64,000 bases of DNA from Dehalococcoidia bacterium (GTDB taxonomy: Bacteria; Chloroflexota; Dehalococcoidia; UBA6926). Under the pieces are notes generated by a model. The model saw only the letters and a list, made by a program, of their open reading frames with translations, had not been told where the DNA came from and did not search any database. The position numbers were made by a program, and so were the translations under genes. The stretch is taken from assembly GCA_965237465.1 (NCBI GenBank), contig OZ250138.1:155547-219546 (forward strand), written 5' to 3'. Positions within the stretch are counted from its first letter, which is position 1, and every line of letters begins with the position of its first letter. Shown piece by piece: positions 1 to 64,000 of the stretch.

Positions 1-1
1 C

Positions 2-562
2 CGTCAGGCGGATCAACAGGTGCGCGGCGTCGCTCTGTTGCCGTATGGTCTAGGCAAAGCCGTGCGCGTTCTCGTGTTCGCGCAGGGTGAAGGAGAGCGG
101 CTGGCGCGCGAAGCCGGCGCCGACTTTGTCGGCTCTGATGACCTTATAGAACGAATCGAAGGCGGCTGGGTAGACTTTGACGTTTCGCTCGCGACCCCGG
201 AAGTGATGGCTCGAATAGGCCGTCTGGGGCGTGTCCTTGGACGGCGAGGCCTGATGCCAAGCCCGCGTGCCGGCACCGTAGTCCAGCCGCAGGATCTGCC
301 GCGCGCCATTGAGGAGTCGCGTCAGGGGCGTGTCGAATTCAGGCTGGACAGGACAGGCATCATACACAGCCCCATTGGCAAGGCGAGTTTCTCCCAGGAA
401 AACTTGAAGGGAAACCTGGCGGCGCTGGTCAGTGCCATCACTCGCTCCCGACCGGAGGCGATTAAGGGCCAATTCATCAAGAGCATCACAGTCGCCAGTT
501 CCATGGGCCCCGGAATCCCCATTGACCCGCTCGCAGCTGCGGCGCTCCAACCTGAAGACTAA
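2..562 (+). CDS. rplA: 50S ribosomal protein L1 (5'-truncated by window edge)
   Basis: Frame open from position 2 (RQADQQVRG..LPYGLGK); GRLGRVLGRRGLMPSP, GRVEFRLD and SSMGPG motifs; precedes rplJ-rplL. Confidence 0.97.
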   Translation, partial: RQADQQVRGVALLPYGLGKAVRVLVFAQGEGERLAREAGADFVGSDDLIERIEGGWVDFDVSLATPEVMARIGRLGRVLGRRGLMPSPRAGTVVQPQDLPRAIEESRQGRVEFRLDRTGIIHSPIGKASFSQENLKGNLAALVSAITRSRPEAIKGQFIKSITVASSMGPGIPIDPLAAAALQPED

Positions 563-588
563 TACAATCAACTTGGCGGATACCCTAA

Positions 589-1116
589 ATGCCCTCTCTT
601 AAGAAAATAGAACAGGTCGAAGATCTGACGCAATTCCTTGATGGCGCGTCTCTGGTTATAGGCGCTAACCATACAGGGTTGAACGTGTCTGAGATGGAGG
701 GCCTGCGGCGCGCGCTCCGCATCAATGACACGCGCTACCGCATCGTTAAGAATCGCCTGGCTTTGCGCGCCGCGGAGGACCTGGGACAACCCGAGATAGG
801 GCAGGTGCTGGATGGTCCCGTTGGCTTGGTCGTCACTCGCGAAGATCCGATGCCGGTTATCCAGGCGCTGACCGCGCATATACGGACGAGTCGCATACGG
901 CTTCGAATAACAAACGCGGTTCTTGACAAGCGGGTGTTGAGCTCCGCGGAGCTGGAGAGACTCGCAAGCCTGCCGCCTCGCGAAATCCTGCTGGCCCAGG
1001 TAATGGGCGCAATGGGCGGCGTGTCACAGAGGCTGGTTAGCGTCCTGAACGCGCATGTGAGTAGTATTGTGAACGTTTTGGAACAGAGACGGAGACAACT
1101 GGAAGATAGGAGTTGA
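589..1116 (+). CDS. rplJ: 50S ribosomal protein L10
   Basis: [33 protein letters not shown] motifs; position between rplA and rplL. Confidence 0.96.
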
Positions 1117-1120
1117 TGAC

Positions 1121-1510
1121 ATGGCGACCAAGGATGAAATCGTTTCCGCTATCGAGGGCATGTCCGTCCTTGATCTGGCTGACCTCGTCAAGGAGCTTGA
1201 GCAGCGACTCGGCGTGAGCGCCGCCGCTCCCGCCGCCGTTATGGTGGCCCCCGATACAGCCGCAGATGGCGGCGGCGCTGCAGCCGAAGAAGAGCAGTTT
1301 GAGTTCACCGTGACCCTCAAGGACATTGGCCCCAACAAGATTGAGGTCATTAAGGCCGTCCGGGAGCTCGTCCCGGGCCTCGGCCTCAAGGAGGCCAAGG
1401 AGCTGGTTGAGTCCGCTCCCACCGCCCTGAAGGAGAACATCGCCAAGGATGAGTCAGACACGATCAAGTCCAAGCTTGAGGGTGTCGGCGCCGGCGTTGA
1501 CATCACTTAG
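1121..1510 (+). CDS. rplL: 50S ribosomal protein L7/L12
   Basis: [14 protein letters not shown], Ala hinge, [24 protein letters not shown]. Confidence 0.98.
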
Positions 1511-1568
1511 GCGGACGAAGCGCGGTTAGCCTGACGCATTGACCCATTGGGCCACTGTTGCGATGAAC

Positions 1569-1610
1569 GCCCCTCCGAAGCGCCATGCCAGGCCGCCGGA
1601 GGGGCTTCTT
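1569..1610 (+). terminator. Probable intrinsic terminator after rplL
   Basis: GCCCCTCCG (1569-1577) / CGGAGGGGC (1597-1605) inverted repeat followed by TTCTT. Confidence 0.55.
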
Positions 1611-1655
1611 GCATACGTCATCACACATGAAGCGCGCTAACCGTGGATCAAATAG

Positions 1656-2405
1656 GTGAACGGCGAAAGCGGGAACGATCCCGACGATGACGGCATCGCC
1701 TATTCGCCGCGCCTGCTGATTCGAGACTACCCGGCGAGTGAGCGTCCCCGTGAACGCCTTCGTGATCTCGGCGCGCAATCCCTCAGCACCCCGGAATTGT
1801 TGGCGATTCTACTGCGGGTCGGGCGCAAAGACGAGAATGTCATCAGCATGGCCACGCGCCTACTTGCGGAACATGAGGGCGTCAAAGGCCTGGAGCAGGC
1901 GGCCTTCCACGAGCTGGCGTCACGGCCCGGTCTGGGCGTAGCAAAGACGGCCCAGATCAAGGCCGCCCTGGAGTTGGGCCGCCGCCTCATGCAGGCCGAC
2001 CCGGCCGAGCGGCGAATCATTGGCAGTCCCAAGGATGTCTATGACGTCGTTGGAGCGGAGATGGTCTTCCTTGAACATGAAGAGCTCCGTGTCATTGTGC
2101 TCAACACAAGGAATCACGTGATTGATGTCGCCACCATCTACCGGGGGACGGTCAATTCCTCGAACGTGCGCGTCGCAGAGGTCTTCAGGGAGGCTGTGCG
2201 CCGCAACCAGCCTTCAATGATCGTCGTGCACAATCACCCCTCCGGCGACGTCACCCCCAGCCCGGATGATGAACGCACCACGCGCCTCCTCGTAGCAGCC
2301 GGCAAGACCCTGGAAATCGAGGTTCTCGACCACGTCATCATTGGCTACAACGCCAAAAGACCTTTCATGAGCATGAGGGACGCGGGTCTGGGCTATGATC
2401 GATAG
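1656..2405 (+). CDS. radC: RadC (UPF0758) JAB-domain protein
   Basis: ERPRERL..GAQSLS.PELLAILLR N-terminus, HhH region, HNHPSGD..PS..D and VLDHVII motifs. Confidence 0.95.
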   Translation: MNGESGNDPDDDGIAYSPRLLIRDYPASERPRERLRDLGAQSLSTPELLAILLRVGRKDENVISMATRLLAEHEGVKGLEQAAFHELASRPGLGVAKTAQIKAALELGRRLMQADPAERRIIGSPKDVYDVVGAEMVFLEHEELRVIVLNTRNHVIDVATIYRGTVNSSNVRVAEVFREAVRRNQPSMIVVHNHPSGDVTPSPDDERTTRLLVAAGKTLEIEVLDHVIIGYNAKRPFMSMRDAGLGYDR

Positions 2406-2576
2406 CCCGCTGTCTGTTTAACACAGTGATTTGAGCAAAGGCCCACAACCGAGTCGGCTGATTACAGGGCGCCCGCTGCGGTTTGTGCTGGACCTGATCT
2501 TACGTTTGCACGGGAAAGAGTATGGCGCGTCGAAACAGGGAGTGAATGGGGCGGTCTCCATCGATGACTTCGCGGG

Positions 2577-3791
2577 TCACCGCCGCCGATTTGGCCTTCT
2601 TCGCCCCAGCAGCAGCCTGCGACGCAGCGGCAGCTCATTCCTGGCCGGCGGGCTCTCAGGGCCGGAAGCCGTCTCGGGCGCGCCTTCCTCATGCCCCAGG
2701 TCACTCCAGGCAAAGATCAACGAATAGATGAACCCCGCGATCGGCACGCCCAGCATTGCGCCCCACGGCCCGGCGAACCGCGTGCCAAGAATCACGGCCA
2801 GCAACACATAGAAGCCCGGCATTCGCACCGCCTTGCCGTACACGCGCGGCAGAACGAAGTTGTTCATGAACAAGCTCAATGAAATCAGCGCCACTGAGAC
2901 GACGATCGCCGTCGTCACGGATCCGGTCAGGAGAGCGATGGCGATTGGGATGCCGATTGCGGCGAATTCACCGATAAATGGCACAATCTGAATGAACCCG
3001 GCCGACAGGCCGATGGGCAATGCAAAAGGAAGCCCCGCCGCCAGCATGATTGTCGTGATCGCGATCGCGTACATCGCTATGACCAGCGAAATGCCTTTGA
3101 GGTACGAAAAGAAGGTCTGGTCAAGGTGCCCCATGATGGCGCGCGCTCTGACGTGATACTGCCTCGGCAGCACACGGAAGAACAGGCCCATCAGCTGATC
3201 CCTTTCCACCGTCATGTAGAAGGAAAGGGAGATGCAGAAGATCGTCTGGATCAGGATATTCGTTGTGCTCCCGACGATTCCCAGGGCATTGCTTTGCACC
3301 CAGCTGCCCAATGAGGCCCCTATGCTGGCCAGAGGATCCACTGTCTCTGTCACCTCTGTCCCGCCGGCGGCGCGAAGAGAGTCAAAGAACTCGTTAATCC
3401 CTGTCAGTAACTGCGAGATTCTCGCGGAGAATTCCGGCAAGTCCTTAGAAAGGCTTACCGTCTGCGACAACGTGATGGGGACGAGCAGGCTGACGAAGGC
3501 GATGAATGGCAAAAGGATGATTAGGAACGCAATCGGCACGGAGGCCCAGCCCGGCTGAGGCACGTACCTGGCAACAACGCGGCTTAGATGCCAGGCCGAG
3601 GTGGACAAGATCCACGCTAGGAAAACGATGAGCAGGACGTCAAACACCAGGGTGACGAAGCTTGAAACAGTCTGTAGCAGGTAGGCGCCCGCGGCCAGCG
3701 TGATGACGACAATTGCCAACCGCAGCGCGAAGGATTCGGCTAGACGGCTGCTGAGGTCAGTCCCCTGAGTCCGCTGTTCTCTTCGTGCCAT
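2577..3791 (-). CDS. AI-2E family transporter
   Basis: Multi-TM protein with IVPFIG, N-FVLPRVYGKAV and GPWGAMLGVP motifs; start set at ATG 3791 (ORF extends to 3848). Confidence 0.88.
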   Translation of the reverse strand: MARREQRTQGTDLSSRLAESFALRLAIVVITLAAGAYLLQTVSSFVTLVFDVLLIVFLAWILSTSAWHLSRVVARYVPQPGWASVPIAFLIILLPFIAFVSLLVPITLSQTVSLSKDLPEFSARISQLLTGINEFFDSLRAAGGTEVTETVDPLASIGASLGSWVQSNALGIVGSTTNILIQTIFCISLSFYMTVERDQLMGLFFRVLPRQYHVRARAIMGHLDQTFFSYLKGISLVIAMYAIAITTIMLAAGLPFALPIGLSAGFIQIVPFIGEFAAIGIPIAIALLTGSVTTAIVVSVALISLSLFMNNFVLPRVYGKAVRMPGFYVLLAVILGTRFAGPWGAMLGVPIAGFIYSLIFAWSDLGHEEGAPETASGPESPPARNELPLRRRLLLGRRRPNRRR

Positions 3792-3967
3792 TTGACGTTC
3801 GCTGAGCCCCTGCTCAGATCCTGGCCGCGCCCAATTCCGAATCAGCACGGCGAGCGCTTCTGCGTGTCATAACTACAGTACTCCTACGCCCCCGCCCGCT
3901 CACTGCGCTACGCTGTATGCCACGGGGCGCGTTTGGCCCCTAAGAGCCAGGGGAGGGAGTTTCCCGA

Positions 3968-4639
3968 ATGCCGAATGATCTTGTCCTCTATATTGCTGCC
4001 TTTGCGCTGGCGTACCTTATGGGATCGGCGCCAAATGCCGTCATCGTTTCCCGGCTGTTCTTTGGCGTGGATGTGAGGGAATTGGGGACCGAAAATCCCG
4101 GAGCGTCCAATCTGTTTCGGCAGGTCAGCCCGGTGGCCGGAGTCGCCGTGGGTTTAGCGGACATGCTGAAGGCATTTATCCCTGTGATCATTGCGGACCG
4201 CGTTCTGGGGCTGGGTCCTGTCGGCGGGACAGTAGCGGCCGTCGGCGCGCTATGGGGCCATCAATTCTCGTTCTGGCTGCGCTTCCGGGGAGGCGCTGGC
4301 CTTGCCTCGGCAATCGGGGGGGTTGCCGGTCTCATGTTGGGGCCCTTTGCGCTTGCTACAATCATCGGCGCGCCAATGGTGCTGTTCAGTCGCAATATGG
4401 GATGGTCGGGCGGACTGACGATATTCGCCACGTTCTTTGCGGCGGGTCTCTCCGTGTGGACAGCAGCGCCGTTCCCAACCGCCCTGGCCATTGACCGGCC
4501 GGAGTATCTGTTTGGAGGCATGCTCACAGCTCTGCTCTTTGCGTTGCCCTATTGGCTGCGGCTACTCGGCGCGCTTCTCGCCTCTCGCGGCGGATCCGCC
4601 GAACCCGGTGACGCGTCGACCACGGGGGACCGAACGTAA
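3968..4639 (+). CDS. plsY: Glycerol-3-phosphate acyltransferase PlsY
   Basis: AYLMGS.P, DVRELGTENPGASN, DMLKA, GHQFS..LRFRGG.G motifs. Confidence 0.9.
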   Translation: MPNDLVLYIAAFALAYLMGSAPNAVIVSRLFFGVDVRELGTENPGASNLFRQVSPVAGVAVGLADMLKAFIPVIIADRVLGLGPVGGTVAAVGALWGHQFSFWLRFRGGAGLASAIGGVAGLMLGPFALATIIGAPMVLFSRNMGWSGGLTIFATFFAAGLSVWTAAPFPTALAIDRPEYLFGGMLTALLFALPYWLRLLGALLASRGGSAEPGDASTTGDRT

Positions 4640-5576
4640 TCAGTGTGATGACCGCGATGACGATCGGGGGAAGAAAGAAGCCCAGGTGAATCAGGAGGCC
4701 GAACGCCAGCGCCGGCTCCTTCGCCACACCGTAAAAGCCCAGAAACGCGACGGCGGCGGCCTCAAACGGGCCAATTCCGGAGGGCAACCCCGGAATCAGC
4801 GACCCCATCGTCATCGTTCCCAGCATGACAACGTAGATGACTCCATACGTCTGCCATAGCTGTGAATTCCCGGCAATGTCTACGCCCTTGTCGTTGAAGA
4901 CAAGGAAGGCCGCCGCGCCAAGGAGCAGCCATTGGGCCATCGTCACGCCGCCGACGAGCGCCAGCTTCTTCGGCTGTCCGACCAGTTCACGCCATGCCGC
5001 TGTGTACGTTCGAACGATTGGGAATTGGTCAAACCAGGCGAATCGGTGCGTAAACAAGGACCCCACGGCCACGAAGATGACAACAGCTGTGAGTCCAAGA
5101 ACGATCCAGGTTAGGATCTCCGCGCCATGCGGGGGAAAGATAGCGGACCCGATCGCAATGCAGCCGAGCGTAACCGCAAGGTCGGACACGCGCCCCAGAA
5201 TGATCGAGGCAAGCACGACTCCCCGGTCATAACCTTCGCGGAGGGCAAGATAGCCGAATTGAATGGGCTCCGCGATCACGCGTATTGGCGCAACGCTATT
5301 GAGCCCGAGGCCCGTGTTTTCGACGAAGAAGAGGAGCGACAGCGAGGGCGCCCCGCCGTGAAATAGCAACCGCCAACGATAGGCCCGCACGACGGCGCTT
5401 ATAACAACAAGCGCAAAGACGGGTATCATCAATGCCCAATTGAAAGTCGCCAGATGGCTCGCCAGAGCGCCGAAATCTACACCCTGAATCACATACCAAA
5501 ATATGCCGATCCCAAGGCCTATCCCGGCGACGATGCGTCCCCAAAGCCATACTTGGCGAATGCTCATTAGACTCAA
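4524..5576 (-). CDS. Lysylphosphatidylglycerol synthase TM-domain / UPF0104 flippase-like protein
   Basis: RAYRWRLL, N..AP.R, PGLPSGIGPFE motifs; hydrophobic multi-pass protein. Confidence 0.8.
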   Translation of the reverse strand: MSLMSIRQVWLWGRIVAGIGLGIGIFWYVIQGVDFGALASHLATFNWALMIPVFALVVISAVVRAYRWRLLFHGGAPSLSLLFFVENTGLGLNSVAPIRVIAEPIQFGYLALREGYDRGVVLASIILGRVSDLAVTLGCIAIGSAIFPPHGAEILTWIVLGLTAVVIFVAVGSLFTHRFAWFDQFPIVRTYTAAWRELVGQPKKLALVGGVTMAQWLLLGAAAFLVFNDKGVDIAGNSQLWQTYGVIYVVMLGTMTMGSLIPGLPSGIGPFEAAAVAFLGFYGVAKEPALAFGLLIHLGFFLPPIVIAVITLITFGPPWSTRHRVRRIRRERREARRVAAANRATQRAEL

Positions 5577-5649
5577 CTACCTTAGTATATTGGGCGGTGA
5601 TTCGCGATGGAACGCGGGAATGCAGGCCAATTCTGAAAGGCGCAGGACG

Positions 5650-6852
5650 CTATCCCGCGCCCAAAGATTCTCGCAGTCGCTGGGCCTCCGAATCGGGCGC
5701 GGACCGTAAGCGCCGATGGATCGGCGGGAGGGCGGTAGCCGACTCGGGGCCTGCTGGCGATGCTGCGCGAACAGCCTCCGCTAAGAGTTCCACGCCGCCA
5801 AGGAAGTCGCCGACGCGGATCATCTCGGCGCTGATGGCGTCTTCTCCAAGCCCGTTATGGTAGTGTCCCAGCGGGAAGGCCACGCCGGTCGACGCATAGC
5901 CATTTGCGACGAATGCCGTCGCCTCGCACACTCCTCCGCTCATCAGCTGCCGCTGCACAGGAATAGGTGGATCACGACGCAGCAACTGCTGTCGCGCCGT
6001 CTGGAGGTGCTCTTCTGCGCTCTGCGAAAACGTTGAGGCGGCATCGCCCACTCGTATGACCGGCCCGTTTCCTTGTTCAGCGCCCGGGAGCGTGCGGGAC
6101 GACTCGACTGACACCACGACAGTTTCAATGGGCAGCCGCGCTGAGGCGGCGAGGAGTCGCGCGCCGATCAGCCCATCCTCCTCCGCCCGCGTGAAAACCC
6201 CATAGGCGTCCACAGGGTCATCTCCACGCGCGGCAATCTCCAATGCGGCAAGCGTGGCCGCGCAGCCCGCAAGATCGTCGCAGGCGCGCATGTGAATCTG
6301 ATCGTCGCTCAGCTCGAAGCCCGGCAGATCAAACACCACGTAAGCGGGCAGCGAAACATCCGCTAACTCATCGATCTCCACCATGACAGTGCGGTCATCG
6401 GGATTGGAATCCCGACCCGTTGTGCTGCCGCGTATAGCGCCGCTGTTGTTTGAATGTACGATGACTCTAACGGCCTGGTCGTAGACAGTACTCGGCAGGC
6501 CGCCCAACATCCGGGTGGTCAATCGGATGCCATCCACGCCAATGACCTCGAACCCCGGGTGGTCCATGTGAGCGACAAGCGCGATCGGGCGTGGGGCAGC
6601 CCTATCCCGCGGTGAGGGCCGCGTGACCCTCGCTATGATGTTGCCGTATTCGTCGGTCTCGTGGGCAATGCCCGCCCCATCGAGAATGCCTTCAACAACG
6701 CGAGCGACATTGGCCTCAAAGTATGAGGTTGCCGGTTGATTTCCCAGTTCCTGTAGGATGGCGAGCGGGCGGGGCAGCGCCTCCATGTTCAACGTGTCAT
6801 GCCTTTCCCGTACATTCTTGTCGGCGGCCAGGCTGGCGCCCTTGCCGGTCAA
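5650..6852 (-). CDS. M20/M28/M42-type metallopeptidase/hydrolase
   Basis: DEYGNIIA, AHMDH, RACDDLAG, RAEEDGLIGA metal-binding motifs; true start may be internal. Confidence 0.8.
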   Translation of the reverse strand: MTGKGASLAADKNVRERHDTLNMEALPRPLAILQELGNQPATSYFEANVARVVEGILDGAGIAHETDEYGNIIARVTRPSPRDRAAPRPIALVAHMDHPGFEVIGVDGIRLTTRMLGGLPSTVYDQAVRVIVHSNNSGAIRGSTTGRDSNPDDRTVMVEIDELADVSLPAYVVFDLPGFELSDDQIHMRACDDLAGCAATLAALEIAARGDDPVDAYGVFTRAEEDGLIGARLLAASARLPIETVVVSVESSRTLPGAEQGNGPVIRVGDAASTFSQSAEEHLQTARQQLLRRDPPIPVQRQLMSGGVCEATAFVANGYASTGVAFPLGHYHNGLGEDAISAEMIRVGDFLGGVELLAEAVRAASPAGPESATALPPIHRRLRSAPDSEAQRLRESLGAG

Positions 6853-7067
6853 TTGTCACACATCCGTGAATAGCCCCCTCAATGTCCCTTCCGGGGTTGT
6901 TCGCGGGGATCGCCGGCGGGGTAAGTCATCGTGCTGTCAATGTGATCGTCCGCGAGGCTGGAAACCGCGGATTCCCCGCGCCGATGCTTACTTTCTGCGC
7001 CTTTCCTGCGTTTTAATTCTTGAAGGCAGTGTAATGAAACAGACACGCATCATCGCATTCCGAGGCT

Positions 7068-7095
7068 TTGACATAAATCTCCGCATGACTATCCT
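7068..7095 (+). promoter_or_regulatory. Candidate sigma-70 promoter upstream of sigma factor gene
   Basis: TTGACA-16 nt-TATCCT; GGAGG RBS before ATG 7184. Confidence 0.45.
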
Positions 7096-7183
7096 ATTAG
7101 ACAACCTTGGCTACACGGCCGGGGGGAGGTGTCTGGTTTGATCCGAGACGTATCGGGCTGAACCAGGACAAGGAGGTACGGAA

Positions 7184-8299
7184 ATGAAGGCGATAACGGA
7201 CGACATCCTGGCCGGAATCGCGCTTGATCAGACCCAAGTGGTTCTGGACGCCAATGAGATTCTTGCCACAGACCGCGAGGAATCTGACGAGGAGCCCCTC
7301 GAGGGAGTTCAGGCTGACACAACTCTGACCGACGAGGGCGAGATCAGCACGGCCAACGCGAATCAGCGTGAGGCCGACAAATCCGCCGCGAACATGAACG
7401 ATCCCCTGCGCGGCTATCTGCAGGACATCGGGCGGCGCAAGCTCCTGACTGCCCAGCAGGAAATCGAGCTTGGGCAGCGCATGGATGAGGGCCGAACGGC
7501 CTCCAGTCGCCTTGAGAGCGGCGAGTCGCTCACGGCAAAAGAGCGCAAGGAGCTGCTTGAGACGGTTCAGGACGGCGAGGGCGCGCGTAAGTTGATGACT
7601 GAGTCTAATCTCCGACTCGTCGTGAGCATTGCCAAGCGCTACCAGGGCCGCGGTTTGCCCCTGTTCGACCTGATACAGGAGGGCAATATCGGCTTGCTCA
7701 AGGCCGTGGAGCGCTTCGACTATCGTCGCGGCTTCCGATTCTCCACGTACGCAACGTGGTGGATTCGGCAGTCCATCGCCCGGGGCGTGTCGGAGCAGGG
7801 ACACACCATCCGTCTTCCGGTGCACGTCGGCGAAATGTCGTCCAGAGTTGAGCGTGCCAGCCATCGTCTGCTCCAAAAGCTCGGACGGGACGCAACCGTG
7901 GATGAACTTGCCGCCGAGACGGAGTTGCCGACTGTCAAAGTGGAGCAAGTCATGAAGCTGTGGCAGCAGCCCGCCTCCATCGACGCCCCGATCGGCGAGG
8001 ACGGCGCCACGCTCGGTGATTTCGTTGCCGAGGAGGACGCGCAGTCGCCTGTGGATATCGTGTCCCAGTCGATGCTGCGAGAGCGCATTACCTCTGTCCT
8101 GGGCTCGCTCTCCGCACGGGAGCGCCTAGTGCTTGAGCTTCGCTACGGCATTCGGGACGGCAAGGAATACACTCTTCGCGAGGCTGGCGAGATCATGGGG
8201 ATAACTCGTGAGCGCGTGCGTCAGATACAGGCGGCGGCCATGCGGCATCTGCGATATACCCGCTACCGGGAAAAGCTCGACGGCTACATCGAAGACTAA
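7184..8299 (+). CDS. RNA polymerase sigma-70 factor, RpoD/SigA-like (regions 1.2-4)
   Basis: DPLRGYLQDIG, NLRLVVSIAKRY, DLIQEGNIGLLKAVERFD, FSTYATWWIRQ, TRERVRQI. Confidence 0.95.
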   Translation: MKAITDDILAGIALDQTQVVLDANEILATDREESDEEPLEGVQADTTLTDEGEISTANANQREADKSAANMNDPLRGYLQDIGRRKLLTAQQEIELGQRMDEGRTASSRLESGESLTAKERKELLETVQDGEGARKLMTESNLRLVVSIAKRYQGRGLPLFDLIQEGNIGLLKAVERFDYRRGFRFSTYATWWIRQSIARGVSEQGHTIRLPVHVGEMSSRVERASHRLLQKLGRDATVDELAAETELPTVKVEQVMKLWQQPASIDAPIGEDGATLGDFVAEEDAQSPVDIVSQSMLRERITSVLGSLSARERLVLELRYGIRDGKEYTLREAGEIMGITRERVRQIQAAAMRHLRYTRYREKLDGYIED

Positions 8300-8324
8300 C
8301 AACGTCGAGGATGGGATCCTGGAC

Positions 8325-8357
8325 GAGAGGCGGCCTCCTGTTGGGGGCCGCTTTCTT
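8325..8357 (+). terminator. Intrinsic terminator after sigma factor
   Basis: GAGAGGCGGCCTCC-TGTT-GGGGGCCGCTTTCTT hairpin with U-rich end. Confidence 0.7.
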
Positions 8358-8448
8358 CGTGCTCCGGATGCTATCATTGTCTGGCCGGTACGGTGGACAG
8401 CATTCCGGCCGGAGTCTCTTTCGCCCACGATGTTTCTCTCGTTGACCC

Positions 8449-10287
8449 ATGCTGAAGTCACATAACTGCGGCGATCTTTCGCCTGCGGATGCGGGGCAGT
8501 CTGTGCAACTGGCCGGCTGGGTCCACAGACGGCGGGACCATGGCGGTCTTCTCTTTCTTGATGTTCGGGACCGCTCCGGGCTGGTGCAGGTCGTTGTTGA
8601 TCCCTCGGAAGCCCCGGACGCGTACGCAGCCTCCGATGCTCTGCGGAATGAGTGGGTCGTCGCTATTTCTGGCGAGGTCCACATTCGCCCGGAAGGCACC
8701 GAGAACACGCGGATCGCAACCGGCGGAATCGAGATTCATGCGACGGCGGTCGTTGTGCTGAATCCCTCGAAGACGCCACCCTTCTACATCAACGAAGAAT
8801 CGGACGTCGATGAGCTGTTGCGTCTTCGTTATAGATACCTGGATCTGCGACGGGAGCGCATGGCCGGAAACCTGGCGCTGCGCCACAAAGTGGTGAAGTA
8901 CATCCGGGATTTCCTAGACGCGCGCGGCTTCCTGGAGATCGAGACGCCGATGCTGATGAAGAGCACGCCGGAGGGCGCGCGAGACTACCTGGTTCCTTCT
9001 CGGGTTCACCCCGGATACTTCTACGCGCTGCCGCAATCTCCGCAGCAGCTCAAGCAGTTGTTGATGGTCGCAGGCGTCGAACGCTACTTTCAGATTGCCC
9101 GGTGTTTTCGGGACGAGGACCTTCGCGCCGATCGGCAACCGGAGTTTACGCAACTTGATCTTGAGATGAGCTTCATCGATGAAGATGACGTCCTCAACCT
9201 CATGGAAGAGTTGTATACAGGCCTGGCGAAAGCAACCGCTCCGAACAAGGCCGTGCATTCTCCGTTTCCGCGAATGACGTTTGCGGAGGCGATGAGGCGA
9301 TTCGGGACGGACAAGCCGGACCTGCGTTTCGGTCTGGAAATAACCGACCTCTCCGACATCGTCAGGGACAGTGGCGTTGCAGTGTTTACCTCCGTCTTGG
9401 AACAGCCCGGCGGGACCGTGCGAGGACTGGTGGCGCCCGGCTGCGCGCGGTATAGCAGACGGGAAATCGACTCGCTTACGGAGCTCGTTCGCGCGCAGGG
9501 GCCGCGTGGCCTCGCCGCCATCGGCCTGGATGGCGATCCTGATATGCCCTTAAACGAGCTGACCCAGGAGAACGTGCGCTCAGCGCTCGCCCGACACCTG
9601 GATGTTGACACGGTCCGCTCAATTGCAGAGGCCATGGGCGCCTCCTTTGGCGATCTGATTCTGATTGTCGCCGCCCCGGAGGACGCAGCCTGCGCGGGGC
9701 TTAGCGCTCTGCGGAATGAACTTGGAGTGCGGCTTTCGCTCGCCGATCCCTCCGATCTGGCGTTCGCCTTTATAACGGAATTCCCGCTGTTTGAGGCTGC
9801 CGCCGAAAGTGAAGATTCGGCTGCGATAACCCTGAACTCCGTGCACCACCCGTTCACTGCGCCCCTGCCGGAAGACGCCGATCTGCTTGAAGAATCGCCC
9901 ACGAGTGTGCGTTCCCGCGCCTATGACCTCGTCGTGAACGGCCTTGAGCTCGGATCAGGATCAATTCGCATTCATGATCGCACTCTGCAGGACAAGATAT
10001 TTTCGCTGCTGGGCCACTCCCCGGAGGAGATCCAGGAGCGGTTTGGCCACATGCTTGAGGCCTTTGAATACGGCGTGCCGCCGCACGGCGGATTCGCCCC
10101 CGGCATCGATAGGACCGTCATGGTGTTGGCCGGGGAGCCCAACATTCGGGAAGTCATCGCGTTCCCGAAGACACAGTCGGCGCAGGACCTGATGATGGGC
10201 GCGCCGTCCGAGGTTGATAGCGGGCAATTGCGTGACCTGAATCTGCAATTGAGGGCGCCCGCGTCGACGCCCGCGCAGGCGGACTGA
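8449..10287 (+). CDS. aspS: Aspartate--tRNA ligase
   Basis: GWVHRRRDHGG, STPEGARDY, LPQSPQ, CFRDEDLRADRQPEFTQ, PPHGG motifs. Confidence 0.98.
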   Translation: MLKSHNCGDLSPADAGQSVQLAGWVHRRRDHGGLLFLDVRDRSGLVQVVVDPSEAPDAYAASDALRNEWVVAISGEVHIRPEGTENTRIATGGIEIHATAVVVLNPSKTPPFYINEESDVDELLRLRYRYLDLRRERMAGNLALRHKVVKYIRDFLDARGFLEIETPMLMKSTPEGARDYLVPSRVHPGYFYALPQSPQQLKQLLMVAGVERYFQIARCFRDEDLRADRQPEFTQLDLEMSFIDEDDVLNLMEELYTGLAKATAPNKAVHSPFPRMTFAEAMRRFGTDKPDLRFGLEITDLSDIVRDSGVAVFTSVLEQPGGTVRGLVAPGCARYSRREIDSLTELVRAQGPRGLAAIGLDGDPDMPLNELTQENVRSALARHLDVDTVRSIAEAMGASFGDLILIVAAPEDAACAGLSALRNELGVRLSLADPSDLAFAFITEFPLFEAAAESEDSAAITLNSVHHPFTAPLPEDADLLEESPTSVRSRAYDLVVNGLELGSGSIRIHDRTLQDKIFSLLGHSPEEIQERFGHMLEAFEYGVPPHGGFAPGIDRTVMVLAGEPNIREVIAFPKTQSAQDLMMGAPSEVDSGQLRDLNLQLRAPASTPAQAD

Positions 10288-10358
10288 ACGAGAGACCTGC
10301 CGATGTATAATGAGATTTCCCGCCTCAAGCAGTTCTATAGAATAGGGAGCCTCCACGA

Positions 10359-11945
10359 GTGAAAGTCACCGCTGAAGATATGCCTGATCGCCAGATTGGG
10401 CTGCAGATAGAGCTGGATGAGGCGGAGATTGAACAGCACAAGCAGCGGAGCTTTCGCAAACTTGTTCAGCGCCACACAGTTCCCGGATTTCGCAAGGGCA
10501 AGGCCCCACGGGCAATCCTCGAGAGATTTCTAGGCGCAGACACGCTGGTTCAGGAGGACCTGGAGGGGCTGTTGGAGCAGTCGCTCGCCGAGGCAGTCCA
10601 ACAACAGGAGCTGGAGCCTATCGTCCAGCCCCGCGTCACGGACATTGACTCTCTTGACCCCATTATTTTTCGCGCGACGGTTCCACTAAAGCCGGATCTT
10701 GACCTGGGTGACTACGCGTCCATTCGAATCGACTGGACTGATCCGGAGATTGACGAATCGCAGGTCGATGAGGTGCTGGACAACCTGCGCAAGCAGGGCA
10801 CGCCGTGGGAGCCGGTCGAACGGGAAGTGCGGCTGGGCGATCTCCTGACGATTGATGCAACCGGCTATGTGGATGAGGAGCCCGAAGACGAATCTTCGGA
10901 TGCGCCCGAAGATGCCGCGGAGGAAGCGGAATCCGAGGATGACGCGATGGCGGATGACGCCGGCGAAGAGCCGGAATCCGACGAAGGCGCCCCGGAATCC
11001 GGGAGTGCGCCTTCCGACGATGGCCCTCCCGGTCGCCGCGAATTCGTAAACGAGACGGGGATCAGCTATCTGGCGCAGGAGGGAGTGACATATCCTGCGC
11101 CTGGCTTCCCTGAGCAATTGATCGGCATGACGGCGGAAGAGACGCGAGAGTTTACGATTCACGTCCCCGACGACTTTACGATGCGAGACCTGAACGGCAA
11201 GGACGCGCACTTTACCGTCACTGTGCGAGAGGTCAAGGAGCAGAACCCGCCGGACCTTGACGATGAGTGGGCAAAGACCGTCGAGGGATTTGACGATGTC
11301 TTTGAGACGGTGGAAGACCTTAGACAGCGGATCAAGTCCGATCTCACGGAACGCACTGAGCAACAGACCAACGCAGAATATGAGGACAAGATCCTCGAAT
11401 CGCTTACGGAAACGGCCACGGTTTCCTATCCGCCCGTCATCGTTGACATGGAAATTGACCGCATTCTGCAGGATCAGGACGAACAGATGCGAGGAATGGG
11501 CATCTCCCTCGCGGCCTACGCCCAGAACACTGGTCAGGGCTTGGAACAACTGAGGGATTCGGTGCGGCCTCAGGCAGAGCAGCGCGTGCTGCGCGGCCTG
11601 CTCATCTCTGATCTGGCGGAGAAAGAAAGCATCGAGCCTTCGGAAGAAGAGATCGAAGAGGAAGTAGAACGCGTCATTGAGTCGCAGCAAGATCCTGCTG
11701 CGCAAACGCAAGCGCGTGAGGTATTTCAGTCGGAAGCGGCGCGCGAAACTGTTCAGCGCCGCCTTGTCGCCCGCAAGACTATGGATATGCTGGTTGAGAT
11801 CGCCCGTGGGCAATTTGTCGCGGAGTTGTCGGATGACGCTGAAGCTACAGAGGCCGACGCGGAGCCGACCACGTCAGCTGCCGAAGAGGAGCCGGAGCAG
11901 GCGGCAACGGCTCGCGAGGCGAGCGGGGCAGGGCAAGACAGTTAA
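10359..11945 (+). CDS. tig: Trigger factor
   Basis: [10 protein letters not shown] ribosome-binding signature; tig-clpP-clpX order; carries an acidic insertion. Confidence 0.95.
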
Positions 11946-11995
11946 GGCAAACGGACTGCTGGACGCCGCGGCGCCCGCAAAGGAGTAAACGAGAG

Positions 11996-12670
11996 ATGTC
12001 CTCATTGACTAATCCGACCGGCGAGAATCAGCCATTGGGCGCCGGTCCCGCAGGCCCGCAGGGCATCGTGCCAATGGTTATTGAGACGGGCGCCCGCGGA
12101 GAGCGAGCCTTTGACATCTACTCGCTGCTCCTGAAGGAGCGCATCATCTTCCTGGGCACCCCCATCAACGATCAAGTAGCCAACCTCATCGTCGCCCAGT
12201 TGCTCTACCTTGAGCGTGAGGATCCGGATAAGGATATCTCGCTGTACATCAGCAGCCCGGGCGGAGTGATCACGTCCGGCCTGGCCATCTATGACACCAT
12301 TCAACTGATCCGGGCGGATGTGTCCACAATCTGCGTCGGCATGGCAGCCAGCATGGCCACCGTCCTGCTCTGCTCAGGCGCGGCAGGGAAGCGATACGCG
12401 TTGCCCAACTCGACCATTCATATGCACCAGGCCATGGGCGGCGCTCAGGGCCAGGCGACGGACATTGAGATCGCCGCGCGCGAGATTCTCCGGCTGCAGG
12501 AGATCATCCGGGGCATCTTGTCCCGGCACGCCAATCAGCCTGCTGAAAAGGTTGCTCGCGACATGGACCGCGACTACTATCTCACTGCGGATCAGGCTAG
12601 GGACTATGGAATTGTCGATGAGGTCCTCACCGGCGCGGCGGCCTCGTTGAACGGCGCAAGCGAGAGCTAG
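11996..12670 (+). CDS. clpP: ATP-dependent Clp protease proteolytic subunit
   Basis: [27 protein letters not shown] motifs. Confidence 0.98.
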
Positions 12671-12749
12671 CCGCCGGACTGCGCGGCCGTGTAGATCACG
12701 CGCCGATTACATATTCAGGGCATGAACGAAGGGCCATAAGAGCGAAACG

Positions 12750-14081
12750 ATGCCAGGCACGACGGGCGACGACGACGGCCGCGACGAGACTATATTTCGT
12801 TGCTCCTTCTGCAACAAACCGGAGGGCGCCGTCAGGCTTCTTGCCGGGCCGGATCGTCGTGTATACATCTGCGATGATTGTGTCGCGCTGTGCGCCCGCA
12901 TTCTGCAGGAGCGTCCCGGCGAAGTCGAGACGCAACGATTCTCGCCCAACGATGACGAACAGCCTCAAGAGACGCCGCCGCTGCCCACGCCCCGTGATGT
13001 CTACGGTCTCCTCAGCGAATACGTCATCGGTCAGGAAAGGGCAAAGCGCGTCCTGAGCGTCGGCGTCTACAACCACTACAAGCGCAACAACACCCAGGTC
13101 AGTACTGAATCCGACGTTGAGTTGGACAAGACCAACATTTTGCTCGTCGGGCCGACGGGCAGCGGCAAGACGCTGCTGGCGCAGACGCTGGCGCGTATTC
13201 TGAATGTGCCGTTCGCCATAGCGGACGCGACGTCGCTCACGGAGGCAGGATACGTCGGCGAGGACGTGGAGAATATCCTGCTGAGGTTGATCCAGGCCGC
13301 GGACTTTGACGTCTCGCGGGCTCAGCACGGCATCATCTACATAGATGAGATAGACAAGACGGCGCGCAAAGGCGCCAATCCATCAATCACGCGAGACGTC
13401 TCGGGCGAGGGCGTCCAGCAGGCCCTTCTGAAGATCGTCGAGGGCTGCGTCGCCAACGTGCCGCCCCAGGGCGGGCGAAAGCATCCGCAGCAAGAGTTCA
13501 TCCAGATCGACACGAACGGCATCCTTTTCATTTGCGGCGGCGCCTTTGAAGGGATGGAAGACATCATCAGCGCAAGGGTCCACAAGGACCGCAAGAGCAT
13601 TGGATTCGGCATGGGCCGTGAAACGGACGATCCCGGCGAGCGGAGTCGCATCATGTCGGAGCTCAGCCATGATGACCTGCTCGCCTATGGGATGATTCCG
13701 GAGTTTGTCGGCAGGATGCCCCTCGCCGTCGCCCTTGATCCGCTTCAGAAGGCGGACCTCCTTGCTGTTCTCACAGAGCCCAGAAACGCGTTGGTGAAGC
13801 AATATGTCAGCCTCCTGGAGCTGGATGGCGTGGAACTGGAATTTACCGACGATGCCTTGGAGGCGATTGCAGATCGAGCCTTGTCTCAAAAAACCGGCGC
13901 GCGCGGTCTCCGTACAGTCGTTGAGGATGTGCTTCTTGACGTCATGTACGAGTTGCCTAGCATGACAGGCGTTACGCACTGCCGTATCACGGGCGACGCC
14001 ATTCACAACAGGGTGCCGCCATTGCTGTTCAATGCCAGTGGCGCTGCTGTCCAGCTATCTCCTGAAGAGCAGAGCGCCTAG
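12750..14081 (+). CDS. clpX: Clp protease ATP-binding subunit ClpX
   Basis: CSFC/CDDC zinc finger, [34 protein letters not shown] loop, GARGLR. Confidence 0.98.
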
Positions 14082-14128
14082 GCCGAAACCCCGCCGATTT
14101 CCCTTGTGCCTGATTGGCGCAACGTTCG

Positions 14129-14983
14129 CTACTGCGCCTGAGCTCCGGCGGCGCCCGGCTCATGGGCCTCAACCAACCGCTCGATCTCATCTGTGATGTC
14201 GACTCCATTGGGCAAGTGAACGCCTGCGCTCGTTTCAACCCGGCCGGATCGGATCACAATCTCGCCATCCGCGATGCGACGCAGCGTCGCTATCAGTAGA
14301 TGAGCCTCGCGCCGCAGACCGGCTTCGCGAATCGCCTGAAAGAGCGGGTGCGACTCCCCATGCACTTCACGCAGGCCGTTCGTGGATCCGGGGGAAAGAT
14401 CACGCCAGAGGTCATCAAACGGCGCGCCCCTAATCGGAAAGCGGCAATAGGCGAGAACAGGTCCGCGATCAGTCTCAGTCGTTGCCAGCAGCGCCATGAC
14501 GCCCGTCTCCGTGGCCCGCTGCTGTATCAGTTCCCAGATGACGTCTTGCCACGCCCCGATTGGTCCGTAAGGCGCCGCGGGGTGGAGATTGATCGCCGGA
14601 AAAGCATCAATAATCTTCTCATCTAGAATGACCATCAGACCGGCGAAGACAAACAAATCTACGGGCCGACTGTTGATCAAAGCCAGCAGATCCGTGTTGT
14701 AGCGATCCCGCCATGCCGGATCGTCCTGCCTTTCCGCCCGGTACTCGCCCCAGGAGTGCGATATTGTTGGGATGCCGTAGCCGGTCGCCTGGCTGAGAAA
14801 CGCGTCGCTTCCCTCAGCCTCGCCACGGGCGCGACTGCACAGGACGTACTCAATCTTGGCGTTGAGAGACCCGGATTCAATGGCGCTGTGGGCGCCTGCC
14901 AATAGGAAGCGCGAGCCGCCCCCCCGGCCCGTTGAAAGCCACCCGAGGCGCAGGGTCGAGTCGGCTGATTGGCTGTCTGACAT
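14129..14983 (-). CDS. Divergent phosphoribosylglycinamide formyltransferase (PurN-like formyltransferase)
   Basis: STGRG, AG.M.IL, INLHPA, D.GPV formyltransferase motifs; ATG 14983 preceded by TG-C-TATGCT. Confidence 0.72.
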   Translation of the reverse strand: MSDSQSADSTLRLGWLSTGRGGGSRFLLAGAHSAIESGSLNAKIEYVLCSRARGEAEGSDAFLSQATGYGIPTISHSWGEYRAERQDDPAWRDRYNTDLLALINSRPVDLFVFAGLMVILDEKIIDAFPAINLHPAAPYGPIGAWQDVIWELIQQRATETGVMALLATTETDRGPVLAYCRFPIRGAPFDDLWRDLSPGSTNGLREVHGESHPLFQAIREAGLRREAHLLIATLRRIADGEIVIRSGRVETSAGVHLPNGVDITDEIERLVEAHEPGAAGAQAQ

Positions 14984-15133
14984 GGATGACAGCATAGCAT
15001 CGCGAGTCATCCTGCCGGGGTTCCTGGGCTGTGGTAGTGATGCGCGGCATCCGCCATCGTTACAATATGTACGAAGACAGCGATGTCCTAACGACGAACG
15101 GACGCAATGAGAAATACCCTGGAGGAACAGTTA

Positions 15134-16291
15134 ATGGATGTTGCAGAGCTGCGGGCGCAGATTCCGGCGCTGGCCAACATGACCTACATGAACACCGGCT
15201 GGTCCGGTCCGTCACCCCGGCAAGTGGCCGATGTTCTGAAGAACCGGATTGACCTGGAAATGCGGGAACCGCCGGCTAGCCCGGCGGCCCTTGACAGCGG
15301 ACGGGAGATTCGCGGTCAGGCTCAACAGGCCGCGGCCCGGCTGTTCAACGCTGCCGCCGAGGAAGTGCTGATGACCCGCAACACCACCGAGGGCTTGAAC
15401 ATCGTCCTGAGCGGGCTGAATTGGCAGCCGGGCGACGAGATAGTCACTTGCAGTCTTGAGCACCCCTCGGTGCTCGGGCCCGCCTGGATGATTGCCGAGC
15501 GCTACGGGGCCAGGGTGCAGGTGGCAATGCTGGACCCCCACGACTCCAAAGAGACCATCCTTGAGAAGTTCCAGGGCGCCATGACGCCAAAAACGCGGCT
15601 AATATTCATAAGCCATATTCAGTACTCGACCGGGATGCGGATGCCGGCGGCCGAGTTGGCCGACATGGCCCACAATCACGGCGCTCAAATACTGCTGGAT
15701 GGCGCGCAGACTGGCGGGCACATCAATCTGGACATGCCTGCGGATGGCTTTGATTACTACTCAATCCCCGGCCAGAAATGGATGCTGGGGTACGAGGGCG
15801 TGGGCGCTTTGTATATTCGACAGGAGTTGATTCCCCAGGTCCATCCGGCCCACACCGGCGGTAGAGCCTTTGTCTCGCCGCTCAATCCGGATCATATTGA
15901 GCCAAACCCTGCCGTCATGGAGAAATTCCTGGGAGGCTCGTCCAGCGTGCCGTTGCAGGCGACGTTCGTGGAAGCGGCCCGGTTCATCGAGGCGATTGGC
16001 GTCGAGAACATAGAGGCGCGCAACCGCCAGTTAGCCTCCCGGCTAATGGCCCAATTGAGGGAATCGCCCACGGTGACCGTCCTGTCCCCTGATGACCCCG
16101 CGATGTCTTCCGGCCTGGTCTCGTTCAGCGTAACGGGCTGGGAGCCGGAGGCGCTATCGGAGCATTTGTGGAACAACCACCGCGTTGTCGTGCGTCACAT
16201 CCAATACCCTGCCGCAGTGCGAGCCTCGCTGCACTTCTTCAACACTGAAGAAGAGGTTGACCAGGTAGCGGAGGCGGTCCGGTCACTGTAG
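15134..16291 (+). CDS. PLP-dependent class V aminotransferase / C-S lyase family protein
   Basis: YMNTG, NTTEG, EHPS, DGAQ, PGQKW (PLP Lys), RASLHFFN; GGAGGA RBS before ATG 15134. Confidence 0.88.
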   Translation: MDVAELRAQIPALANMTYMNTGWSGPSPRQVADVLKNRIDLEMREPPASPAALDSGREIRGQAQQAAARLFNAAAEEVLMTRNTTEGLNIVLSGLNWQPGDEIVTCSLEHPSVLGPAWMIAERYGARVQVAMLDPHDSKETILEKFQGAMTPKTRLIFISHIQYSTGMRMPAAELADMAHNHGAQILLDGAQTGGHINLDMPADGFDYYSIPGQKWMLGYEGVGALYIRQELIPQVHPAHTGGRAFVSPLNPDHIEPNPAVMEKFLGGSSSVPLQATFVEAARFIEAIGVENIEARNRQLASRLMAQLRESPTVTVLSPDDPAMSSGLVSFSVTGWEPEALSEHLWNNHRVVVRHIQYPAAVRASLHFFNTEEEVDQVAEAVRSL

Positions 16292-16313
16292 TAGCATCAA
16301 CAGTCAATCGGCC

Positions 16314-16667
16314 CTAGAGGGTTGGGCGCAGGTCAATAAGCCTGCGGCCTGCCGGATCGACTGCAAGCCCCAACTCCTCCAAAGTCACAACACCGATTAG
16401 TGGCGTATTTCCATCCTGCCCAAAGCACACCGGTGTGACTTCAGCGTAACCGTTGATCCGGAGAACCACCCGACCTACTTCGTAGTCGATCTCTTGTCCA
16501 TTTGCCAATCGGAATCCCATAGTGCGTGTTGGAACAATGCCAAGTTACCTTAGCATGGAAGTGGGTATAAACGAATAGGTGGCGCCAGTGTCCACCATTG
16601 CCTCCACCTCTCTGGTCTCAGTGCCATCGAGATTAGAGAGCTGAACCGTAACGTCTACTCTTCCCAT
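16314..16667 (-). pseudogene. Clan AA (retropepsin-like) aspartic protease with in-frame TAA at codon 41
   Basis: Manual translation MGRVDVTVQLSNLDGTETREVEAMVDTGATYSFIPTSMLR*LGIVPTRTMGFRLANG...PLIGVVTLEELGLAVDP; DTGA motif; stop at 16545-16547. Confidence 0.85.
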
Positions 16668-16700
16668 ACGACTAGTGTAGCGCGGTTCTATTGGGCGCGT

Positions 16701-17366
16701 TTACCGCGACAGGCGTAGTTTCCGACTTAACACCGTCCAGCGCGTGGACAAGTGAATGAGCGGCGTCGTGCGTTTGCCGTTGATGGATCCATGGCGGAGG
16801 GCGTCAAGAAAGTCCTCCCGACCCTCGAATGTCGGTATGTCCGTGTAGGCGTTGCCAATCTCCATCGCCGTGTGGCCGTCCGTCACGCCTATGGGACGGA
16901 TGTCGTGCTCCGCGCTATGTCTGCGTATGAAGTCGACGCCGCGCATGATGTCGCCCTTCAGCGTTGTTCGGGCGTTGAAGGCTTCGATGACGTCCACGTC
17001 GGGCAGAATGTCGAGCAGCGCCGCCTCAGTGATGTGCTTGCGCCGTAAGCGGTCGAACGGGTGGGGAACCTGGACGATGCCGCCCTGATCCTTGATCCGC
17101 GCCACCGTCTCCTTGGCGGACAGGCCGCGCGGTATGTCCGATTCCAGGAACAGGCCGATGATCTCGCCGTCCGCCGTGCGCAGTTCCGCGCCTATAATCA
17201 CAGGGAAGGGCGCAATCTCGCGCACCTCCAGTGCGCCCCGGATTGTGTGATGATCCGTGACCGCGATGATGTCAATTCCCGCGCGTTGACATGCGCGAAC
17301 CAGCGCCTCCGGCGTGAGGCTTGAGTCCGGCGACACACGCGTGTGTATGTGGAAATCACCGCGCAC
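16701..17366 (-). CDS. PHP-domain phosphoesterase
   Basis: DFHIHT, AVTDH, GAE, PHPF, TDGH motifs. Confidence 0.88.
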   Translation of the reverse strand: MRGDFHIHTRVSPDSSLTPEALVRACQRAGIDIIAVTDHHTIRGALEVREIAPFPVIIGAELRTADGEIIGLFLESDIPRGLSAKETVARIKDQGGIVQVPHPFDRLRRKHITEAALLDILPDVDVIEAFNARTTLKGDIMRGVDFIRRHSAEHDIRPIGVTDGHTAMEIGNAYTDIPTFEGREDFLDALRHGSINGKRTTPLIHLSTRWTVLSRKLRLSR

Positions 17367-17417
17367 TTTACGGCGCCTTAGCCTGCGGGCAATGCGGCCC
17401 CGGCCCGGTCCGTTGAG

Positions 17418-17975
17418 CTAGGCGCGCTCAACGTATGCGCCGGTGCGGGTGTCGACAACGACGGAAGCGCTGCTTTCCACAAACATGGGGACTGTGATGA
17501 CCAGCCCCGTCTCCAGCGTGGCCGGTTTCGTGCCCGCGTTGGCGGTGTCTCCCTTAAAGGATGGCGGGGTCTCCACAATGCCGAGCGTGACCGTTGTGGG
17601 CAACTCCACGCCGATCGGCTCATTCTGGTAGAAGACCATCTCAAGATTCATGTTCTCTGTCATGTAGGGCAGGGAATCTTCAATCTTGTCACGGTCGACG
17701 GGGAACTGCTCAAAGGAGTCCGTGTCCATGAAATGGTAGAGGCCATCGTCGGAATACAGGAATTGAACGGAGCGGGTTTCCAGGGTGGCGCGAGTGAACC
17801 TTTCTCCGGCCTGGACGGTGCGATCAATGGTGTGTCCGCCCTTAATATCGCGCAGCTTCATGCGCACCTGGGCGGAGCCGCGACCGATCTTCAAGTGCTG
17901 AAAGTCCAGGAGCTGATACAGCGTTCCGCCGATCTCAATGGTCACGCCGCGCCGCAGGTCGCCGGTCTCAATCAT
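17418..17975 (-). CDS. efp: Elongation factor P
   Basis: HLKIGRGSA loop, KGDTA, KPATLETG, VDTRTGAYVERA. Confidence 0.97.
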   Translation of the reverse strand: MIETGDLRRGVTIEIGGTLYQLLDFQHLKIGRGSAQVRMKLRDIKGGHTIDRTVQAGERFTRATLETRSVQFLYSDDGLYHFMDTDSFEQFPVDRDKIEDSLPYMTENMNLEMVFYQNEPIGVELPTTVTLGIVETPPSFKGDTANAGTKPATLETGLVITVPMFVESSASVVVDTRTGAYVERA

Positions 17976-17994
17976 TCTGTAGTAGCCTCGCTGC

Positions 17995-19068
17995 TTATCT
18001 GATCTTGGGAGCGCTGCTCAGCACGCGGCAGCGTCCGTCCCTCAGTTCAACCACATCCTCTATGCGCACGCCGCCCCAACCTGTCAGATAAATGCCAGGC
18101 TCAACGGTAAAGATCATACCCTCGCGCAGCACGTCGGGCGCGCTCTTGCCGACGCGGGGGAACTCATGAACCGCGAGCCCTACGCCGTGGCCGAGCGAGT
18201 GTCCGAAATCATCGCCATGCCCGGCGTCTACAATAATGTCTCGCGCGAGAGCGTCCGCCTGATCTCCCGTCATGCCCTCTTCAATGGTGGCGATGGCGGT
18301 CTCCTGGGCAACCAGGACGATGTCATATATGCGCCGGAACTTGTCATCGGGCTCACCCAGGCAAATCGTGCGCGTCAGGTCGGCGTTGTAGCCGTTGACG
18401 CGTGCGCCGATGTCAATGACGATGGGCGCGCCGGCGGCAATGGGCGCCTCGGAAGGCCGATGGTGAGCCATCGCGCCGTTCGGCCCGGACGCCACGATCA
18501 GGTCAAAGGCGATCGATTCGGCGCCCCTCTCCCGCATCGCAACCTCAATGCGCCAGGCAACATCCTGTTCCGAAACGCCTTCGGCAAGAGATTTCGACAC
18601 GCTCACAAAGGCCTCGTCAGTGATGCGTATGGCCGAGAGTAGGGCCTCGCGTTCGGCCTCGTCCTTGATGGCGCGAATTTCCTCAATGGTGTCGCCAAGC
18701 GGAACAAGCTGTTTGCCGGCATCGCCGCACAACTGAGCAAGGCGTTTGTGCGTGGCGACAGTGACGTGCGACTCCTCAAAGCCAACGCGGGTTGCGTCGC
18801 CCATTGAGCTGAGCATCTCCTTGAACCACTCGCTGCCGGGGCCCGCCATGTGGACGATGTCATACTCCGGCGCCTGCTTGCCGGCCTGCTCGGTATAGCG
18901 CGAATCCGTGGCGAGCATCGCGCGATCCGCGGAGACGAACAGCGACCCTGCGGAGCCGCTGAAGCCGCTCATGTATCGTCTGTTTTCTGGTTGGGAGACC
19001 CACATGGCGTCCACCCCGGACGGATCCAGGGCTTCGCGCAGTTGGGCAAGTCGATCGGGAGTGCTCAT
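17995..19068 (-). CDS. Xaa-Pro aminopeptidase (M24B)
   Basis: RYMSGFSGS, TDSRY, DIG, YNADLTRT, HSLGHGVGL.VHE, EPGIY, GVRIED. Confidence 0.93.
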   Translation of the reverse strand: MSTPDRLAQLREALDPSGVDAMWVSQPENRRYMSGFSGSAGSLFVSADRAMLATDSRYTEQAGKQAPEYDIVHMAGPGSEWFKEMLSSMGDATRVGFEESHVTVATHKRLAQLCGDAGKQLVPLGDTIEEIRAIKDEAEREALLSAIRITDEAFVSVSKSLAEGVSEQDVAWRIEVAMRERGAESIAFDLIVASGPNGAMAHHRPSEAPIAAGAPIVIDIGARVNGYNADLTRTICLGEPDDKFRRIYDIVLVAQETAIATIEEGMTGDQADALARDIIVDAGHGDDFGHSLGHGVGLAVHEFPRVGKSAPDVLREGMIFTVEPGIYLTGWGGVRIEDVVELRDGRCRVLSSAPKIR

Positions 19069-19517
19069 GGCTTGAGATTTTCTCCCTTCGCCTGATCCAG
19101 AATGAAATCCAGCGCGCTCAGGTATCCGCGCCAGCCCAGGCCGGTTATCTGCCCGCGGGCTATCGGAGCGACGACACTGCGACGCCGAAATTCCTCCCTG
19201 GCGTGGATGTTTGAGAGATGCACCTCAACGATGGGGGCGCCCATATCCTGCAGCGCGTCACGGAGGCTGTATCCGTAGTGCGTCAGCGCGCCGGGATTGA
19301 TGACGATGCCGTCCGCGCCCGTTGATGCTTGCGCTTGCAGGAAGTCAATGATGTCGCCCTCGCCGTTGGCCTGGAAGCAGATCGCCTCCGCGCCGCGTTC
19401 CTGGGCTCGGGAAACAAAGGCAGCCTCAATCTCGGCCAGGGTCGTCGTCCCGTATTGGGCCGGGTCCCTCTGGCCAAGTCGATTCAGATTGGGGCCATTT
19501 ACAAGCAGAATGCGCAT
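19065..19517 (-). CDS. aroQ: Type II 3-dehydroquinate dehydratase
   Basis: NGPNLNRLG.R.P..YG, INPGALTH, EVHLSNIHAREEFR. Confidence 0.97.
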   Translation of the reverse strand: MRILLVNGPNLNRLGQRDPAQYGTTTLAEIEAAFVSRAQERGAEAICFQANGEGDIIDFLQAQASTGADGIVINPGALTHYGYSLRDALQDMGAPIVEVHLSNIHAREEFRRRSVVAPIARGQITGLGWRGYLSALDFILDQAKGENLKP

Positions 19518-19553
19518 AACATAGGCGGCGGTTCCTCGCCTTTTGCTATCTTA

Positions 19554-20615
19554 TCAGGCATCAATCTTGTCTGGCTCATCTTCTGCGGAAACGTCGTCTC
19601 TATCCATGCCGGGGTGGGCGCGAGCATATGCTTGCGCCATTTGGGCCTGCGTCACGTGCGTGTAGATCTCCGTCGTGGCTACAGAGGCGTGGCCAAGCAT
19701 CTCCTGAAGGGAGCGCAAGTCCGCTCCCCCGTCCAGCATGTGCGTCGCAAATGAATGGCGCAACGTGTGCGGGTGAACGCTCTCAGGGAGGCCGGCCTCC
19801 TGCGCCCATTTCTTGAGAGCCAGTTCGATGCCGCGCGTCGTCAGTCGCCCTCCGCGTCCATTCAGAAAGACGGCGTCAAGTGGCGTGCCGGGTCGTTCAA
19901 GAAGAGGCCGACCATCGCTCAAGTAGACGGATATGGCGTTGGCGCAGGGCTCGCCGAACAGGGTGTCTCTCTGTTTGGATCGTTTGCCCCACACGCGGGC
20001 GACGCCGTGACGCAAGTCCAGCCCGCCCATGTCCAGCGACGAAATCTCTGCGACTCGCAGCCCGGCGCCATAGGCTAGCTCCAGAACGGCATAATCCCTC
20101 ATCGCCAGCGCCCTCTTATGCTCCAATTGCGCATCCGATTGTTTGCGTTCGGTGGAATCAAGGTATCGGCGCGGGGCCTGGACAAGGCGTTCCGCGTCCC
20201 GCTCCGTCAGGAAATCCGGCAGGCGACGGCCAAGCTTTGGCGAGGGGACGCGAGTGATCGTCTCAGGATGTTCAATGACGCCCTCGCGCGCGAGAAAGCG
20301 CCAGAAAGATCGCAGCGCCGACATCCTGCGCGCCATTGATGTCCGCGCCGCTCCCTCCATCGTCAGGGCATAAATCCACTGTTGTACGTGATCCTTGGTG
20401 ACGTCCGGCAGCTGCTTTACGCCGTCGTCATGGACGAATCCCAGGAAGGCCCGCAGATCGGCCATGTAGTTGCGGAGCGTATAGCGGGAGGCCCCCCGCT
20501 CAAGCTCCATGTACCGCCCAAACGCGTTGAGGCGGTCCTGCCACCCCTGCGGGAGGGTGATATAAGCCGATGCCGTTTGACCGCCGCGTCCGGCGCTTCC
20601 CCGTTTCAATGCCAT
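19554..20615 (-). CDS. xerC: Tyrosine recombinase XerC
   Basis: GLRVAEI, GKRSKQR, HPHTLRHSFATHML, LQEMLGHAS..TTEIYTHV; conserved dprA-topA-xerC context. Confidence 0.9.
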   Translation of the reverse strand: MALKRGSAGRGGQTASAYITLPQGWQDRLNAFGRYMELERGASRYTLRNYMADLRAFLGFVHDDGVKQLPDVTKDHVQQWIYALTMEGAARTSMARRMSALRSFWRFLAREGVIEHPETITRVPSPKLGRRLPDFLTERDAERLVQAPRRYLDSTERKQSDAQLEHKRALAMRDYAVLELAYGAGLRVAEISSLDMGGLDLRHGVARVWGKRSKQRDTLFGEPCANAISVYLSDGRPLLERPGTPLDAVFLNGRGGRLTTRGIELALKKWAQEAGLPESVHPHTLRHSFATHMLDGGADLRSLQEMLGHASVATTEIYTHVTQAQMAQAYARAHPGMDRDDVSAEDEPDKIDA

Positions 20616-20785
20616 GCTGCATTTTAGACCAATTTCGAAATAATGGGGTGCCAGACCGGCCAACGCCATACAGCCAGGCGTTTTCCGCCATGTCGGATAG
20701 GACTTCTGCCACTTGCTCCGGCGAAAGGGTCAATCCGGCCCTCGCCGCTAGTTGCCCTGGACGCCTGTAATTCTCTAGCGCGGAT

Positions 20786-20810
20786 CGTCATTCCCGTGTA
20801 GACGGGGAAC
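20786..20810 (+). repeat. Single degenerate CGTC-type REP palindrome
   Basis: CGTCATTCCCGTGTAGACGGGGAAC resembles the units at 31.4-31.8 kb and 42.9 kb. Confidence 0.5.
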
Positions 20811-20869
20811 AATGATCGGCTCTTGGTGACGCCGACGTACGTGCAGCGAAAGTCCGCGCGAAGTCGAAA

Positions 20870-23170
20870 TCAGACTGCGCCCACCAATTCCGGCTCCGAC
20901 TTTTCGCCGGCCAATTCCTCTGTGGCGCCTTCCCAACCGCATTCCTTGTCGTGGCACTTGGCGTTGTTTCGTCCGTTTGTCAGCACAAGGCCGCTGCAGA
21001 CGGGGCAAGGCTCCGGGCGGGGCGTCTGATTTGTGAGGAAACTGCATGTCGGGTAATTGGAGCAGCCGAAGAACGATCTGCGCGTCTTGCTGGACTGGCG
21101 CTGAACAAGCTCACCGCCGCACTCGGGACACAGCGCTCCGCTGCGCTTTTGTATCCGCTTCATGCCTCGGCAATCCGGGAAGCGCGAGCAAGAAAGGAAC
21201 GGCCCATAGCGTCCCCGCTTGATGACCATGTTGGAGCCGCAGTCATCGCACGTCTCATCGGAATCTTCATCAATATTCTGCACGCGCGGCATGTTTTCCT
21301 GCGCAACTGACAGGCGTTCGGCGAACGGTCCGTAGAAGTCCCGCAACAGCGGCGCCCATTCTCGCCCGCCTCGCGCGACCTCATCCAACTCCTCCTCGAT
21401 CCGGGAAGTGAAGTCGAGGCTGACGACCTCCGGAAAGTACTCCGAGAGCAGGCCTGAGACCGCCGTGCCGAGCTTGAGGGGGCGGAATCGATTGTCCGTC
21501 TTATCCACGTAGCCGCGATCCTGAATTGTGCTCAGGATCGCCGCATAGGTGCTCGGCCGGCCGATTCCTCTCTCCTCCAGCGCCCGAATAAGGGTCGCCT
21601 CTGTGTAGCGCGGCGGTGGTTGCGTGAACCGCTGCGTCGCGCCAATATCTCGCAGGTCGAGGGCTTGCCCCTCCTGGAGATTCGGCAGCACCCGGCCCTC
21701 GTCCGATTCCGGGTCCGGCTCATCAAGGCCCTCGCGATACACGGCCAGGTAGCCTGCAAACGTCATGATTGAGCCGCTTGTTCGCAGGATGTAGTCGCGC
21801 CCGGAACGAGTCGCTGTCGCCAGGATCTCCACGGTGGTCTGATCAAACTTGGCGTCCGCCATCTGGGACGCGACGGCGCGCTGCCAGATCAGCTGATAGA
21901 GATTGAATTGGTCACGGGAGAGAGAGCCGCGCACGGATTCAGGGTCGCGGAAGAAGGACGTTGGGCGGATGGCCTCATGCGCCTCCTGCGCTCCCTTCAC
22001 TCGCCGGGTGTGGGCCCGTGGTGATCCGGGCACAAACTCCTTGCCATACCGTTCCGAAACGAAGCGGCGGACCTCCTGCAGGGCCTCCTGCGCAATGTTG
22101 GTGGAGTCCGTCCGCATATACGTGATCAGTCCGATGGGTCCTTCATTGCCGACGGGAAGTCCCTCATACAGTTGCTGGGCGATGCTCATCGTCCGCCTGG
22201 CGGTAAATCGGAGCTTTCGGAAGGCCTCTTGCTGGAGCGTGGACGTTATAAAGGGAGCGCCAGGCCTCCGCGACGTGTCGCGTCGCCGGACTGACCTGAC
22301 CCGGTACTGGCCGCTGCGAAGGTCTTCAAGCAGCTGCTGCGCGTCCTCTTCATTTGGGATTTCCGTGGCGCGACGCTCCCCGTCCGGTGAGCGAAATCTG
22401 GCGGAAAATGGTTCCGCCGCCTTTGATTCAGTCGCCGCTGAATTCGCGATCGCCGCCAGCAAGGCGTCGATCTCCCAGTACTCCTTCCGCTCAAAGGCCC
22501 CAATCTCTGTCTCGCGATCAACGACGAGCCGGAGCGCTGCCGACTGTACACGCCCTGCCGACAGTCCGCGGCGGACCTTCTTCCACAAGACGGGACTCAG
22601 CTGGTAGCCGACGAGGCGATCAAGGACGCGTCGCGCCTGGTATGCGTTGACGAGGTCGTCATCAATGGCGCGGGGCTCGTCGAATGCCTTCCGCACGGCG
22701 TTCTCCGTCACCTCATGAAACACAATCCTTCGAATGCGGTCCTTTTCGAGGCCGGTCGCCTGCATCAGATGCCATGAGATCGCTTCGCCCTCACGATCCG
22801 GGTCAGTGGCGAGGTACACCATCTCGGCGTCCTTTGTTGCGCTCTTGAGCTCCTTGACCTTGGCCGACTTATCGCGCGGGACGACATAGTCCGGCGCGAA
22901 ATCGTTCTCAACGTCGATGGCGAGCTTGTTCTTGGGGAGATCCCGAACATGGCCGACGGAGGCAAGAACGGAGTATTCGTTGCCCAGTATTCGCGACAGA
23001 GTGCGCGCCTTGGCGGGTGACTCAACGATAACGACGTTGTTGCGGCCGGCGGAGGCGCCGCGCGGAGTCCGCGTCGTTGTCTTGGCGCGCCCGCCTGATG
23101 GCCCCGCGCCCTTTGCTGTCGTGGTCTTGCCGGCGGCGCGCTTGGTTGTTGCCCTTTTTCTGGTGGTCAT
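20870..23170 (-). CDS. topA: DNA topoisomerase I
   Basis: IVESPAKA, ATDPDREGEAI, SAGRVQS, ITYMRTDS, GIGRPSTYA, C-terminal zinc ribbons. Confidence 0.98.
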   Translation of the reverse strand: MTTRKRATTKRAAGKTTTAKGAGPSGGRAKTTTRTPRGASAGRNNVVIVESPAKARTLSRILGNEYSVLASVGHVRDLPKNKLAIDVENDFAPDYVVPRDKSAKVKELKSATKDAEMVYLATDPDREGEAISWHLMQATGLEKDRIRRIVFHEVTENAVRKAFDEPRAIDDDLVNAYQARRVLDRLVGYQLSPVLWKKVRRGLSAGRVQSAALRLVVDRETEIGAFERKEYWEIDALLAAIANSAATESKAAEPFSARFRSPDGERRATEIPNEEDAQQLLEDLRSGQYRVRSVRRRDTSRRPGAPFITSTLQQEAFRKLRFTARRTMSIAQQLYEGLPVGNEGPIGLITYMRTDSTNIAQEALQEVRRFVSERYGKEFVPGSPRAHTRRVKGAQEAHEAIRPTSFFRDPESVRGSLSRDQFNLYQLIWQRAVASQMADAKFDQTTVEILATATRSGRDYILRTSGSIMTFAGYLAVYREGLDEPDPESDEGRVLPNLQEGQALDLRDIGATQRFTQPPPRYTEATLIRALEERGIGRPSTYAAILSTIQDRGYVDKTDNRFRPLKLGTAVSGLLSEYFPEVVSLDFTSRIEEELDEVARGGREWAPLLRDFYGPFAERLSVAQENMPRVQNIDEDSDETCDDCGSNMVIKRGRYGPFLSCSRFPDCRGMKRIQKRSGALCPECGGELVQRQSSKTRRSFFGCSNYPTCSFLTNQTPRPEPCPVCSGLVLTNGRNNAKCHDKECGWEGATEELAGEKSEPELVGAV

Positions 23171-23200
23171 GGATCAGTTCCCTTTAGGTTCTTCTTCGCG

Positions 23201-24379
23201 TCACATTTCTTGAGAGCTTGTCGCCAGGTCCTCGACGGACTCTTCGTCCTCAGTGCGGGACACGCGAGATTGGTAAAGCTCGTGCGCCTCTCGCGTCAAG
23301 ACGTAGTGCATACCGCCCACTTGCCGCACAAGATCGTGCAGCTCCAGGAGAGTCAGCGTACTGGAAACTTCCGGCATTGACATCCCTGAGTCCCGATAAA
23401 TCTCATCAATATGCCGGGGCGAGCGGCTGAGAAGCTTGAGGATCTCAGCCTGCTCCTGGTCGACAGGCTCTGACGTGGAGGCGAGGTTAAGCTGCTGCTC
23501 TGACTGGCTCATGTTGAGCTCTTGCAGGATGTCCTCAGCGTGAAGAACCAACTTGGCCTCGCCTCTCTGAATTAGCAGATTGGGCCCGCGGCTCCTCTCC
23601 GCCAGCGCGCTGCCGGGGACGGCGAACACCTCCCGATTCTGGTCAAGCGCTTGGCGCGCCGTAATCAACGCCCCGCTCTTTTCGTTGCCCTCAATCACCA
23701 ACGCGCCGAGGCTAATTCCACTCATGATGCGATTGCGTCGCGGGAAATGGTCCTTGAGCGGCGGGGTGCCCAAAGGGTAGTCGCTGATGAGTGCGCCATT
23801 CTCCAGGATGTCTCTTGCTAGCGATCGATTCTCCGACGGGTAGACGATATCGACGCCGCTGCCGAGGACGCCGATGGTGCGTCCGCCGGAGAGAAGGGCA
23901 GTGTGGTGGGCGACGGAATCAATGCCGCGGGCAAGTCCGCTCGTGATTGTCAGGCCGGCGCGCGTGAGATCCCTGACGAACTCGCGTGTAACCTCGCGGC
24001 CGTATGGCGTGGCGAGCCTTGTGCCGACGACAGCCAATGCCAGTTCGTCCTCCGGCAGTAGTTCGCCCTTAATGTAGACAACGGGCGGCATATCGTCGAT
24101 CTGTTTGAGGCGAGCCGGATAGTCAGGATCATGCCACGTAAGGGCGCGGACCTTGTGGCGCTCCAGCCGATCAAGTTCATCCATCGGCTCCGTATCGGCG
24201 CGCCCGTTGATGATTGCGGCCACTGTCCGGTCATCAAGTCGTGCGGCCCGGAGCTCGGATTCGGGCGCGTCCCACGCCCGCTTGAGCTCGCCGAAGTGGG
24301 ATTCAAGTGCGCCAAAGCGAACGCGACCCACTCGAGCTATACGGTGGAACGCAATCCAATAGGCAAGATCTTCATTCAC
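23201..24379 (-). CDS. dprA: DNA-processing protein DprA
   Basis: AVVGTR, SGLARGID, FPRRNRIMSG, SGALITA, NREVFAVPG, C-terminal wHTH. Confidence 0.97.
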   Translation of the reverse strand: MNEDLAYWIAFHRIARVGRVRFGALESHFGELKRAWDAPESELRAARLDDRTVAAIINGRADTEPMDELDRLERHKVRALTWHDPDYPARLKQIDDMPPVVYIKGELLPEDELALAVVGTRLATPYGREVTREFVRDLTRAGLTITSGLARGIDSVAHHTALLSGGRTIGVLGSGVDIVYPSENRSLARDILENGALISDYPLGTPPLKDHFPRRNRIMSGISLGALVIEGNEKSGALITARQALDQNREVFAVPGSALAERSRGPNLLIQRGEAKLVLHAEDILQELNMSQSEQQLNLASTSEPVDQEQAEILKLLSRSPRHIDEIYRDSGMSMPEVSSTLTLLELHDLVRQVGGMHYVLTREAHELYQSRVSRTEDEESVEDLATSSQEM

Positions 24380-24502
24380 AAATCACAAGCTAGCGAGTTC
24401 GCATCGGCGGGTCAAGGACGGAGCCAGGGGAGTAAGGCCATGGTTGGAGGGCATCGTTCAACGATGGAGCAATTGTTGGAGCGGCGAAGAAAACGGCGAA
24501 AG

Positions 24503-24593
24503 TGGCGGAGAGAGCGGGATTCGAACCCGCGAGGGCCTGTTAGACCCTACACGCTTTCCAGGCGTGCCTGTTCGGCCACTCCAGCACCTCTCC
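24503..24593 (-). tRNA. tRNA-Ser(GGA)
   Basis: GGAGAGG acceptor stem, anticodon arm CACGC-CT-GGA-AA-GCGTG, long variable arm, GGTTCGAATCC, encoded CCA. Confidence 0.96.
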
Positions 24594-24597
24594 GCGG

Positions 24598-24684
24598 CGG
24601 AGAGGGTGGGATTCGAACCCACGGTCCCCGTGAGGAGACTCCGCTTTTCGAGAGCGACGCCTTAATCCGCTCGGCCACCTCTCC
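24598..24684 (-). tRNA. tRNA-Ser(CGA), no encoded CCA
   Basis: GGAGAGG acceptor stem, anticodon arm TCGCT-CT-CGA-AA-AGCGG, long variable arm, GGTTCGAATCC; followed by CCG. Confidence 0.94.
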
Positions 24685-24703
24685 ATGCAGCCTTACGTTG
24701 GCC

Positions 24704-24709
24704 ATTATA
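24704..24709 (-). promoter_or_regulatory. -10 element for the tRNA pair
   Basis: Perfect TATAAT about 19 nt upstream of tRNA-Ser(CGA). Confidence 0.55.
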
Positions 24710-24919
24710 CGCCGACGCTGCAGAGAGAGTTCAGAAACAATGGACGACGGTAGCTGTTCCGCCGTTGAACAGCGGGCGTCCAAGCAGAGTTTAAGGCCAA
24801 ACAAAATTGACACTGCTTTCCGCTCATGCTTATCATAGTGGCGTCTTCGGCCGTTGCAACATCCGCGATTCGGCCAAATTTCGCGGCGTTGCAGAAAACG
24901 TGTAAGGGGGACGCAGCGC

Positions 24920-25510
24920 GTGTTTAATGGGAAAGCTACCGGGGCGGTCTTTGTGTTGATTGCCGTCCTGGCTCTTGTGATTGGGGCCTGCACAGGGCCC
25001 GCAGGCGAGGTTGGACCGCAGGGAGCGCCTGGCGCAGCCGGGCCGGCCGGCCCGGCTGGACTTGATGGTGATCGAGGATCGGCCGGGACCGCTGGAGCAG
25101 CTGGAGCTTCGGGCGAAGCTGGCGCTTCTGGCGCCCTTGGCGCAGGGGCTGTCAATCCTGAAGCCAATATCAATACCCTGCCGGATTTCATCACGTTGAC
25201 GCCGGGCACTATCCGGGTCACGTTCATGCTCTCCGGATTCCCAAGACGGGATGAAGTGACGCTCAGCATCGTTGAGGCTCTTGGCGCAGGCATCGACCAC
25301 GAAATGGGGACTGACGAGGTGAATTCCTCTGGCGCCCTTGAGATCTTGGTAGGTACCGATAGCGCGCCGGCAATTCCTGCCGACCTGCCGCCGGGTATCT
25401 GGACGGTTAAGGCCACGGGAACTCTCGTGCCTCAGGGCGCCGCCGGACCTGCAGTCGCCAGCGTAGCCATACGAATCTTTGCGCAGGGAGAAAGGCCGCC
25501 GGAGAAGTAG
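24920..25510 (+). CDS. Collagen-like lipoprotein
   Basis: GTG start after AAGGGGG; hydrophobic signal ending IGA-C (lipobox-like); about 17 consecutive Gly-X-Y triplets; beta-rich C-terminus. Confidence 0.8.
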   Translation: MFNGKATGAVFVLIAVLALVIGACTGPAGEVGPQGAPGAAGPAGPAGLDGDRGSAGTAGAAGASGEAGASGALGAGAVNPEANINTLPDFITLTPGTIRVTFMLSGFPRRDEVTLSIVEALGAGIDHEMGTDEVNSSGALEILVGTDSAPAIPADLPPGIWTVKATGTLVPQGAAGPAVASVAIRIFAQGERPPEK

Positions 25511-25536
25511 GGCCAGGCTAAAAGTAGAACGGATAG

Positions 25537-25576
25537 AAACCCCCAGTCGGCGTACGAGGCGCCGGCTGGGGGTTTT
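25537..25576 (+). terminator. Intrinsic terminator
   Basis: AAACCCCCAGTCGGCGT / GCGCCGGCTGGGGGTTTT long hairpin immediately after the CDS. Confidence 0.75.
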
Positions 25577-26000
25577 GCGGTTTGACCGCGTTCCTTTCTT
25601 GCGTCGAACAGAGTTCTCGGTCTTCCAGCCGGCGCAAAGAAGTACGGTTCTCGCGGGCGCTCGATCTTGATGCGACTGAAGTTGAATAGGGCGCCGCAAG
25701 CGGCGGAAGCTACAAACATCCCATCCTTGGTGAATCGAAAATCAGGTCTGCCGACCGCCCCACGGATTCAAGCTTTCTCCGGTGAGAGAAGGCGCGAGGC
25801 GCTGCGAACATTGGGCAGATAGTCTCAATCTGAGGTCATAGCAGATTGGAAAGGCAAATGCTCGCCCAAGCTGTAACCTCTGCCCGATGTTCCATCGGCT
25901 ATACTACGCTGCGGCATCTGCATCCGCGGGAAGTATCGGCCATCCGCTTATCTTCCCAGTTCCCTTCTCCGAGAGGATCTCACGGCACAGGGGGTCGAAG

Positions 26001-27269
26001 ATGAGGCCGTCTGTAACTCTGCAGGACGTCCGCCAGGCCCAGAACGCTATCGCTCATCTAGCGCTCAGGACGCCCATATTTCCTTCGCGCACCCTGGGCC
26101 GGATGGCGGGGTGTGAGCTTTTCCTGAAAGCCGAGAACCTACAGAGAGCAGGCTCCTTCAAGGTCCGGGGCGCCGCCAACAAAATCGCCGGCTTGAGTCC
26201 GGACCAGAAGGCCAGGGGCGTAATTGCCGCCAGCGCCGGCAACCACGCCCAGGGAGTCGCCCTGGCGGCCGGCAATCTTGGCATAAGCTGCACCATCGTA
26301 ATGCCCACGGGCGCTTCCCTCCCCAAGGTAGAGGCCACCCGGGGCTACGGCGCAACGGTGCTCCTCCAGGGCGATGACTTCGACCAATCCCAGCGACACG
26401 CCCGGCGCATCATGCGGGAGAATGGCATGACCTTCATCCCCGCCTTCGACGATCCGGCGATAGTAGCGGGGCAGGGGACCATCGGCCTGGAGATGCTTGA
26501 ACAGGTGGAGAACTTGGACGCGGTTGTAGTGCCCGTGGGAGGCGGAGGCCTTATATCGGGTATCGGCCTGGCCATAAAGGAAACGGCGCCTGGAATCAGG
26601 GTGATAGGAGTTCAGGCTGAGGCAGCCACCGCCGTTGTCGACTCGTACAAGGCTAACCGGCGCGTCACCGTAAAGAGGCAGGCCACTGTGGCCGATGGCA
26701 TTGCCGTGGGCACGCCGGGCAAGATCACCCTTCCCCTGGTTTCACGCTACGTGGACGATATGGTCGTAGTTGAGGAAGATGAGATCACACAGGCTATGAT
26801 GCTGCTCCTGGAGAGAGCAAAGCTGCTCGTGGAAGGCGCCGGCGCGGTCGGACTTGCGGCCGTGCTGGGAGGCAAAATCCAGGTCGAAGGGAAGAGGGTG
26901 GGGGTAGTGCTTAGCGGTGGCAACGTGGACACTCACTTGATAGCGCGGGTCATGGAGCACGGCCTGGCCCACGCAGGCCGCTACCTCGTGCTGCGCATCA
27001 TGTTGGAGGATCGCCCCGGTCAGCTGAACCGTCTCCTGAACATCGTATCCGGCACCGAGGTTAATGTGCTGGACATTGGCCATCTCAGGCATGCCCCATC
27101 GGTGCACTTGGGCCAGGTAGAGATCCAGCTTACTCTGGAGACGAGGAACTACGCCCATACCGAGGAGGTGCGTGAGCGGCTGCGCGCCGCGGGATACGCG
27201 CCCTATGAGAGTGAGCCGGTTGGCAGGCTCGCATTGCCCCTGGAGGGCGGGTCGACTCCGCAAGGGTGA
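26001..27269 (+). CDS. ilvA: Threonine ammonia-lyase with C-terminal ACT domain
   Basis: KAENLQRAGSFKVRGA, SAGNHAQGVA, PVGGGGLISG, SGGN, DRPGQL. Confidence 0.93.
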   Translation: MRPSVTLQDVRQAQNAIAHLALRTPIFPSRTLGRMAGCELFLKAENLQRAGSFKVRGAANKIAGLSPDQKARGVIAASAGNHAQGVALAAGNLGISCTIVMPTGASLPKVEATRGYGATVLLQGDDFDQSQRHARRIMRENGMTFIPAFDDPAIVAGQGTIGLEMLEQVENLDAVVVPVGGGGLISGIGLAIKETAPGIRVIGVQAEAATAVVDSYKANRRVTVKRQATVADGIAVGTPGKITLPLVSRYVDDMVVVEEDEITQAMMLLLERAKLLVEGAGAVGLAAVLGGKIQVEGKRVGVVLSGGNVDTHLIARVMEHGLAHAGRYLVLRIMLEDRPGQLNRLLNIVSGTEVNVLDIGHLRHAPSVHLGQVEIQLTLETRNYAHTEEVRERLRAAGYAPYESEPVGRLALPLEGGSTPQG

Positions 27270-27407
27270 GGCTCGAGTCTCCGCGTCTTCCTCACCGGGC
27301 TCAAGGCTGGAAGTCAACTCGAACAGGCTGGGGAAAGACATGCGCGCCCACAGAATATGCGCGCCGAATCCATCACGCCCCAATTAATATCGTCGTTTCG
27401 TGGGACG

Positions 27408-28715
27408 TTAGGCAGTTGGGAGTGTTGAGGTTTCTCGTTGCTTCTTGGCCTTCTCCGCGGTGGCGCCGTGCAGGACTCGCACCTGGCGAACGCGGCGGCC
27501 GGTCGTCGAGAGGATGGTCATGGAAATGCCGTCTTCATTGACTGCCTCGCCGGGGTGCGGAATGTGCCCCAGGTAGTAGAGGATTAGCCCCCCAACCGTG
27601 TCCACGCCCTCTGCGTGCAGCTCAATGTTGAAAAGTTCATTGATGTATTTCAGAGGAGCTCTGGCGTCCACAATGGCCTCGTTCTCGCTCAGCCTCTCCA
27701 CCAGCGGCTCGCTCACCGTGAATTCGTCGTCAATATCGCCGACGATCTCCTCCAGCAAGTCCTCATTTGTGACAAGGCCGACGAGACTGCCATATTCATC
27801 GACAACCAAAGCGATGTGTACGCGCCTGGCCTGAAACTCCCGCAACAAATCGCCGACCCGCTTTGTTTCCGGGATCATGAGCGGCGGTCGGACGATGGCC
27901 TTGAGGTCCAGGTTCTCGCCCTGCTGGAAAGAGGCCAGCATGTCCTTGGCGTAAAGAATGCCAATCGTGTCGTCCAGACTCCCTCGATACAGCGGCATCC
28001 GACTGTATCCTTCCGCAAGGACTTTCCCGACCGCCTCCTCAAGAGAAGCGCCCGCCGAAATGCCGACGATGTCCGGGCGGGGCACCATGATCTCTCGCAC
28101 AGCAAGGGACTCAAGGCGGATCAGTCCCCGCATGACGTTGCGCTCCCACTCCTCATTTGTTCTAGCGGAAGAATCGCCATTGAGTGCGCCGTTGCCATTA
28201 GCGTCCCGCGCTTCGGCGCGCTCCGACGATGATGCGCCCGATTCTCGTCGGCCCAGCCTCCGCACGAGGGGACTGAAAAGGGAGTGAAGAGCTCCCGCCG
28301 GTACGGAAAGAACGGCGTTGACCAGGGCGGCGACGGGGGCCGTAACGAGGGCTAGCCTTTCGGCATCGTGCCGTCCCCAAACGTGCCCCGCGGCCTGCGC
28401 GAGGATGACTCCCGCAATAGTTGCCGCCAGCGCCGCCGGAGCTGCGAACAGTTCTGAGGGCATGATTATGGCGATTAGACCATAGCTAATCACGGCAAAC
28501 AGGACCGTCGCGGATGATCGCATCATGAGCGCGGCCATTGCCAGGGATTCGTGCGATTCCTGTAGAGCTGCGAGGCGGCGGGCGCCCGGCTGACGGCGCT
28601 GCACCAACCGCTCCAGACGGTCTCCCCGCACGTGGCTAAGGGCGTCCTCCACCGCAACGATCAGCGTCAGGAACACCAGCGCGACGGGATATGCAATAAC
28701 AAGGGCGACAGACAC
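27408..28715 (-). CDS. Hemolysin-family / CNNM protein (DUF21-CBS-CorC)
   Basis: N-terminal TMs, VREIMVPR, GYSRMP, VVDEYG, EDLLEEIVGDI.DE. Confidence 0.92.
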   Translation of the reverse strand: MSVALVIAYPVALVFLTLIVAVEDALSHVRGDRLERLVQRRQPGARRLAALQESHESLAMAALMMRSSATVLFAVISYGLIAIIMPSELFAAPAALAATIAGVILAQAAGHVWGRHDAERLALVTAPVAALVNAVLSVPAGALHSLFSPLVRRLGRRESGASSSERAEARDANGNGALNGDSSARTNEEWERNVMRGLIRLESLAVREIMVPRPDIVGISAGASLEEAVGKVLAEGYSRMPLYRGSLDDTIGILYAKDMLASFQQGENLDLKAIVRPPLMIPETKRVGDLLREFQARRVHIALVVDEYGSLVGLVTNEDLLEEIVGDIDDEFTVSEPLVERLSENEAIVDARAPLKYINELFNIELHAEGVDTVGGLILYYLGHIPHPGEAVNEDGISMTILSTTGRRVRQVRVLHGATAEKAKKQRETSTLPTA

Positions 28716-28853
28716 TAGCTACCCGCCCCCTGGGGATTGGGTTTCACAAAACGACCCCGAACGCGCAAGTATTGGCCGCTGCTTGGAGGTTCCGCCGCGT
28801 CTGCCATAACTGAATCGTCATGCTAGAGAGGAGCGCCGAGAGTGTCAAGACGC

Positions 28854-29585
28854 TCACGACTCCCCGGCGACATTGCGAAAGCTCTGTCGATGAATGGCGG
28901 ATGGCCCCAGGCGGCGCAACGCCTCCAGGTGGAAAGCTGTTCCGTAGCCCTTGTTTCGGCCAAGCCCGTAGCCGGGGAATTGCGTGTCAAGCTCCCGCAT
29001 AGCAGAGTCCCGAGCTACCTTGGCTATGATCGAGGCCGACGCGATGGACAGCGAGACTTGGTCGCCATGGATCAGCGCAGTCTGCAAGAGGTCGCCCGCC
29101 TCCGGCAGCTCAAAGCCGTCGACGAGCAGGCCGTCCACCGCGCCGCCGAGCGCGCCAAGCGCGGTCGTCATTGCCAGACGCGTTGAGGCTGCAATGCCCC
29201 GGCTGTCTATGTCAGAGGGGGGAACCATCACAACGCCCACCGCCGCATCCCGGAGGATGAGCTTGGCCAGACGCTCTCGTTCGCGTTGCGTCAGCCGCTT
29301 GGAGTCGTCGACGTCCTCAAACCATTCGACGGGCTGCCCCGGCAGGACCACGGCAGCCGCGGCCACAGGTCCGGCCAGCGCGCCGCGGCCGGCCTCATCT
29401 ATGCCGGCAATCCTGCGGGCCCCCTTGAGCAGCAGGTCTCGCTCATAGGCAAGGCTGGGGCGCGTTAGTGGCGGGACAACGGCCCGCCGTCGTTTCGAGT
29501 GAGAACCGTCGGGCGGATCAGATTTCAGTTGGGACCTCTCGCGATGCCGCGAGGACCTCCCTGATGTGATTGATTGCGCCGGCAT
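28854..29585 (-). CDS. rnhB: Ribonuclease HII (true start probably internal)
   Basis: GIDEAGRGALAGPV, DDSK.L, IASASIIAKVARD, NKGYGT..H, HRQSF. Confidence 0.95.
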   Translation of the reverse strand: MPAQSITSGRSSRHRERSQLKSDPPDGSHSKRRRAVVPPLTRPSLAYERDLLLKGARRIAGIDEAGRGALAGPVAAAAVVLPGQPVEWFEDVDDSKRLTQRERERLAKLILRDAAVGVVMVPPSDIDSRGIAASTRLAMTTALGALGGAVDGLLVDGFELPEAGDLLQTALIHGDQVSLSIASASIIAKVARDSAMRELDTQFPGYGLGRNKGYGTAFHLEALRRLGPSAIHRQSFRNVAGES

Positions 29586-30108
29586 GTAGATTCGCGTGAG
29601 TCGTCAGAATAATCAGGTAACGGTTGTGCTGCATTCCGCCGCGAGTCTCAATGTCCAGACCTTCTGGCCCAAGCTCATCAATCGTCCTGAGCACCGCCTG
29701 GAACGTGAGGCGCAGGTACTCAAGCAGATCCGCCTTGGGGGGCTCCTGGAAGTGGGCGCGTTGAGTCGCGGTGTAGTCCTGGCCTGTATCGGCTAACGGT
29801 AGGCCGAACTGCTGATAGTAGCCATGGGTCTCATAGATTTCCGGTCGGTTCAGGATCTGCTTGTGGATCAGGGCGTCCTGTACACGCGCGACATGCCACA
29901 GGTAGTAGCCGGCCGATGGCGTCTCGGGGAAGGGTCGCCAGACCATGTCCTCCTCGGACATCGTCTCCACGGCTTGATTGAGCGTCCTTAGACATGACTG
30001 AAATATGCCCGCGAGAGTGTCGCCGGACGTGTACCCGGATCGTTCCTCTGACGGCCCCGGGCGTCTCAGCAGGTCTCGCAATGCGTATGCTATGGCGACA
30101 ATTGACAT
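29518..30108 (-). CDS. DinB-family protein
   Basis: WRP....S.GYYLWHVARVQD and C-terminal H...HAG His pattern. Confidence 0.75.
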   Translation of the reverse strand: MSIVAIAYALRDLLRRPGPSEERSGYTSGDTLAGIFQSCLRTLNQAVETMSEEDMVWRPFPETPSAGYYLWHVARVQDALIHKQILNRPEIYETHGYYQQFGLPLADTGQDYTATQRAHFQEPPKADLLEYLRLTFQAVLRTIDELGPEGLDIETRGGMQHNRYLIILTTHANLHAGAINHIREVLAASREVPTEI

Positions 30109-30132
30109 GGCGTCCTCTATCCGATTCCGATT

Positions 30133-31269
30133 TTACAATGCGCCGGCAAGCGCCGTGGCATCGTCAGGCGTGAAATCCGCTATCGATGCGTCAATGACCC
30201 CGCCGCCCAACATGCGCTCGCCATCATAAAGAACAACAGCCTGGCCGGGTGTCACCGCGCGCTGGGGCTCATCAAACATAAGGGTGAAGGCGCCTTCGCC
30301 GGCGGCGGTTGCGAGGGCAGGCATGTCCGGCGACTTGTAGCGCACCTTTGCCGTGACCCGTCGCGGCGCGTCGCCGTTGCTCCGATCGGCGTCCAGGAAC
30401 GTTGCCCCTGACGCGCGCAGCCCGTGCGAAACCAGCTTTTCCTCGGGGCCAATGACAATAGTATTGTCGGCGGCGTCGATATCAACGACGTACATTCGCG
30501 CTCCCCCAGGGGAGGGCGGCAGGCCCTTTCTCTGGCCGATTGTGTACCCTGCCGTGCCCATATGGGCCCCGACACGCTTGCCGTCAATGTCCAGGATGAG
30601 GCCGGGCGTCTGATCTATGTGCTGCGACAGGAAAGTTCGATAATCCCCGGACGGCACAAAACAGATCTCCTGGCTGTCCGGCTTGTCCGCCACCGGAAGC
30701 TCAAGTTTATGCGCGATTCGGCGAACGTCACGCTTGGGCATCTCGCCAATGGGAAACAGGGATCTGCGGAGCTCCTCCTGATGCAGCCCGTACAGGACAT
30801 ACGTCTGATCCTTTGATGCATCGACCGCCTTGTGCAGCTCGACTGAGCCGTCCAGGCCTTCTCGCCGGCGCACGTAGTGTCCGGTGGCGATCCGGGATGC
30901 CTCAAGAGCCAGCGCCCGCTGCAAGAAGAACGCAAACTTTATCTTGTCGTTGCAGGCGATACACGGATGCGGCGTGCGGCCGCTGCGGTACTCCGATATG
31001 AAATAGTCGATCACGTGCTTCTTGAATTCCTGCTCAAAGTTCAGAACGTAGTGGGGGAAGTTGAGTTTCTGGGCGACGCGTCGCGCGTCCACCGTGTCCT
31101 CCACGGAGCAACAGGCGCGGTTATGCCGTGAAGCGCCCTCCACCTCGTCGCTCCAGAGGCGCATAGTCACGCCTATAACGTCATAACCCTGCTCCTTGAG
31201 CAGGTAGGCGGCCACGGAGGAATCGACCCCTCCGCTCATGGCGACAATGACGCGTTCCGATGTACTCAT
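30133..31269 (-). CDS. mnmA: tRNA 2-thiouridylase MnmA
   Basis: AMSGGVDSSV, GRTPHPCIACN, ATGHY, KDQTY, DSQEICF, TIGQRKG, TPGQ. Confidence 0.98.
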   Translation of the reverse strand: MSTSERVIVAMSGGVDSSVAAYLLKEQGYDVIGVTMRLWSDEVEGASRHNRACCSVEDTVDARRVAQKLNFPHYVLNFEQEFKKHVIDYFISEYRSGRTPHPCIACNDKIKFAFFLQRALALEASRIATGHYVRRREGLDGSVELHKAVDASKDQTYVLYGLHQEELRRSLFPIGEMPKRDVRRIAHKLELPVADKPDSQEICFVPSGDYRTFLSQHIDQTPGLILDIDGKRVGAHMGTAGYTIGQRKGLPPSPGGARMYVVDIDAADNTIVIGPEEKLVSHGLRASGATFLDADRSNGDAPRRVTAKVRYKSPDMPALATAAGEGAFTLMFDEPQRAVTPGQAVVLYDGERMLGGGVIDASIADFTPDDATALAGAL

Positions 31270-31315
31270 GGCTTGACTCCAGAATACCCAATCCCACTTG
31301 CGCCCGCAAAGCCTC

Positions 31316-31932
31316 CCGTCATTCCGGCGCCCGCACGGTCAACACGCCCCCCCTCCCCGATTCATCACTCCCCCTCCTCTCCGTCATTCCGGCGAAAGCC
31401 GGAACCCACTTGCTACTCCGTACTCGTCCCCCCTCCTCTTCTTACCCGTCTCCCCCGCCCTCACCCGTCTCCCCCGCGAAAGCGGGGGGCCCAGTGCCTC
31501 CCGCTCCTGCTCGGGCCTCAAAAACTATCGCTCCGCCGCCTCTGGCGAGGAAGAACGGCCGCACATCGAACCATCGGGAGACCTGACAACCGCGCCTACT
31601 CTTGCCGTCATCCCGGCGAAAGTCGGAATCCAGTTGCTACCCTTTACCCGTCTCCCCCGCGAAAGCGGAGGTCCATTGCCTCCCGCTCCTGCTCGGGCCT
31701 CAAAAGCCATCGCTCCGCCGCATTCCGGCGTGACGGCCAAGCTGGCCAACCCTTTGGCCCCATTTCCCGCGCCCACTCGTACCGTCATTCCGGCGAAAGC
31801 CGGAACCCACGAATCATTAGCACACGAGACGACCCTGGGAGGAGGCTAGGCAAGTCCTTCTGAGTCCCCATCAGCATCACAGAGCGCCCCGCTGAGCCGC
31901 CCCCTATATCATTCCAAGCGCAGCGAGGAATC
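31316..31932 (+). repeat. Composite array of CGTC-type REP palindromes (left flank of mcrBC)
   Basis: Type A CCGTCATTCCGGCGAAAGCCGGAACCCA at 31381, 31605, 31782; type B ACCCGTCTCCCCCGCGAAAGCGGGGG.CCA at 31463, 31646; about 45-nt duplicated tail at 31495 and 31677; TCATTCCAAGCGCAGCGAGGAATCT at about 31909. Confidence 0.85.
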
Positions 31933-33095
31933 TACTCCCCAGCCCTGACAATGTCCATCAGCCTATTGCGAATGGAGGGCGAGTCCGCGTTTAAATCCAC
32001 CGTCGCAAACCGAAACCGGTGCCCCTGAATGTCCGCCCATTCGTCAACATCCTCGCCGATAGCCGGGTGGAGAAGAATTCCTTCGCTCGTCTTCGAAGCA
32101 GGATCATCCGCCCGCTCCTGAGATCGAACGTAGGCGTAGATCTGGTAGATGTAGCCGCTCCGGAGCGACTTGGGGCGATAGCGCCCTGCGTGGACAACAT
32201 CCGTAAATTTCGTGTCGATCACGATCCGACGCCCGTCGTCACGATGCTCTAGCACGATGTCCAGGATCATGGACGGCAGGACCTTGCTCAGCCCATCGGT
32301 GGGATTCGAAGTCTGCCACTGGATGGTCTTGCCGGCGCCAACGTTCCACACGTTCCTATCCAGCGCTACTGTGTAAAACCCAGCGACCGCCTTTTCAAAG
32401 AGCATTCGCAGCCACGCGTCGTCGCGCTCCACTGAAAACATCCGGGACGCGCCTGCCCGCTCCGTGGGGATGGTCAGATCAAACACCAGCTCCGCCGCCG
32501 CAAGCATCAGGCGATCCTCACGATGAGGTTGGCGGCGCACAGCGCGGAGCGCGTCGGCGCGGTCGCGAGGGTCATCCAACACCGGATCGGGGCTGACGCC
32601 CATCCGCTCCAGGGCAGCGGCGGCGTTGTGACAGCGGGCGGCCAGCTGCCGATCCCTCGTCATTCGCGCCGCCTCTTTGAGCGCTGCCATCACCAGCCGG
32701 TTGGGCGGCGTGTCGACGGTCAACTCGTCAAACCGGCACGCGACCAGTCCCTTCTCCAGCAAGCCGCGTCGCTCCGTGCGGAGAAGATCGATTCGTCCCC
32801 GTACGCGGCGCATGTCCGCCTCACGCCGTCGGAATGAAAAGCTGAGGTTGCGTTTCAGGCGGCGTTCTACTGCGTTGGCAAGAACCTGCGCCACCAGATT
32901 TACGATGTCGTCTGGCTTGTTTTCCACGTCGTTCAAGCTGTGGTGCTTGAGGTGATCCGAATAGTCCCGATACAGCACCGACGCGTACAGCATCAACAGC
33001 CACACGTTTCGGATCGGAATGCGTTTGGCGCCGCTCAACTCGGTTGGTTGGGCCTCCGCAGCGTCAGCAGCGTCTGCCAACGTCTCGCTTGTCAC
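31932..33095 (-). CDS. mcrC: McrC-family restriction nuclease subunit
   Basis: IPIRNVWLLMLYA N-terminus, LFEKAV, (P)D..(D/E)xK-like LDI...IDTKF, YQIYAY. Confidence 0.92.
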   Translation of the reverse strand: MTSETLADAADAAEAQPTELSGAKRIPIRNVWLLMLYASVLYRDYSDHLKHHSLNDVENKPDDIVNLVAQVLANAVERRLKRNLSFSFRRREADMRRVRGRIDLLRTERRGLLEKGLVACRFDELTVDTPPNRLVMAALKEAARMTRDRQLAARCHNAAAALERMGVSPDPVLDDPRDRADALRAVRRQPHREDRLMLAAAELVFDLTIPTERAGASRMFSVERDDAWLRMLFEKAVAGFYTVALDRNVWNVGAGKTIQWQTSNPTDGLSKVLPSMILDIVLEHRDDGRRIVIDTKFTDVVHAGRYRPKSLRSGYIYQIYAYVRSQERADDPASKTSEGILLHPAIGEDVDEWADIQGHRFRFATVDLNADSPSIRNRLMDIVRAGE

Positions 33096-34807
33096 AGGCC
33101 GTCCACCAGATTGCGAACGTGCTCGTCAACCGTCTTGGCGCCCTGCGCGTCGTACCAATACTCAGTGAGCAGCGGCTTGATTTCAGTCTCGACCACGTCG
33201 CGAAACCACGCGGTATTCATAGGAGTTCCCTGCGCCGGCGTGACAACGCTATGCCCGACGCGGAACTGCTTGCCGAGTGTCGTGTCATCTTCAATGGCCT
33301 GGTTCAGGGCCTTGATCCGTCCCTCAATTCCTGTGAGGAAGTTGTCCTCCACTTCACAGTTGTCCGCACACCAAGCGCGCCATACCGGCCCAATCTCTGG
33401 CTCGAGGTCAAGGAAGGCAAACCGACGCCGCAGCGCAAAATCCACCAGCGCCAGCGACCGATCCGCGACATTCATGGTGCCGATGACGTACACGTTCTCC
33501 GGGATATGTACGCGCTCCGATGGCTTATCCGGCGGCGTGTAAGCGAGTTGGAGCCCCTCGCCCTCGTTCCGTTTGTCCGCCTCCAGCAGCGTCAGCATCT
33601 CGCCGAAAATCTGCGCCGGATTCCCACGATTGATCTCCTCGATAACCATGATGTATTTGTTGGACGGGTCCGCCTTTGCGTCGTCGATAAGCGTCATGAA
33701 TGGGCCGTTCACGAGTTCAAGACGCGACTCCAAGCCAGGTCGATACCCTCGCACAAAATCCTCATACGACATATTCGCGTGGAACTGAATTGGCCGGACG
33801 CGTTGATAATCGTCCTTGTCCTTGCGTCCGATGAGCGCGTACGCCAGCCGCTTGGCCAACCACGTCTTGCCCGTGCCTGGCGGCCCCTGCAGGATCAGAT
33901 TTTTCTTGGCCTCAAGCCGATCCAGCGCCCTAACTAGCGTTTCCCTCGGCAGGAAACATCCATCCTCAACGATGGAGTCAATGGTGTAATCGATCGGACC
34001 CGTCGTGATGTCCTCAGGCTCTTGGCCGCCGCTGTCCGTGCTTCCATTTGTTTGCGGCCTTGGCTCATCGTCCGTCTTGTAATTCCATGCGGCTTGCGAA
34101 AGCTCAGGAATCGTGGCCACCGGCGAATCCGGCTCGCCCAGCCTGCTCCGAATGTGGCCAAGGAGTTCTAGATACTCTGCCCCGGTGAGACGCGCCTTGT
34201 CAGCCAAAGCGTGTGGAAAATACTTCTTTATGTACTCTCTGTTCTTCTCATCGAGCGCAACATACGAATGTGGCCTGATCCAAAAAAGACCCATGGTCAA
34301 GTTCGGTACGCCAGTACCCTTTACGCCCAGCGCGGCATCAAAAGACGTAGTAAACGCTTCCGGCGTTGACTCGAAGTTAGAGTCAGCCAGCTCAAGTGCG
34401 ACTCTAAAGACCTGCCAGAGCGCGTCAATGTCTCCCGGCTGACGATCTTTATCAAATTCAAAGAACCACGTCCTAAAGTTGCTGACGACCGGTATTCCGT
34501 CGAATCCCGTTGGCGCCGTCGCACTGAGACCCAGAACTTTCTTCAAGTTCCCGGCGATAAGCATGCGGTTCGCATTGCTTATTCCTCTGTTGAAGGTGCC
34601 CATCAGCGTGAAAGGGCAAATATCTCGCAGCGGCCCCGTCGTTCCATCGACATATGTGTCCGTCAACCTGTACGGCGCCCTGGTCTCTTCAAGCGCGGGC
34701 AAAACGAGCCCCAGCAACTCGTCGCGACTGTCGCTGTAATCCACCAGCTTGCCCGCCAGCTCCATATAGAAATCCACCCATCCGAAATCCGAATCAGCCT
34801 GCGTCAC
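33092..34807 (-). CDS. mcrB: McrB-family AAA+ GTPase
   Basis: NLILQGPPGTGKT, QFHANMSYEDFVRG, EEINRG, GTMNVADRS, DFALRRRF; 4-nt overlap with mcrC. Confidence 0.92.
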   Translation of the reverse strand: MTQADSDFGWVDFYMELAGKLVDYSDSRDELLGLVLPALEETRAPYRLTDTYVDGTTGPLRDICPFTLMGTFNRGISNANRMLIAGNLKKVLGLSATAPTGFDGIPVVSNFRTWFFEFDKDRQPGDIDALWQVFRVALELADSNFESTPEAFTTSFDAALGVKGTGVPNLTMGLFWIRPHSYVALDEKNREYIKKYFPHALADKARLTGAEYLELLGHIRSRLGEPDSPVATIPELSQAAWNYKTDDEPRPQTNGSTDSGGQEPEDITTGPIDYTIDSIVEDGCFLPRETLVRALDRLEAKKNLILQGPPGTGKTWLAKRLAYALIGRKDKDDYQRVRPIQFHANMSYEDFVRGYRPGLESRLELVNGPFMTLIDDAKADPSNKYIMVIEEINRGNPAQIFGEMLTLLEADKRNEGEGLQLAYTPPDKPSERVHIPENVYVIGTMNVADRSLALVDFALRRRFAFLDLEPEIGPVWRAWCADNCEVEDNFLTGIEGRIKALNQAIEDDTTLGKQFRVGHSVVTPAQGTPMNTAWFRDVVETEIKPLLTEYWYDAQGAKTVDEHVRNLVDGL

Positions 34808-34859
34808 CGTACTCGCCCCCTTCCCAAGATGCGTCTAATTCCAGAGTAGCCCAGGCGAG

Positions 34860-35013
34860 CCGCCCCCCTCCTCTCCTGACCCGTCTCCCCTGCGAAAGCG
34901 GGGGCCCATCCGTCCCCCCCCCGTTTCTCCCCCGCAAGCGGAATCCAGTTGTTACTTCCGCACTCGTCCCCCCGCCTCTCCTCACCCGTCTCCCCCGCGA
35001 AAGCGGGGGCCCA
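34860..35013 (+). repeat. CGTC-type REP cluster (right flank of mcrBC)
   Basis: Type B units at 34879-34908 and 34984-35013; linker 34939-34983 resembles 31401-31445. Confidence 0.82.
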
Positions 35014-35479
35014 CCCCACCCTTCCGTCACCCCAACTGACCCGTCACCCTGCCAACAGGAATCCACAAACACATCAGCGGGCGCCGACGCCGGAACGCGG
35101 CAAACCGTTCCCGTCCATCAGCCAACCTGATCGCGAACATGAAAAACTGTGCCACCGCCATTTGACCCGCGCAAAACACATGTCCTATCGTTCCTTCATC
35201 GACATCCCACCGGCGGCGCGGAACGTCGATATCCCCGCCGCCAACCACCATCCCGGGGAGTGCACAGGAGGGCGCTCCCCCCAGAGGAACGCTTCGCTGC
35301 CTGTATCCAAAATCACTCCTGGCATGCCATGGTCATGCGGTCGCAAAAGGCCGTAGACCCCATCTGACACGCCCGGACGCGCTCCGAAACCTCGATTCGG
35401 CGCCAACCTGTTCGAGGCATACAGCGTAAAACCATCGCTCCGTCGCAGGCGTCCACCCACAGTGGTGGCGACGTCGAAC

Positions 35480-35835
35480 TGCCGCAAGACAAAGACGTGG
35501 CATACCTGTCTTGTGAGGTCCCGATCCGCTTGGCGCGCCATCGGCGCGCCGAGTGAAGGACGAGCTCTGCCCGACGCCATGTGGCGAAAGGCGGAGTAGG
35601 CCGACCCGTCCGGTGTCACACCCGTGCCGGACAAGAGGAGGTCTACCCTGGAGAGGTCGAGCGGGCGCAGCGGAACCTCCCGGCGTGTCGCGTCCCTGAC
35701 ACGCCACCGGCCAAAGCGCGCCAACCGAACAAGCAGCCGCAAACGGAACAGGCAGCGAAGCGTTCCCCGCGTAAACCAGGTGAACCGAAATGCACACCCC
35801 GACGGAAATCTAAACTAATCTAAAAGGAGGTAACG
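35480..35835 (+). other. Hairpin-dense non-coding element of unknown class ending in a strong SD
   Basis: At least five consecutive inverted repeats; AAGGAGGT at 35824-35831; no convincing ORF. Confidence 0.4.
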
Positions 35836-35894
35836 CCCTTGAACCCCCGCCGCATGAATCGCGCTGAGCATGGTTAGAGATTTGGCTTATCGGT

Positions 35895-36056
35895 ATGGCT
35901 GAACTGTTGGGTTATATTGGCTTGGCTGTAGGCGCGTGGATTCGCGACCGGGCCGGCAGGCGGGGATGGCTCGTCGCTGTGTTCCTGGGTGTGCTGGTTG
36001 TCGTGCTACTCATTGTCGTGTATGCAGTGCTCGTTCTTCTAACTTGGCCGTGGTGA
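35895..36056 (+). CDS. Small membrane protein (53 aa), hypothetical
   Basis: MAELLGYIGLAVGAWIRDRAGRRGWLVAVFLGVLVVVLLIVVYAVLVLLTWPW; basic patch then long hydrophobic helix; below ORF-track cutoff. Confidence 0.55.
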   Translation: MAELLGYIGLAVGAWIRDRAGRRGWLVAVFLGVLVVVLLIVVYAVLVLLTWPW

Positions 36057-36131
36057 CTGAGGCGCCTCCGCCTTAGGCTTCTCGCCTATAAGGAATGGCG
36101 GCTGCAAAAGCTTCTTTCCGGAGCCGCGTCG

Positions 36132-37013
36132 TCAAGCGCCGAGGGCCAGCGCCACGACGGCAACGCTTGCCAGGATTAGGCCGGCGAATTTGCTCTTTGT
36201 CATTTCCTCTCTCAAGAACACGACGGCCAGGATCGCTGTGCCAATGAAGCTCATCTGCACAATCGGGTAACTGACGCTCGCGTCGCCAATGCGGAGCGAC
36301 TCAAACAGCAGAACTGACCAGGCTATTTGGAGAAGGGCAATACCCGGCGCAAAATATACGACAACCCGGTTAGGACTGAAGTGGCGCGTGCGGAGCAGGG
36401 TGAGAACGGCGGCAAGCTGGAATCCCACGGTCTGCGTGAGAATCAGCGGGACCGAGCCGCTGCCCTCATCCAGCGCCGCCTTTGAGATAAGACCTGCGAC
36501 GCCAAACAGGAAGGAGGCGCCTACCGCCATTGTCAGCGATCGGCTGTCCGTTCTCTTCCGCACCACCTCCGCGACGTTCAGCAGAACCAGGATCGCCACG
36601 ATCGCGAGGATCGTTCCAATGACCTTTGGCAGATTGATCGGCTCTGAGAATAGGATGATGGCGCCGACTGCCGTTATGACGAAGTTGAGCCGAAAGATCG
36701 GCGCGTTCACGCTGGCGTCGCCGTGGCGCAGACTGGCGACGAATAGCGTCAGGCCCCCATATGCAATCACGCCCGCGGGGATGCCATACAGCCACGTTAC
36801 GGGGCGGATGCTCTCCACCGGGCCGTCGACGCCGCCAAATATGACCCAGCTGATGATCGATGCAATCCAGAGCAATCCGGTGAATAACGTCGACTGCCAG
36901 AAGACAAACGTCGGCGCTTCAATACCGCGCTGTTGCGCAACGCGGTACAGAAGATCCGCTACAGCTCCGATAATCAGCGCGCTAACGGCAAGGGTGACTC
37001 CAAGTGAATCCAT
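36132..37013 (-). CDS. EamA/DMT family transporter
   Basis: Internal duplication (GDASVNAPI / GDASVSYPI; FSEPI / LREEM), about 10 TMs. Confidence 0.9.
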   Translation of the reverse strand: MDSLGVTLAVSALIIGAVADLLYRVAQQRGIEAPTFVFWQSTLFTGLLWIASIISWVIFGGVDGPVESIRPVTWLYGIPAGVIAYGGLTLFVASLRHGDASVNAPIFRLNFVITAVGAIILFSEPINLPKVIGTILAIVAILVLLNVAEVVRKRTDSRSLTMAVGASFLFGVAGLISKAALDEGSGSVPLILTQTVGFQLAAVLTLLRTRHFSPNRVVVYFAPGIALLQIAWSVLLFESLRIGDASVSYPIVQMSFIGTAILAVVFLREEMTKSKFAGLILASVAVVALALGA

Positions 37014-37095
37014 GAAGGCGCCGGGACTACTTGCCAGCCGTGAGCGGGTCGCCCGCCGCGTTGTTGCCGCGAGGCGCGTACCGTACCATTACCCA

Positions 37096-37476
37096 ATGAC
37101 AGGTGAACTTACCACGCCGGACGTCGCCGTAGCGGATGCCATTGATATTGCGCGACGCGCAGTCGAGATTGCTGAGGATAGACAAGCCAGCGATATTGTC
37201 CTTCTTGATGTCCGCGGCGTCTGTTCGTACGCGGACGCTTTCGTCCTGATGACCGTGGAGTCTAGTCGCCAGGGTCAAGCAATTCGGGAGGCCACGCAAA
37301 AGGGCCTGAAAGAGGCTGGGCAGGCCGTCCTGCGGACCGAGGGAGAAGCCGATTCCGGCTGGCTGCTGATGGATTTTAGTGACGTTATTGTGCATATCTT
37401 CGGTGTGGAAGAGCGTGAGCTCTACGGTCTAGACCGGCTGTGGCGTCTCGCAGTGCCTCTTCTCAGGATTCAGTGA
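37096..37476 (+). CDS. rsfS: Ribosome silencing factor
   Basis: DRQASDIVLLDV, ADAFV, EG..SGWLLMDFSDVIVHIF, YGLDRLW; ATG 37096. Confidence 0.93.
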   Translation: MTGELTTPDVAVADAIDIARRAVEIAEDRQASDIVLLDVRGVCSYADAFVLMTVESSRQGQAIREATQKGLKEAGQAVLRTEGEADSGWLLMDFSDVIVHIFGVEERELYGLDRLWRLAVPLLRIQ

Positions 37477-37928
37477 GCAACAAGCCACGGCTCGGTGGCC
37501 TGCTGATATTCGCTTAACTCAGACTCGCTGAACCACAGGGAAATCTCTCGCGCTGCGGACTCAGGCCCATCGGACCCGTGGACGAGGTTACGATCCATCG
37601 TAATTCCCAGGTCGCCGCGAATCGTGCCCGGCGCCGCTTGTGCGGGGTCTGTTGCGCCCATAGTCTGGCGGGAGAGCTCAATTGCGCGTTCTCCCTCAAG
37701 CACGAAAGCAAGGACCGGCGCCGACGAAATAAAGTTGAGCAGGCCCTCTACGAAGGGCTTTCCTGTGTGTTCAGCGTAGTGTTGTTCGGCAAGGGACCGC
37801 TCGACGCGCGTCAGCTTCGCGCCCACGACCTTAAGGCCGCGCCGCTCGAATCGCCCGAGGATCTCCCCGGCCAGCCCGCGCTGAATGCCGTCCGGCTTGA
37901 CGAGTATGAGAGTTCGTTCACTTGCCAT
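37470..37928 (-). CDS. ndk: Nucleoside diphosphate kinase
   Basis: ERTLILVKPDG.QRGL.GEI, HYAEH..KPF, PGTIRGD, NLVHGSD. Confidence 0.97.
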   Translation of the reverse strand: MASERTLILVKPDGIQRGLAGEILGRFERRGLKVVGAKLTRVERSLAEQHYAEHTGKPFVEGLLNFISSAPVLAFVLEGERAIELSRQTMGATDPAQAAPGTIRGDLGITMDRNLVHGSDGPESAAREISLWFSESELSEYQQATEPWLVAH

Positions 37929-38111
37929 CGCGCGTCCGCATCTCCTGTTGAAAACCTTCACAGTTTTGGCAGGCCGCGCCGTGAGATCGCTTGGACCGTT
38001 GGCCGCCGCCATGTTACTAGTAGCCTATCAGACGCGCCGCGCGGCCCTCGCCCTAAGCGCCGCATTCCCCGGCTAAGTCTCCGACCGTTTGCTCCAGTGG
38101 CGCTCTGATTG

Positions 38112-38140
38112 TTGACACTCTTGCCCGCGTCGATTACTTT
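38112..38140 (+). promoter_or_regulatory. Sigma-70 promoter of marR-MFS-MFS operon
   Basis: TTGACA-17 nt-TACTTT. Confidence 0.65.
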
Positions 38141-38146
38141 GGTTTT

Positions 38147-38710
38147 GTGAAACTATACGATCCCGGTGGACAATCAACCCTGCATGAACGGTCAATCCCA
38201 GCGCAAGTTATGACAATAAATACTGAGTCGTCGACGCCATCGAACACTCAGCGCCTCATAGGCGATCTCGAGTTCATTTTGAGGCTCCTGCGGCCCTCTA
38301 TTGCCGATGATTGGTTCACTGTGGAGCTTACGATGCCCCAGCTGCGGGTTCTCTTTGCGCTCCGCCGGCATGGAGAGTGCCGGATGGGTGCCGTAGCGAG
38401 TCAGCTTGGAACATCCATGTCCAGCGCCACGGGCTTGATTGACAGGCTTGTCGAGAGGGGCCTTGTTGAACGGTGGGAGAACCCCGGTGATCGCCGGTCC
38501 GTCGTTTGCCGGCTCTCTACCGATGGCGTGGAACTGGCCGAGAAGCTGCTGAACCTTCGACGCAGCGTCTGGGAAGAGCGACTCAGCGGTCTGACAGAGG
38601 ATGAAGCGAACGATGCCCAGCGAGGGCTGGCCTCACTGCTTGAGGGACTTAGCCGCATGCAGGAGCAGGAATCCGCCGAGTCCGGCCACACCGAGGAGCA
38701 GGGATCATGA
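38147..38710 (+). CDS. MarR family transcriptional regulator (start 38147 or 38210)
   Basis: LTMPQLRVL, SSATGLIDRLVERGLVER, DRR motif. Confidence 0.92.
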   Translation: MKLYDPGGQSTLHERSIPAQVMTINTESSTPSNTQRLIGDLEFILRLLRPSIADDWFTVELTMPQLRVLFALRRHGECRMGAVASQLGTSMSSATGLIDRLVERGLVERWENPGDRRSVVCRLSTDGVELAEKLLNLRRSVWEERLSGLTEDEANDAQRGLASLLEGLSRMQEQESAESGHTEEQGS

Positions 38711-40074
38711 TGCAGGACGGCCCTCCAATGGGGCGGGGGATGGGGACCCGCCCCGGAGGTCGACCCGGCGGACCCGACACCGGGCAGGAGCCGCGCGGCG
38801 GATTCGGTTTCCGCGCCATTCAGTCGCTGACGGTGCCGGCGTATCGTCTCTATTTCCTGTTTGTTCTCGCCCAGATGGGCGCCATGAACATGCAGATGAT
38901 GGCGCGCTCCTGGTTCGTTTACGAGCTAAGTGAGAGTGTCTCCCTCCTTGGACTGGTTGCGTTAGCGAATGCGGTGCCGATGCTGGCGCTTTCCCTCTTC
39001 GGCGGCGTTCTTGCGGATCGCCTGCCCAAGAAGCAAGTTCTCATCGTCGGGCAGCTCGCATCGACAATCATCATCCTTGGCGTCGCCGTCTCAATCACGC
39101 TTGCCTCCGTAACGTGGATTCACCTGATTGTCGCCTCGTTCCTGCAGGGCATAGTTATGGCGCTGATGATGCCTGCGCGACAGGCGATTATTCCCGAGCT
39201 GGTCGGTACGCGAATGATCACCAACGCGGTTGCGTTGAACGGCGCCGCGATGAACCTATTGCGTCTGTTGGGTCCGGCCATGGCCGGCTTCCTTATCGCT
39301 CTATGGGACATTGAGGCCGTCTATTACATGATGGCCATCATGTATGGTGTCGGCGTGATCGTCCTCATGGGACTGCCGCTCTCCGGCGCAGTCGCGCTCC
39401 GCGGGCAGGGCATGATCAAGCAGGTCAAGGAGGGCCTGTCCTACATTCGCTACAACGACAACATCCGAATTCTCCTATTCTTCACCCTGTTTTCGTTTGT
39501 CTTGTCGATGCCGTACATCTTCTTGCTGCCGGCCTTCACGCAGGACATCTTGACGGTAGACACGTCCCGCCTGACATTCTTCACCTCGCTGCCTTTGGTG
39601 GGCACGCTTGTTGAGAGCCTCGAAAGCTCCGCGGCGCGTCAAGGATTCCTGATCAGCGTCTCCGGTATCGGCGCGCTTGTCGGGTCCGTTTTTGTCGCAA
39701 CGATGCAGGACAAGCGGCGGGGCCTGTACCTGCTGATAAGCATGCTTGTCATGGCGATAACCTTGATTGTCTTCAGCTTTACCAGTTCGTACTTGCTCGC
39801 CCTGATCGTCTTTATTCCGCTCGGCCTGGCGCAGGCGGGGCGCATGGCGCTCAGCAACACGCTGGCGCAGGTCTACTCGGAGGATGAGTACCGCGGGCGC
39901 GTGATGAGCATCTATATGCTCAACTGGGGCATGACGAACGTGGGTGTATTCGTTGTCGGGATTGTCGCGGACTTTGTCGGGGTGCAGTGGGCCGTCGGCG
40001 GTTCCGCAATCATGCTCCTGGCCGTGACGCTGTACTTCTTCGTCTTCACTAAGCGCATTCGGGCGATGGCCTAG
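38707..40074 (+). CDS. MFS transporter
   Basis: GGVLADRLPKK motif A, PARQAIIPELV, EYRGRVMS; overlaps marR stop. Confidence 0.92.
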   Translation: MMQDGPPMGRGMGTRPGGRPGGPDTGQEPRGGFGFRAIQSLTVPAYRLYFLFVLAQMGAMNMQMMARSWFVYELSESVSLLGLVALANAVPMLALSLFGGVLADRLPKKQVLIVGQLASTIIILGVAVSITLASVTWIHLIVASFLQGIVMALMMPARQAIIPELVGTRMITNAVALNGAAMNLLRLLGPAMAGFLIALWDIEAVYYMMAIMYGVGVIVLMGLPLSGAVALRGQGMIKQVKEGLSYIRYNDNIRILLFFTLFSFVLSMPYIFLLPAFTQDILTVDTSRLTFFTSLPLVGTLVESLESSAARQGFLISVSGIGALVGSVFVATMQDKRRGLYLLISMLVMAITLIVFSFTSSYLLALIVFIPLGLAQAGRMALSNTLAQVYSEDEYRGRVMSIYMLNWGMTNVGVFVVGIVADFVGVQWAVGGSAIMLLAVTLYFFVFTKRIRAMA

Positions 40075-40089
40075 GCCGGACGAGCGAGG

Positions 40090-41451
40090 GTGCGAAACCG
40101 GCCTTCATCTCAGACAGAGGGCGGAACCCCGGAAGGGGAGCCCCCAGGTTCGTTGCGCCGCGGAAGGCGAAGCTCCATCGGCGGCATGCTCAGCGCCTTT
40201 CAGTATCGTGATTACCGCATCCTGTGGGTCGGCGTCAGCATGCACGCGCTTACGCTCTGGATGGAGATCGTCGCCCGCAGCTGGCTCGTTTGGGAACTCA
40301 CTGGAGACCCCGTTGCTGTCGGCTGGGTCAACTTCTGGCGCACTATCCCCGTCCTCTTCCTCGCCATACCCGCAGGTGTCCTCGCGGACCGACTGAGCCG
40401 CAAGGCCATCCTGGTCACTACGCAGATTGGGATCCTGGCAGTCTATATCGTCCTTGTGGCGCTCCTGTTGCGGGACGCGCTGGAGTTGTGGCAGGTGTAC
40501 ACCCTCTTTGCCGCTCGCGGCGCGATGATCGCCTTCAATCAGCCGGGTCGGCAGGCGCTGATACCAGCCATCGTGGGCCGTGACAAGGTGCCAAACGCCG
40601 TGGCGCTGCAGCAGTTCTCTTTCAACGGCACGCGCATCGTCGCGCCAATAATGACGGGGGTCCTCTTTGAGACGGTGGGGCCTGCGTCCGTGTTCATCAT
40701 TATCGTTGCCCTGGAGTTTGGCATCATCGGCGCGTGGCTCCTGATGAGGTCGTATCCGCATGCGGCCCGCGCCGTGGCCGGGCCGACCGGCATGGCGGGG
40801 GCGTTGCGGGATACGTGGGCGGGACTGCGCTATGTTCGCGGCAACTCATCGATCCTGCTTCTGCTTCTCTTCGGATTGCTCTCCCTCATGTTCCTGCAGC
40901 CGTTCATGGTCCTGTTGCCGGAGATCGCGGACTCCCGATTCGACATCGGCACGGACTGGCTGGTCATGGTTATGAATGATGCCGGCCTCGGGTTCATCAT
41001 CGGGGCGACGCTCTTCGGGACGTTCCTGACGTTCATGGGCATCGGCTCAATCATAGGCCCAACTCTGCTCGCCTACTTGGGAAACGTGCCCAACAAGGGC
41101 GCGCTGATTGTGGGAAGCATGGCCCTAAGCGGAGTCGTTCTTGCCGCGTTGGGAGCCGCGCCGTGGCTGATCCTCGGGTTGGCCGTCATGATCCTTCTCG
41201 GAATGCTCGACTCGAGTCAACGAGTTATCACGAACAGTCTTCTTCTCACACAGACGGACACCGAGTATCACGGGAGGGTCATCAGCCTCTACCTGCTGGA
41301 CAGGGGCTTTGTGCCGATTGGTAGCCTCGTGGCGGGATACATGGGCGCGTATCTCGGACCCGGAGCGGCGCTGGCGATTCTGGGTGGGGCGCTGACCGTG
41401 TCCGTGCTGATCCTGGCCGCAATCAGGCCGAGCTTCCTCCGCGTACGGTAG
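40090..41451 (+). CDS. MFS transporter
   Basis: AGVLADRLSRK, PGRQALIPAIV, EYHGRVIS. Confidence 0.92.
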   Translation: MRNRPSSQTEGGTPEGEPPGSLRRGRRSSIGGMLSAFQYRDYRILWVGVSMHALTLWMEIVARSWLVWELTGDPVAVGWVNFWRTIPVLFLAIPAGVLADRLSRKAILVTTQIGILAVYIVLVALLLRDALELWQVYTLFAARGAMIAFNQPGRQALIPAIVGRDKVPNAVALQQFSFNGTRIVAPIMTGVLFETVGPASVFIIIVALEFGIIGAWLLMRSYPHAARAVAGPTGMAGALRDTWAGLRYVRGNSSILLLLLFGLLSLMFLQPFMVLLPEIADSRFDIGTDWLVMVMNDAGLGFIIGATLFGTFLTFMGIGSIIGPTLLAYLGNVPNKGALIVGSMALSGVVLAALGAAPWLILGLAVMILLGMLDSSQRVITNSLLLTQTDTEYHGRVISLYLLDRGFVPIGSLVAGYMGAYLGPGAALAILGGALTVSVLILAAIRPSFLRVR

Positions 41452-41488
41452 GCGGGGCCCGCGCTGCTCCATACGCTACCCTTAAGAC

Positions 41489-42004
41489 ATGAGTTCGCAC
41501 GAATGGAGTGTAGTTTCACGCTCGGCAGAGGACACCCACGCGATTGGCCGGGCGATTGGAGCCGCGCTGACTGAGGGCTCTATCGTGCTGCTCATGGGCC
41601 GGCTCGGCGCCGGCAAGACCACCCTGACGCAGGGTATTGCGGCCGGGTTGGGCGTTGATGCCTACACCAAGAGCCCGTCATTTGTCTTTGTAAACGAATA
41701 CGAAGGCCGACTGCCGCTCTTTCACATGGACCTCTATCGGATCGACGACGCTCTGGAAGCGTGGGACCTGGGCCTGGACGACTACATCAGCCGCGGAGGC
41801 GTCCTGGCCGTTGAATGGGCGGACCGCGCGCCGTCCCTTTTTCCCAATGATCGCCTGGAAATCCGCATTGACTACGTTTCAGACAGCGAGCGCCGCTTGA
41901 CGCTAAAGGCGCTTGGAACGGCGTCCGCTGAGATCATCGAGAAGGCCAAATGCGCCGACGAGACGAGACAAGGCGCGGACGACGAGAAACGCGCGCCGGC
42001 ATGA
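41489..42004 (+). CDS. tsaE: t6A biosynthesis ATPase TsaE
   Basis: GRLGAGKTT, SPSF..VNEY, HMDLYR, VEW. Confidence 0.96.
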   Translation: MSSHEWSVVSRSAEDTHAIGRAIGAALTEGSIVLLMGRLGAGKTTLTQGIAAGLGVDAYTKSPSFVFVNEYEGRLPLFHMDLYRIDDALEAWDLGLDDYISRGGVLAVEWADRAPSLFPNDRLEIRIDYVSDSERRLTLKALGTASAEIIEKAKCADETRQGADDEKRAPA

Positions 42005-42717
42005 TTCTCGCGATTGACACGGCAACAGAGGCGGCGAGTCTTGCCCTGGCGCGGGAGGACGGCGAGCTCATTTCCACCCTGGGGTGGCGCGCCGGTCGTA
42101 ACCACACGATGGAACTCCATCCCGCGATTGATCAGATGCTCGGCCAGACAAGAATTGGTGTGGGCGATCTGACAGGCGTCGTTGTGACGATCGGCCCCGG
42201 CAGCTTTACCGGAATCCGCATCGGTCTTGCAACTGCGAAGGGGCTGTCTCTGGGCCTGGATATTCCGATCATCGGGATAGAGACATTGGCGGCCGCTGCA
42301 AACCCCTTTGCGTGGACGGAACGAACCGTCTGGTCCGTCGTCGGTGTTGGCAGGGGGCAGTTTGCGGCCGCAGCCTATCGCCAGGCGGACGATGGCGGCG
42401 TGCGCAAGGTTCACGTGGAATCAATCGTCACCCCGTCTGAACTTGGCGACCTCATCGTCGCTCATAACGGGGAATCGCTGCTCACAGGGGAATTTGACGA
42501 CGACCTCAGCGAGATGATGCGAACACGGATCGGCGACGCCGTGCTAGTCCTGCCGCTGGCTCAGCGGGTACGCTCCGCGCGTGACGCCGCGCATCTGGGC
42601 CGCTTGCGTCTGACTCGTGGCGAGGCGGATGACGTTGTGGCCCTGGAGCCTCTCTATCTCAGGCCTCCGGCCGCCGTTGAAAAGGCCGCGGAGGCGGCAG
42701 CCAACCCCTCTGGCTAA
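42001..42717 (+). CDS. tsaB: t6A biosynthesis protein TsaB
   Basis: MILAIDTA, GPGSFTGIRIG, LEPLYLR; ATGA overlap with tsaE. Confidence 0.95.
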   Translation: MILAIDTATEAASLALAREDGELISTLGWRAGRNHTMELHPAIDQMLGQTRIGVGDLTGVVVTIGPGSFTGIRIGLATAKGLSLGLDIPIIGIETLAAAANPFAWTERTVWSVVGVGRGQFAAAAYRQADDGGVRKVHVESIVTPSELGDLIVAHNGESLLTGEFDDDLSEMMRTRIGDAVLVLPLAQRVRSARDAAHLGRLRLTRGEADDVVALEPLYLRPPAAVEKAAEAAANPSG

Positions 42718-42890
42718 TCCTTGTCCCTGGTCCGGTCCCGCTTCCGGCGCCCCAACCGGGACATGACGATGAGCACCACGATTATCGCGACAATCAGTCC
42801 GAAACTGATAATCTCGTCCGCCCACCCGGCCGCGCCGCTCAGCGCATGTGCGGGAGGAACGACAGGGAGCGGTGGCAAAGAAACGACCAT
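42714..42890 (-). CDS. Small single-pass membrane protein (58 aa), hypothetical
   Basis: MVVSLPPLPVVPPAHALSGAAGWADEIISFGLIVAIIVVLIVMSRLGRRKRDRTRDKD; TM followed by basic tail; TATTCT 5 nt upstream of ATG. Confidence 0.6.
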   Translation of the reverse strand: MVVSLPPLPVVPPAHALSGAAGWADEIISFGLIVAIIVVLIVMSRLGRRKRDRTRDKD

Positions 42891-42943
42891 ACGTCAGAAT
42901 AACGCGCAGCGGGTGTGAGAACAGGGTTAGAGAGAAACCTCAT

Positions 42944-42969
42944 CGTCATTCCCCCGAAAGCGGGAATCT
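42944..42969 (+). repeat. Single CGTC-type REP palindrome
   Basis: CGTCATTCCCCCGAAAGCGGGAATCT. Confidence 0.65.
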
Positions 42970-42981
42970 GGGAGTTGTGAG

Positions 42982-43791
42982 ATGTCTGACATTCCACGTG
43001 ACCGCTACACACACGGTCACCATGAATCGGTAGTCCAGAACCACGCGCGGCGACGCGCCGAGGTGGACGCCTGGTTCCTGCTGCCGCGTCTGAGCGCGGG
43101 AATGAGCCTGCTGGACGTGGGCTGCGGCCCGGGCACAATCACCGTCGGTTTCGCAAGAGCGGTCGCGCCCGGCGAGGTCACGGGAATCGACCTTTCGGAA
43201 GAGGTGCTGGCACAGGCGCGAGAACACGCCGAATCTGAGGCTGTGGACAACCTGACGTTCGAGTTTGGTGACGTGTACCAACTCGACTACGAAGACGGCG
43301 TGTTCGACGTCGTCTACGCGAATCAGTTGTTGCAGCATCTGACCGATCAGCCCCGGGCGCTGCGAGAGATGCGGCGCGTCCTCAAGCCCGGCGGCCTGCT
43401 CACCGTTCGGGACACTGATTACGCCACCATGGCGCCCTGGCCCAAGTTCCCCGAGTTCGACGAGTGGAGCCGCCTTTACCACAGCGTCGCGTATCACAAC
43501 AATGCGGAGCCGGACGCCGGCCGTCAGCTTACGCGCTGGGTGCGAGAAGCGGGTTTCATGGACTATGAGCTGCATCCCAACGTGATGGTGATGGACGGCG
43601 AGGAGGCCCGCCAATGGGGCAGTATGTGGTCGCAGCGGATATTCCACTCGAACGTCGGACACGATGCGCTTGCTTATGGGTTAGCGGAGCAAGCAGACTT
43701 GGACAGGATTTCAAAGGCATGGACAGCGTTTGCGGAATCTGAGTGGCCGTTTTTCATGTACGCGCAAATGGGCGTCCTGGCGCGGCGATAG
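42982..43791 (+). CDS. Class I SAM-dependent methyltransferase (UbiE-like)
   Basis: YTHGHHESV, LLDVGCGPG, FDVV, RRVLKPGG. Confidence 0.9.
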   Translation: MSDIPRDRYTHGHHESVVQNHARRRAEVDAWFLLPRLSAGMSLLDVGCGPGTITVGFARAVAPGEVTGIDLSEEVLAQAREHAESEAVDNLTFEFGDVYQLDYEDGVFDVVYANQLLQHLTDQPRALREMRRVLKPGGLLTVRDTDYATMAPWPKFPEFDEWSRLYHSVAYHNNAEPDAGRQLTRWVREAGFMDYELHPNVMVMDGEEARQWGSMWSQRIFHSNVGHDALAYGLAEQADLDRISKAWTAFAESEWPFFMYAQMGVLARR

Positions 43792-43814
43792 AGCAGGGGC
43801 GCAGGAGGGGCAAA

Positions 43815-44915
43815 ATGAAGGCTGCCGTGCTGAATGTAATAAACACGCCCCTATCTGTGGAGGATGTGCCGATTCCCACGCCACTCGCCGGGGAGGCGCT
43901 GATCAAGATCGCCGCGACAGGCGTGTGCCACACGGACCTGCACGTCATGCGCGGCGAGGTTGCTTTTCCTACGCCCTGCGTCCTAGGCCACGAGACCTCC
44001 GGCACAGTGGAGGCGGTTGGCGACGGCGTGACCAATGTCGCGGTCGGCGACCGCGTTGTGTGCAGCTTCATCATGCCATGCAACGATTGTTCTTACTGCA
44101 AGCGGGGCCGCGATGATCTCTGCGAGACATTCTTCGCCTATAACCGCCTCAAGGGGCAGCTGTACGATGGCCAAACCCGGCTAGCCCGCCACGACGGATC
44201 GCCGCTGGCGATGTACAGCATGGGGGCGCTCGCGGAGTATGCGGTGACGCCTGCCTCCTCCGTGTTCCGACTGCCGGAAGGAATTCCGCTGAACGAAGCG
44301 GCCATTATCGGCTGCAGCGTTTTCACGGCGTATGGCGCGGTTCACAATCAGGCCGCCCTGATGCCGGGCGAGTCCGTGGCTGTTTATGCAGTCGGAGGCG
44401 TCGGAACAAACGTCGTGCAGATTGCCGCAACCGCCGGAGCCGCGCAGGTCATTGCGGTTGACCTCGACGATGCCAAGCTGGAGATGGCGCGGAGCTTTGG
44501 CGCAACGGCGACGATAAACGCTCGCCTCGAGGACCCACCGGAGAGAATTCGCGAAATGACAGCCGGCCGCGGCGCCGACGTCGCCATTGAGGCGCTGGGG
44601 TCGTCACAGACGGTCTTGCAGGCGTTTGGTTCGGTGGCGGACGGAGGTCGCGTCGTGATGATCGGCATCGCCGCCGCGGGAGAGACAGTGTCTTTGGAAA
44701 TCACGCGCATCGTGCGGCGCGGCGTCAGGATCATAGGCTCATACGGTGCTCGGGCAGGCGTGGACATGCCGGAGATCATTCGGCTCGTCGAAGAGGGTGT
44801 CCTGAACGTCGAGCGGCCAATCACCAGGCGATTCCCATTGGAAAACGTGAACGATGCATACGAAGCGCTCGGACGGGGCGAGATCGTTGGACGGGCGCTA
44901 ATCACATTCGAGTGA
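43815..44915 (+). CDS. Zinc-binding alcohol dehydrogenase (MDR family)
   Basis: GVCHTD, LGHE, C..C..C.......C structural zinc, VGGVG; GGAGG RBS. Confidence 0.92.
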   Translation: MKAAVLNVINTPLSVEDVPIPTPLAGEALIKIAATGVCHTDLHVMRGEVAFPTPCVLGHETSGTVEAVGDGVTNVAVGDRVVCSFIMPCNDCSYCKRGRDDLCETFFAYNRLKGQLYDGQTRLARHDGSPLAMYSMGALAEYAVTPASSVFRLPEGIPLNEAAIIGCSVFTAYGAVHNQAALMPGESVAVYAVGGVGTNVVQIAATAGAAQVIAVDLDDAKLEMARSFGATATINARLEDPPERIREMTAGRGADVAIEALGSSQTVLQAFGSVADGGRVVMIGIAAAGETVSLEITRIVRRGVRIIGSYGARAGVDMPEIIRLVEEGVLNVERPITRRFPLENVNDAYEALGRGEIVGRALITFE

Positions 44916-45011
44916 TGTGAATGGCCGCGCCAAGAGCCGCCCATTCGTCGCGCTTGACGGCGAACTGACGTTCTGTTAACCTTTGGCCGAGTCAGGTGAA
45001 GGTGAAAAACT

Positions 45012-46826
45012 GTGCTGTGTGGACTGACAATAGAAAACATTGGCGTCATTGACCGTGTCGTGATCCCGTTTGCCGCCGGTTTCAACGTGCTGACGGGCGA
45101 AACGGGCGCGGGCAAGTCAATTATTGTTGAATCCGTTGGGCTTGCGCTTGGCGCGCGGACGGATGCCTCGTTGCTGCGGGCGGGGGCTCCGGCGGCGCGT
45201 GTCGAGGCGGTATTTGATGTAGAGGCGGGCGAGTTTTCTCTTCCGGAGGAACTGGCTTCCAAGCTCGGTATTCGTGAAAAAGCCGGACGCTTGGCCATTT
45301 GCCTTGTGAGAGAGATTAAGGCCGATGGTCGCGGCGTGTGCACAATCAACGGGCGTCACGTCTCCCTAAAGACCCTGCAGGATGTGGGCCGCCGACTTGT
45401 AGACGCGCATGGTCAACGGCAAACAATGTCGCTGCTGCGCACGTCCGAGCACCGTGAACTTCTGGATCACTATGGCGGCCTCCTTGAGTTGCGTGGCGAG
45501 TATGTCGATGCCCTCCATCGCCTCCGGGCGGCCCGTGCTGAACTGGCCCAGATCCGGCGAGACGAGGATGAGCAAGCTGCGCGCCTCGCGCAACTCACCC
45601 GTGAGCTGCAGGCGATCCGCGACGTGGCGCCCGTCCTCGGTGAGGATGACGTCTTGACCAGGGAACGCACGCGGCTGGCTAACGCGGTGCAGCTGCGGCA
45701 GCTGGCGGGATCAGCGAAGTCATCTCTGGTGGACAATGCGGGCGCAGAGTCATCCGGAGCCGATGCTCTGGCGGAGATGGCTCAAGGCCTCCGCGCCGCC
45801 TCTGAGCTTGATGCCGATCTCAGGCCCTTGCATGAGGCGGCAGAGGCCCTCTGGGAACAGGCTCAGGACATCGCGCAGGCGCTCGGCCGTTACGTGGAGG
45901 ACCTGGATACGGACCCGAACCGCCTTGAGTATGTTGATCAACGCGTTGCAATGATTGATGAGCTAAAGGACAAGCATGGCGGCTCAATTGAGGAGGTCAT
46001 CGCCCACGGGGAGACGGCGGAGGTTGAACTCGAGCAGCTGATAGCTACTCCTGAACGGCGGGCAGCCCTTGAAGAGACTGAGCGCATGCTTGCAGCTGGC
46101 GTAGTAAGCCGAGGAGTGGAGCTGTCGCGAGCGCGGCAAGCGGCGGCAGCGCGGCTGGGCCAGGCTCTTGAGGCCGAAATCGCCGACCTGGCCCTGCCGG
46201 GAGCGCGGGTGGAAGTGCAAGTGACCCCGATGCACGGCGACGCTACCGCGAGCAAGGCCGCAACCGCTCTCGCCTCCGAGATCGCCGATGATGCGGGAGG
46301 CGAGGGACCCTACGGTTTGGATGAGTCCGGCATCGACCATGTTGAGATATTAATTGCCCCCAACGATGGAGAGCCGCTGCGTCCGCTCGTCAAGACTGCC
46401 TCCGGAGGAGAGATGGCGCGCCTAATGCTTGCGCTCAAGAGCGTGCTGGTTCGCGGGGGCGCGCCGACGCTTGTGCTGGATGAGATCGATGTTGGCGTGG
46501 GCGGCCATGTCGGCGCCACGGTCGGTCGCAAGCTCAGCGGCCTGGCTGAGCAGCATCAGGTCATCTGCGTCACGCACCTGCCGCAGGTGGCGAGCTATGC
46601 AAGCCGTCACTTCCGTGTCGTAAAGGGCTCAATGGAGGGCCGTACGATAACGCGCGTTGAACATCTTGCGGATCGGCAGTCGAGGATCGCGGAACTGGCG
46701 CAGATGATCGGCTCTCAATCGGCCTCGGCGCGGCGGAGCGTTGGGGAGATGCTTGACGATGCGCAGCCGGGCGAACCGAACCCGGAAAGCCCCGTGACGC
46801 TGCGACTCCTGGAGGCCGTTGGTTAG
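45012..46826 (+). CDS. recN: DNA repair protein RecN
   Basis: LTGETGAGKS, HGQ, coiled coil, ASGGE..R, DEID.GVGG, VTHLPQVA. Confidence 0.96.
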   Translation: MLCGLTIENIGVIDRVVIPFAAGFNVLTGETGAGKSIIVESVGLALGARTDASLLRAGAPAARVEAVFDVEAGEFSLPEELASKLGIREKAGRLAICLVREIKADGRGVCTINGRHVSLKTLQDVGRRLVDAHGQRQTMSLLRTSEHRELLDHYGGLLELRGEYVDALHRLRAARAELAQIRRDEDEQAARLAQLTRELQAIRDVAPVLGEDDVLTRERTRLANAVQLRQLAGSAKSSLVDNAGAESSGADALAEMAQGLRAASELDADLRPLHEAAEALWEQAQDIAQALGRYVEDLDTDPNRLEYVDQRVAMIDELKDKHGGSIEEVIAHGETAEVELEQLIATPERRAALEETERMLAAGVVSRGVELSRARQAAAARLGQALEAEIADLALPGARVEVQVTPMHGDATASKAATALASEIADDAGGEGPYGLDESGIDHVEILIAPNDGEPLRPLVKTASGGEMARLMLALKSVLVRGGAPTLVLDEIDVGVGGHVGATVGRKLSGLAEQHQVICVTHLPQVASYASRHFRVVKGSMEGRTITRVEHLADRQSRIAELAQMIGSQSASARRSVGEMLDDAQPGEPNPESPVTLRLLEAVG

Positions 46827-46935
46827 CCGCCGTATTGACACAACCGCCCGTGATCACAATCATAGTGACGGCCAAAAGCGTCGCGCCGCACGATGGACAA
46901 ATATCTTTCCAACCAACACGAAAGTCATTACTGGC

Positions 46936-48273
46936 ATGTCATCTCAAACCGAAACCATAGAACGCATCGTGTCCGCGCGGATTCCAACCGCGCACGGCGA
47001 GTTCAGGCTCGACTACTACTCCAACACGGTCGACAACAAGGAACACCTGGCGCTCGTCAAGGGAGACGTCGAAAACGGCGCCGACGTGCTGGTGAGGGTG
47101 CATTCAGAGTGTTTCACTGGCGAAGTGTTGGGATCGCAGCGGTGTGATTGCGCAAGCCAACTGGATGCCGCAACTGAGGCCATCGCCAGGGAAGGCGTTG
47201 GGATCCTGATTTATCTGCGGCAAGAGGGCCGCGGCATCGGTCTGCGGGATAAGCTCCGGGCCTACAACCTCCAGGACGCCGGGTATGACACCGTCGATGC
47301 CAACATCCGGCTCGGCCACGGCGCGGATGATAGGGACTACCGCGTAGCGTCGCTGATCCTGGATGATCTTGGCGTCAGATCGATCCGACTGATGACCAAC
47401 AACCCGACAAAGTTTGACGAAATACGCGCCCTGGGCGTGGACGTAGTTGAGCGTGTCCCCGTTCCTGCGCCAGTTACGGTCCAGAACATGGACTATCTGA
47501 CGACCAAGGTGGAGCGGATGGGCCACATGATGACCTTGGAGACGCCGGAAACTCAGTCCTCAACACCTTTCGCCCAGGATGCGGAACAGCGCGCGCTGGC
47601 GGAAGCCAACCACCGGCCCTTTGTCACGCTGACCTATGCTCAGAGTCTCGACGGCTCCATTGCGGGCGCCGACGCCGTGCCATTGAGCCTGAGCGGATCG
47701 CAGTCCGCCGAAATGACGCATCTCTTGCGGTCAACCAACGACGCAATCCTTGTCGGTATCGGCACTGTAATCGCAGACGACCCGAGGCTGACAGTCAGGC
47801 TGACGGACGGCAAAGACCCGCAGCCCATCATCCTGGACAGCACGCTGCGATGCCCGCTCGACGCAACGCTGTTGGAAAGCTACCGCACGGCCCCGTGGAT
47901 CGCTACCAGAGAGGACGCGCCCATTGAGAGGCAGGTGGAGCTTGAGGCCGTCGGCGCGAGGGTGATCCGGTTGCCCGCGACCGAGCCGAGCGGCTTGGTT
48001 GACCTGCGCGCGCTCATGACGCGGTTGTACGACGAGGGAATTCGCAGCCTGATGGTGGAGGGCGGCGCTCGCGTCATCACGGAAATGCTGGCCAGCCGAT
48101 TCGTCGACCATGTGGTCATCACAGTCGCGCCGAAACTGGTCGGGGGACTGCACGCAGTGACAAACAGCGAGAACGTCGCCGAAGCCGTGTTTCCGCGACT
48201 TGGCAAGCTGGGCTACCAGCGGGCGGGGACGGACCTCGTCGTTTGGGGACGTCCGGATTGGTCCCAGGATTGA
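46936..48273 (+). CDS. ribA: GTP cyclohydrolase II fused to RibD-C (Rib7-like) reductase
   Basis: RVHSEC.TG.....RCDC, QEGRGIGL, TNNP.K; then YAQSLDG, DAILVGIGT..ADDPRL, VEGG. Confidence 0.9.
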   Translation: MSSQTETIERIVSARIPTAHGEFRLDYYSNTVDNKEHLALVKGDVENGADVLVRVHSECFTGEVLGSQRCDCASQLDAATEAIAREGVGILIYLRQEGRGIGLRDKLRAYNLQDAGYDTVDANIRLGHGADDRDYRVASLILDDLGVRSIRLMTNNPTKFDEIRALGVDVVERVPVPAPVTVQNMDYLTTKVERMGHMMTLETPETQSSTPFAQDAEQRALAEANHRPFVTLTYAQSLDGSIAGADAVPLSLSGSQSAEMTHLLRSTNDAILVGIGTVIADDPRLTVRLTDGKDPQPIILDSTLRCPLDATLLESYRTAPWIATREDAPIERQVELEAVGARVIRLPATEPSGLVDLRALMTRLYDEGIRSLMVEGGARVITEMLASRFVDHVVITVAPKLVGGLHAVTNSENVAEAVFPRLGKLGYQRAGTDLVVWGRPDWSQD

Positions 48274-49289
48274 AATCTCGCGTCGTAACCTTTACCGCGC
48301 CCGGGCGCGTGGAGGTCCATGAAGAGACGGTGACCGAGCCCTCGCCGGGCCATGTCTTGGTTCGGACGCGTGCTTCGGCCATCAGCGCCGGCACCGAATT
48401 GCTGGTCTATCGGGGCCAGGCCCCAACCGACATGGCGGCGGATGAATCCATCGCCGCGCTTGGGGGAAACCTTGAGTTTCCTCTTCAGTTCGGATACGCG
48501 GCGGCGGGAGAGATCGCCAAAGTTGGGGTCGGCGTCGACCCTGAGCTGCTTGGACGGCGCGTATTTGCATTCAATCCGCACGCATCGCTGTTTGAGGCCG
48601 TGCCGGAGACCCTGTTGCCCGTGCCGGATGGCGTCTCCTTTGAGGACGCGGCGATGCTGCCGTCTATGGAGACCGCCGTCAACCTCGTGATGGATGGCCG
48701 CCCGATTGTTGGCGAGACCGCTCTGGTCATAGGGCAGGGGGTTATTGGCCTCCTGACGACGGCTCTGCTGGCCCGGATGCCTCTGTCCACTCTTGTCACA
48801 CTTGACGCCCTGGCTGCCCGCCGAGAGGCATCACAGCAACTGGGCGCCACGATGGCGCTCGATGCCGCCGCTCCGGACGCCATGGAGGCTGTTCGCGCCG
48901 CTTTGGGCAATGATGGCGCTGATGTGGCGTTTGAACTGTCCGGCCGGCCTGAGGCGCTAAATGCTGCCCTAGCCGCAACCGGATTCGCCGGGCGGATCGT
49001 CATCGGGTCATGGTACGGAACAAAGACTGCTCCGATTGATCTTGGTGGTCGCTTCCACCGCAGCCGGATTCGACTCATAAACAGCCAGGTGACGACTATC
49101 GCCCCGGAACTGACGGGGCGTTGGACAAAGGAGCGGCGATTCCGCGCTGCGTGGGAGATGATCAGACAGGTTGAACCATCCCAGCTTGTAACGCATCGCT
49201 TTCCGGTGGCCAGGGCCGCGGAGGCGTATCGGCTGCTGGATGAATCACCGCAGGCCGCGTTGCAAGTCCTGCTGACATACGATGATTAG
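48270..49289 (+). CDS. MDR-family dehydrogenase (atypical zinc site)
   Basis: SAISAGTE, FGY, GQGVIG Rossmann motif, SWYG; TTG start overlapping the upstream TGA. Confidence 0.85.
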   Translation: MKSRVVTFTAPGRVEVHEETVTEPSPGHVLVRTRASAISAGTELLVYRGQAPTDMAADESIAALGGNLEFPLQFGYAAAGEIAKVGVGVDPELLGRRVFAFNPHASLFEAVPETLLPVPDGVSFEDAAMLPSMETAVNLVMDGRPIVGETALVIGQGVIGLLTTALLARMPLSTLVTLDALAARREASQQLGATMALDAAAPDAMEAVRAALGNDGADVAFELSGRPEALNAALAATGFAGRIVIGSWYGTKTAPIDLGGRFHRSRIRLINSQVTTIAPELTGRWTKERRFRAAWEMIRQVEPSQLVTHRFPVARAAEAYRLLDESPQAALQVLLTYDD

Positions 49290-49339
49290 AGGGGACGCAG
49301 GCACCGTCCGTGGGAAGGAATCCGGGAACGGGTGAGAGC

Positions 49340-49723
49340 ATGTATTCCGTCGCGGTAACCCAGGGCTTCATTGCGCAGCACTACTTGATTGGCGGCGATT
49401 GGGGGCCGGAGAACAGGCTGAATTCTCACCGGTTTCGGGTGGAGATCAGGCTGGAGGGCGCCACGTTGGACCAGCACGGATACCTCGTGGACATTGTCGT
49501 GATCAAAGAGACCCTTGGGGAGGTCGTCAAGCGCTACAGTGACGTCACCCTCAACGATCTGCCGGAGTTCGCGGGCCTCAACCCAAGCGTGGAGAACTTT
49601 GTGCGCATCCTGAGCGAGTTCATTGAGCAGAGAATCCCAACGGCGACGCTGTCGGTCATGACGGTCAGGCTGTGGGAGGCGGACGACGCGTGGGCCTCAT
49701 ACCGCCGGGAATTTGCGCATTGA
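49340..49723 (+). CDS. 6-pyruvoyl/6-carboxy-tetrahydropterin synthase-like (COG0720 T-fold) protein
   Basis: F.AQH, G..LD..GYLVD, LNDLPEF..NPSVE, WE motifs. Confidence 0.85.
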   Translation: MYSVAVTQGFIAQHYLIGGDWGPENRLNSHRFRVEIRLEGATLDQHGYLVDIVVIKETLGEVVKRYSDVTLNDLPEFAGLNPSVENFVRILSEFIEQRIPTATLSVMTVRLWEADDAWASYRREFAH

Positions 49724-50805
49724 GGGTCGGCCTGGTCATCTACGGAACTCTGGATACCCTCTCGGGTGGATTCCTGTATGACCGCAAGCTGGTGGAGCAT
49801 CTTCGTGAGGCGGGCGATCACGTTGAGATCATCTCAATACCGTGGCGCAACTACGGACTGCATCTGACCGATGCGTTTTCAAGAGCCCTCCGCCGACAGC
49901 TTGAGGCTGCCAACGTCGATGTGATGCTCCAGGATGAGCTGAATCACCCGTCGCTCTTTCGCGTAAATCGAATCCTGCGCGGGCGGTGGCCGATCATATC
50001 CATCGTGCATCACCTCCGTTCCAGCGAGAAACGCGCCGCCTGGAAGAACCGTGCCTACCGAGCCATTGAGTGGCGCTATTTGGCGACCGTCGACGGCTTC
50101 ATATTCAATAGCGAGACGACACGCGATGTTGTTCACGGGCTTGTGGGCGACGCACGTCCCCACGTCGTGGCGTTTCCGGCCGGGGACCGCCTGCAGAGCG
50201 CCGTGACCGAAGAGCGCATTGCATCGCGCGCAAATGAAGATGGTCCCCTCAGGATTCTGTTTCTTGGAAACGTCATTGAGCGGAAGGAGCTGCACGTCCT
50301 GCTGGACGCCGTGTCGCAGATGCGCGATGTGGCTTGGCGGCTGGACGTCGTCGGCGGGCTTGAGGTTGAGCCCGGATACACACATCGGGTCAAGGCTCAA
50401 ACCGGCAGCCTTGGCCTCGACGATCGCGTATCGTTCCACGGGCCACTCATGGACGATGACTTAAGGCGGAGTCTGTCGCATGCTCACGCGCTCGTCGTGC
50501 CGTCATCGTATGAGGGATTTGGAATCGTCTATCTTGAGGCAATGGCGTTCGGCGCGCCTGCGATAGCGACAAGTTCCGGGGCGGCGCACGAGATAATCAG
50601 TCACGGCTCAGATGGATTTCTCATTCCGCCCGGAGACGCGACACGGCTAGCGGCGCATCTCAGGGAGCTTGCCATGAATCGGAATCGCCTGGCGGAGATG
50701 GGCATCGCGGCGCTCCACCGCTTTGCGCGGCATCCGACCTGGGCAGATTCGGCATCAAGTATCCGCGAGTTCTTGGTGAGTGTCACAGGCAGTCACCATG
50801 CCTGA
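49720..50805 (+). CDS. Glycosyltransferase family 4
   Basis: SGGFLYDR, GNVIERK, PS.YEGFGIVYLEAMAFG; TTG start overlapping the upstream stop. Confidence 0.9.
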   Translation: MRVGLVIYGTLDTLSGGFLYDRKLVEHLREAGDHVEIISIPWRNYGLHLTDAFSRALRRQLEAANVDVMLQDELNHPSLFRVNRILRGRWPIISIVHHLRSSEKRAAWKNRAYRAIEWRYLATVDGFIFNSETTRDVVHGLVGDARPHVVAFPAGDRLQSAVTEERIASRANEDGPLRILFLGNVIERKELHVLLDAVSQMRDVAWRLDVVGGLEVEPGYTHRVKAQTGSLGLDDRVSFHGPLMDDDLRRSLSHAHALVVPSSYEGFGIVYLEAMAFGAPAIATSSGAAHEIISHGSDGFLIPPGDATRLAAHLRELAMNRNRLAEMGIAALHRFARHPTWADSASSIREFLVSVTGSHHA

Positions 50806-51685
50806 GCCGCAAGCCTACGACTATGTCCGCTATCTTGCGGCCAAGGCGGCCATTGACGATAGGTCGCTCAACCCCCTTGTCATTGAGGCGCTGCGCCGCA
50901 ACGTGCGTCCTGTGTCAGAAGCACGTCCCCTTTCCGTCATTGAGCTTGGCGCAGGGGTAGGGAGCACCTTTCGCCGACTATATCAAGCTGAGATTGTGAC
51001 GTCGGGCGTGTACAGGATGGTGGACCTCGATCAACGCAGCCTGGATGAGGCCGCGCGAGTCGCGGAGGCCGAGATTGGGCAGGAAGGCCGGGATTCGCTG
51101 CGCGTAGAGATTCACGCATCGGATGCGACAGCGTATCTGCGCGAGGACGCCGTAACGGGTCAGCAAGCGGACTTGATTGTCGCCCAGGCCTTAATTGATA
51201 TGCTGAACGTTCCGATGCTTATCGAGGCGGTTTCCGAACGGCTGAGCCCAGGCGGCCTGCTGTATGCGCCAATTACATTTGACGGCGACACTGCCTTTGA
51301 GCCGGTCATCGAACCTGAGCTAGACGCACGGATCATCGCGGCCTACCACCGGACGATGGACGCGCGCCGCACGCCGGACGGCCTTCCCACCGGCGGCAGC
51401 ACAGCGGGTCGCGCAATGCTGACCGAGCTAAGGCTCGCTGCTATGGAGATCATCGAAGCCGCCGCCTCGGACTGGGTAGTCTTTCCGCGTGCTGGCGGTT
51501 ATTCGGAGGACGAATCGTATTTCCTTCACCACATCGTCAACACGGTGTGGGAGGCGCTGCGCGACGATTCCGAACTCGGCGGCGATAGCCTCGCCGCGTG
51601 GATTAAGGAACGACACGGGCAGATTGAGCGAGGAGAACTGATCTACATCGCGCACCAACTGGACGCGCTTGCCCGCAAGCCTTGA
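50798..51685 (+). CDS. Class I SAM-dependent methyltransferase-like protein
   Basis: YL.AK..IDDRS N-terminus, ELGAGVG, L.PGG, TFDG. Confidence 0.8.
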   Translation: MPEPQAYDYVRYLAAKAAIDDRSLNPLVIEALRRNVRPVSEARPLSVIELGAGVGSTFRRLYQAEIVTSGVYRMVDLDQRSLDEAARVAEAEIGQEGRDSLRVEIHASDATAYLREDAVTGQQADLIVAQALIDMLNVPMLIEAVSERLSPGGLLYAPITFDGDTAFEPVIEPELDARIIAAYHRTMDARRTPDGLPTGGSTAGRAMLTELRLAAMEIIEAAASDWVVFPRAGGYSEDESYFLHHIVNTVWEALRDDSELGGDSLAAWIKERHGQIERGELIYIAHQLDALARKP

Positions 51686-51697
51686 TCCGCCAAATGC

Positions 51698-52681
51698 TTA
51701 GTCGTCGTCGGGCGGCTCATCATCCAGGACAATCATGTCGCCCGCGCCGCGCGCGATAAGGGAGTCGAGTAGACGCTGACCTATGTCGGTTGCCGGCGCT
51801 GAAGGATGGGCCGTCAGCGATTCCCTGAGAACAGTGCTTCCATCAACCGTCGCGGCAAGGGCCTCAATTGACAGCGTGTCGTCGTTAACGGATGCAAGGC
51901 ACGCAAGGGGCGTCCGGCAAAATCCGCCAATCGCCGCAAGAAATGCCCGCTCTGCGTCGGCGGCGACGCGCTCCATTGGATCCTCGGTCATGGCCGCAAT
52001 GGCGCAAGCGTCCGTGTCATCCTCGCGGCATTCGATGCTGATAAAGCCCTGGCCGACGGCTGGCAGCATCACGTCCGGTTGAAGATACTCGGCGATCGCG
52101 TCCTGCATCCCGAGCCGGATGAGGCCCACCGCGGCGAGCACGGCGGCGTCGGCCTCTATGGCGCGCCCTTCGCCTGTTACCTTGCGAATGCGCGTATCCA
52201 CGTTGCCGCGGAGCAGGACTATTTCCAGATCGGGCCTGTGTTCAAGAACCTGCGCGGCGCGGCGTAGGCTGCCGGTTCCCACGCGCGCGCCCGGAGGCAG
52301 GTTTGCGAGAGTGAGACCGTCCCGTGAGACCAGGGCGTCCCGTGGGTCGCCGCGCGGCATAACGGCCGCAAGCGTGTGTCCGGGCGGGAGTCGCGTGGGC
52401 AAGTCCTTGAGGCTGTGTACGGCGAAGTCAATCTCATCGTTGGCCAGGGCGATCTGGATTTCCTTCACAAATACGCCTTGGCCCAGATCCGGTATCGGCG
52501 TGTTGGGCCGACGGTCGGCCGTTGTTTCAATGCCTACGATTTCAAAGGCGATGTCCGGCCGCCTTGTAGCCGCCGCGTTGACGAATATTTCCGTCTGAAT
52601 GATGGCGAGGCGACTGGAACGCGTGCCGACGCGGAATGTGCGCCCGCCGCTCGACGCCGTCACGATGACCTCGCCGCCCAT
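51698..52681 (-). CDS. hemC: Hydroxymethylbilane synthase
   Basis: GTRSSRLA..Q, GVFVKEI, AVHSLKDLP, GTGSLRR, RGNVDTR, GGFC. Confidence 0.96.
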   Translation of the reverse strand: MGGEVIVTASSGGRTFRVGTRSSRLAIIQTEIFVNAAATRRPDIAFEIVGIETTADRRPNTPIPDLGQGVFVKEIQIALANDEIDFAVHSLKDLPTRLPPGHTLAAVMPRGDPRDALVSRDGLTLANLPPGARVGTGSLRRAAQVLEHRPDLEIVLLRGNVDTRIRKVTGEGRAIEADAAVLAAVGLIRLGMQDAIAEYLQPDVMLPAVGQGFISIECREDDTDACAIAAMTEDPMERVAADAERAFLAAIGGFCRTPLACLASVNDDTLSIEALAATVDGSTVLRESLTAHPSAPATDIGQRLLDSLIARGAGDMIVLDDEPPDDD

Positions 52682-54165
52682 TCGAGGGCTGCGTCGATTA
52701 TGCCGTTCGCTGTGTGCGCTGCTGCCTCGACCGCGATCGTCAGGCCCAGAGACTCCGCCGCTCGCGTTGTCGTGGGTCCTGCCGAGATGAATGCTGCGTC
52801 CCTAACCTGAACCGCCGCATTGTCGAGAGCCTCCACCAGGTTGCGCGCTGTTGACGGACTTGTCAGCACGATGGCGTCCACGCCGCGCGAGAGGGCATCA
52901 TTGGCGCGCCGCGCGAGGTCTGGGCCGGGCAACGTCTGGTATGCGATGACGGGCCATGGCGTCAACCCGTGGCCGCGCAGGGCATCCGGGAGCGCGTCAT
53001 CGGCTAGGTCGCCACGCGGCAGCAACACGGTATAGCCAGGTTGTGAGGCGGCCGCCAGGGTCTCGGCAAGGGCGCGTGAATTGAATTGGTCCGGCATGGC
53101 GTCATGGCGAAGGCCAACTCGGGCGAGCGCAGACGCTGTTGCGGGGCCAACGACGGCAAGACGAGCGCCCGCCAGCGCCCGCGAATCCAGGCCGGAGGCC
53201 AGCAGGCGCTTCATGAAATAATCCACGCCGTTGGCGCTGGTGAAGGAGAGCCATTGGAATTCACTTATGCGCTCCAGAGCGGCATCGACCTGCGACCAAT
53301 CGTCCGGCTCGCCAAAGCTGACAGCCGGGATGTGAACAGGTTCCGCGCCGGCGGCGTCCAGCAGCGCGATAAGCTCCGTTGCACGGGTCTCGCCCCTAAG
53401 CGCCATGATTCGCTTGCCGAAGAGCGGTCGCCGCTCGTACCAGGCGATGTCCTCTCTCAAGTGAACCACGTCGCCGCAGATCAAGATAGCAGGAGCGCGG
53501 ACGCCCGCTCGTTGCGCCCTGTCCGCGATTGCTCCGACCGTCGCGACCGTCGTGCGCTGGCGAGATGTCGTACCCCACTCGATGAGCGCGGCGGGCGCCT
53601 CTTCCGGCCAACCCTCTCGGCGCAGTGATTCAACGACGTCTGGCAGCGCACGCACGCCCATCAGGGCGATGACAGTCTCATTAGACGAGACTGTGGTTGA
53701 ATCGCCGTCAAGGCCGCGTTGCCCGGTGATGATGCGGAGCGAAGAAGCGTGACGGCGATCAGTGACGGGGATTCCTGCGTAGGCAGGGGCGGCCAGCGCG
53801 GACGTCACGCCCGGGACGACCTCAAACACGATTCCGGCCGCTGCCAGCGCGCTCGCCTCCTCGCCGCCCCGACCAAAGAGAAACGGGTCGCCGCCCTTCA
53901 GCCGAACAACGGTGTTGCCGGCGCCGGCGCGGTCAATCAACAGGCGGTTTATTTCATCCTGTGTCCTGCCGTCCTGACGCGCCGGATGCTTGCCCACGTC
54001 AGCAAGCTCAGCATCGTCGCGGGCCTCAGCGAGAAGCGAGGGGTTCACCAACCTGTCATAGACGACAACGTCGGCGCGTCGAAGAGCGCGCAGGCCCTTG
54101 ACGGTTATGAGCCCTGGGTCCCCCGGGCCGGCGCCCACAAGGTAGACCCTGCCGTCCTCATTCAC
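52660..54165 (-). CDS. cobA: Uroporphyrinogen-III C-methyltransferase / uroporphyrinogen-III synthase fusion (CobA-HemD)
   Basis: VYLVGAGPGDPGL, VRLKGGDPFLFGRGGEE, then HemD domain FTSANGV, VGPAT, LTSPST. Confidence 0.93.
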   Translation of the reverse strand: MNEDGRVYLVGAGPGDPGLITVKGLRALRRADVVVYDRLVNPSLLAEARDDAELADVGKHPARQDGRTQDEINRLLIDRAGAGNTVVRLKGGDPFLFGRGGEEASALAAAGIVFEVVPGVTSALAAPAYAGIPVTDRRHASSLRIITGQRGLDGDSTTVSSNETVIALMGVRALPDVVESLRREGWPEEAPAALIEWGTTSRQRTTVATVGAIADRAQRAGVRAPAILICGDVVHLREDIAWYERRPLFGKRIMALRGETRATELIALLDAAGAEPVHIPAVSFGEPDDWSQVDAALERISEFQWLSFTSANGVDYFMKRLLASGLDSRALAGARLAVVGPATASALARVGLRHDAMPDQFNSRALAETLAAASQPGYTVLLPRGDLADDALPDALRGHGLTPWPVIAYQTLPGPDLARRANDALSRGVDAIVLTSPSTARNLVEALDNAAVQVRDAAFISAGPTTTRAAESLGLTIAVEAAAHTANGIIDAALEWAARSS

Positions 54166-54799
54166 CGGCCTGATCCGTAAGGAGTCCAAGCAGTCGTGCG
54201 CGAAGTGCCGCAGAGTCTCCGTTGGTGATCAGCGAGCGCGTTTCAGCATCGTCCAGGGCGGCTTGCCAACGCCGGGGTGGCGTTCTTGTCCCAGCAAGTC
54301 GAAGCTCGGCCCGGATGTCCGCAAGGACGTCGATCAGCATCTCATATTCATTGGGCAACGCGCGATCAATCTCACGGCGCAGGAAACCGGCCATTGCGGG
54401 GCTGCGGCCGTTAGTTGAAATCGCTACCGTGGCATCGCCGCGCCGGACAAGGGCAGGGTAGATCCACGTGCAAAGGTCTGTGATGTCGACGACATTGAGG
54501 AGGACGCGCTCTCGCTCGGCCTCGGCGTGGATCTTTTCGCTCAGCGGGCGATCATGCGTCGTCGCTGAGATGGCGAGGAATGCCCCCGCGAGGTCGCCAT
54601 CACGGTAGGACCGAGTATGGAGTGCAATCTCGCGACGCTCGGCCATTTCGGTGAACCGAGGACGATCCTCCGGGCAAATGACAGTCACGTCTGCGCCCGC
54701 GTCCACGAGCGCCCCGGCCTTCATTTGGGCCTCATCATCCTCTCCGATGACGACGCAACGACGGCCGCGCAGATCAAGGTAAATAGGAAAATAGCCCAT
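54158..54799 (-). CDS. Precorrin-2 dehydrogenase / sirohydrochlorin ferrochelatase (CysG N-terminal / SirC-Met8-like)
   Basis: YFPIYLDLRGRRCVVIG, NVVD...C, AIST.GRSP. Confidence 0.9.
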   Translation of the reverse strand: MGYFPIYLDLRGRRCVVIGEDDEAQMKAGALVDAGADVTVICPEDRPRFTEMAERREIALHTRSYRDGDLAGAFLAISATTHDRPLSEKIHAEAERERVLLNVVDITDLCTWIYPALVRRGDATVAISTNGRSPAMAGFLRREIDRALPNEYEMLIDVLADIRAELRLAGTRTPPRRWQAALDDAETRSLITNGDSAALRARLLGLLTDQAGE

Positions 54800-54824
54800 G
54801 AGACCCCGCCTGCCTGCCGCAGCT

Positions 54825-55685
54825 TTATGATCCGGAGGCCGAAACTGATCCGGCCGGCGCCCGCTCTCCGGCGGCAAAGTGGTCCGCCAACGCGATGACC
54901 AGAGGCCCCATCTTTGGGTGCTCCGGCTCTACGTGAGGCGCGATGCCGTGCTCGCGCAAGGCCCGCGAGCATACCGGGCCGACGGATGCAACGACGATAT
55001 CCTCGGCCATCGCATCTTGTAGATCGCGAGCCATGGAGTTGTCATCTGCAATACGCATGAGGTTTCGGACTTGCGATTGCGTTGTGAACATGACGGCGTC
55101 AGCGTCCCGCGCGATGATGCGCCGGATCGCGTCCACCACTGGGGCGGTATCCTCCGGGAGTTCCCACACGTATAGCGACGCTTCCATGACCTCTGCGCCC
55201 ATCGCGACCAGCTCGCTTCTGAGATACGCATTGATCTCGCCGTAGTGCTGTAGTGCGACCCGCTTGCCGCGAAAGTCCCAGCCTGTGTCTTTGACGGCTG
55301 AGACAAGGTCCTCTGACATGAACGGCTCCGGCGCAATGAGGGCAATCGGGATTGAATTCTGGCGCATGACGGCGACGGGCTTGGGGCCCCGGCAGATGAT
55401 CTTTGTATCATGCAACGCTGCCAGGAACTCATCCTTGCGGCCAAGCTCATCCGCAGCATTTATGAGCGCCCGCGCCCCCACTCCCGTTAGGAAAACGGCG
55501 GCTTCCACGGTCCGCCTGCAAATTGCGTCGACCATGTCCTGGACGTCTTGACGCATGGGCAGCGGAACTTCCCGCAGGGCCGGCGCATTCACAGGGTCGC
55601 CGCCATGGCGCGAAACAAGCGCGGCCAACTCCGAGGGCATGCGGCCCTCCAGGACCACGACTCGTCGTCCTCCAAGGTCTGCCAC
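54825..55685 (-). CDS. Stand-alone uroporphyrinogen-III synthase (HemD-like)
   Basis: FLTGVG, RGPKP, Y.W..P, FT...QV, SVGPV, PKMG. Confidence 0.85.
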   Translation of the reverse strand: MADLGGRRVVVLEGRMPSELAALVSRHGGDPVNAPALREVPLPMRQDVQDMVDAICRRTVEAAVFLTGVGARALINAADELGRKDEFLAALHDTKIICRGPKPVAVMRQNSIPIALIAPEPFMSEDLVSAVKDTGWDFRGKRVALQHYGEINAYLRSELVAMGAEVMEASLYVWELPEDTAPVVDAIRRIIARDADAVMFTTQSQVRNLMRIADDNSMARDLQDAMAEDIVVASVGPVCSRALREHGIAPHVEPEHPKMGPLVIALADHFAAGERAPAGSVSASGS

Positions 55686-55734
55686 GCGCGCCTTGCCTCC
55701 GGGCTATGGTTGCGGATTGGTCCCGATCAGATGC

Positions 55735-57537
55735 CTACGTGGCGCACTCGCCCTCGCCGCGCTCCATCATGTACAGAACGGTCTTGTCATAGTCGATGTA
55801 CTGATCAAGGTTCGCCTTGTTCAAGGGACCAACTTCAGCGTACTCCTTGATGACCGCCTCAAAAGGCTCTCGGCCCAGCCGATGGGCAAAGTCCTTGAAG
55901 AGCTCGCCCTCCTGGCGCTCATCCTTGTAGAAACGCAGCACCTTGAAGACGGCCTCGGTTACGCGCTTCGCGGGAATCTTGCCCCGCGGCCTGACGCCGA
56001 AGCGGGTGTCGGCGTTCTCGTGACTGCCGCCCAGGAAGACTTCATAGGCGGGGATCTGTCCGCCCATGGGCCCCTTGATGAATGCGCCGTGGAAGCCAAT
56101 GTCCGAGACGTGATGGCGCCCGCACCCGTTGGGGCAGCCGCTCATCTTGATGTGCATCTGCTTGATAAGGGGATCCTCAAGGAGGCTGGCGTGGCCGTTC
56201 GGATTCCTGACCGCATCCGCGACAGCCTTGTTGAGTCCCATGGATGAGGTGATGCCCAATTTACAGCTATCCGTGCCGGGGCAGGAAGTGACGTCCGTGA
56301 TCTGGTTCATGCCGCCTTCGGCCATATCAAGCGCCTTCAAGTCCTGATATACGTCATACAGGTAGGCGTCGGGCACCCAGCGAAGCATCAGGTTCTGCTC
56401 CGGCGTGGTGCGGATGCGGTAGCTGGCGTGCTGGCGTGAAATCTCGGAGACGCCTCTGAACTGTTCCGGCGAGAGGTCGCCACGCGTCACGGTGATGCCG
56501 ACAAAGTTGTAGCCCTCCTGGGTTTGCGGGATCACGTTGGATTTCCGCCACGCCTGAAAGGCTGCATCGTCCTGGCCGCGAGTCTCCAGGCCCTCCGGGA
56601 GCGCCGGGATGTCCGCCGCCTCATCGTCATGGAAGAGCAGGTAATCGCGATCGGCGTAGTCTTGCGCCCAGTCCTGCTGCAGCTCCTCCTCCACCTGCTG
56701 GCGGAAAGAGTCGATGCCCTCTGTGTGAATGAGGACCTTAATACGGGCCTTCATCTTATTGCGGCGCAGCCATGCGGTGCGATTGAACACGCGGAGCATC
56801 GCCTCCGAGACGCGAAGAAAGTCATCAACGGGGACGAACTCATAGATCGTCTCCGCGATGAGAGGCTGAATCGATGTGCCGCCGCCAACGACGATCTTGA
56901 ATCCCTTGACCTGTTCGCCATTCTCTTCACGGACGCGCGCGACGAATCCAAGGTCATGCATCGTCACGGTTGCGCAATCGTGGTCGCCGCAGGAGAAGGC
57001 GGGCTTCACCTTGCGCGGCATATGGAACGTAAAATCACGCCGGACAAAGTTGCGGACAAAGGCGCCCATGTAAGGCAGAATGTCGAAGGCCTGTTGGGGG
57101 TCGATTCCGGCCATCGGGCAGGCGGTAACGTTGCGGACGGAATTGCCGCATGCTTCCTTGGTGCTCAGGCCGACGTCCTGCAAGAGGTGCATTGCTTTAC
57201 CGGCATCCTCAAGCAGGAGGTGGTGCAACTGGATATTCTCGCGCGTGGTGATGTGGCCCTTGTTTAGCGGGGCGTAGCGCTCGGCAATCTCGCCTATCGC
57301 GTCCCACTGGTCCGCGTGGACAAGCCCGCCCGGGATTTTGATCCGAAACATCTGGGCATCTGACTGTCGCTGTCCGTAAACGCCCAGGCGGAGCCGGAAA
57401 GACATGAATTCGTCTTCGGGAATCTCCCCGTCGCGAAACTCCTTGACCCTTCCTTCATAGTCGGCGATTTCCTCGTCCAGGTACTGGATTATCGAGGGAC
57501 GGGCGGAACGACTACCCGTCTGTGTTGACGTATTCAT
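55735..57537 (-). CDS. sir: Ferredoxin-dependent sulfite (nitrite/sulfite) reductase
   Basis: FRLRLGVYGQRQ, TTRENIQ, CPGTDSC and SGCPNGC siroheme/[4Fe-4S] ligands; lies in sulfate operon. Confidence 0.9.
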   Translation of the reverse strand: MNTSTQTGSRSARPSIIQYLDEEIADYEGRVKEFRDGEIPEDEFMSFRLRLGVYGQRQSDAQMFRIKIPGGLVHADQWDAIGEIAERYAPLNKGHITTRENIQLHHLLLEDAGKAMHLLQDVGLSTKEACGNSVRNVTACPMAGIDPQQAFDILPYMGAFVRNFVRRDFTFHMPRKVKPAFSCGDHDCATVTMHDLGFVARVREENGEQVKGFKIVVGGGTSIQPLIAETIYEFVPVDDFLRVSEAMLRVFNRTAWLRRNKMKARIKVLIHTEGIDSFRQQVEEELQQDWAQDYADRDYLLFHDDEAADIPALPEGLETRGQDDAAFQAWRKSNVIPQTQEGYNFVGITVTRGDLSPEQFRGVSEISRQHASYRIRTTPEQNLMLRWVPDAYLYDVYQDLKALDMAEGGMNQITDVTSCPGTDSCKLGITSSMGLNKAVADAVRNPNGHASLLEDPLIKQMHIKMSGCPNGCGRHHVSDIGFHGAFIKGPMGGQIPAYEVFLGGSHENADTRFGVRPRGKIPAKRVTEAVFKVLRFYKDERQEGELFKDFAHRLGREPFEAVIKEYAEVGPLNKANLDQYIDYDKTVLYMMERGEGECAT

Positions 57538-57634
57538 TGGATCCCCCCTATTGGGCTCTCACACATAGAGTACGCTCGCCAACTATAGAAACTCAAATCG
57601 TTGACGGTGCTATGCCGGAGCCGCCCGACAGCTC

Positions 57635-58816
57635 CTAGCCGCGCGTCGCCTCAATAAGAATCTTCGCAACCTCCGGCCGCGTGAACTCCATCGGCGGAAC
57701 CTGACCGTTGGCAAGCATGTCGCGCACCTGTGTGCCGCTCAGGAGCAAGCGCTCCTCCGGGCCGTGCGGGCAGGTTTTCATGGATGCCATGCCCTCGCAG
57801 CGCTTGCAGAAGAAGGAGTGATCGAAGAAGAGCGGGGTGATGCCCAAATCGGCGGGCGGTATGCTGCGGAGCAGGTCCTGCGCCTCATATGTGCCGTAAT
57901 AGGAACCGACGCCGGCATGATCACGACCGACAATGAAGTGCGTGCAGCCGTAGTTCTTGCGAACGAGGGCGTGGAACACAGCCTCGCGCGGCCCCGCATA
58001 GCGCATGGCGGCGGGTAGAACGGACAGATGCACGCGATCCTCCGGGTAATAGCCGTCAAGCAGCGCCTCATAGCACTTCATTCGGACGTTTGCGGGGATG
58101 TCGTCAGGCTTGGTCTCACCGACCAGAGGGTGGAGCAGGAGGCCGTCCACGATCTCCAGCGCGGCCTTTTGGATGTACTCGTGCGCGCGGTGGACGGGGT
58201 TGCGGGTCTGGAAGCCGACGATTGTCCGCCAACGCCGCTCCGCGAACGCGGCGCGGGTCTGCGCCGGGTCTTCGCGGTAGGGACGCAACTCCGACTCCAG
58301 ATTCTCGCGCTCGATGACGGTGACCGCGCCTCCAATGAGCATTTCGTCCTGGCGGTAGACGGAGGCGACTCCGGGGTGAGCCTCGTCTGTTGTGCCGAAG
58401 ACGTTCTGGGCCTCTTCCTGCTTGTCGTAGGGGTAGACCTCGTCCACGGTCAGGATGCCCAGGTGCCTGCCGGTATGATCCTGGAGCACGACGTCGTCGC
58501 CCAGTTTCAGCCCGCGCGCCGTATCCGCGGGGGCCGACAGGGTGATGGGCAGGCTCCAGAGTGTGCTGTCCGCGAGTCGCATCTCATGCACGGTGCGTTC
58601 GTAGTCGGCCTGGTTCATGAAACCGGTCAGGGGGCTCATTGCGCCGACGGCGATGAGATCCAGATCCGCGGTTTCGCGCAGGCCCAGCGTGATGTGGGTC
58701 AGTTCCGGCGCGCGCTCGCGAATCTCCGTGGCCTGGTCCGGGGACGCGAATCGGTCGACCAACGTTCCGCCGTGCGGGGCGATGGCGTATGTGGGTTCTG
58801 CGGTAAGTGTTGCCAT
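57635..58816 (-). CDS. sat: Sulfate adenylyltransferase
   Basis: PHGGTLV, FQTRNPVHRAHE, MRYAGPREA, GRDHAG, SGT.VR. Confidence 0.97.
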   Translation of the reverse strand: MATLTAEPTYAIAPHGGTLVDRFASPDQATEIRERAPELTHITLGLRETADLDLIAVGAMSPLTGFMNQADYERTVHEMRLADSTLWSLPITLSAPADTARGLKLGDDVVLQDHTGRHLGILTVDEVYPYDKQEEAQNVFGTTDEAHPGVASVYRQDEMLIGGAVTVIERENLESELRPYREDPAQTRAAFAERRWRTIVGFQTRNPVHRAHEYIQKAALEIVDGLLLHPLVGETKPDDIPANVRMKCYEALLDGYYPEDRVHLSVLPAAMRYAGPREAVFHALVRKNYGCTHFIVGRDHAGVGSYYGTYEAQDLLRSIPPADLGITPLFFDHSFFCKRCEGMASMKTCPHGPEERLLLSGTQVRDMLANGQVPPMEFTRPEVAKILIEATRG

Positions 58817-58819
58817 GGT

Positions 58820-59395
58820 CTAGGTCATCGCCCCCACCAACTCGCTGGCCGTGCCCTTGGGCGCGAATCCTCGCTCCTCCAGAGCGGCCAGAACCTTGCC
58901 GAGGCTCTCCTCAATGGACTCCTGCTCCGTGTTGACAAGCACCTCAGGGTTCAGGGGCTCCTCGTAGGGATCTGAGACGCCGGTGAAGTTCGGGATCTCG
59001 CCCTTGATGGCCTTCTCGTAGAGTCCCTTGACGTCGCGTCGCACGAGCTCATCAAGGGAGGCCTCGACGTAAACCTCAACAAAGTTGTCGCCGATGTCGT
59101 TGCGCACTTCGTCTCGCACCTCGCGGTAGGGGGAAATGGCGGATACGATGCTGACGACGCCGTTGCGCGTCAGCAGGTTGCTCACGAATCCGATGCGTCG
59201 AATGTTGGTGTCGCGATCTTCTTTGCTGAAACCGAGGCCTTTGCTGAGGTTCGTGCGAACCACATCGCCGTCCAGCAACTCAGACTTTACGCTCTGATCC
59301 CGCAGCACTGCGAGCAGGCGCTCTGCGATTGTGCTCTTGCCGGCGCCTGAAAGGCCGGTGAACCAGACTGTTGCTCCCTTGTGAGGTGTCTCCAA
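58820..59395 (-). CDS. cysC: Adenylyl-sulfate kinase
   Basis: [44 protein letters not shown]. Confidence 0.97.
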
Positions 59396-59467
59396 CGTGA
59401 CTCTCCTTCTGTGATTGTTTGCCGTTTCTGTTTCTTTACTAACGTGTGTTTGTGACGCGCGACCGGA

Positions 59468-60226
59468 TCAGGTCGTCGTGGAAACGACCTTGCCGGTAAC
59501 CGGGTCAATGTGGATGCCGCACTCAACCTTGTCCTCAAAATCCGACCAACGCCCGGCGCGGGCGTCCTCACCGGGGAGGACGGCGCGGGTGCAGTTGGTG
59601 CAGCCGATGCTGGGGTAACCCTGATCATGCAGGTCGTTGTAGGGAATCTTGTTGTCGCGGATATAGTCCCAGACATCGTCCTCGGTCCAGTTTGCGAGAG
59701 GGGTGACCTTGATGAGGTTGAACTTCGTGTCCCACGCGACGATGGCGATGTCCTTGCGCGTGTCGCCCTGATCACGACGGAGGCCGGCGATCCACGCGCG
59801 CTGCCCGACTAAAGCCTGCTCATTCGGCTTGACCTTGCGGATTTCGCAACAGAGATCCGGATCAGACTTCCAGAGCTCTGCGCCGTGGGTTTCCGCCTGC
59901 TGGTCAATGGACATGTCCGTCTTGAACGCGATCGGCTGGAAGCCGTATCGACGCGCAACATTGTCCTTGAGGGCGTGGGTCTGGGGGAAGAGGAAATCCG
60001 TATCAACGTAGAAGACAGGAACCTCGGTGTTGATCTTCATGGCCATGTCCAGGAGAACCATCCCGGAGACGCCGCCAAAGCTGCACGCCAATGTGATGTC
60101 CGGAAAGAAGTTCTCGATGGCCCAGCGCACGATCTCCTGCGGGTGAGCCTTCTCTAGGCTTGAGGTGACCTCCGCCAGTCGCTCCTCCGTCCACTCGCTC
60201 TGTAGCGCCTCTATTGTCGTTGCCAT
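59468..60226 (-). CDS. cysH: APS/PAPS reductase (Fe-S type)
   Basis: SFG, DT..LF, CC..RK, YPSIGC..CT, RAGRW, ECGIH. Confidence 0.95.
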   Translation of the reverse strand: MATTIEALQSEWTEERLAEVTSSLEKAHPQEIVRWAIENFFPDITLACSFGGVSGMVLLDMAMKINTEVPVFYVDTDFLFPQTHALKDNVARRYGFQPIAFKTDMSIDQQAETHGAELWKSDPDLCCEIRKVKPNEQALVGQRAWIAGLRRDQGDTRKDIAIVAWDTKFNLIKVTPLANWTEDDVWDYIRDNKIPYNDLHDQGYPSIGCTNCTRAVLPGEDARAGRWSDFEDKVECGIHIDPVTGKVVSTTT

Positions 60227-60354
60227 TGGTTCCTGCTTCCCTTGCTTCCCCGTCCATACTTTTCCGACTGATTGACTGCGAATTCGTCTCTCTTGTGTTG
60301 CCGCCCGGTCTGTGTCTCGTAGCTTGCCTGCGTGCCTGAACCGTTTCGGGCGAC

Positions 60355-60387
60355 AAAAAAACCGCCTTGACTTTCGTCGGGGCGGTT
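60355..60387 (-). terminator. Leader (attenuator) terminator upstream of cysH
   Basis: Minus strand AACCGCC-CC-GAC-GAAA-GTC-AA-GGCGG-TTTTTTT; lies between the promoter and cysH. Confidence 0.8.
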
Positions 60388-60444
60388 GGAGGTCTGATCC
60401 CTGATCAGGCTATTGCGCGCTTGTGTCCCTCGTAGGCCGTTTGG

Positions 60445-60561
60445 CTACAGACGCCCGGCCTTCCGCCCCGTGTGTTGCATCGAACAACAAGAGCAAGTCA
60501 CCGCGGCGCGGCGCGCCTGGGCAATGGCGGAAGGGTTATGGGTGTAAGACTGCGTATTCAT
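60445..60561 (-). CDS. Cys-rich leader peptide (38 aa) of the sulfate-assimilation operon
   Basis: MNTQSYTHNPSAIAQARRAAVTCSCCSMQHTGRKAGRL*; Cys codons 23, 25, 26; overlaps alternative RNA helices. Confidence 0.75.
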   Translation of the reverse strand: MNTQSYTHNPSAIAQARRAAVTCSCCSMQHTGRKAGRL

Positions 60562-60586
60562 GATCGTGCACACTGGCTGCCACCAA

Positions 60587-60615
60587 AATATAGGTGCACC
60601 ACGAAGGCTTGTCAA
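60587..60615 (-). promoter_or_regulatory. Sigma-70 promoter of leader-cysH operon
   Basis: TTGACA (60615-60610)-17 nt-TATATT (60592-60587). Confidence 0.75.
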
Positions 60616-60637
60616 TAGCTTGTGACTGCATTCACGA

Positions 60638-61009
60638 TCAGGACTCTTCCAGCTCGCTGCTGCCCATCCGCATCAGTTCCGCTTCCTCCAGAAGGCGGCG
60701 AAACAGCGGCCATATCTCCTCAATACGCGGATCCATGCTTGAGATGGAGATGGCGCGATAGAGGACGCCCGTGCTGACGCCGATGGTCGTTGACTCGCCC
60801 ACTGGGGGAAGCTCCGCGCCAAGGGCTCTTACAACAAGCTCTGTGGTGGTGCGGCCCACGCCCGAGTCATAGCAACGGGTGAGCGCGCGACCCTTATGGA
60901 GCAGCGTCAGGCCTCCCTTGCCACGCCGCAGCGTCACTTCAACACGGCGGGCCGGCCGCGAAAGCAGCTGGTCGGCGTACACCCATGCCTTGGCGCGTGA
61001 TGTGGACAT
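60638..61009 (-). CDS. Hypothetical protein
   Basis: 123-aa ORF with protein-like composition, co-oriented with its neighbour; no recognised motif. Confidence 0.6.
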   Translation of the reverse strand: MSTSRAKAWVYADQLLSRPARRVEVTLRRGKGGLTLLHKGRALTRCYDSGVGRTTTELVVRALGAELPPVGESTTIGVSTGVLYRAISISSMDPRIEEIWPLFRRLLEEAELMRMGSSELEES

Positions 61010-61036
61010 ATCTGCCGATTCCCTGGCGACGAGACG

Positions 61037-61396
61037 CTATGTAGCCAACTCGTACGGTGTTGACTTGTCCAACAGGAGGCAGGGCTCGCCTGTCTGTGAA
61101 GGGTCATCCAGGTCCCACGGGCTGTCGGAATCAAGGGGACGCGTACGAATTCCGTCGTCGCCGCCGTAGATGAGCAGTGCGTGGCCCTCGCCGGAGTCCT
61201 CAACGATGACGGCGTAAGCGGGGCAGGGACCCTCGGCGCTCCAGCCGGTCACCTCGACCATCGATAGCTCGCCACGCAGGCCCGGCGCCTCGATGCGCCA
61301 AACGGGCTGCGGCTCGTCCACGAGGCTGAATACGCGATGCAGAGAGTAATCGCAGTTCGTTCCCGCTTCAACCTCTACGTCAATGTATTTCGCCAT
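61037..61396 (-). CDS. Hypothetical protein
   Basis: 119-aa acidic ORF with AAGGGGG RBS and TACAAT upstream; no recognised motif. Confidence 0.65.
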   Translation of the reverse strand: MAKYIDVEVEAGTNCDYSLHRVFSLVDEPQPVWRIEAPGLRGELSMVEVTGWSAEGPCPAYAVIVEDSGEGHALLIYGGDDGIRTRPLDSDSPWDLDDPSQTGEPCLLLDKSTPYELAT

Positions 61397-61475
61397 TGCA
61401 GCCCCCTTGACATGGGCACATTGTACGCGCGCTCGGGCCGCTTTAAGGGTGCGCCGTTGCGGTGATCGAATCGAA

Positions 61476-61836
61476 TGGTGGAGGCGGGGGGGAGTTGAAC
61501 CCCCCGTCCAAAGGCGGCCCCGAATGCGGCGCTACAGGCTTAGTCGGTCTATAAGATTTCGCCTCTCGCGGCCCCGGCCGACAGGGTCTGCGTGCGGCTA
61601 GCCGGCATGGTCTTTCGTCGCTCGCCACCGGCTGACTTGCGACGGCGCCCCGCTAAGTTGTCGCTCTACTCCGTCCGCAGGGATAACGGTGCAGAACGTC
61701 GCTTCCTAGTTACTAGGCTGCGAGTGCGAGTTGCTTGTTGTTGCCAGCTACTCTTTGTGCCGCGGGATTAACGAGGTCACGGCGCCTCGGCCTGCTCACA
61801 CACCGGTGCGGACCCTTGTCGAATCCGCGCGCCCCC
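61476..61836 (-). ncRNA. ssrA: tmRNA
   Basis: 5' GGGGGCGCGCGGATTCGAC, 3' GGTTCAACTCCCCCCGCCTCCACCA; tag frame GNNKQLALAA** at 61745-61713; adjacent to smpB. Confidence 0.96.
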
Positions 61837-61944
61837 ACGTAGGTTGGTGCGTCACGACCGCTCCCTGCGAGTCGCAGCCGTATGCACAAGTATACGCGTG
61901 TATGCGTGCGAGAGGCTGATCTGACCGTCAGGCAGCCCTAATTG

Positions 61945-62457
61945 TTAGTTGCGGTCCCCGAGTGCGCGCGCCATATCGAGATCGGCGTCGCGCTTGGCTA
62001 TTACTTGCCGCTTGTCGTAGAACTTGCGGCCTCGGGCGAGGCCCAACTGAACCTTTGCGCGGTGGCGGGTGATGTAGAGCCTCAGGGGGACCAGGGTGTT
62101 GCCGCTTGAATCAACCTTCTGTTTGAGGCCGAGGATCTGTCGACGGTGCAGGAGCAGCTTGCGAGGCCGCGTGGGTTCATGGTTGTAGATGTTGCCCTGC
62201 GCGTAGGGCGGGATGTGCATTCCGTGAAGCCACACCTCCCAATCGGAGATGCGAGCGAACGCCTGTTGGAGGGAGACGCGGCCGGCTCTGAGCGACTTTA
62301 TCTCCGTGCCGGTTAGGACGAGGCCGGCCTCGATGCTCTCCAAAATGTCGTAGTTGAATCGGGCGCGCCGATTGTCCGCGATCAGACGATCGCCGCCCGC
62401 GGCCTCCGGGTTGGACGCCTTCTTAGCGCCATTTCGACGAGTCTTTGACTTGGCCAT
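61945..62457 (-). CDS. smpB: SsrA-binding protein
   Basis: NRRARFNY, EAGLVLTGTEIKSLR, RPRKLLLH, GRKFYDKR; ATG 62457. Confidence 0.97.
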   Translation of the reverse strand: MAKSKTRRNGAKKASNPEAAGGDRLIADNRRARFNYDILESIEAGLVLTGTEIKSLRAGRVSLQQAFARISDWEVWLHGMHIPPYAQGNIYNHEPTRPRKLLLHRRQILGLKQKVDSSGNTLVPLRLYITRHRAKVQLGLARGRKFYDKRQVIAKRDADLDMARALGDRN

Positions 62458-62664
62458 GATTCCATCAGTATAGGAACTTGGCTGTTTCGCTGTGACTCGT
62501 GGAGCGGCAGATCCGGGCGCAACGTAATGCAAGATTTGCCAAACTTTGCAGCCGAGACAACACATGGCTCTGTAGGGGAGCGGTTGGAGTGAAAATCGAG
62601 CGAAATGTTCAGGAAAAGTCGCCTTTCAGATAGCGCAGGATCGCTGCAAAAGCTTGACAATGAC

Positions 62665-62710
62665 ACACTAGCGGTTGACCATTAGTGCTTGCGAATCCCA
62701 CATGTAGTGA
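62665..62710 (+). promoter_or_regulatory. Tandem NrdR-box-like operators
   Basis: ACACTAGCGGTTGACC (62665) and ATCCCACATGTAGTGA (62695) keep the C4/A6/T11/G13 positions of the NrdR box, 30 nt apart, just after TTGACA at 62654. Confidence 0.6.
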
Positions 62711-62790
62711 CTGCGTGGGGAACGTGAGTGCAGAAGGAGAGTCGAGGTAGATCGCGAGGTCAGCGCCGCGGGCGGGGCGTGTATCCGTAC

Positions 62791-63321
62791 ATGAAGTGCT
62801 CGCATTGTGGTTTCGAGGATTCAAAGGTGCTGGACACCAGGCAGAGCGATGGAGGTGTTCGGCGTAGACGCGAGTGCCTGCGTTGCGGGGCGCGCTTCAG
62901 CACGGTGGAAAAGGCGCTGGCGACGACGATAAGCGTCGTCAAGAGGGATGGACGGACTGAAGAGTTCAGTCGAGAGAAGCTGTTGGGCGGGATCAGAACT
63001 GCATGCGCAAAGCGCCCGATTCCGGCCGGAGTGACTGAGAAGATGGCCGATGACATTGAGGAAGATATCCAGAAGCAGGGACGGGCAGAAGTGAGCACGC
63101 GACTGATCGGCGAATTGGCGATGGATCGTCTAAGTAAGTTGGACCGCGTGGCGTACATACGATTCGCCAGCGTATATCGCGATTTCGCAGACGAGGATGA
63201 TTTTCAGCGTGTTGTGGAAGGCCTGCGGGACGGTTCTCTCGCAAGCTCTACCGGTCAGCTGGCCCTTCTGCCGCCCGAGCGCTCCGGCGCCCGGCCCCGA
63301 GGACGCCCGCGTCAGAGATGA
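62791..63321 (+). CDS. nrdR: Transcriptional repressor NrdR
   Basis: MKCSHC, SKVLDTR, RRRREC..C..RFST.E, ATP cone, VAYIRFASVY. Confidence 0.97.
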   Translation: MKCSHCGFEDSKVLDTRQSDGGVRRRRECLRCGARFSTVEKALATTISVVKRDGRTEEFSREKLLGGIRTACAKRPIPAGVTEKMADDIEEDIQKQGRAEVSTRLIGELAMDRLSKLDRVAYIRFASVYRDFADEDDFQRVVEGLRDGSLASSTGQLALLPPERSGARPRGRPRQR

Positions 63322-63399
63322 TCTACGGGCGGCGCCGGCACATTGTTCGCGCCACCCGCCAAGGGATTCTCATGTGCTAAGGGGAGGGCTTCAGGAGTT

Positions 63400-64000
63400 A
63401 TGACAGAAATGAAGAATGGCGATGATGGTCGTACTGTCGCCTCTAACCGCAACGCCGTTCGCGATGCCGTGGCGCACGTTCTGCAAGGTCAATCTCAAGA
63501 AAGCCTCGAGACCATCACGGACGGCATTCTCGCCAACATTTCGGATACGCAAACGCCCGCGGCGCTCAATGGATTGCACACGCTGACCGGCGATGCCGCC
63601 CTTGATCCGGGGCAAACGATTGCGACGATGGTCAGGGATGAGATTGATCGTGAGTCGAATGGTGTCACGAACGGCAATGGGTCTAATGGCAACGCCGGAG
63701 GCGATCAGGCCGCATCGCCGACAAGCGCGCCGTGGAGCTCGAGCGAGGAACCGGAACCGGCGCTCTCCCCCAATTCCCGCGCCATTCTGGAGAATCGATA
63801 CCTCGCAAGGGACGCTGACAATCAAGTCATTGAGGACCCCCGCGCGCTGTTCGAGAGGGTGGCGAATGCCATCGCTGAGGGAGAGCGCGCCGTGGGAACG
63901 CCGGAGCCTGAGATTGGGGAGTGGGCGCGCCGGTACTATCGCCTGATGGCGTCACTGCGCTTCTTGCCAAACTCGCCGATGCTGGTCAACGCGGGCAAGG
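63400..64000 (+). CDS. nrdJ: Ribonucleotide reductase, probably class II (B12-dependent), 3'-truncated by window edge
   Basis: AGGAG RBS, ATG 63400; LSPNSRAILENRYL..D, RVANAIA, FLPNSPMLVNAG; follows nrdR; absent from ORF track because it runs off the end. Confidence 0.85.
   Translation, partial: MTEMKNGDDGRTVASNRNAVRDAVAHVLQGQSQESLETITDGILANISDTQTPAALNGLHTLTGDAALDPGQTIATMVRDEIDRESNGVTNGNGSNGNAGGDQAASPTSAPWSSSEEPEPALSPNSRAILENRYLARDADNQVIEDPRALFERVANAIAEGERAVGTPEPEIGEWARRYYRLMASLRFLPNSPMLVNAGK

Follow-up and report, generated by a model that had tools for sequence, protein, structure and literature searches.

What would five adjacent genes make from GTP, if the first of them fuses a GTP cyclohydrolase II to a riboflavin-type reductase and the genome has a riboflavin operon elsewhere? 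We analyzed this question for a window of 64,000 nucleotides from a marine Dehalococcoidia genome (contig OZ250138.1), in which five intact, co-oriented genes, G1 to G5, occupy positions 46936-51685. The presence of this compact five-gene cluster is confirmed (Table 1). A first-pass annotation of the window had proposed a pathway to a glycosylated or methylated, pterin- or lumazine-like product, and knew of no established product; likewise, no characterised product for the cluster was found in the literature searched.

Organization and surroundings of the cluster

The first-pass annotation described overlaps at three of the four junctions, and inspection of the junctions bore this out. G2 starts at one of three TTG codons (48243, 48258 or 48270), and the G1/G2 overlap is 4-31 nt depending on the start choice, the shortest being a TTGA start/stop overlap. 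Another TTGA overlap joins G3 to G4, and G4 and G5 overlap by 8 nt (ATGCCTGA). The 50-nt gap between G2 and G3 contains a GGTGAG-like ribosome-binding site. We place the true start of G3 at ATG 49340 and not at GTG 49310, because orthologues begin there (MY[ST]V). The putative promoter is weak evidence only, since the number of promoter-like sites in the whole region (3) is near that in shuffled sequences (1.6 +/- 1.2). No riboswitch was found in 44500-52500.

Table 1. Positions of the cluster genes and of the putative promoter in the window
Feature	Coordinates	Strand	Evidence
Putative promoter, TTGACA-17-AATCAT	46835..46863	+	109-nt recN-G1 gap, 10/12 matches
G1, GTP cyclohydrolase II/RibD_C fusion	46936..48273	+	Pfam domains
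G2, predicted zinc-less MDR dehydrogenase/reductase, polyol-dehydrogenase branch	48270..49289	+	MDR/ADH_zinc_N fold
G3, T-fold (PTPS/QueD, COG0720) protein, 127 aa	49340..49723	+	PF01242, E 3e-24
G4, GT4 retaining-type glycosyltransferase	49720..50805	+	Glycos_transf_1, E 3e-35
G5, predicted class I SAM-dependent small-molecule methyltransferase with family-specific cap domain	50798..51685	+	Sub-threshold Pfam, SAM motif I

Around the cluster, the stretch from 38.7 to 58.8 kb carries tsaE, tsaB, recN, hemC, cobA-hemD and sirohaem genes, together with genes for two MFS transporters, a methyltransferase, a Zn-ADH, sulfite reductase and ATP sulfurylase; there are no rib, que or fol genes among them.

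Distribution of related clusters

The cluster had been called an orphan; if this is taken to mean rare, the description does not hold, as at least 595 species genomes encode a relative of the T-fold protein G3 (600 pattern matches, of which 595 encode one). Flanks of at least 3 kb on the upstream side and 2.5 kb on the downstream side are available for 58 related loci; 36 of them contain all six domains, and 33 of these 36 are colinear on one strand. Because the same six domains recur in this way, the adjacency of the genes is not due to chance, and the other genes do co-occur with the cyclohydrolase and reductase. A G4 relative is present in 76/80 kept loci, nearly always directly after G3. 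Of 45 loci, 28 have a fused G1 and 17 a split one. Flanking genes vary from lineage to lineage; close Dehalococcoidia relatives share synteny, and there the cluster sits in a conserved housekeeping neighbourhood. Some relatives carry a membrane/lipid module that is absent here and was not raised in the first-pass annotation.

The cyclohydrolase/reductase fusion and riboflavin synthesis

G1 consists of PF00925 (GTP_cyclohydro2, residues 9-175, E 8e-68) and PF01872 (RibD_C, residues 228-435, E 5e-46); Pfam finds no deaminase domain, so that the RibD part is, as first described, a reductase domain only. G1 keeps three Zn-binding Cys and, at the position of E. coli RibA residue 105, a Tyr, and so do 49/49 aligned G1 sequences. 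SCO6655 of Streptomyces coelicolor reportedly has Met instead of this Tyr and stops at the formylated product, whereas the cyclohydrolase here keeps the Tyr. No creatininase-type formamidase was found in the genome.

At the position equivalent to B. subtilis RibG Lys151, the reductase half carries Thr. According to PMC3631187, this site sets the preference for 2,5-diamino-6-ribosylamino-4(3H)-pyrimidinone 5'-phosphate (DAROPP) versus AROPP, fungi have Thr and archaea Asn there, and the replacement T35K moves the preference of yeast RIB7 from DAROPP to AROPP. In 52 cluster sequences the site is occupied by S (25), T (17), A (5), N (4) or C (1), and the genome's own RibD has Lys. G1 also shows GIGTxxxD and EGG, matching the NADPH/catalytic motif that the same paper gives for yeast RIB7. 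The first-pass assignment to a Rib7-type reductase is thus supported. These residues support the first two steps of the pathway proposed below, so that the 2-amino group is probably kept by the reductase.

Early riboflavin synthesis of fungi and archaea (Rib1, Rib7/ArfC, with reduction before deamination) is similar in its classical GTP cyclohydrolase II residues, in a reductase that has no deaminase domain and, for yeast RIB7, in the Thr and both motifs. However, no deaminase, lumazine synthase or riboflavin synthase follows here; instead, the fused genes are coupled to a dehydrogenase, a T-fold protein, a glycosyltransferase and a methyltransferase. The real riboflavin pathway of this genome is of the bacterial type: positions C1:1382743-1386355 carry a complete operon, ribD(deaminase+reductase)-ribE-ribBA-ribH, whose ribBA, about 1.18 Mb away, is the sole other PF00925 match in the genome. 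The fusion is thus not the only ribA/ribD, and the cluster probably runs beside riboflavin synthesis, not inside it.

The T-fold protein

G3 has the motif E24-x3-N28-x-H30, plus H14 and E113. In 110 diverse family representatives, E24, H30, H14 and E113 show strong conservation (E113 in 98/110); ExxxHxH occurs in 87/110 and ExxxNxH, as in G3, in 6/110. PMC5041015 gives the motifs CxxxHGH for QueD and ExxHGH for PTPS-III, and G3 E24 aligns with residue 27 of this motif in E. coli QueD. With QueD (PTPS-I) and PTPS-III, G3 shares the fold, the first His and the position of the pterin-anchoring Glu; as in PTPS-III and Plasmodium PTPS (E37 in "catalytic residue" entries), a Glu base replaces the Cys. 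In PTPS-III the spacing from this Glu to the first His position is three residues; in G3 it is four, and the position holds Asn. Unlike QueD, G3 lacks the conserved Asp-His dyad, and Asn28 stands at one metal-ligand position.

The best PDB match of G3 is SCO6650 (3d7j; phmmer E 1.9e-12, profile E 1.1e-18), a PTPS-IV protein, and the G3 model (pLDDT 89) reaches a Foldseek TM of 0.84 to it. The earlier placement in the PTPS-IV subgroup of COG0720 is accordingly right as to the closest relative, but G3 lacks the FGPAQ signature of PTPS-IV: SCO6650 reads FGPAQ..HGA, compared to WGPEN..NSH in G3 and GxE..HxH in most of its family, so that here the Glu is accompanied by two or three His. According to PMC5445326, PF00925 and PF01872 genes also occur in the PTPS-IV neighbourhood. 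Compared to the SCO6650-SCO6655 locus, this copy is compact, fused and free of membrane genes. SCO6650 reportedly binds no zinc and lacks PTPS activity; together with Asn28 and the missing dyad, this means that G3 could be a binding or carrier protein.

G3 is the only PF01242 match in the genome. FolE is present about 91 kb before the window start, and so is FolB; no QueC above the cut-off was found in the genome. Because there is no QueC and FolB is present, queuosine and folate-bypass roles do not apply to G3.

Dehydrogenase, glycosyltransferase and methyltransferase

Among solved structures, G2 is closest to dehydrogenases of secondary alcohols and polyols (butanediol, threonine, sorbitol, xylitol and arabinitol). 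Where 6ie0 has its catalytic-zinc Cys/His/Glu, G2 has Ala/Tyr/Ala, and GxGxxG is kept. Many Arg, Lys and His are conserved in 59 G2 sequences, which would fit an anionic substrate. It should be added that a zinc-less MDR protein need not be an alcohol dehydrogenase, as such proteins may instead reduce C=C or C=N bonds.

At least 95% of 72 G4 sequences keep E281-x7-E289 and R204/K205. The PDB matches of G4 span the donor-binding half only and comprise Tll1590 (sucrose-phosphate-synthase-like), MshA, BshA and the BH4 glucosyltransferase 5ze7 (E 9.6e-13), the last being no better than the MshA or sucrose-phosphate-synthase-like matches. G5 has only sub-threshold Pfam matches (Methyltransf_12/23/25) and no NCBIfam family; its SAM motif ExGxGxG is conserved, and its model (pLDDT 92.5) matches generic methyltransferase folds only, with TM at most 0.56. 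The similarities of both proteins are generic.

Proposed pathway

Taken whole, the following pathway has, in our estimate, slightly better than even prospects of being right: the genes would form a self-contained operon with translational coupling, and its product would be a GTP-derived secondary cofactor or metabolite. As a classical GTP cyclohydrolase II, the N-terminal half of G1 would convert GTP to DAROPP. The RibD_C half, of the Rib7/archaeal type, would reduce DAROPP to the 2,5-diamino-6-ribitylamino compound, with the 2-amino group kept, and the fusion may shield the intermediate from the housekeeping RibD. The NAD-type, polyol-dehydrogenase-like G2 would oxidise a secondary hydroxyl group on the phosphoribityl chain, with C2' as the most plausible site, and the 5-amino group could then close a 7,8-dihydropterin ring with a phosphorylated trihydroxypropyl side chain. 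G3 would hold the 2-amino-4-oxo ring via Glu113, as the Glu kept in the T-fold is presumably the anchor of this ring; His14/His30 (with Asn28, which is His in most relatives) and Glu24, taking the place of the catalytic Cys of QueD, would rearrange or shorten the side chain. Finally, G4 would attach a sugar and G5 a methyl group. In this genome, the pathway would end in a methylated glycoside that is soluble; in other lineages, the product is probably coupled to a membrane lipid by two additional proteins, a CDP-alcohol phosphatidyltransferase and a flippase-like protein.

Specificity residues underlie the first two steps; the position oxidised by G2, the closing of the ring, the reaction of G3, the identity of the sugar and the acceptor of the methyl group are inferred. 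The route looks redundant, because reduction followed by re-oxidation at C2' equals the net Amadori step of GTP cyclohydrolase I, which is already present. The first-pass interpretation is thus supported in part: the glycosylated and methylated GTP-derived product is retained as a proposal, but a lumazine-type (2-oxo) product appears less likely, given the absence of a deaminase, the 2-amino type of the reductase and the conserved T-fold Glu.

Pteridine glycosides of cyanobacteria and Chlorobium (for example, cyanopterin, biopterin glucoside and tepidopterin), made by GTP cyclohydrolase I, PTPS, sepiapterin reductase and a pteridine glycosyltransferase, follow the same logic from GTP through a T-fold enzyme and an oxidoreductase to a GT-B glycosyltransferase. 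Cyanopterin carries a methylated sugar, a precedent for methylated pterin glycosides (PMC3546692). The entry here, however, combines GTP cyclohydrolase II with a ribityl-forming reductase and does not use GTP cyclohydrolase I, and the oxidoreductase is MDR, whereas theirs is SDR.

Alternative products

It is possible, if unlikely, that the product is not a pterin, i.e., that the ribityl-diaminopyrimidinone is never ring-closed but is glycosylated on the ribityl chain and then methylated, with G2 as a reductase or sugar modifier and G3 only binding or presenting the pyrimidine. The Asn and missing dyad of G3, the reported inactivity of SCO6650 as a PTPS, the lost zinc ligands of G2 and the G4 matches to MshA and BshA, whose acceptors are small polyol/acid molecules, are consistent with this. 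Conversely, the conservation of E24, H30, H14 and E113 argues for catalysis over binding, G2 has an NAD-type GxGxxG and polyol-dehydrogenase relatives, and free 5-amino-pyrimidines of this type are unstable and reactive.

Somewhat more doubtful is an envelope module, in which a GTP-derived glycoside would serve as a head group or surface decoration, lipid-linked and flipped outward, by housekeeping enzymes encoded elsewhere in this genome. Related loci do encode a CDP-OH_P_transf protein of ~400 aa (22/80), an LPG_synthase_TM (MprF-flippase-like) protein (26/80) and a small DUF7475 protein (20/80). However, when ten such accessory proteins were compared by BLASTP to all open frames of the genome, the flippase-like and DUF7475 proteins had no match, and the only two matches were weak (E 2.5e-4 and 5.4e-4); both fall on a housekeeping CDP-alcohol transferase of 222 aa, encoded 135 kb away. 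The close Dehalococcoidia relatives with shared synteny also lack the module, and Pfam predicts no membrane domain in the five proteins.

That the cluster is a back-up or alternative source of riboflavin or F420 precursors is very improbable and, for this genome, largely refuted: the RibA half of G1 shares 51% identity with the RibA domain of the genome itself, and PTPS-IV is said to act in archaeal F420 synthesis (PMC5041015, citing unpublished work), but the cluster has no deaminase, the rib operon is complete, no CofE or CofH was found in this single-contig genome, estimated 93% complete, and the glycosyltransferase and methyltransferase have no role in either pathway. Equally remote is a toxoflavin-like or other azapteridine antibiotic, or an anti-phage system using a modified nucleotide; toxoflavin synthesis also starts with GTP cyclohydrolase II, a RibD homologue and a methyltransferase, and G4 weakly matches PF20706 ("GT4 in conflict systems", E 5e-10), but Pfam shows no deaminase or ToxC/ToxD-like genes in the cluster, the five proteins match no PADLOC family, no relatives were found on viral contigs, and the genes lie in a housekeeping neighbourhood.

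The cluster is present in 18/301 sampled genomes of the phylum, and this patchy spread is more in keeping with an accessory metabolite than with an essential cofactor. In this organism, the cluster seems to be a minimal soluble version of a widespread GTP-derived pathway.

Gene organization and genomic context

Five intact genes occupy positions 46936-51685 of the forward strand (table): G1, a fusion of cyclohydrolase (G1a) and reductase (G1b) halves, a dehydrogenase (G2), a T-fold protein (G3), a glycosyltransferase (G4) and a methyltransferase (G5). The count of the first-pass annotation, three overlaps in four junctions, holds: G1 overlaps G2, G3 overlaps G4 by TTGA, G4 overlaps G5 by 8 nt, and a 50-nt gap separates G2 from G3. 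At G1/G2 (48270-48273) and G3/G4 (49720-49723), a TTG start lies over the preceding TGA stop in the arrangement ATTGA; the G4/G5 junction reads ATGCCTGA. Gene callers that accept only ATG would miss the TTG starts of the cluster genes.

The flanks consist of housekeeping genes, those upstream being tsaE, tsaB, a methyltransferase gene, a Zn-ADH gene and recN, and the recN-G1 gap contains a weak promoter-like site. Rfam searches found no riboswitch near the cluster (the sole match was at chance level, E = 0.78) and no family at the canonical riboflavin operon; therefore, an FMN riboswitch could not be used to tell the two loci apart. The convergent genes directly downstream, hemC to ATP sulfurylase, together form a sirohaem and assimilatory sulfate reduction block, the gene order of which is also kept in one related locus (L003). 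Elsewhere in the window, two adjoining genes encode transporters of the MFS_3 type ("transmembrane secretion effector"), both of which begin with a tail rich in Arg, Gly and Pro; because this pair is not kept beside the cluster in other lineages, it was left out of the cluster.

Positions of the cluster genes and other features (window positions unless the single contig of the genome, C1, or a related locus, L, is named)
Feature	Position	Strand	Remarks
G1, full GTP cyclohydrolase II domain and RibD_C reductase domain, no deaminase domain	46936-48273	+	
G2, medium-chain dehydrogenase/reductase	48243, 48258 or 48270 to 49289	+	one of three TTG starts
G3, PTPS/QueD T-fold protein, 127 aa	from 49340	+	true start ATG, shared by all orthologues
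G4, GT4 glycosyltransferase	49720-50805	+	
G5, class I methyltransferase	50798-51685	+	matches no curated family
hemC, cobA-hemD fusion, sirohaem synthase-like NAD-binding protein, second HemD-like protein, sulfite/nitrite reductase, ATP sulfurylase	51698-58816	-	convergent, directly downstream
Two MFS_3-type transporters	38707-41451		
Sub-threshold QueC (PP-loop) match in a 401-aa open frame	31159-31251 (G000:C1:186705-186797)	-	
Riboflavin operon: ribD (deaminase and reductase), ribE, ribBA, ribH	C1:1382743-1386355		complete, bacterial type
IS110-family transposase	L014:12528-13757		
CDP-alcohol phosphatidyltransferase, LPG_synthase_TM and DUF7475 genes joining the cluster	L021:2922-5516; L038:3332-5592; L071:8373-10255		Anaerolineae, Caldilineaceae and Saccharospirillum loci

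Cyclohydrolase and reductase

G1a yields full-length matches to PF00925 (227.6 bits; cut-off 23.3) and TIGR00505 (247.3 bits; cut-off 205.85). It aligns with E. coli RibA (2bz0) over the whole length. The three Cys that bind zinc and the Tyr corresponding to RibA residue 105 are kept, as they are in all 49 aligned sequences (G1a itself, RibBA of the same genome and those from 47 loci). Both the domain and these residues are those of a classical GTP cyclohydrolase II (RibA), in which Tyr105 is needed to release formate. S. coelicolor SCO6655, by contrast, reportedly has Met at the Tyr position and stops at the formylated intermediate. Since G1a is of the classical type, no separate formamidase would be needed. 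In a 2026 review, the function of the third S. coelicolor RibA homologue is described as unrelated to flavin synthesis (PMC13151069).

G1b (residues 228-435) matches PF01872 only, whereas the genome's own RibD combines PF00383 with PF01872. It contains the GxGTxxxD and EGG motifs named in PMC3631187. The site equivalent to Lys151 of B. subtilis RibG and Lys152 of E. coli RibD is Thr in G1b, Ser, Thr, Ala, Asn or Cys in all 52 cluster sequences, and Lys in the genome's own RibD. Both the missing deaminase domain and the non-Lys specificity residue agree with a Rib7/archaeal-type reductase of DAROPP, the undeaminated 2-amino cyclohydrolase product. According to PMC3631187, the site is occupied by Thr35 in yeast RIB7, the T35K change moves its preference from DAROPP to the deaminated form (AROPP), and archaeal reductases have Asn at the equivalent position. 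By the RIB7 rule, the Thr of G1b suggests that its substrate should be the undeaminated cyclohydrolase product.

The two halves are fused in 28 of 45 loci and encoded by two genes in 17. In four Anaerolineae-type loci (L016, L020, L022 and L045), the RibD_C gene follows the methyltransferase gene rather than the cyclohydrolase gene; its product has only 31-33% identity to G1b and, like the archaeal reductases, carries Asn where specificity is set.

Dehydrogenase and T-fold protein

The nearest relatives of G2 are butanediol, threonine, sorbitol, xylitol and arabinitol dehydrogenases. G2 retains the Rossmann GxGxxG motif and has many conserved basic residues, but the catalytic zinc Cys/His/Glu of 6ie0 align with Ala/Tyr/Ala in G2, which sets it apart from the zinc-dependent MDR polyol dehydrogenases.

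The structure model of G3 has a T-fold (pLDDT 89) and is closest to SCO6650 (TM 0.84), a protein said to be without zinc. In register with E. coli QueD, Glu24 of G3 falls on residue 27 of CxxxHGH, and N28-S29-H30 fall on HGH. Among 110 diverse family representatives, 87 have ExxxHxH, six (G3 included) have ExxxNxH and four have CxxxHxH; H14, D51 and E113 are shared by 106, 101 and 98 of the representatives, respectively. The PTPS-IV signature is FGPAQ according to PMC5445326, which also places PF00925 and PF01872 genes in the PTPS-IV neighbourhood. G3 shares this neighbourhood and has SCO6650, itself of PTPS-IV type, as its closest solved relative; however, it has WGPEN..NSH where SCO6650 has FGPAQ..HGA, and Glu occupies the Ala position in 95 of the 110 representatives. 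The G3 family is therefore related to PTPS-IV without carrying its published signature.

Two other identities for G3 were ruled out by motif and genome content. QueD (PTPS-I) has CxxxHGH instead of ExxxNSH, and no QueC above the cut-off was found in the genome. Compared with PTPS-III of the folate bypass (ExxHGH), the spacing between the Glu and the His pair is longer by one residue in G3, and FolB is present.

Glycosyltransferase and methyltransferase

G4 has the domain (PF00534, 121.5 bits) and the E-x7-E motif of retaining GT4 glycosyltransferases, and at least 95% of 72 sequences share its E281 and E289. In the sequence search its PDB matches cover the donor-binding half only. For example, the match to 5ze7, which represents the pteridine glycosyltransferases (BGluT/PgtA), extends over residues 143-312 only (E = 9.6e-13) and is comparable to those to MshA and others. 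The model of G5 (pLDDT 92.5) has a Rossmann-like fold which, together with the glycine-rich SAM motif I (G57, G59 and G61 conserved), is consistent with a class I SAM-dependent methyltransferase; the matches listed were only generic folds of small-molecule methyltransferases, and the protein sequence was assigned to no specific family. Neither the fold search with G5 nor the sequence search with G4 gave a hint of the acceptor.

Conservation and distribution

A pattern scan using one genome per species gave at least 600 matches, and a G3 relative is encoded in at least 595 species genomes. The best 80 of these matches are mostly from Chloroflexota (Dehalococcoidia, Anaerolineae, Caldilineaceae), with a few labelled Saccharospirillum, Desulfobacterales, Calditrichia or Phycisphaeraceae. 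A G4 relative is present in 76 of the 80 loci, nearly always immediately after G3. Among the 58 loci flanked by no less than 3 kb on the upstream side and 2.5 kb on the downstream side, 36 contain all six domains (33 of them colinear on one strand), and the other 22 miss at least one part within the locus; hence the remaining genes do co-occur with the cyclohydrolase and reductase.

Close G3 relatives were found in 18 of 301 sampled genomes of the phylum, 12 of them in one family, so the distribution across the phylum is patchy and accessory. The recN...hemC synteny is common to close relatives, whereas in a more distant Dehalococcoidia locus (L014) the five genes are surrounded by others unrelated to those here (an amidohydrolase, a cyclase, SDRs and an IS110 transposase); the cluster thus moves as a unit. 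Comparison of the flanks here with those of L014 gave no further conserved partner gene. In that 2.9-Mb genome, about 2 kb separate the cluster from the transposase (IS110 family) downstream of it, which fits a patchy, possibly mobile distribution.

Separation from known vitamin and cofactor pathways

The host genome is a single contig of 1.99 Mb, estimated to be 93% complete. Its complete riboflavin operon is separate from the cluster, so the fusion is not the only source of ribA and ribD functions. FolE and FolB are both encoded, G3 is the sole PTPS-family gene, and no CofE, CofH or creatininase-family protein was found in the genome. With riboflavin, FolE and FolB genes present and QueC, CofE and CofH not found, the cluster fills no gap in riboflavin, folate, queuosine or F420 synthesis. 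The sub-threshold QueC match in a 401-aa open frame extends over no more than positions 1-32 of the profile (E = 5.6e-4); this frame probably encodes another PP-loop ATPase and not QueC.

Proposed pathway and alternatives

The specificity residues back the first two steps, in which GTP would be converted to DAROPP and then to 2,5-diamino-6-ribitylamino-pyrimidinone 5'-phosphate. G2 would next oxidise a ribityl hydroxyl; if this were the one at C2', the 5-amino group could close a dihydropterin ring. G3 would remodel the side chain using Glu24 and its His site, and a sugar and a methyl group would be added by G4 and G5, respectively. In a bolder and rather unlikely reading, the cluster would be a pterin route without GTP cyclohydrolase I: cyclohydrolase II, a Rib7-type reductase and a zinc-less polyol-type dehydrogenase would remake a 2'-keto amine and bring about closure of the pterin ring, and an undescribed Glu-type T-fold enzyme (ExxxHxH) would remodel the side chain. 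The methylated pterin glycoside so formed would serve as a novel cofactor or photoprotectant and would be mounted on a phospholipid in many bacteria. We know of no precedent for a pterin as a phospholipid head group. Cyanopterin, 6-hydroxymethylpterin with 4-O-methylglucuronyl-galactose (PMC3546692), sets a precedent for a methylated pterin glycoside. Since GTP cyclohydrolase I starts most biological pterins (2026 review, PMC13259868), it would be unusual for such a pathway to begin with cyclohydrolase II. It should be noted that, with FolE present, reduction followed by re-oxidation seems redundant, that G2 could act as a reductase, and that this G3 has Asn at a ligand site.

The predicted retention of the 2-amino group narrows the chemistry to guanine-face products, that is, pterins or diaminopyrimidinones, and argues against flavins or lumazines. 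A glycoside of the unclosed ribitylaminopyrimidine is a possible, if doubtful, product.

A lipid-linked envelope product is rather unlikely in this host. Clustering of all open frames of the 80 related loci revealed a CDP-alcohol phosphatidyltransferase of about 400 aa (CDP-OH_P_transf) in 22, an MprF-flippase-like protein (LPG_synthase_TM) in 26 and a small DUF7475 protein in 20. However, BLASTP of ten accessory proteins against all open frames of the host genome found no relatives of LPG_synthase_TM or DUF7475, and the CDP-alcohol transferase gave only two weak matches, to a short housekeeping CDP-alcohol transferase. The module characteristic of the lipid-linked version, with CDP-OH_P_transf and LPG_synthase_TM adjacent, was thus found neither beside the cluster nor elsewhere in the genome, which carries the soluble core only. 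L071 is the locus of Saccharospirillum alexandrii LZ-5, a cultured carrier that has the lipid module; its reading frames for the transferase and the flippase overlap and possibly form a single fusion.

Supply of a riboflavin or F420 precursor is very improbable: PMC5041015, citing unpublished work, states that PTPS-IV acts in archaeal F420 synthesis, but an F420 role cannot hold here because no F420 genes were found in the host genome. An antibiotic or defence function is equally hard to credit, as no relative was found on viral contigs and no PADLOC family matched.

Discussion

The SCO6650/PTPS-IV neighbourhood entered the literature in 2006-2012; our full-text literature search found no paper naming a product of this gene set. 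The first-pass annotation had described an orphan five-gene cluster leading to a glycosylated or methylated pterin- or lumazine-like compound; the cluster is borne out as observed, and the interpretation is supported in part. None of the outcomes that would have refuted it was encountered: the fusion is not the sole ribA/ribD of the genome, its neighbours recur with it in other loci, and no known product turned up in the literature search. With relatives in at least 595 species genomes, this cluster type is among the more widespread orphan pathways branching from a vitamin pathway. Riboflavin-pathway compounds, to which the proposed intermediates are related, are sensed by MAIT cells, and the product may therefore be of interest beyond microbiology.

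The host copy, at 4.75 kb, is the smallest clean form seen; it encodes five soluble proteins, one of which combines the first two enzymes. Because it is compact and fused, needs no separate formamidase and has no membrane module, in vitro reconstitution and heterologous expression should be straightforward. What this copy adds is the compact soluble form, the evidence for 2-amino retention, a classical cyclohydrolase and the definition of the ExxxHxH T-fold subgroup. The cluster type is a recognised one with an unsolved pathway, and the host copy provides a convenient minimal system for solving it.

Follow-up and report, generated by a model that had tools for sequence, protein, structure and literature searches.

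The leader upstream of cysH in the window (the whole 64,000-nucleotide stretch of DNA analysed here) most likely acts as a transcription attenuator of the ribosome-mediated, or leader-peptide, kind and senses how much Cys-tRNA(Cys) is available. A short ORF with clustered Cys codons is followed there by an intrinsic terminator, and a strand inside the ORF is complementary to the 5' arm of that terminator. The window alone is suggestive only of an attenuator; the comparative data described below carry the case.

The cysH leader and its presumed operon

The first-pass annotation of the window had described a promoter, a Cys-containing ORF, three complementary segments and a terminator ahead of cysH, sat, sir and siroheme genes. 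All of the sequence features that it listed were present at the coordinates it gave, every feature of the predicted attenuator lying on the minus strand, and the downstream genes were confirmed by Pfam. The features are as follows.

60622..60635, minus strand: palindrome GTGA-N6-TCAC, right after the upstream-ORF stop codon and 6 nt before the -35 box
60587..60615, minus strand: sigma-70-type promoter; TTGACA 60615-60610, 17-nt spacer, TATATT 60592-60587
60445..60561, minus strand: leader ORF of 38 codons + TAG, MNTQSYTHNPSAIAQARRAAVTCSCCSMQHTGRKAGRL; ATG 60561, TAG 60447-60445
60526..60534, minus strand: segment 1 of the first-pass annotation, CCTTCCGCC / CCUUCCGCC; perfect complement of GGCGGAAGG 60467-60459
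60502..60523, minus strand: hairpin H_B, GGCGC-GCC-GCGCC plus an outer UGC/GCG stem, immediately 5' to the Cys codons
60484..60495, minus strand: putative regulatory codons TGC-TCT-TGT-TGT (Cys-Ser-Cys-Cys), read from the sequence
60463..60470, minus strand: segment 2, CGGGGCGG, predicted antiterminator 5' strand, inside the ORF (codons T-G-R)
60434..60461, minus strand: hairpin H_C, AGGCCG...CGGCCU, with the leader stop codon in its loop
60394..60408, minus strand: hairpin H_D, CUGAUC-AGG-GAUCAG, between segments 2 and 3
60385-60378, minus strand: segment 3, CCGCCCCG, in the terminator 5' arm; perfect complement of CGGGGCGG
60355..60387, minus strand: intrinsic terminator; 5' arm with segment 3, GAAA loop, 3' arm GGCGG, U7 60361-60355
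59468..60226, minus strand: cysH (PAPS/APS reductase), first structural gene; Pfam PF01507 (PAPS_reduct), E = 6e-52
51698..59395, minus strand: rest of the presumed operon, cysC to hemC (Pfam)
59395-58820, minus strand: cysC (Pfam APS kinase)
58816-57635, minus strand: sat (Pfam ATP-sulfurylase)
57537-55735, minus strand: sir (Pfam NIR_SIR)
55685-54825, minus strand: HEM4-only ORF (Pfam HEM4)
54877-54158, minus strand: sirC-like gene (Pfam NAD_binding_7 + Sirohm_synth_M)
54189-52660, minus strand: cobA-hemD fusion (Pfam TP_methylase-HEM4)
52681-51698, minus strand: hemC (Pfam)

From the shared strand and the short gaps, we infer that the genes from cysH to hemC are probably co-transcribed. The promoter matched the consensus at 11 of 12 positions and was the sole promoter-like site in 59800-61200 (shuffle mean, 0.3). 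An equivalent promoter, TTGACA-17-TATAGT, was aligned in the 19 relatives belonging to the genus. The leader ATG is located 25 nt after the end of the -10 box, and the predicted 5' UTR is ~20 nt long.

Distribution of the leader among genomes

When genomes were searched with covariance model R1, the arrangement of promoter, short ORF, terminator and cysH was found in 21/21 other genomes of the window's genus, and the leader was found in one of the three genomes of the sister genus (G022). The leader was also present in an unrelated order titled Latescibacterota or Gemmatimonadaceae (referred to below as the second lineage), where 4 of the 76 genomes carried it. It was always upstream of cysH; in G022, it was upstream of a TauE permease gene followed by cysH. 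The leader of the second lineage precedes only cysH-cysC-sat, and control of the siroheme genes is predicted to be specific to the window's genus. The matching genus records are titled Dehalococcoidia, and the hosts are uncultured MAGs with genomes of ~2 Mb.

The CysH of the window was 72.5% identical to that of the second lineage and 76% identical to that of the sister genus, compared with ~40% for other members of the same family. CysH of the second lineage is thus closer than that of same-family members, which is the ground for suggesting a transfer. The leader may be a self-contained, portable cysteine sensor that moved horizontally with cysH-cysC-sat between the Dehalococcoidia family and the Latescibacterota/Gemmatimonadaceae-titled lineage, with its sensitivity tuned by a Cys run of 2-7. 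We propose this transfer and tuning tentatively, as possible rather than probable.

When model R1 was run on a class-level sample of Chloroflexota (151 genomes), 11 genomes matched at E <= 0.01, and eight of these belonged to the window's genus. The three weak matches (E 0.003-0.008) were rejected as apparent coding regions without a Cys ORF, as was G190 (E 0.0096), found among the relatives of G041. Model R2 matched 2/151 genomes of a phylum sample, both from the window's genus. A first pattern scan was too loose and returned 120 stretches, mostly chance matches in GC-rich genomes. The second returned 24, all of which were inspected; its matches in Streptomyces (four) and Thermaceae (one) had no Cys ORF and were rejected. 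Among Rfam families, window positions 59500-61500 matched only a tmRNA end and two chance-level entries at E <= 10, and leaders L012, L141, L155 and L178 had no match at E <= 1. Thus, no Rfam family, T-box and S-box included, matched any clade's leader tested.

Within the window's genome, the covariance model had a single match. This genome encodes a canonical CysRS (503.9 bits), and no Cys leader was found there before cysS or a cysK-like gene. A scan of the genome for C-x(0-1)-C ORFs with a perfect-stem terminator after them returned 11 ORF rows; no row was a credible leader, and the one cluster inspected was located inside a 380-codon ORF. The scan demanded a perfect stem and missed the real cysH leader, the stem of which is imperfect.

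The leader ORF and its Cys codons

Every leader examined contained an ATG-started ORF of 34-39 codons in the same frame; this same-frame ORF was found in 20/20 loci compared, in the 4 second-lineage genomes and in G022. The ATG was invariant in all 25 aligned leaders and was also present in L169 and G022. The lengths of the gap blocks in the alignment were multiples of three in 6/6 cases in the ORF versus 4/20 downstream. Long stretches of the ORF were invariant at the nucleotide level, synonymous positions included, and the ORF of the window is not preceded by a clear Shine-Dalgarno sequence, as read by eye.

Conservation of the Cys codons, which the first-pass annotation had put forward as a check of its model, was borne out: two to seven Cys codons occupied one aligned place in every leader. 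The runs were CSC, CSCY, CSCC or CSCCC in the genus, CLCCC in G022, and CCCCCC or CCCCCCC in the second lineage. Cys was the only residue run kept across the clades, the N-terminal halves of the peptides being otherwise unrelated, and P-x-P/Q-G-R-E-A was a conserved C-terminal peptide motif. A protein database query with a 56-codon ORF containing the leader peptide returned three proteins, all of them versions of the same leader. Comparison of the leaders therefore supports the view that the leader ORF is probably translated, with the Cys codons as its conserved and expandable feature.

Terminator, antiterminator and neighboring hairpins

The terminator of the window (AACCGCC-CC-GAC-GAAA-GUC-AA-GGCGGUU, then seven U) is imperfect, with a folding energy of -14.9 kcal/mol when folded alone. 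From the end of its U-tract to the cysH ATG (60226) the distance is 129 nt, and the terminators of relatives, read by eye, are also well upstream of cysH. A GC-rich hairpin with a U-tract was conserved in 25/25 aligned leaders and in G022, and the terminator helix was 92.8% paired across 25 leaders.

The duplex of segments 2 and 3 was calculated at -19.5 kcal/mol. In the window, segment 2 follows the last Cys codon at a distance of 13 nt; in 26/26 leaders, the invariant core GGGGCGG starts 11-14 nt after that codon and is complementary to the terminator 5' arm. The comparison supports a placement of this conserved strand just outside a ribosome that would be stalled on the Cys codons. The antiterminator helix was 92.4% paired across 25 leaders. 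When the partner columns were slid, pairing fell to 34-50%. The 8-mer CGGGGCGG occurred eight times on both strands of the window (shuffle mean, 8.1); by our own arithmetic, the chance of one right-strand copy within ~120 nt of the terminator is ~0.008. Further, the stability of the whole-leader fold was no better than that of shuffled sequences (z = 0.19).

The first-pass annotation had called for conservation and covariation of its three helices. The terminator and the antiterminator were conserved; segment 1 was not, and covariation was weak. Only 3/33 pairs changed on both sides, a number reached by 21/500 shuffles, and most pairs never varied; in the 7-bp antiterminator core, four pairs were invariant and there was no compensatory change. 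This weakness reflects the near invariance of the helices, the case for which is made by conservation and complementarity.

Three further hairpins surround these elements. The two helices of H_B were 95.0 and 92.8% paired, and the second lineage has an analogue of different sequence (GCGGG-GGA-CCCGC, read by eye); we consider H_B a candidate RNA polymerase pause hairpin. H_C (helix 4) was 90.8% paired, with 2/7 pairs changed on both sides. At the place of H_D, relatives have a small hairpin with stems UCUG/CAGA or CCUG/CAGG, as read by eye.

Of the 1:2, 2:3 and 3:4 pairings in the scheme of the first-pass annotation, comparison supported 2:3 and 3:4 but not the one with its segment 1. The helix of segment 1 with GGCGGAAGG was present in the centroid fold of the window leader, but segment 1 is specific to the window's genome, its place being taken by CATCAGT or CTTCAGT in relatives. 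With 31 nt between it and the first Cys codon downstream, segment 1 would be left uncovered by a stalled ribosome. Of the 26 leaders folded, 25 had a local hairpin, (U)GCCC-N6-GGGC(G), formed from the codons right after the Cys codons; the sister-genus leader has it as well, and the window leader is without it. This hairpin was 96.0% paired across 25 leaders and is likely the anti-antiterminator in relatives.

Predicted switching by a stalled ribosome

We folded 26 leaders with ribosome masks placed on the last Cys codon or on the stop codon, using transcripts cut after segment 3 or of full length. A ribosome mask on the last Cys codon of the cut transcript gave the antiterminator as the MFE structure in 26/26 leaders. 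This result agrees, at the level of computation, with the earlier claim that stalling at the Cys codons frees segment 2. With the mask on the stop codon, the antiterminator was the MFE structure in 4/26 leaders, that of the window among them. The stop codon of the window leader is 15 nt beyond segment 2, and a ribosome located there may leave segment 2 unmasked. The antiterminator was still the MFE structure in 21/26 cut transcripts with no ribosome; these folds do not support the arm of the classical scheme in which no translation leads to termination. At full length, the terminator was the MFE structure in 24/26 leaders with no ribosome, 23/26 with a stalled ribosome and 25/26 with a ribosome at the stop codon. 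The terminator is thus favored at full length even with a stalled ribosome, so any switching has to be kinetic, like that of classical attenuators. We infer that ribosome stalling and a kinetic competition between the two folds would set the outcome.

In the proposed mechanism, transcription would begin at the TTGACA-17-TATATT promoter, and a ribosome would translate the 38-codon leader as RNA polymerase proceeds. When charged tRNA(Cys) is scarce, the ribosome would stall on Cys-Ser-Cys-Cys with its footprint ending just before CGGGGCGG, and segment 2 would pair with CCGCCCCG of segment 3 once the latter emerges. The 2:3 pairing would close a three-way junction around H_C and H_D and withhold the terminator 5' arm, allowing read-through into cysH-cysC-sat-sir and the siroheme genes. 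When Cys-tRNA is plentiful, the ribosome would reach the stop codon inside H_C and cover or flank segment 2; in relatives, the GCCC-N6-GGGC hairpin would re-form behind the ribosome at the stop codon. Segment 3 would then pair with segment 4, and transcription would terminate at the U-tract.

Alternative explanations

Cys-codon stalling might regulate the operon mainly outside the intrinsic terminator, for instance by Rho-dependent polarity, by an effect on mRNA stability, or by coupling of translation of the kind seen in the polycysteine short ORFs of mycobacteria. The sole experimentally dissected Cys leader unmasks a ribosome-binding site, according to the account in 10.1101/834739, and the imperfect terminator of the window, together with the preference for the terminator in 23/26 full-length leaders despite a stalled ribosome, would fit such a route. 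We nevertheless consider it improbable, given that a GC-rich hairpin with a U-tract is kept in all 25 aligned leaders and G022, that the terminator 5' arm is the exact complement of segment 2, and that in the window cysH starts 129 nt past the U-tract with no predicted pairing to its ribosome-binding site. The same terminator could instead be governed by a translation-independent RNA switch, either a riboswitch or a protein-binding leader, with the ORF being incidental. This reading, which we judge quite improbable, would account for the nucleotide-level invariance of long ORF stretches, for the conserved hairpins H_B, H_C and H_D, and for the window ORF having no obvious Shine-Dalgarno sequence. 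The frame-preserving indels (6/6 in the ORF against 4/20 downstream), the ATG kept in every leader examined and the lack of an Rfam match argue against it. Further, the Cys run grows from 2 to 7, and the second lineage and G022 have an unrelated sequence in place of the 5' half, changes that no ligand pocket could accommodate.

A small Cys-rich peptide with a function of its own, such as a metal/redox or a precursor peptide, with the terminator merely ending its own short transcript, seems highly improbable. Conservation of P-x-P/Q-G-R-E-A at the peptide level and the three database proteins, which are called versions of the ORF, are what such a peptide would predict. The conserved C-terminal codons, however, coincide with segment 2 and H_C, and the RNA constraints of these elements explain their conservation, whereas the Cys count and the whole N-terminal half vary freely. 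The leader is also always directly before cysH or a sulfur permease gene and occurs a single time in the window's genome, and Pfam annotation of the neighbors revealed no modifying-enzyme genes adjoining it. Transcription attenuation through ribosome stalling at the Cys codons remains the reading that we prefer.

Relation to known attenuators

Control of sulfate assimilation is usually attributed to proteins (CysB, CymR, CysR) or to S-box/T-box RNAs. Among trp/his-type attenuators, that of E. coli trpL serves as the classical reference (PMC4007540). As in these attenuators, the cysH leader has an ORF with codons for the end product, a terminator before the first structural gene, an antiterminator strand that would be freed by a stalled ribosome and, in most members, a local hairpin as the putative anti-antiterminator. 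In contrast to them, cysteine would be sensed here, and the operon serves sulfate activation and reduction, with siroheme genes added in the genus. Instead of forming a simple hairpin, the predicted antiterminator closes a three-way junction spanning ~90 nt; the leader stop codon is located within a hairpin, neither sequence nor Rfam membership relates the leader to these attenuators, and the hosts are Dehalococcoidia-titled and Latescibacterota-titled MAG lineages. In the models, the Cys codons appear buried in a clade-variable helix with the conserved, pause-like H_B upstream, an arrangement that would go beyond the textbook 1:2/2:3/3:4 scheme.

The first-pass annotation overstated the novelty of a Cys attenuator: Cys leaders of cys operons are known in Actinobacteria (PMC1262725; 10.1101/834739), and Cys-codon leaders of the terminator type have been predicted before cysS in Rhodobacterales (PMC8632094). 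In mycobacterial polycysteine leaderless sORFs, as described by Canestrari et al. (10.1101/834739), stalling at Cys codons under cysteine limitation turns on downstream genes. The cysH leader resembles these in that a short ORF ahead of cysteine/sulfur genes has its Cys codons in runs, and differs from that description in its 5' UTR of ~20 nt (from the promoter prediction), its conserved terminator with U-tract and its unrelated sequence. It is predicted not to be leaderless, nor does it appear to sequester a ribosome-binding site, that of cysH being >100 nt past the window terminator and unpaired in the prediction. A comparative genomics study of 2005 (PMC1262725) describes short ORFs with Cys runs, located near the stop codon, before cysteine-pathway operons; its account gives no conserved terminator hairpins for them and suggests Rho, whereas terminator and antiterminator are both conserved here. 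Among cysS leaders, the uORFC-8-2 motif is reported from Rhodobacterales (Brewer et al. 2021, PMC8632094) and a 10-codon leader with two Cys codons from Deinococcus deserti (PMC4007540). Both, as these sources describe them, share with the cysH leader an ORF with two or more Cys codons, an intrinsic terminator after it and a proposed role in sensing Cys-tRNA charging. They differ in regulating cysteinyl-tRNA synthetase, in belonging to other phyla and in their architecture, where the first of two stems contains the Cys codons.

Our literature search yielded no description of a Cys attenuator of cysH, although supplementary lists of leaders and motifs, which were outside its scope, could hold related cases, and none of any attenuator in Dehalococcoidia or Latescibacterota. 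The cysH leader is most likely a classical mechanism in a new pathway and in little-studied bacteria. If the proposed mechanism is true, the leader might rank as the first amino-acid attenuator of terminator type to be described for sulfate assimilation and for these phyla, and would place cysH-cysC-sat, and in the genus also sulfite reductase and siroheme synthesis, under a protein-free control read by the ribosome. The ratio of leader to operon coverage would then be a marker of cysteine limitation in metatranscriptomes, and the leader could become a new Rfam-type family; the understanding of attenuation itself would be unchanged.

Features upstream of the promoter

The 123-aa and 119-aa ORFs upstream of the leader had no Pfam or NCBIfam family match. 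The GTGA-N6-TCAC palindrome between them and the promoter was kept in the genus alignment and in the sister genus, and may be an operator or a hairpin as an accessory feature. As a motif of a wider regulon it was rejected: the 31 sites in the genome equal the chance level, and the sole one located beside a TTGAC box is that of the cysH promoter.

Leader features in the window

All of the sequence features that the first-pass annotation had claimed upstream of cysH were found, on the minus strand, as follows (source: sequence, or Pfam for the genes).

60615-60610 and 60592-60587, minus: promoter, TTGACA, 17 nt, TATATT
60561 (ATG) to 60447-60445 (TAG), minus: leader ORF of 38 codons
60534-60526, minus: segment 1, CCTTCCGCC, complement of GGCGGAAGG at 60467-60459
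60495-60484, minus: Cys-Ser-Cys-Cys codons
60470-60463, minus: segment 2, CGGGGCGG, complement of CCGCCCCG at 60385-60378
60385-60378 and 60361-60355, minus: terminator 129 nt 5' of cysH, with 5' arm CCGCCCCG (segment 3), a GAAA loop and seven U
Downstream genes, minus (Pfam): cysH, cysC, sat, sir, HEM4 ORF, sirC-like gene, methylase-HEM4 fusion, hemC

There was no further promoter-like site between 59800 and 61200. The window by itself makes an only suggestive case for an attenuator. The 8-mer occurs at chance frequency (8 copies found, 8.1 expected) and the whole-leader fold is no more stable than shuffled sequences (z = 0.19). The chance of one 8-mer copy on the right strand within 120 nt is roughly 0.008.

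Conservation in the genus and sister genus

By DNA search, 19 of the 21 other genus genomes have the leader, always just upstream of cysH, and none of 19 genomes outside the genus does. A short ORF occupies the same frame in each of the 20 loci, the promoter reads TTGACA-17-TATAGT, and both the segment CGGGGCGG(G)AGGCC and a terminator of the form CCGCCCC(G)-loop-(C)GGGGCGG-UUUU are common to all. The consensus peptide was M-N-x-x-x-x-T-H-S-P-S-V-x-A-L-A-R-R-A-A-V-T-C-S-C-Y-M-P-V-P-G-R-E-A-x-R, in which the Y position is C in some members. Public records identical to genus loci carry either 'MAG: Dehalococcoidia bacterium' or 'Chloroflexota bacterium' as their title. The public protein P0003 is a called version of the leader with SDELAHTQPIRIFALARR... 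in place of MNSRTHSPSIFALARR... at its N-terminal part, a difference that points to a variant in which the start is shifted or an indel is present.

R1, a covariance model of the leader core, matched 21 of 21 other genus genomes, one of three in the sister genus and none of three in a third genus. R1 gave nothing credible in a class sample of 143 non-genus genomes, and R2, another covariance model of the leader, matched 0 of 149 non-genus genomes in a phylum sample. The most divergent member, in the sister-genus genome G022, encodes the leader peptide MKTITDGSSASDGSHRRSFAVICLCCCMPDQGRRFGTI; GGGGCGG follows its last Cys codon by 11 nt, and its terminator is CCGCCCCGAC-ACUC-GUCAGGGCGG-U6. In this genome a TauE/SafE permease gene (locus L178, 1095-1880, minus; Pfam E = 4e-49) lies between leader and cysH; with this gene order, control by the attenuator would extend to a putative sulfite or sulfate transporter.

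A second lineage

A pattern scan gave a first match in an unrelated order, on a 5.5-Mb chromosome titled 'Candidatus Latescibacterota bacterium'. R1 detected three more leaders among 40 relatives of that genome, and R2 recovered the identical four among 76 genomes of the order; three of the four genomes are titled Latescibacterota and one Gemmatimonadaceae. One leader peptide is MNAQFHIPDCSAIALAPRAAVTCSCCCTPIQGREAGRAT and the other three are MIKTRAHGRSASARGTRMAGT-CCCCCC(C)-EPTPGREAVP, in which an uninterrupted run of six or seven Cys codons takes the aligned position and the N-terminal half is unrelated. The Cys codons are followed by CCGGGGCGGGAGGCC, a stop-codon hairpin, the terminator CCGCCCCG...CGGGGCGG-U7 and then cysH-cysC-sat. 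Sulfite-reductase and siroheme genes were absent after these three genes in the second lineage; therefore, the conserved regulated core is cysH-cysC-sat. In the second-lineage genome G041 a single 568-aa ORF (locus L171, 7269-8975, minus) joins cysC and sat, the genes for APS kinase and ATP sulfurylase; another genome of the lineage, G177, and the window have them as separate genes.

CysH of the window was 72.5% identical to that of the second lineage, 76% to that of the sister genus and 40-41% to those of two other same-family genomes. From these sequences we infer that the operon and its leader moved by horizontal transfer, in either direction.

Structural evidence and the proposed switch

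In an alignment of 25 sequences, 93.7% of cells paired under the terminator-state model and 93.2% under the antiterminator-state model, against 34-50% in a control with sliding partner columns. Both sides changed in just 3 of 33 pairs, and compensatory change was absent from the antiterminator's seven core pairs in this alignment. Judged from the alignment, the helices are conserved and complementary, and covariation is no proof of them. A clearer compensatory change was found in the hairpin H_C (60434..60461, minus, with the stop codon in its loop), as GGCCG/CGGCC versus GGCUGU/ACAGCC, and G022 has yet another stem (partly by eye).

We folded 26 leaders with a ribosome-sized stretch kept single-stranded. 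When the RNA was cut just after segment 3, the minimum free energy (MFE) structure contained the 2:3 helix (segment 2 with segment 3) in 21/26 leaders with no ribosome, in 26/26 with the last Cys codon masked and in 4/26 with the stop codon masked. In the four exceptions, the window included, the stop codon lies 15-18 nt past segment 2, not 12. At full length, the terminator was in the MFE structure of 24/26, 23/26 and 25/26 leaders, respectively. Since the full-length fold favours the terminator, read-through must rely on earlier formation of the antiterminator, a kinetic logic shared with classical attenuators. The two stabilities in the window are comparable (2:3 duplex, -19.5 kcal/mol; terminator hairpin, -14.9). 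With a stalled ribosome, the 2:3 helix would close a three-way junction around H_C and the hairpin H_D (60394..60408).

Segment 1 had been proposed as the 1:2 arm. Two observations speak against this assignment: the segment is not conserved, and 31 nt separate it from the first Cys codon, which would leave it beyond the footprint of a stalled ribosome. The likely anti-antiterminator in the model is a local hairpin between the (U)GCCC codons right after the Cys codons and GGGC(G) of segment 2, a pairing that 25 of the 26 leaders have, as does G022. A ribosome on the Cys codons would cover this hairpin, which would re-form behind a terminating ribosome. The window lacks it, with CAA CAC at that place, and in this genome segment 1 (60534-60526) may be a substitute.

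In the genus the two-tier hairpin H_B (60502..60523, minus) stops 5-6 nt short of the first Cys codon, and the second lineage has a hairpin of other sequence at that place; H_B may be a pause hairpin that couples ribosome to polymerase. Depending on the clade, the stretch of Cys codons has a conserved complement on its upstream side, ACAYAGC, or on its downstream side, ACAC(G)AGC. In the window, approximately 60484-60500 would pair with 60535-60545 and 60415-60425; in G022 the partner changes along with the Cys-codon content.

The attenuator interpretation stands for the Cys leader peptide, the terminator and the antiterminator, and one helix, that of segment 1, is wrong or unproven. The leader is most likely a Cys-sensing leader-peptide attenuator with terminator and antiterminator.

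Predicted translation of the leader ORF

The ATG was invariant in 25/25 aligned leaders. All six distinct gap blocks between start codon and segment 2 were multiples of three, against 4 of 20 downstream. Cys was the sole residue type kept in all three clades, in two to seven copies, and the codon between Cys codons was Ser, Leu or Cys. P-G-R-E-A, the conserved stretch near the C terminus, is encoded where segment 2 and the hairpin after it lie, and constraints on the RNA therefore explain its conservation. Counting against translation, the window ORF has no clear Shine-Dalgarno sequence by eye; in the second lineage GAGGAAG lies five to six nt 5' of the ATG (by eye).

Relation to known attenuators

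The leader has the computationally testable defining features of trp/his-type attenuators except a demonstrated 1:2 arm, and, as known here from sequence, is predicted to work like them. It had no Rfam family match in any clade. The novelty claimed earlier was overstated, since Cys leaders are in print. Candidate Cys leader peptides without terminators precede cys operons in Actinobacteria (PMC1262725). In Mycobacterium smegmatis, leaderless polycysteine short ORFs were dissected by experiment and act on translation (10.1101/834739). Two-Cys leaders of the terminator type are predicted in front of cysS in Rhodobacterales (uORFC-8-2; PMC8632094) and Deinococcus deserti (PMC4007540). A full-text literature search of main texts found no Cys attenuator of cysH or sat and no attenuator in Dehalococcoidia or Latescibacterota. 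It is well supported that this is a known regulator type, here for a pathway and lineages for which we found no printed example.

Genomic surroundings

The leader occurs once in the window's genome, where neither the canonical CysRS gene nor a CysK-like gene has such a Cys leader. A search of public sequencing runs turned up no RNA run that contains the locus. Pfam agreed with the identities previously assigned to the downstream genes. The presumed operon carries two HEM4 (uroporphyrinogen-III synthase) domains: a stand-alone 286-aa ORF (54825-55685, minus), which overlaps the sirC-like gene, and one fused to a tetrapyrrole methylase (52660-54189, minus).

The upstream ORF's stop codon is followed at once by a GTGA-N6-TCAC palindrome (60622-60635, minus), 6 nt upstream of the -35 box; the genus and sister genus keep it, and the second lineage does not. 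It may be a hairpin, or else an operator through which a protein adds a second layer of control. The upstream ORFs at 60638-61009 (123 aa) and 61037-61396 (119 aa), both minus, had no Pfam or NCBIfam match; the 123-aa ORF also adjoins the leader in the genus and sister genus (L178, 2203-2574). Some 900 nt upstream of the leader, and on its strand, is a tmRNA gene (61476-61500 and beyond); at least one other member of the genus has it in the corresponding position (L012, 216-577).
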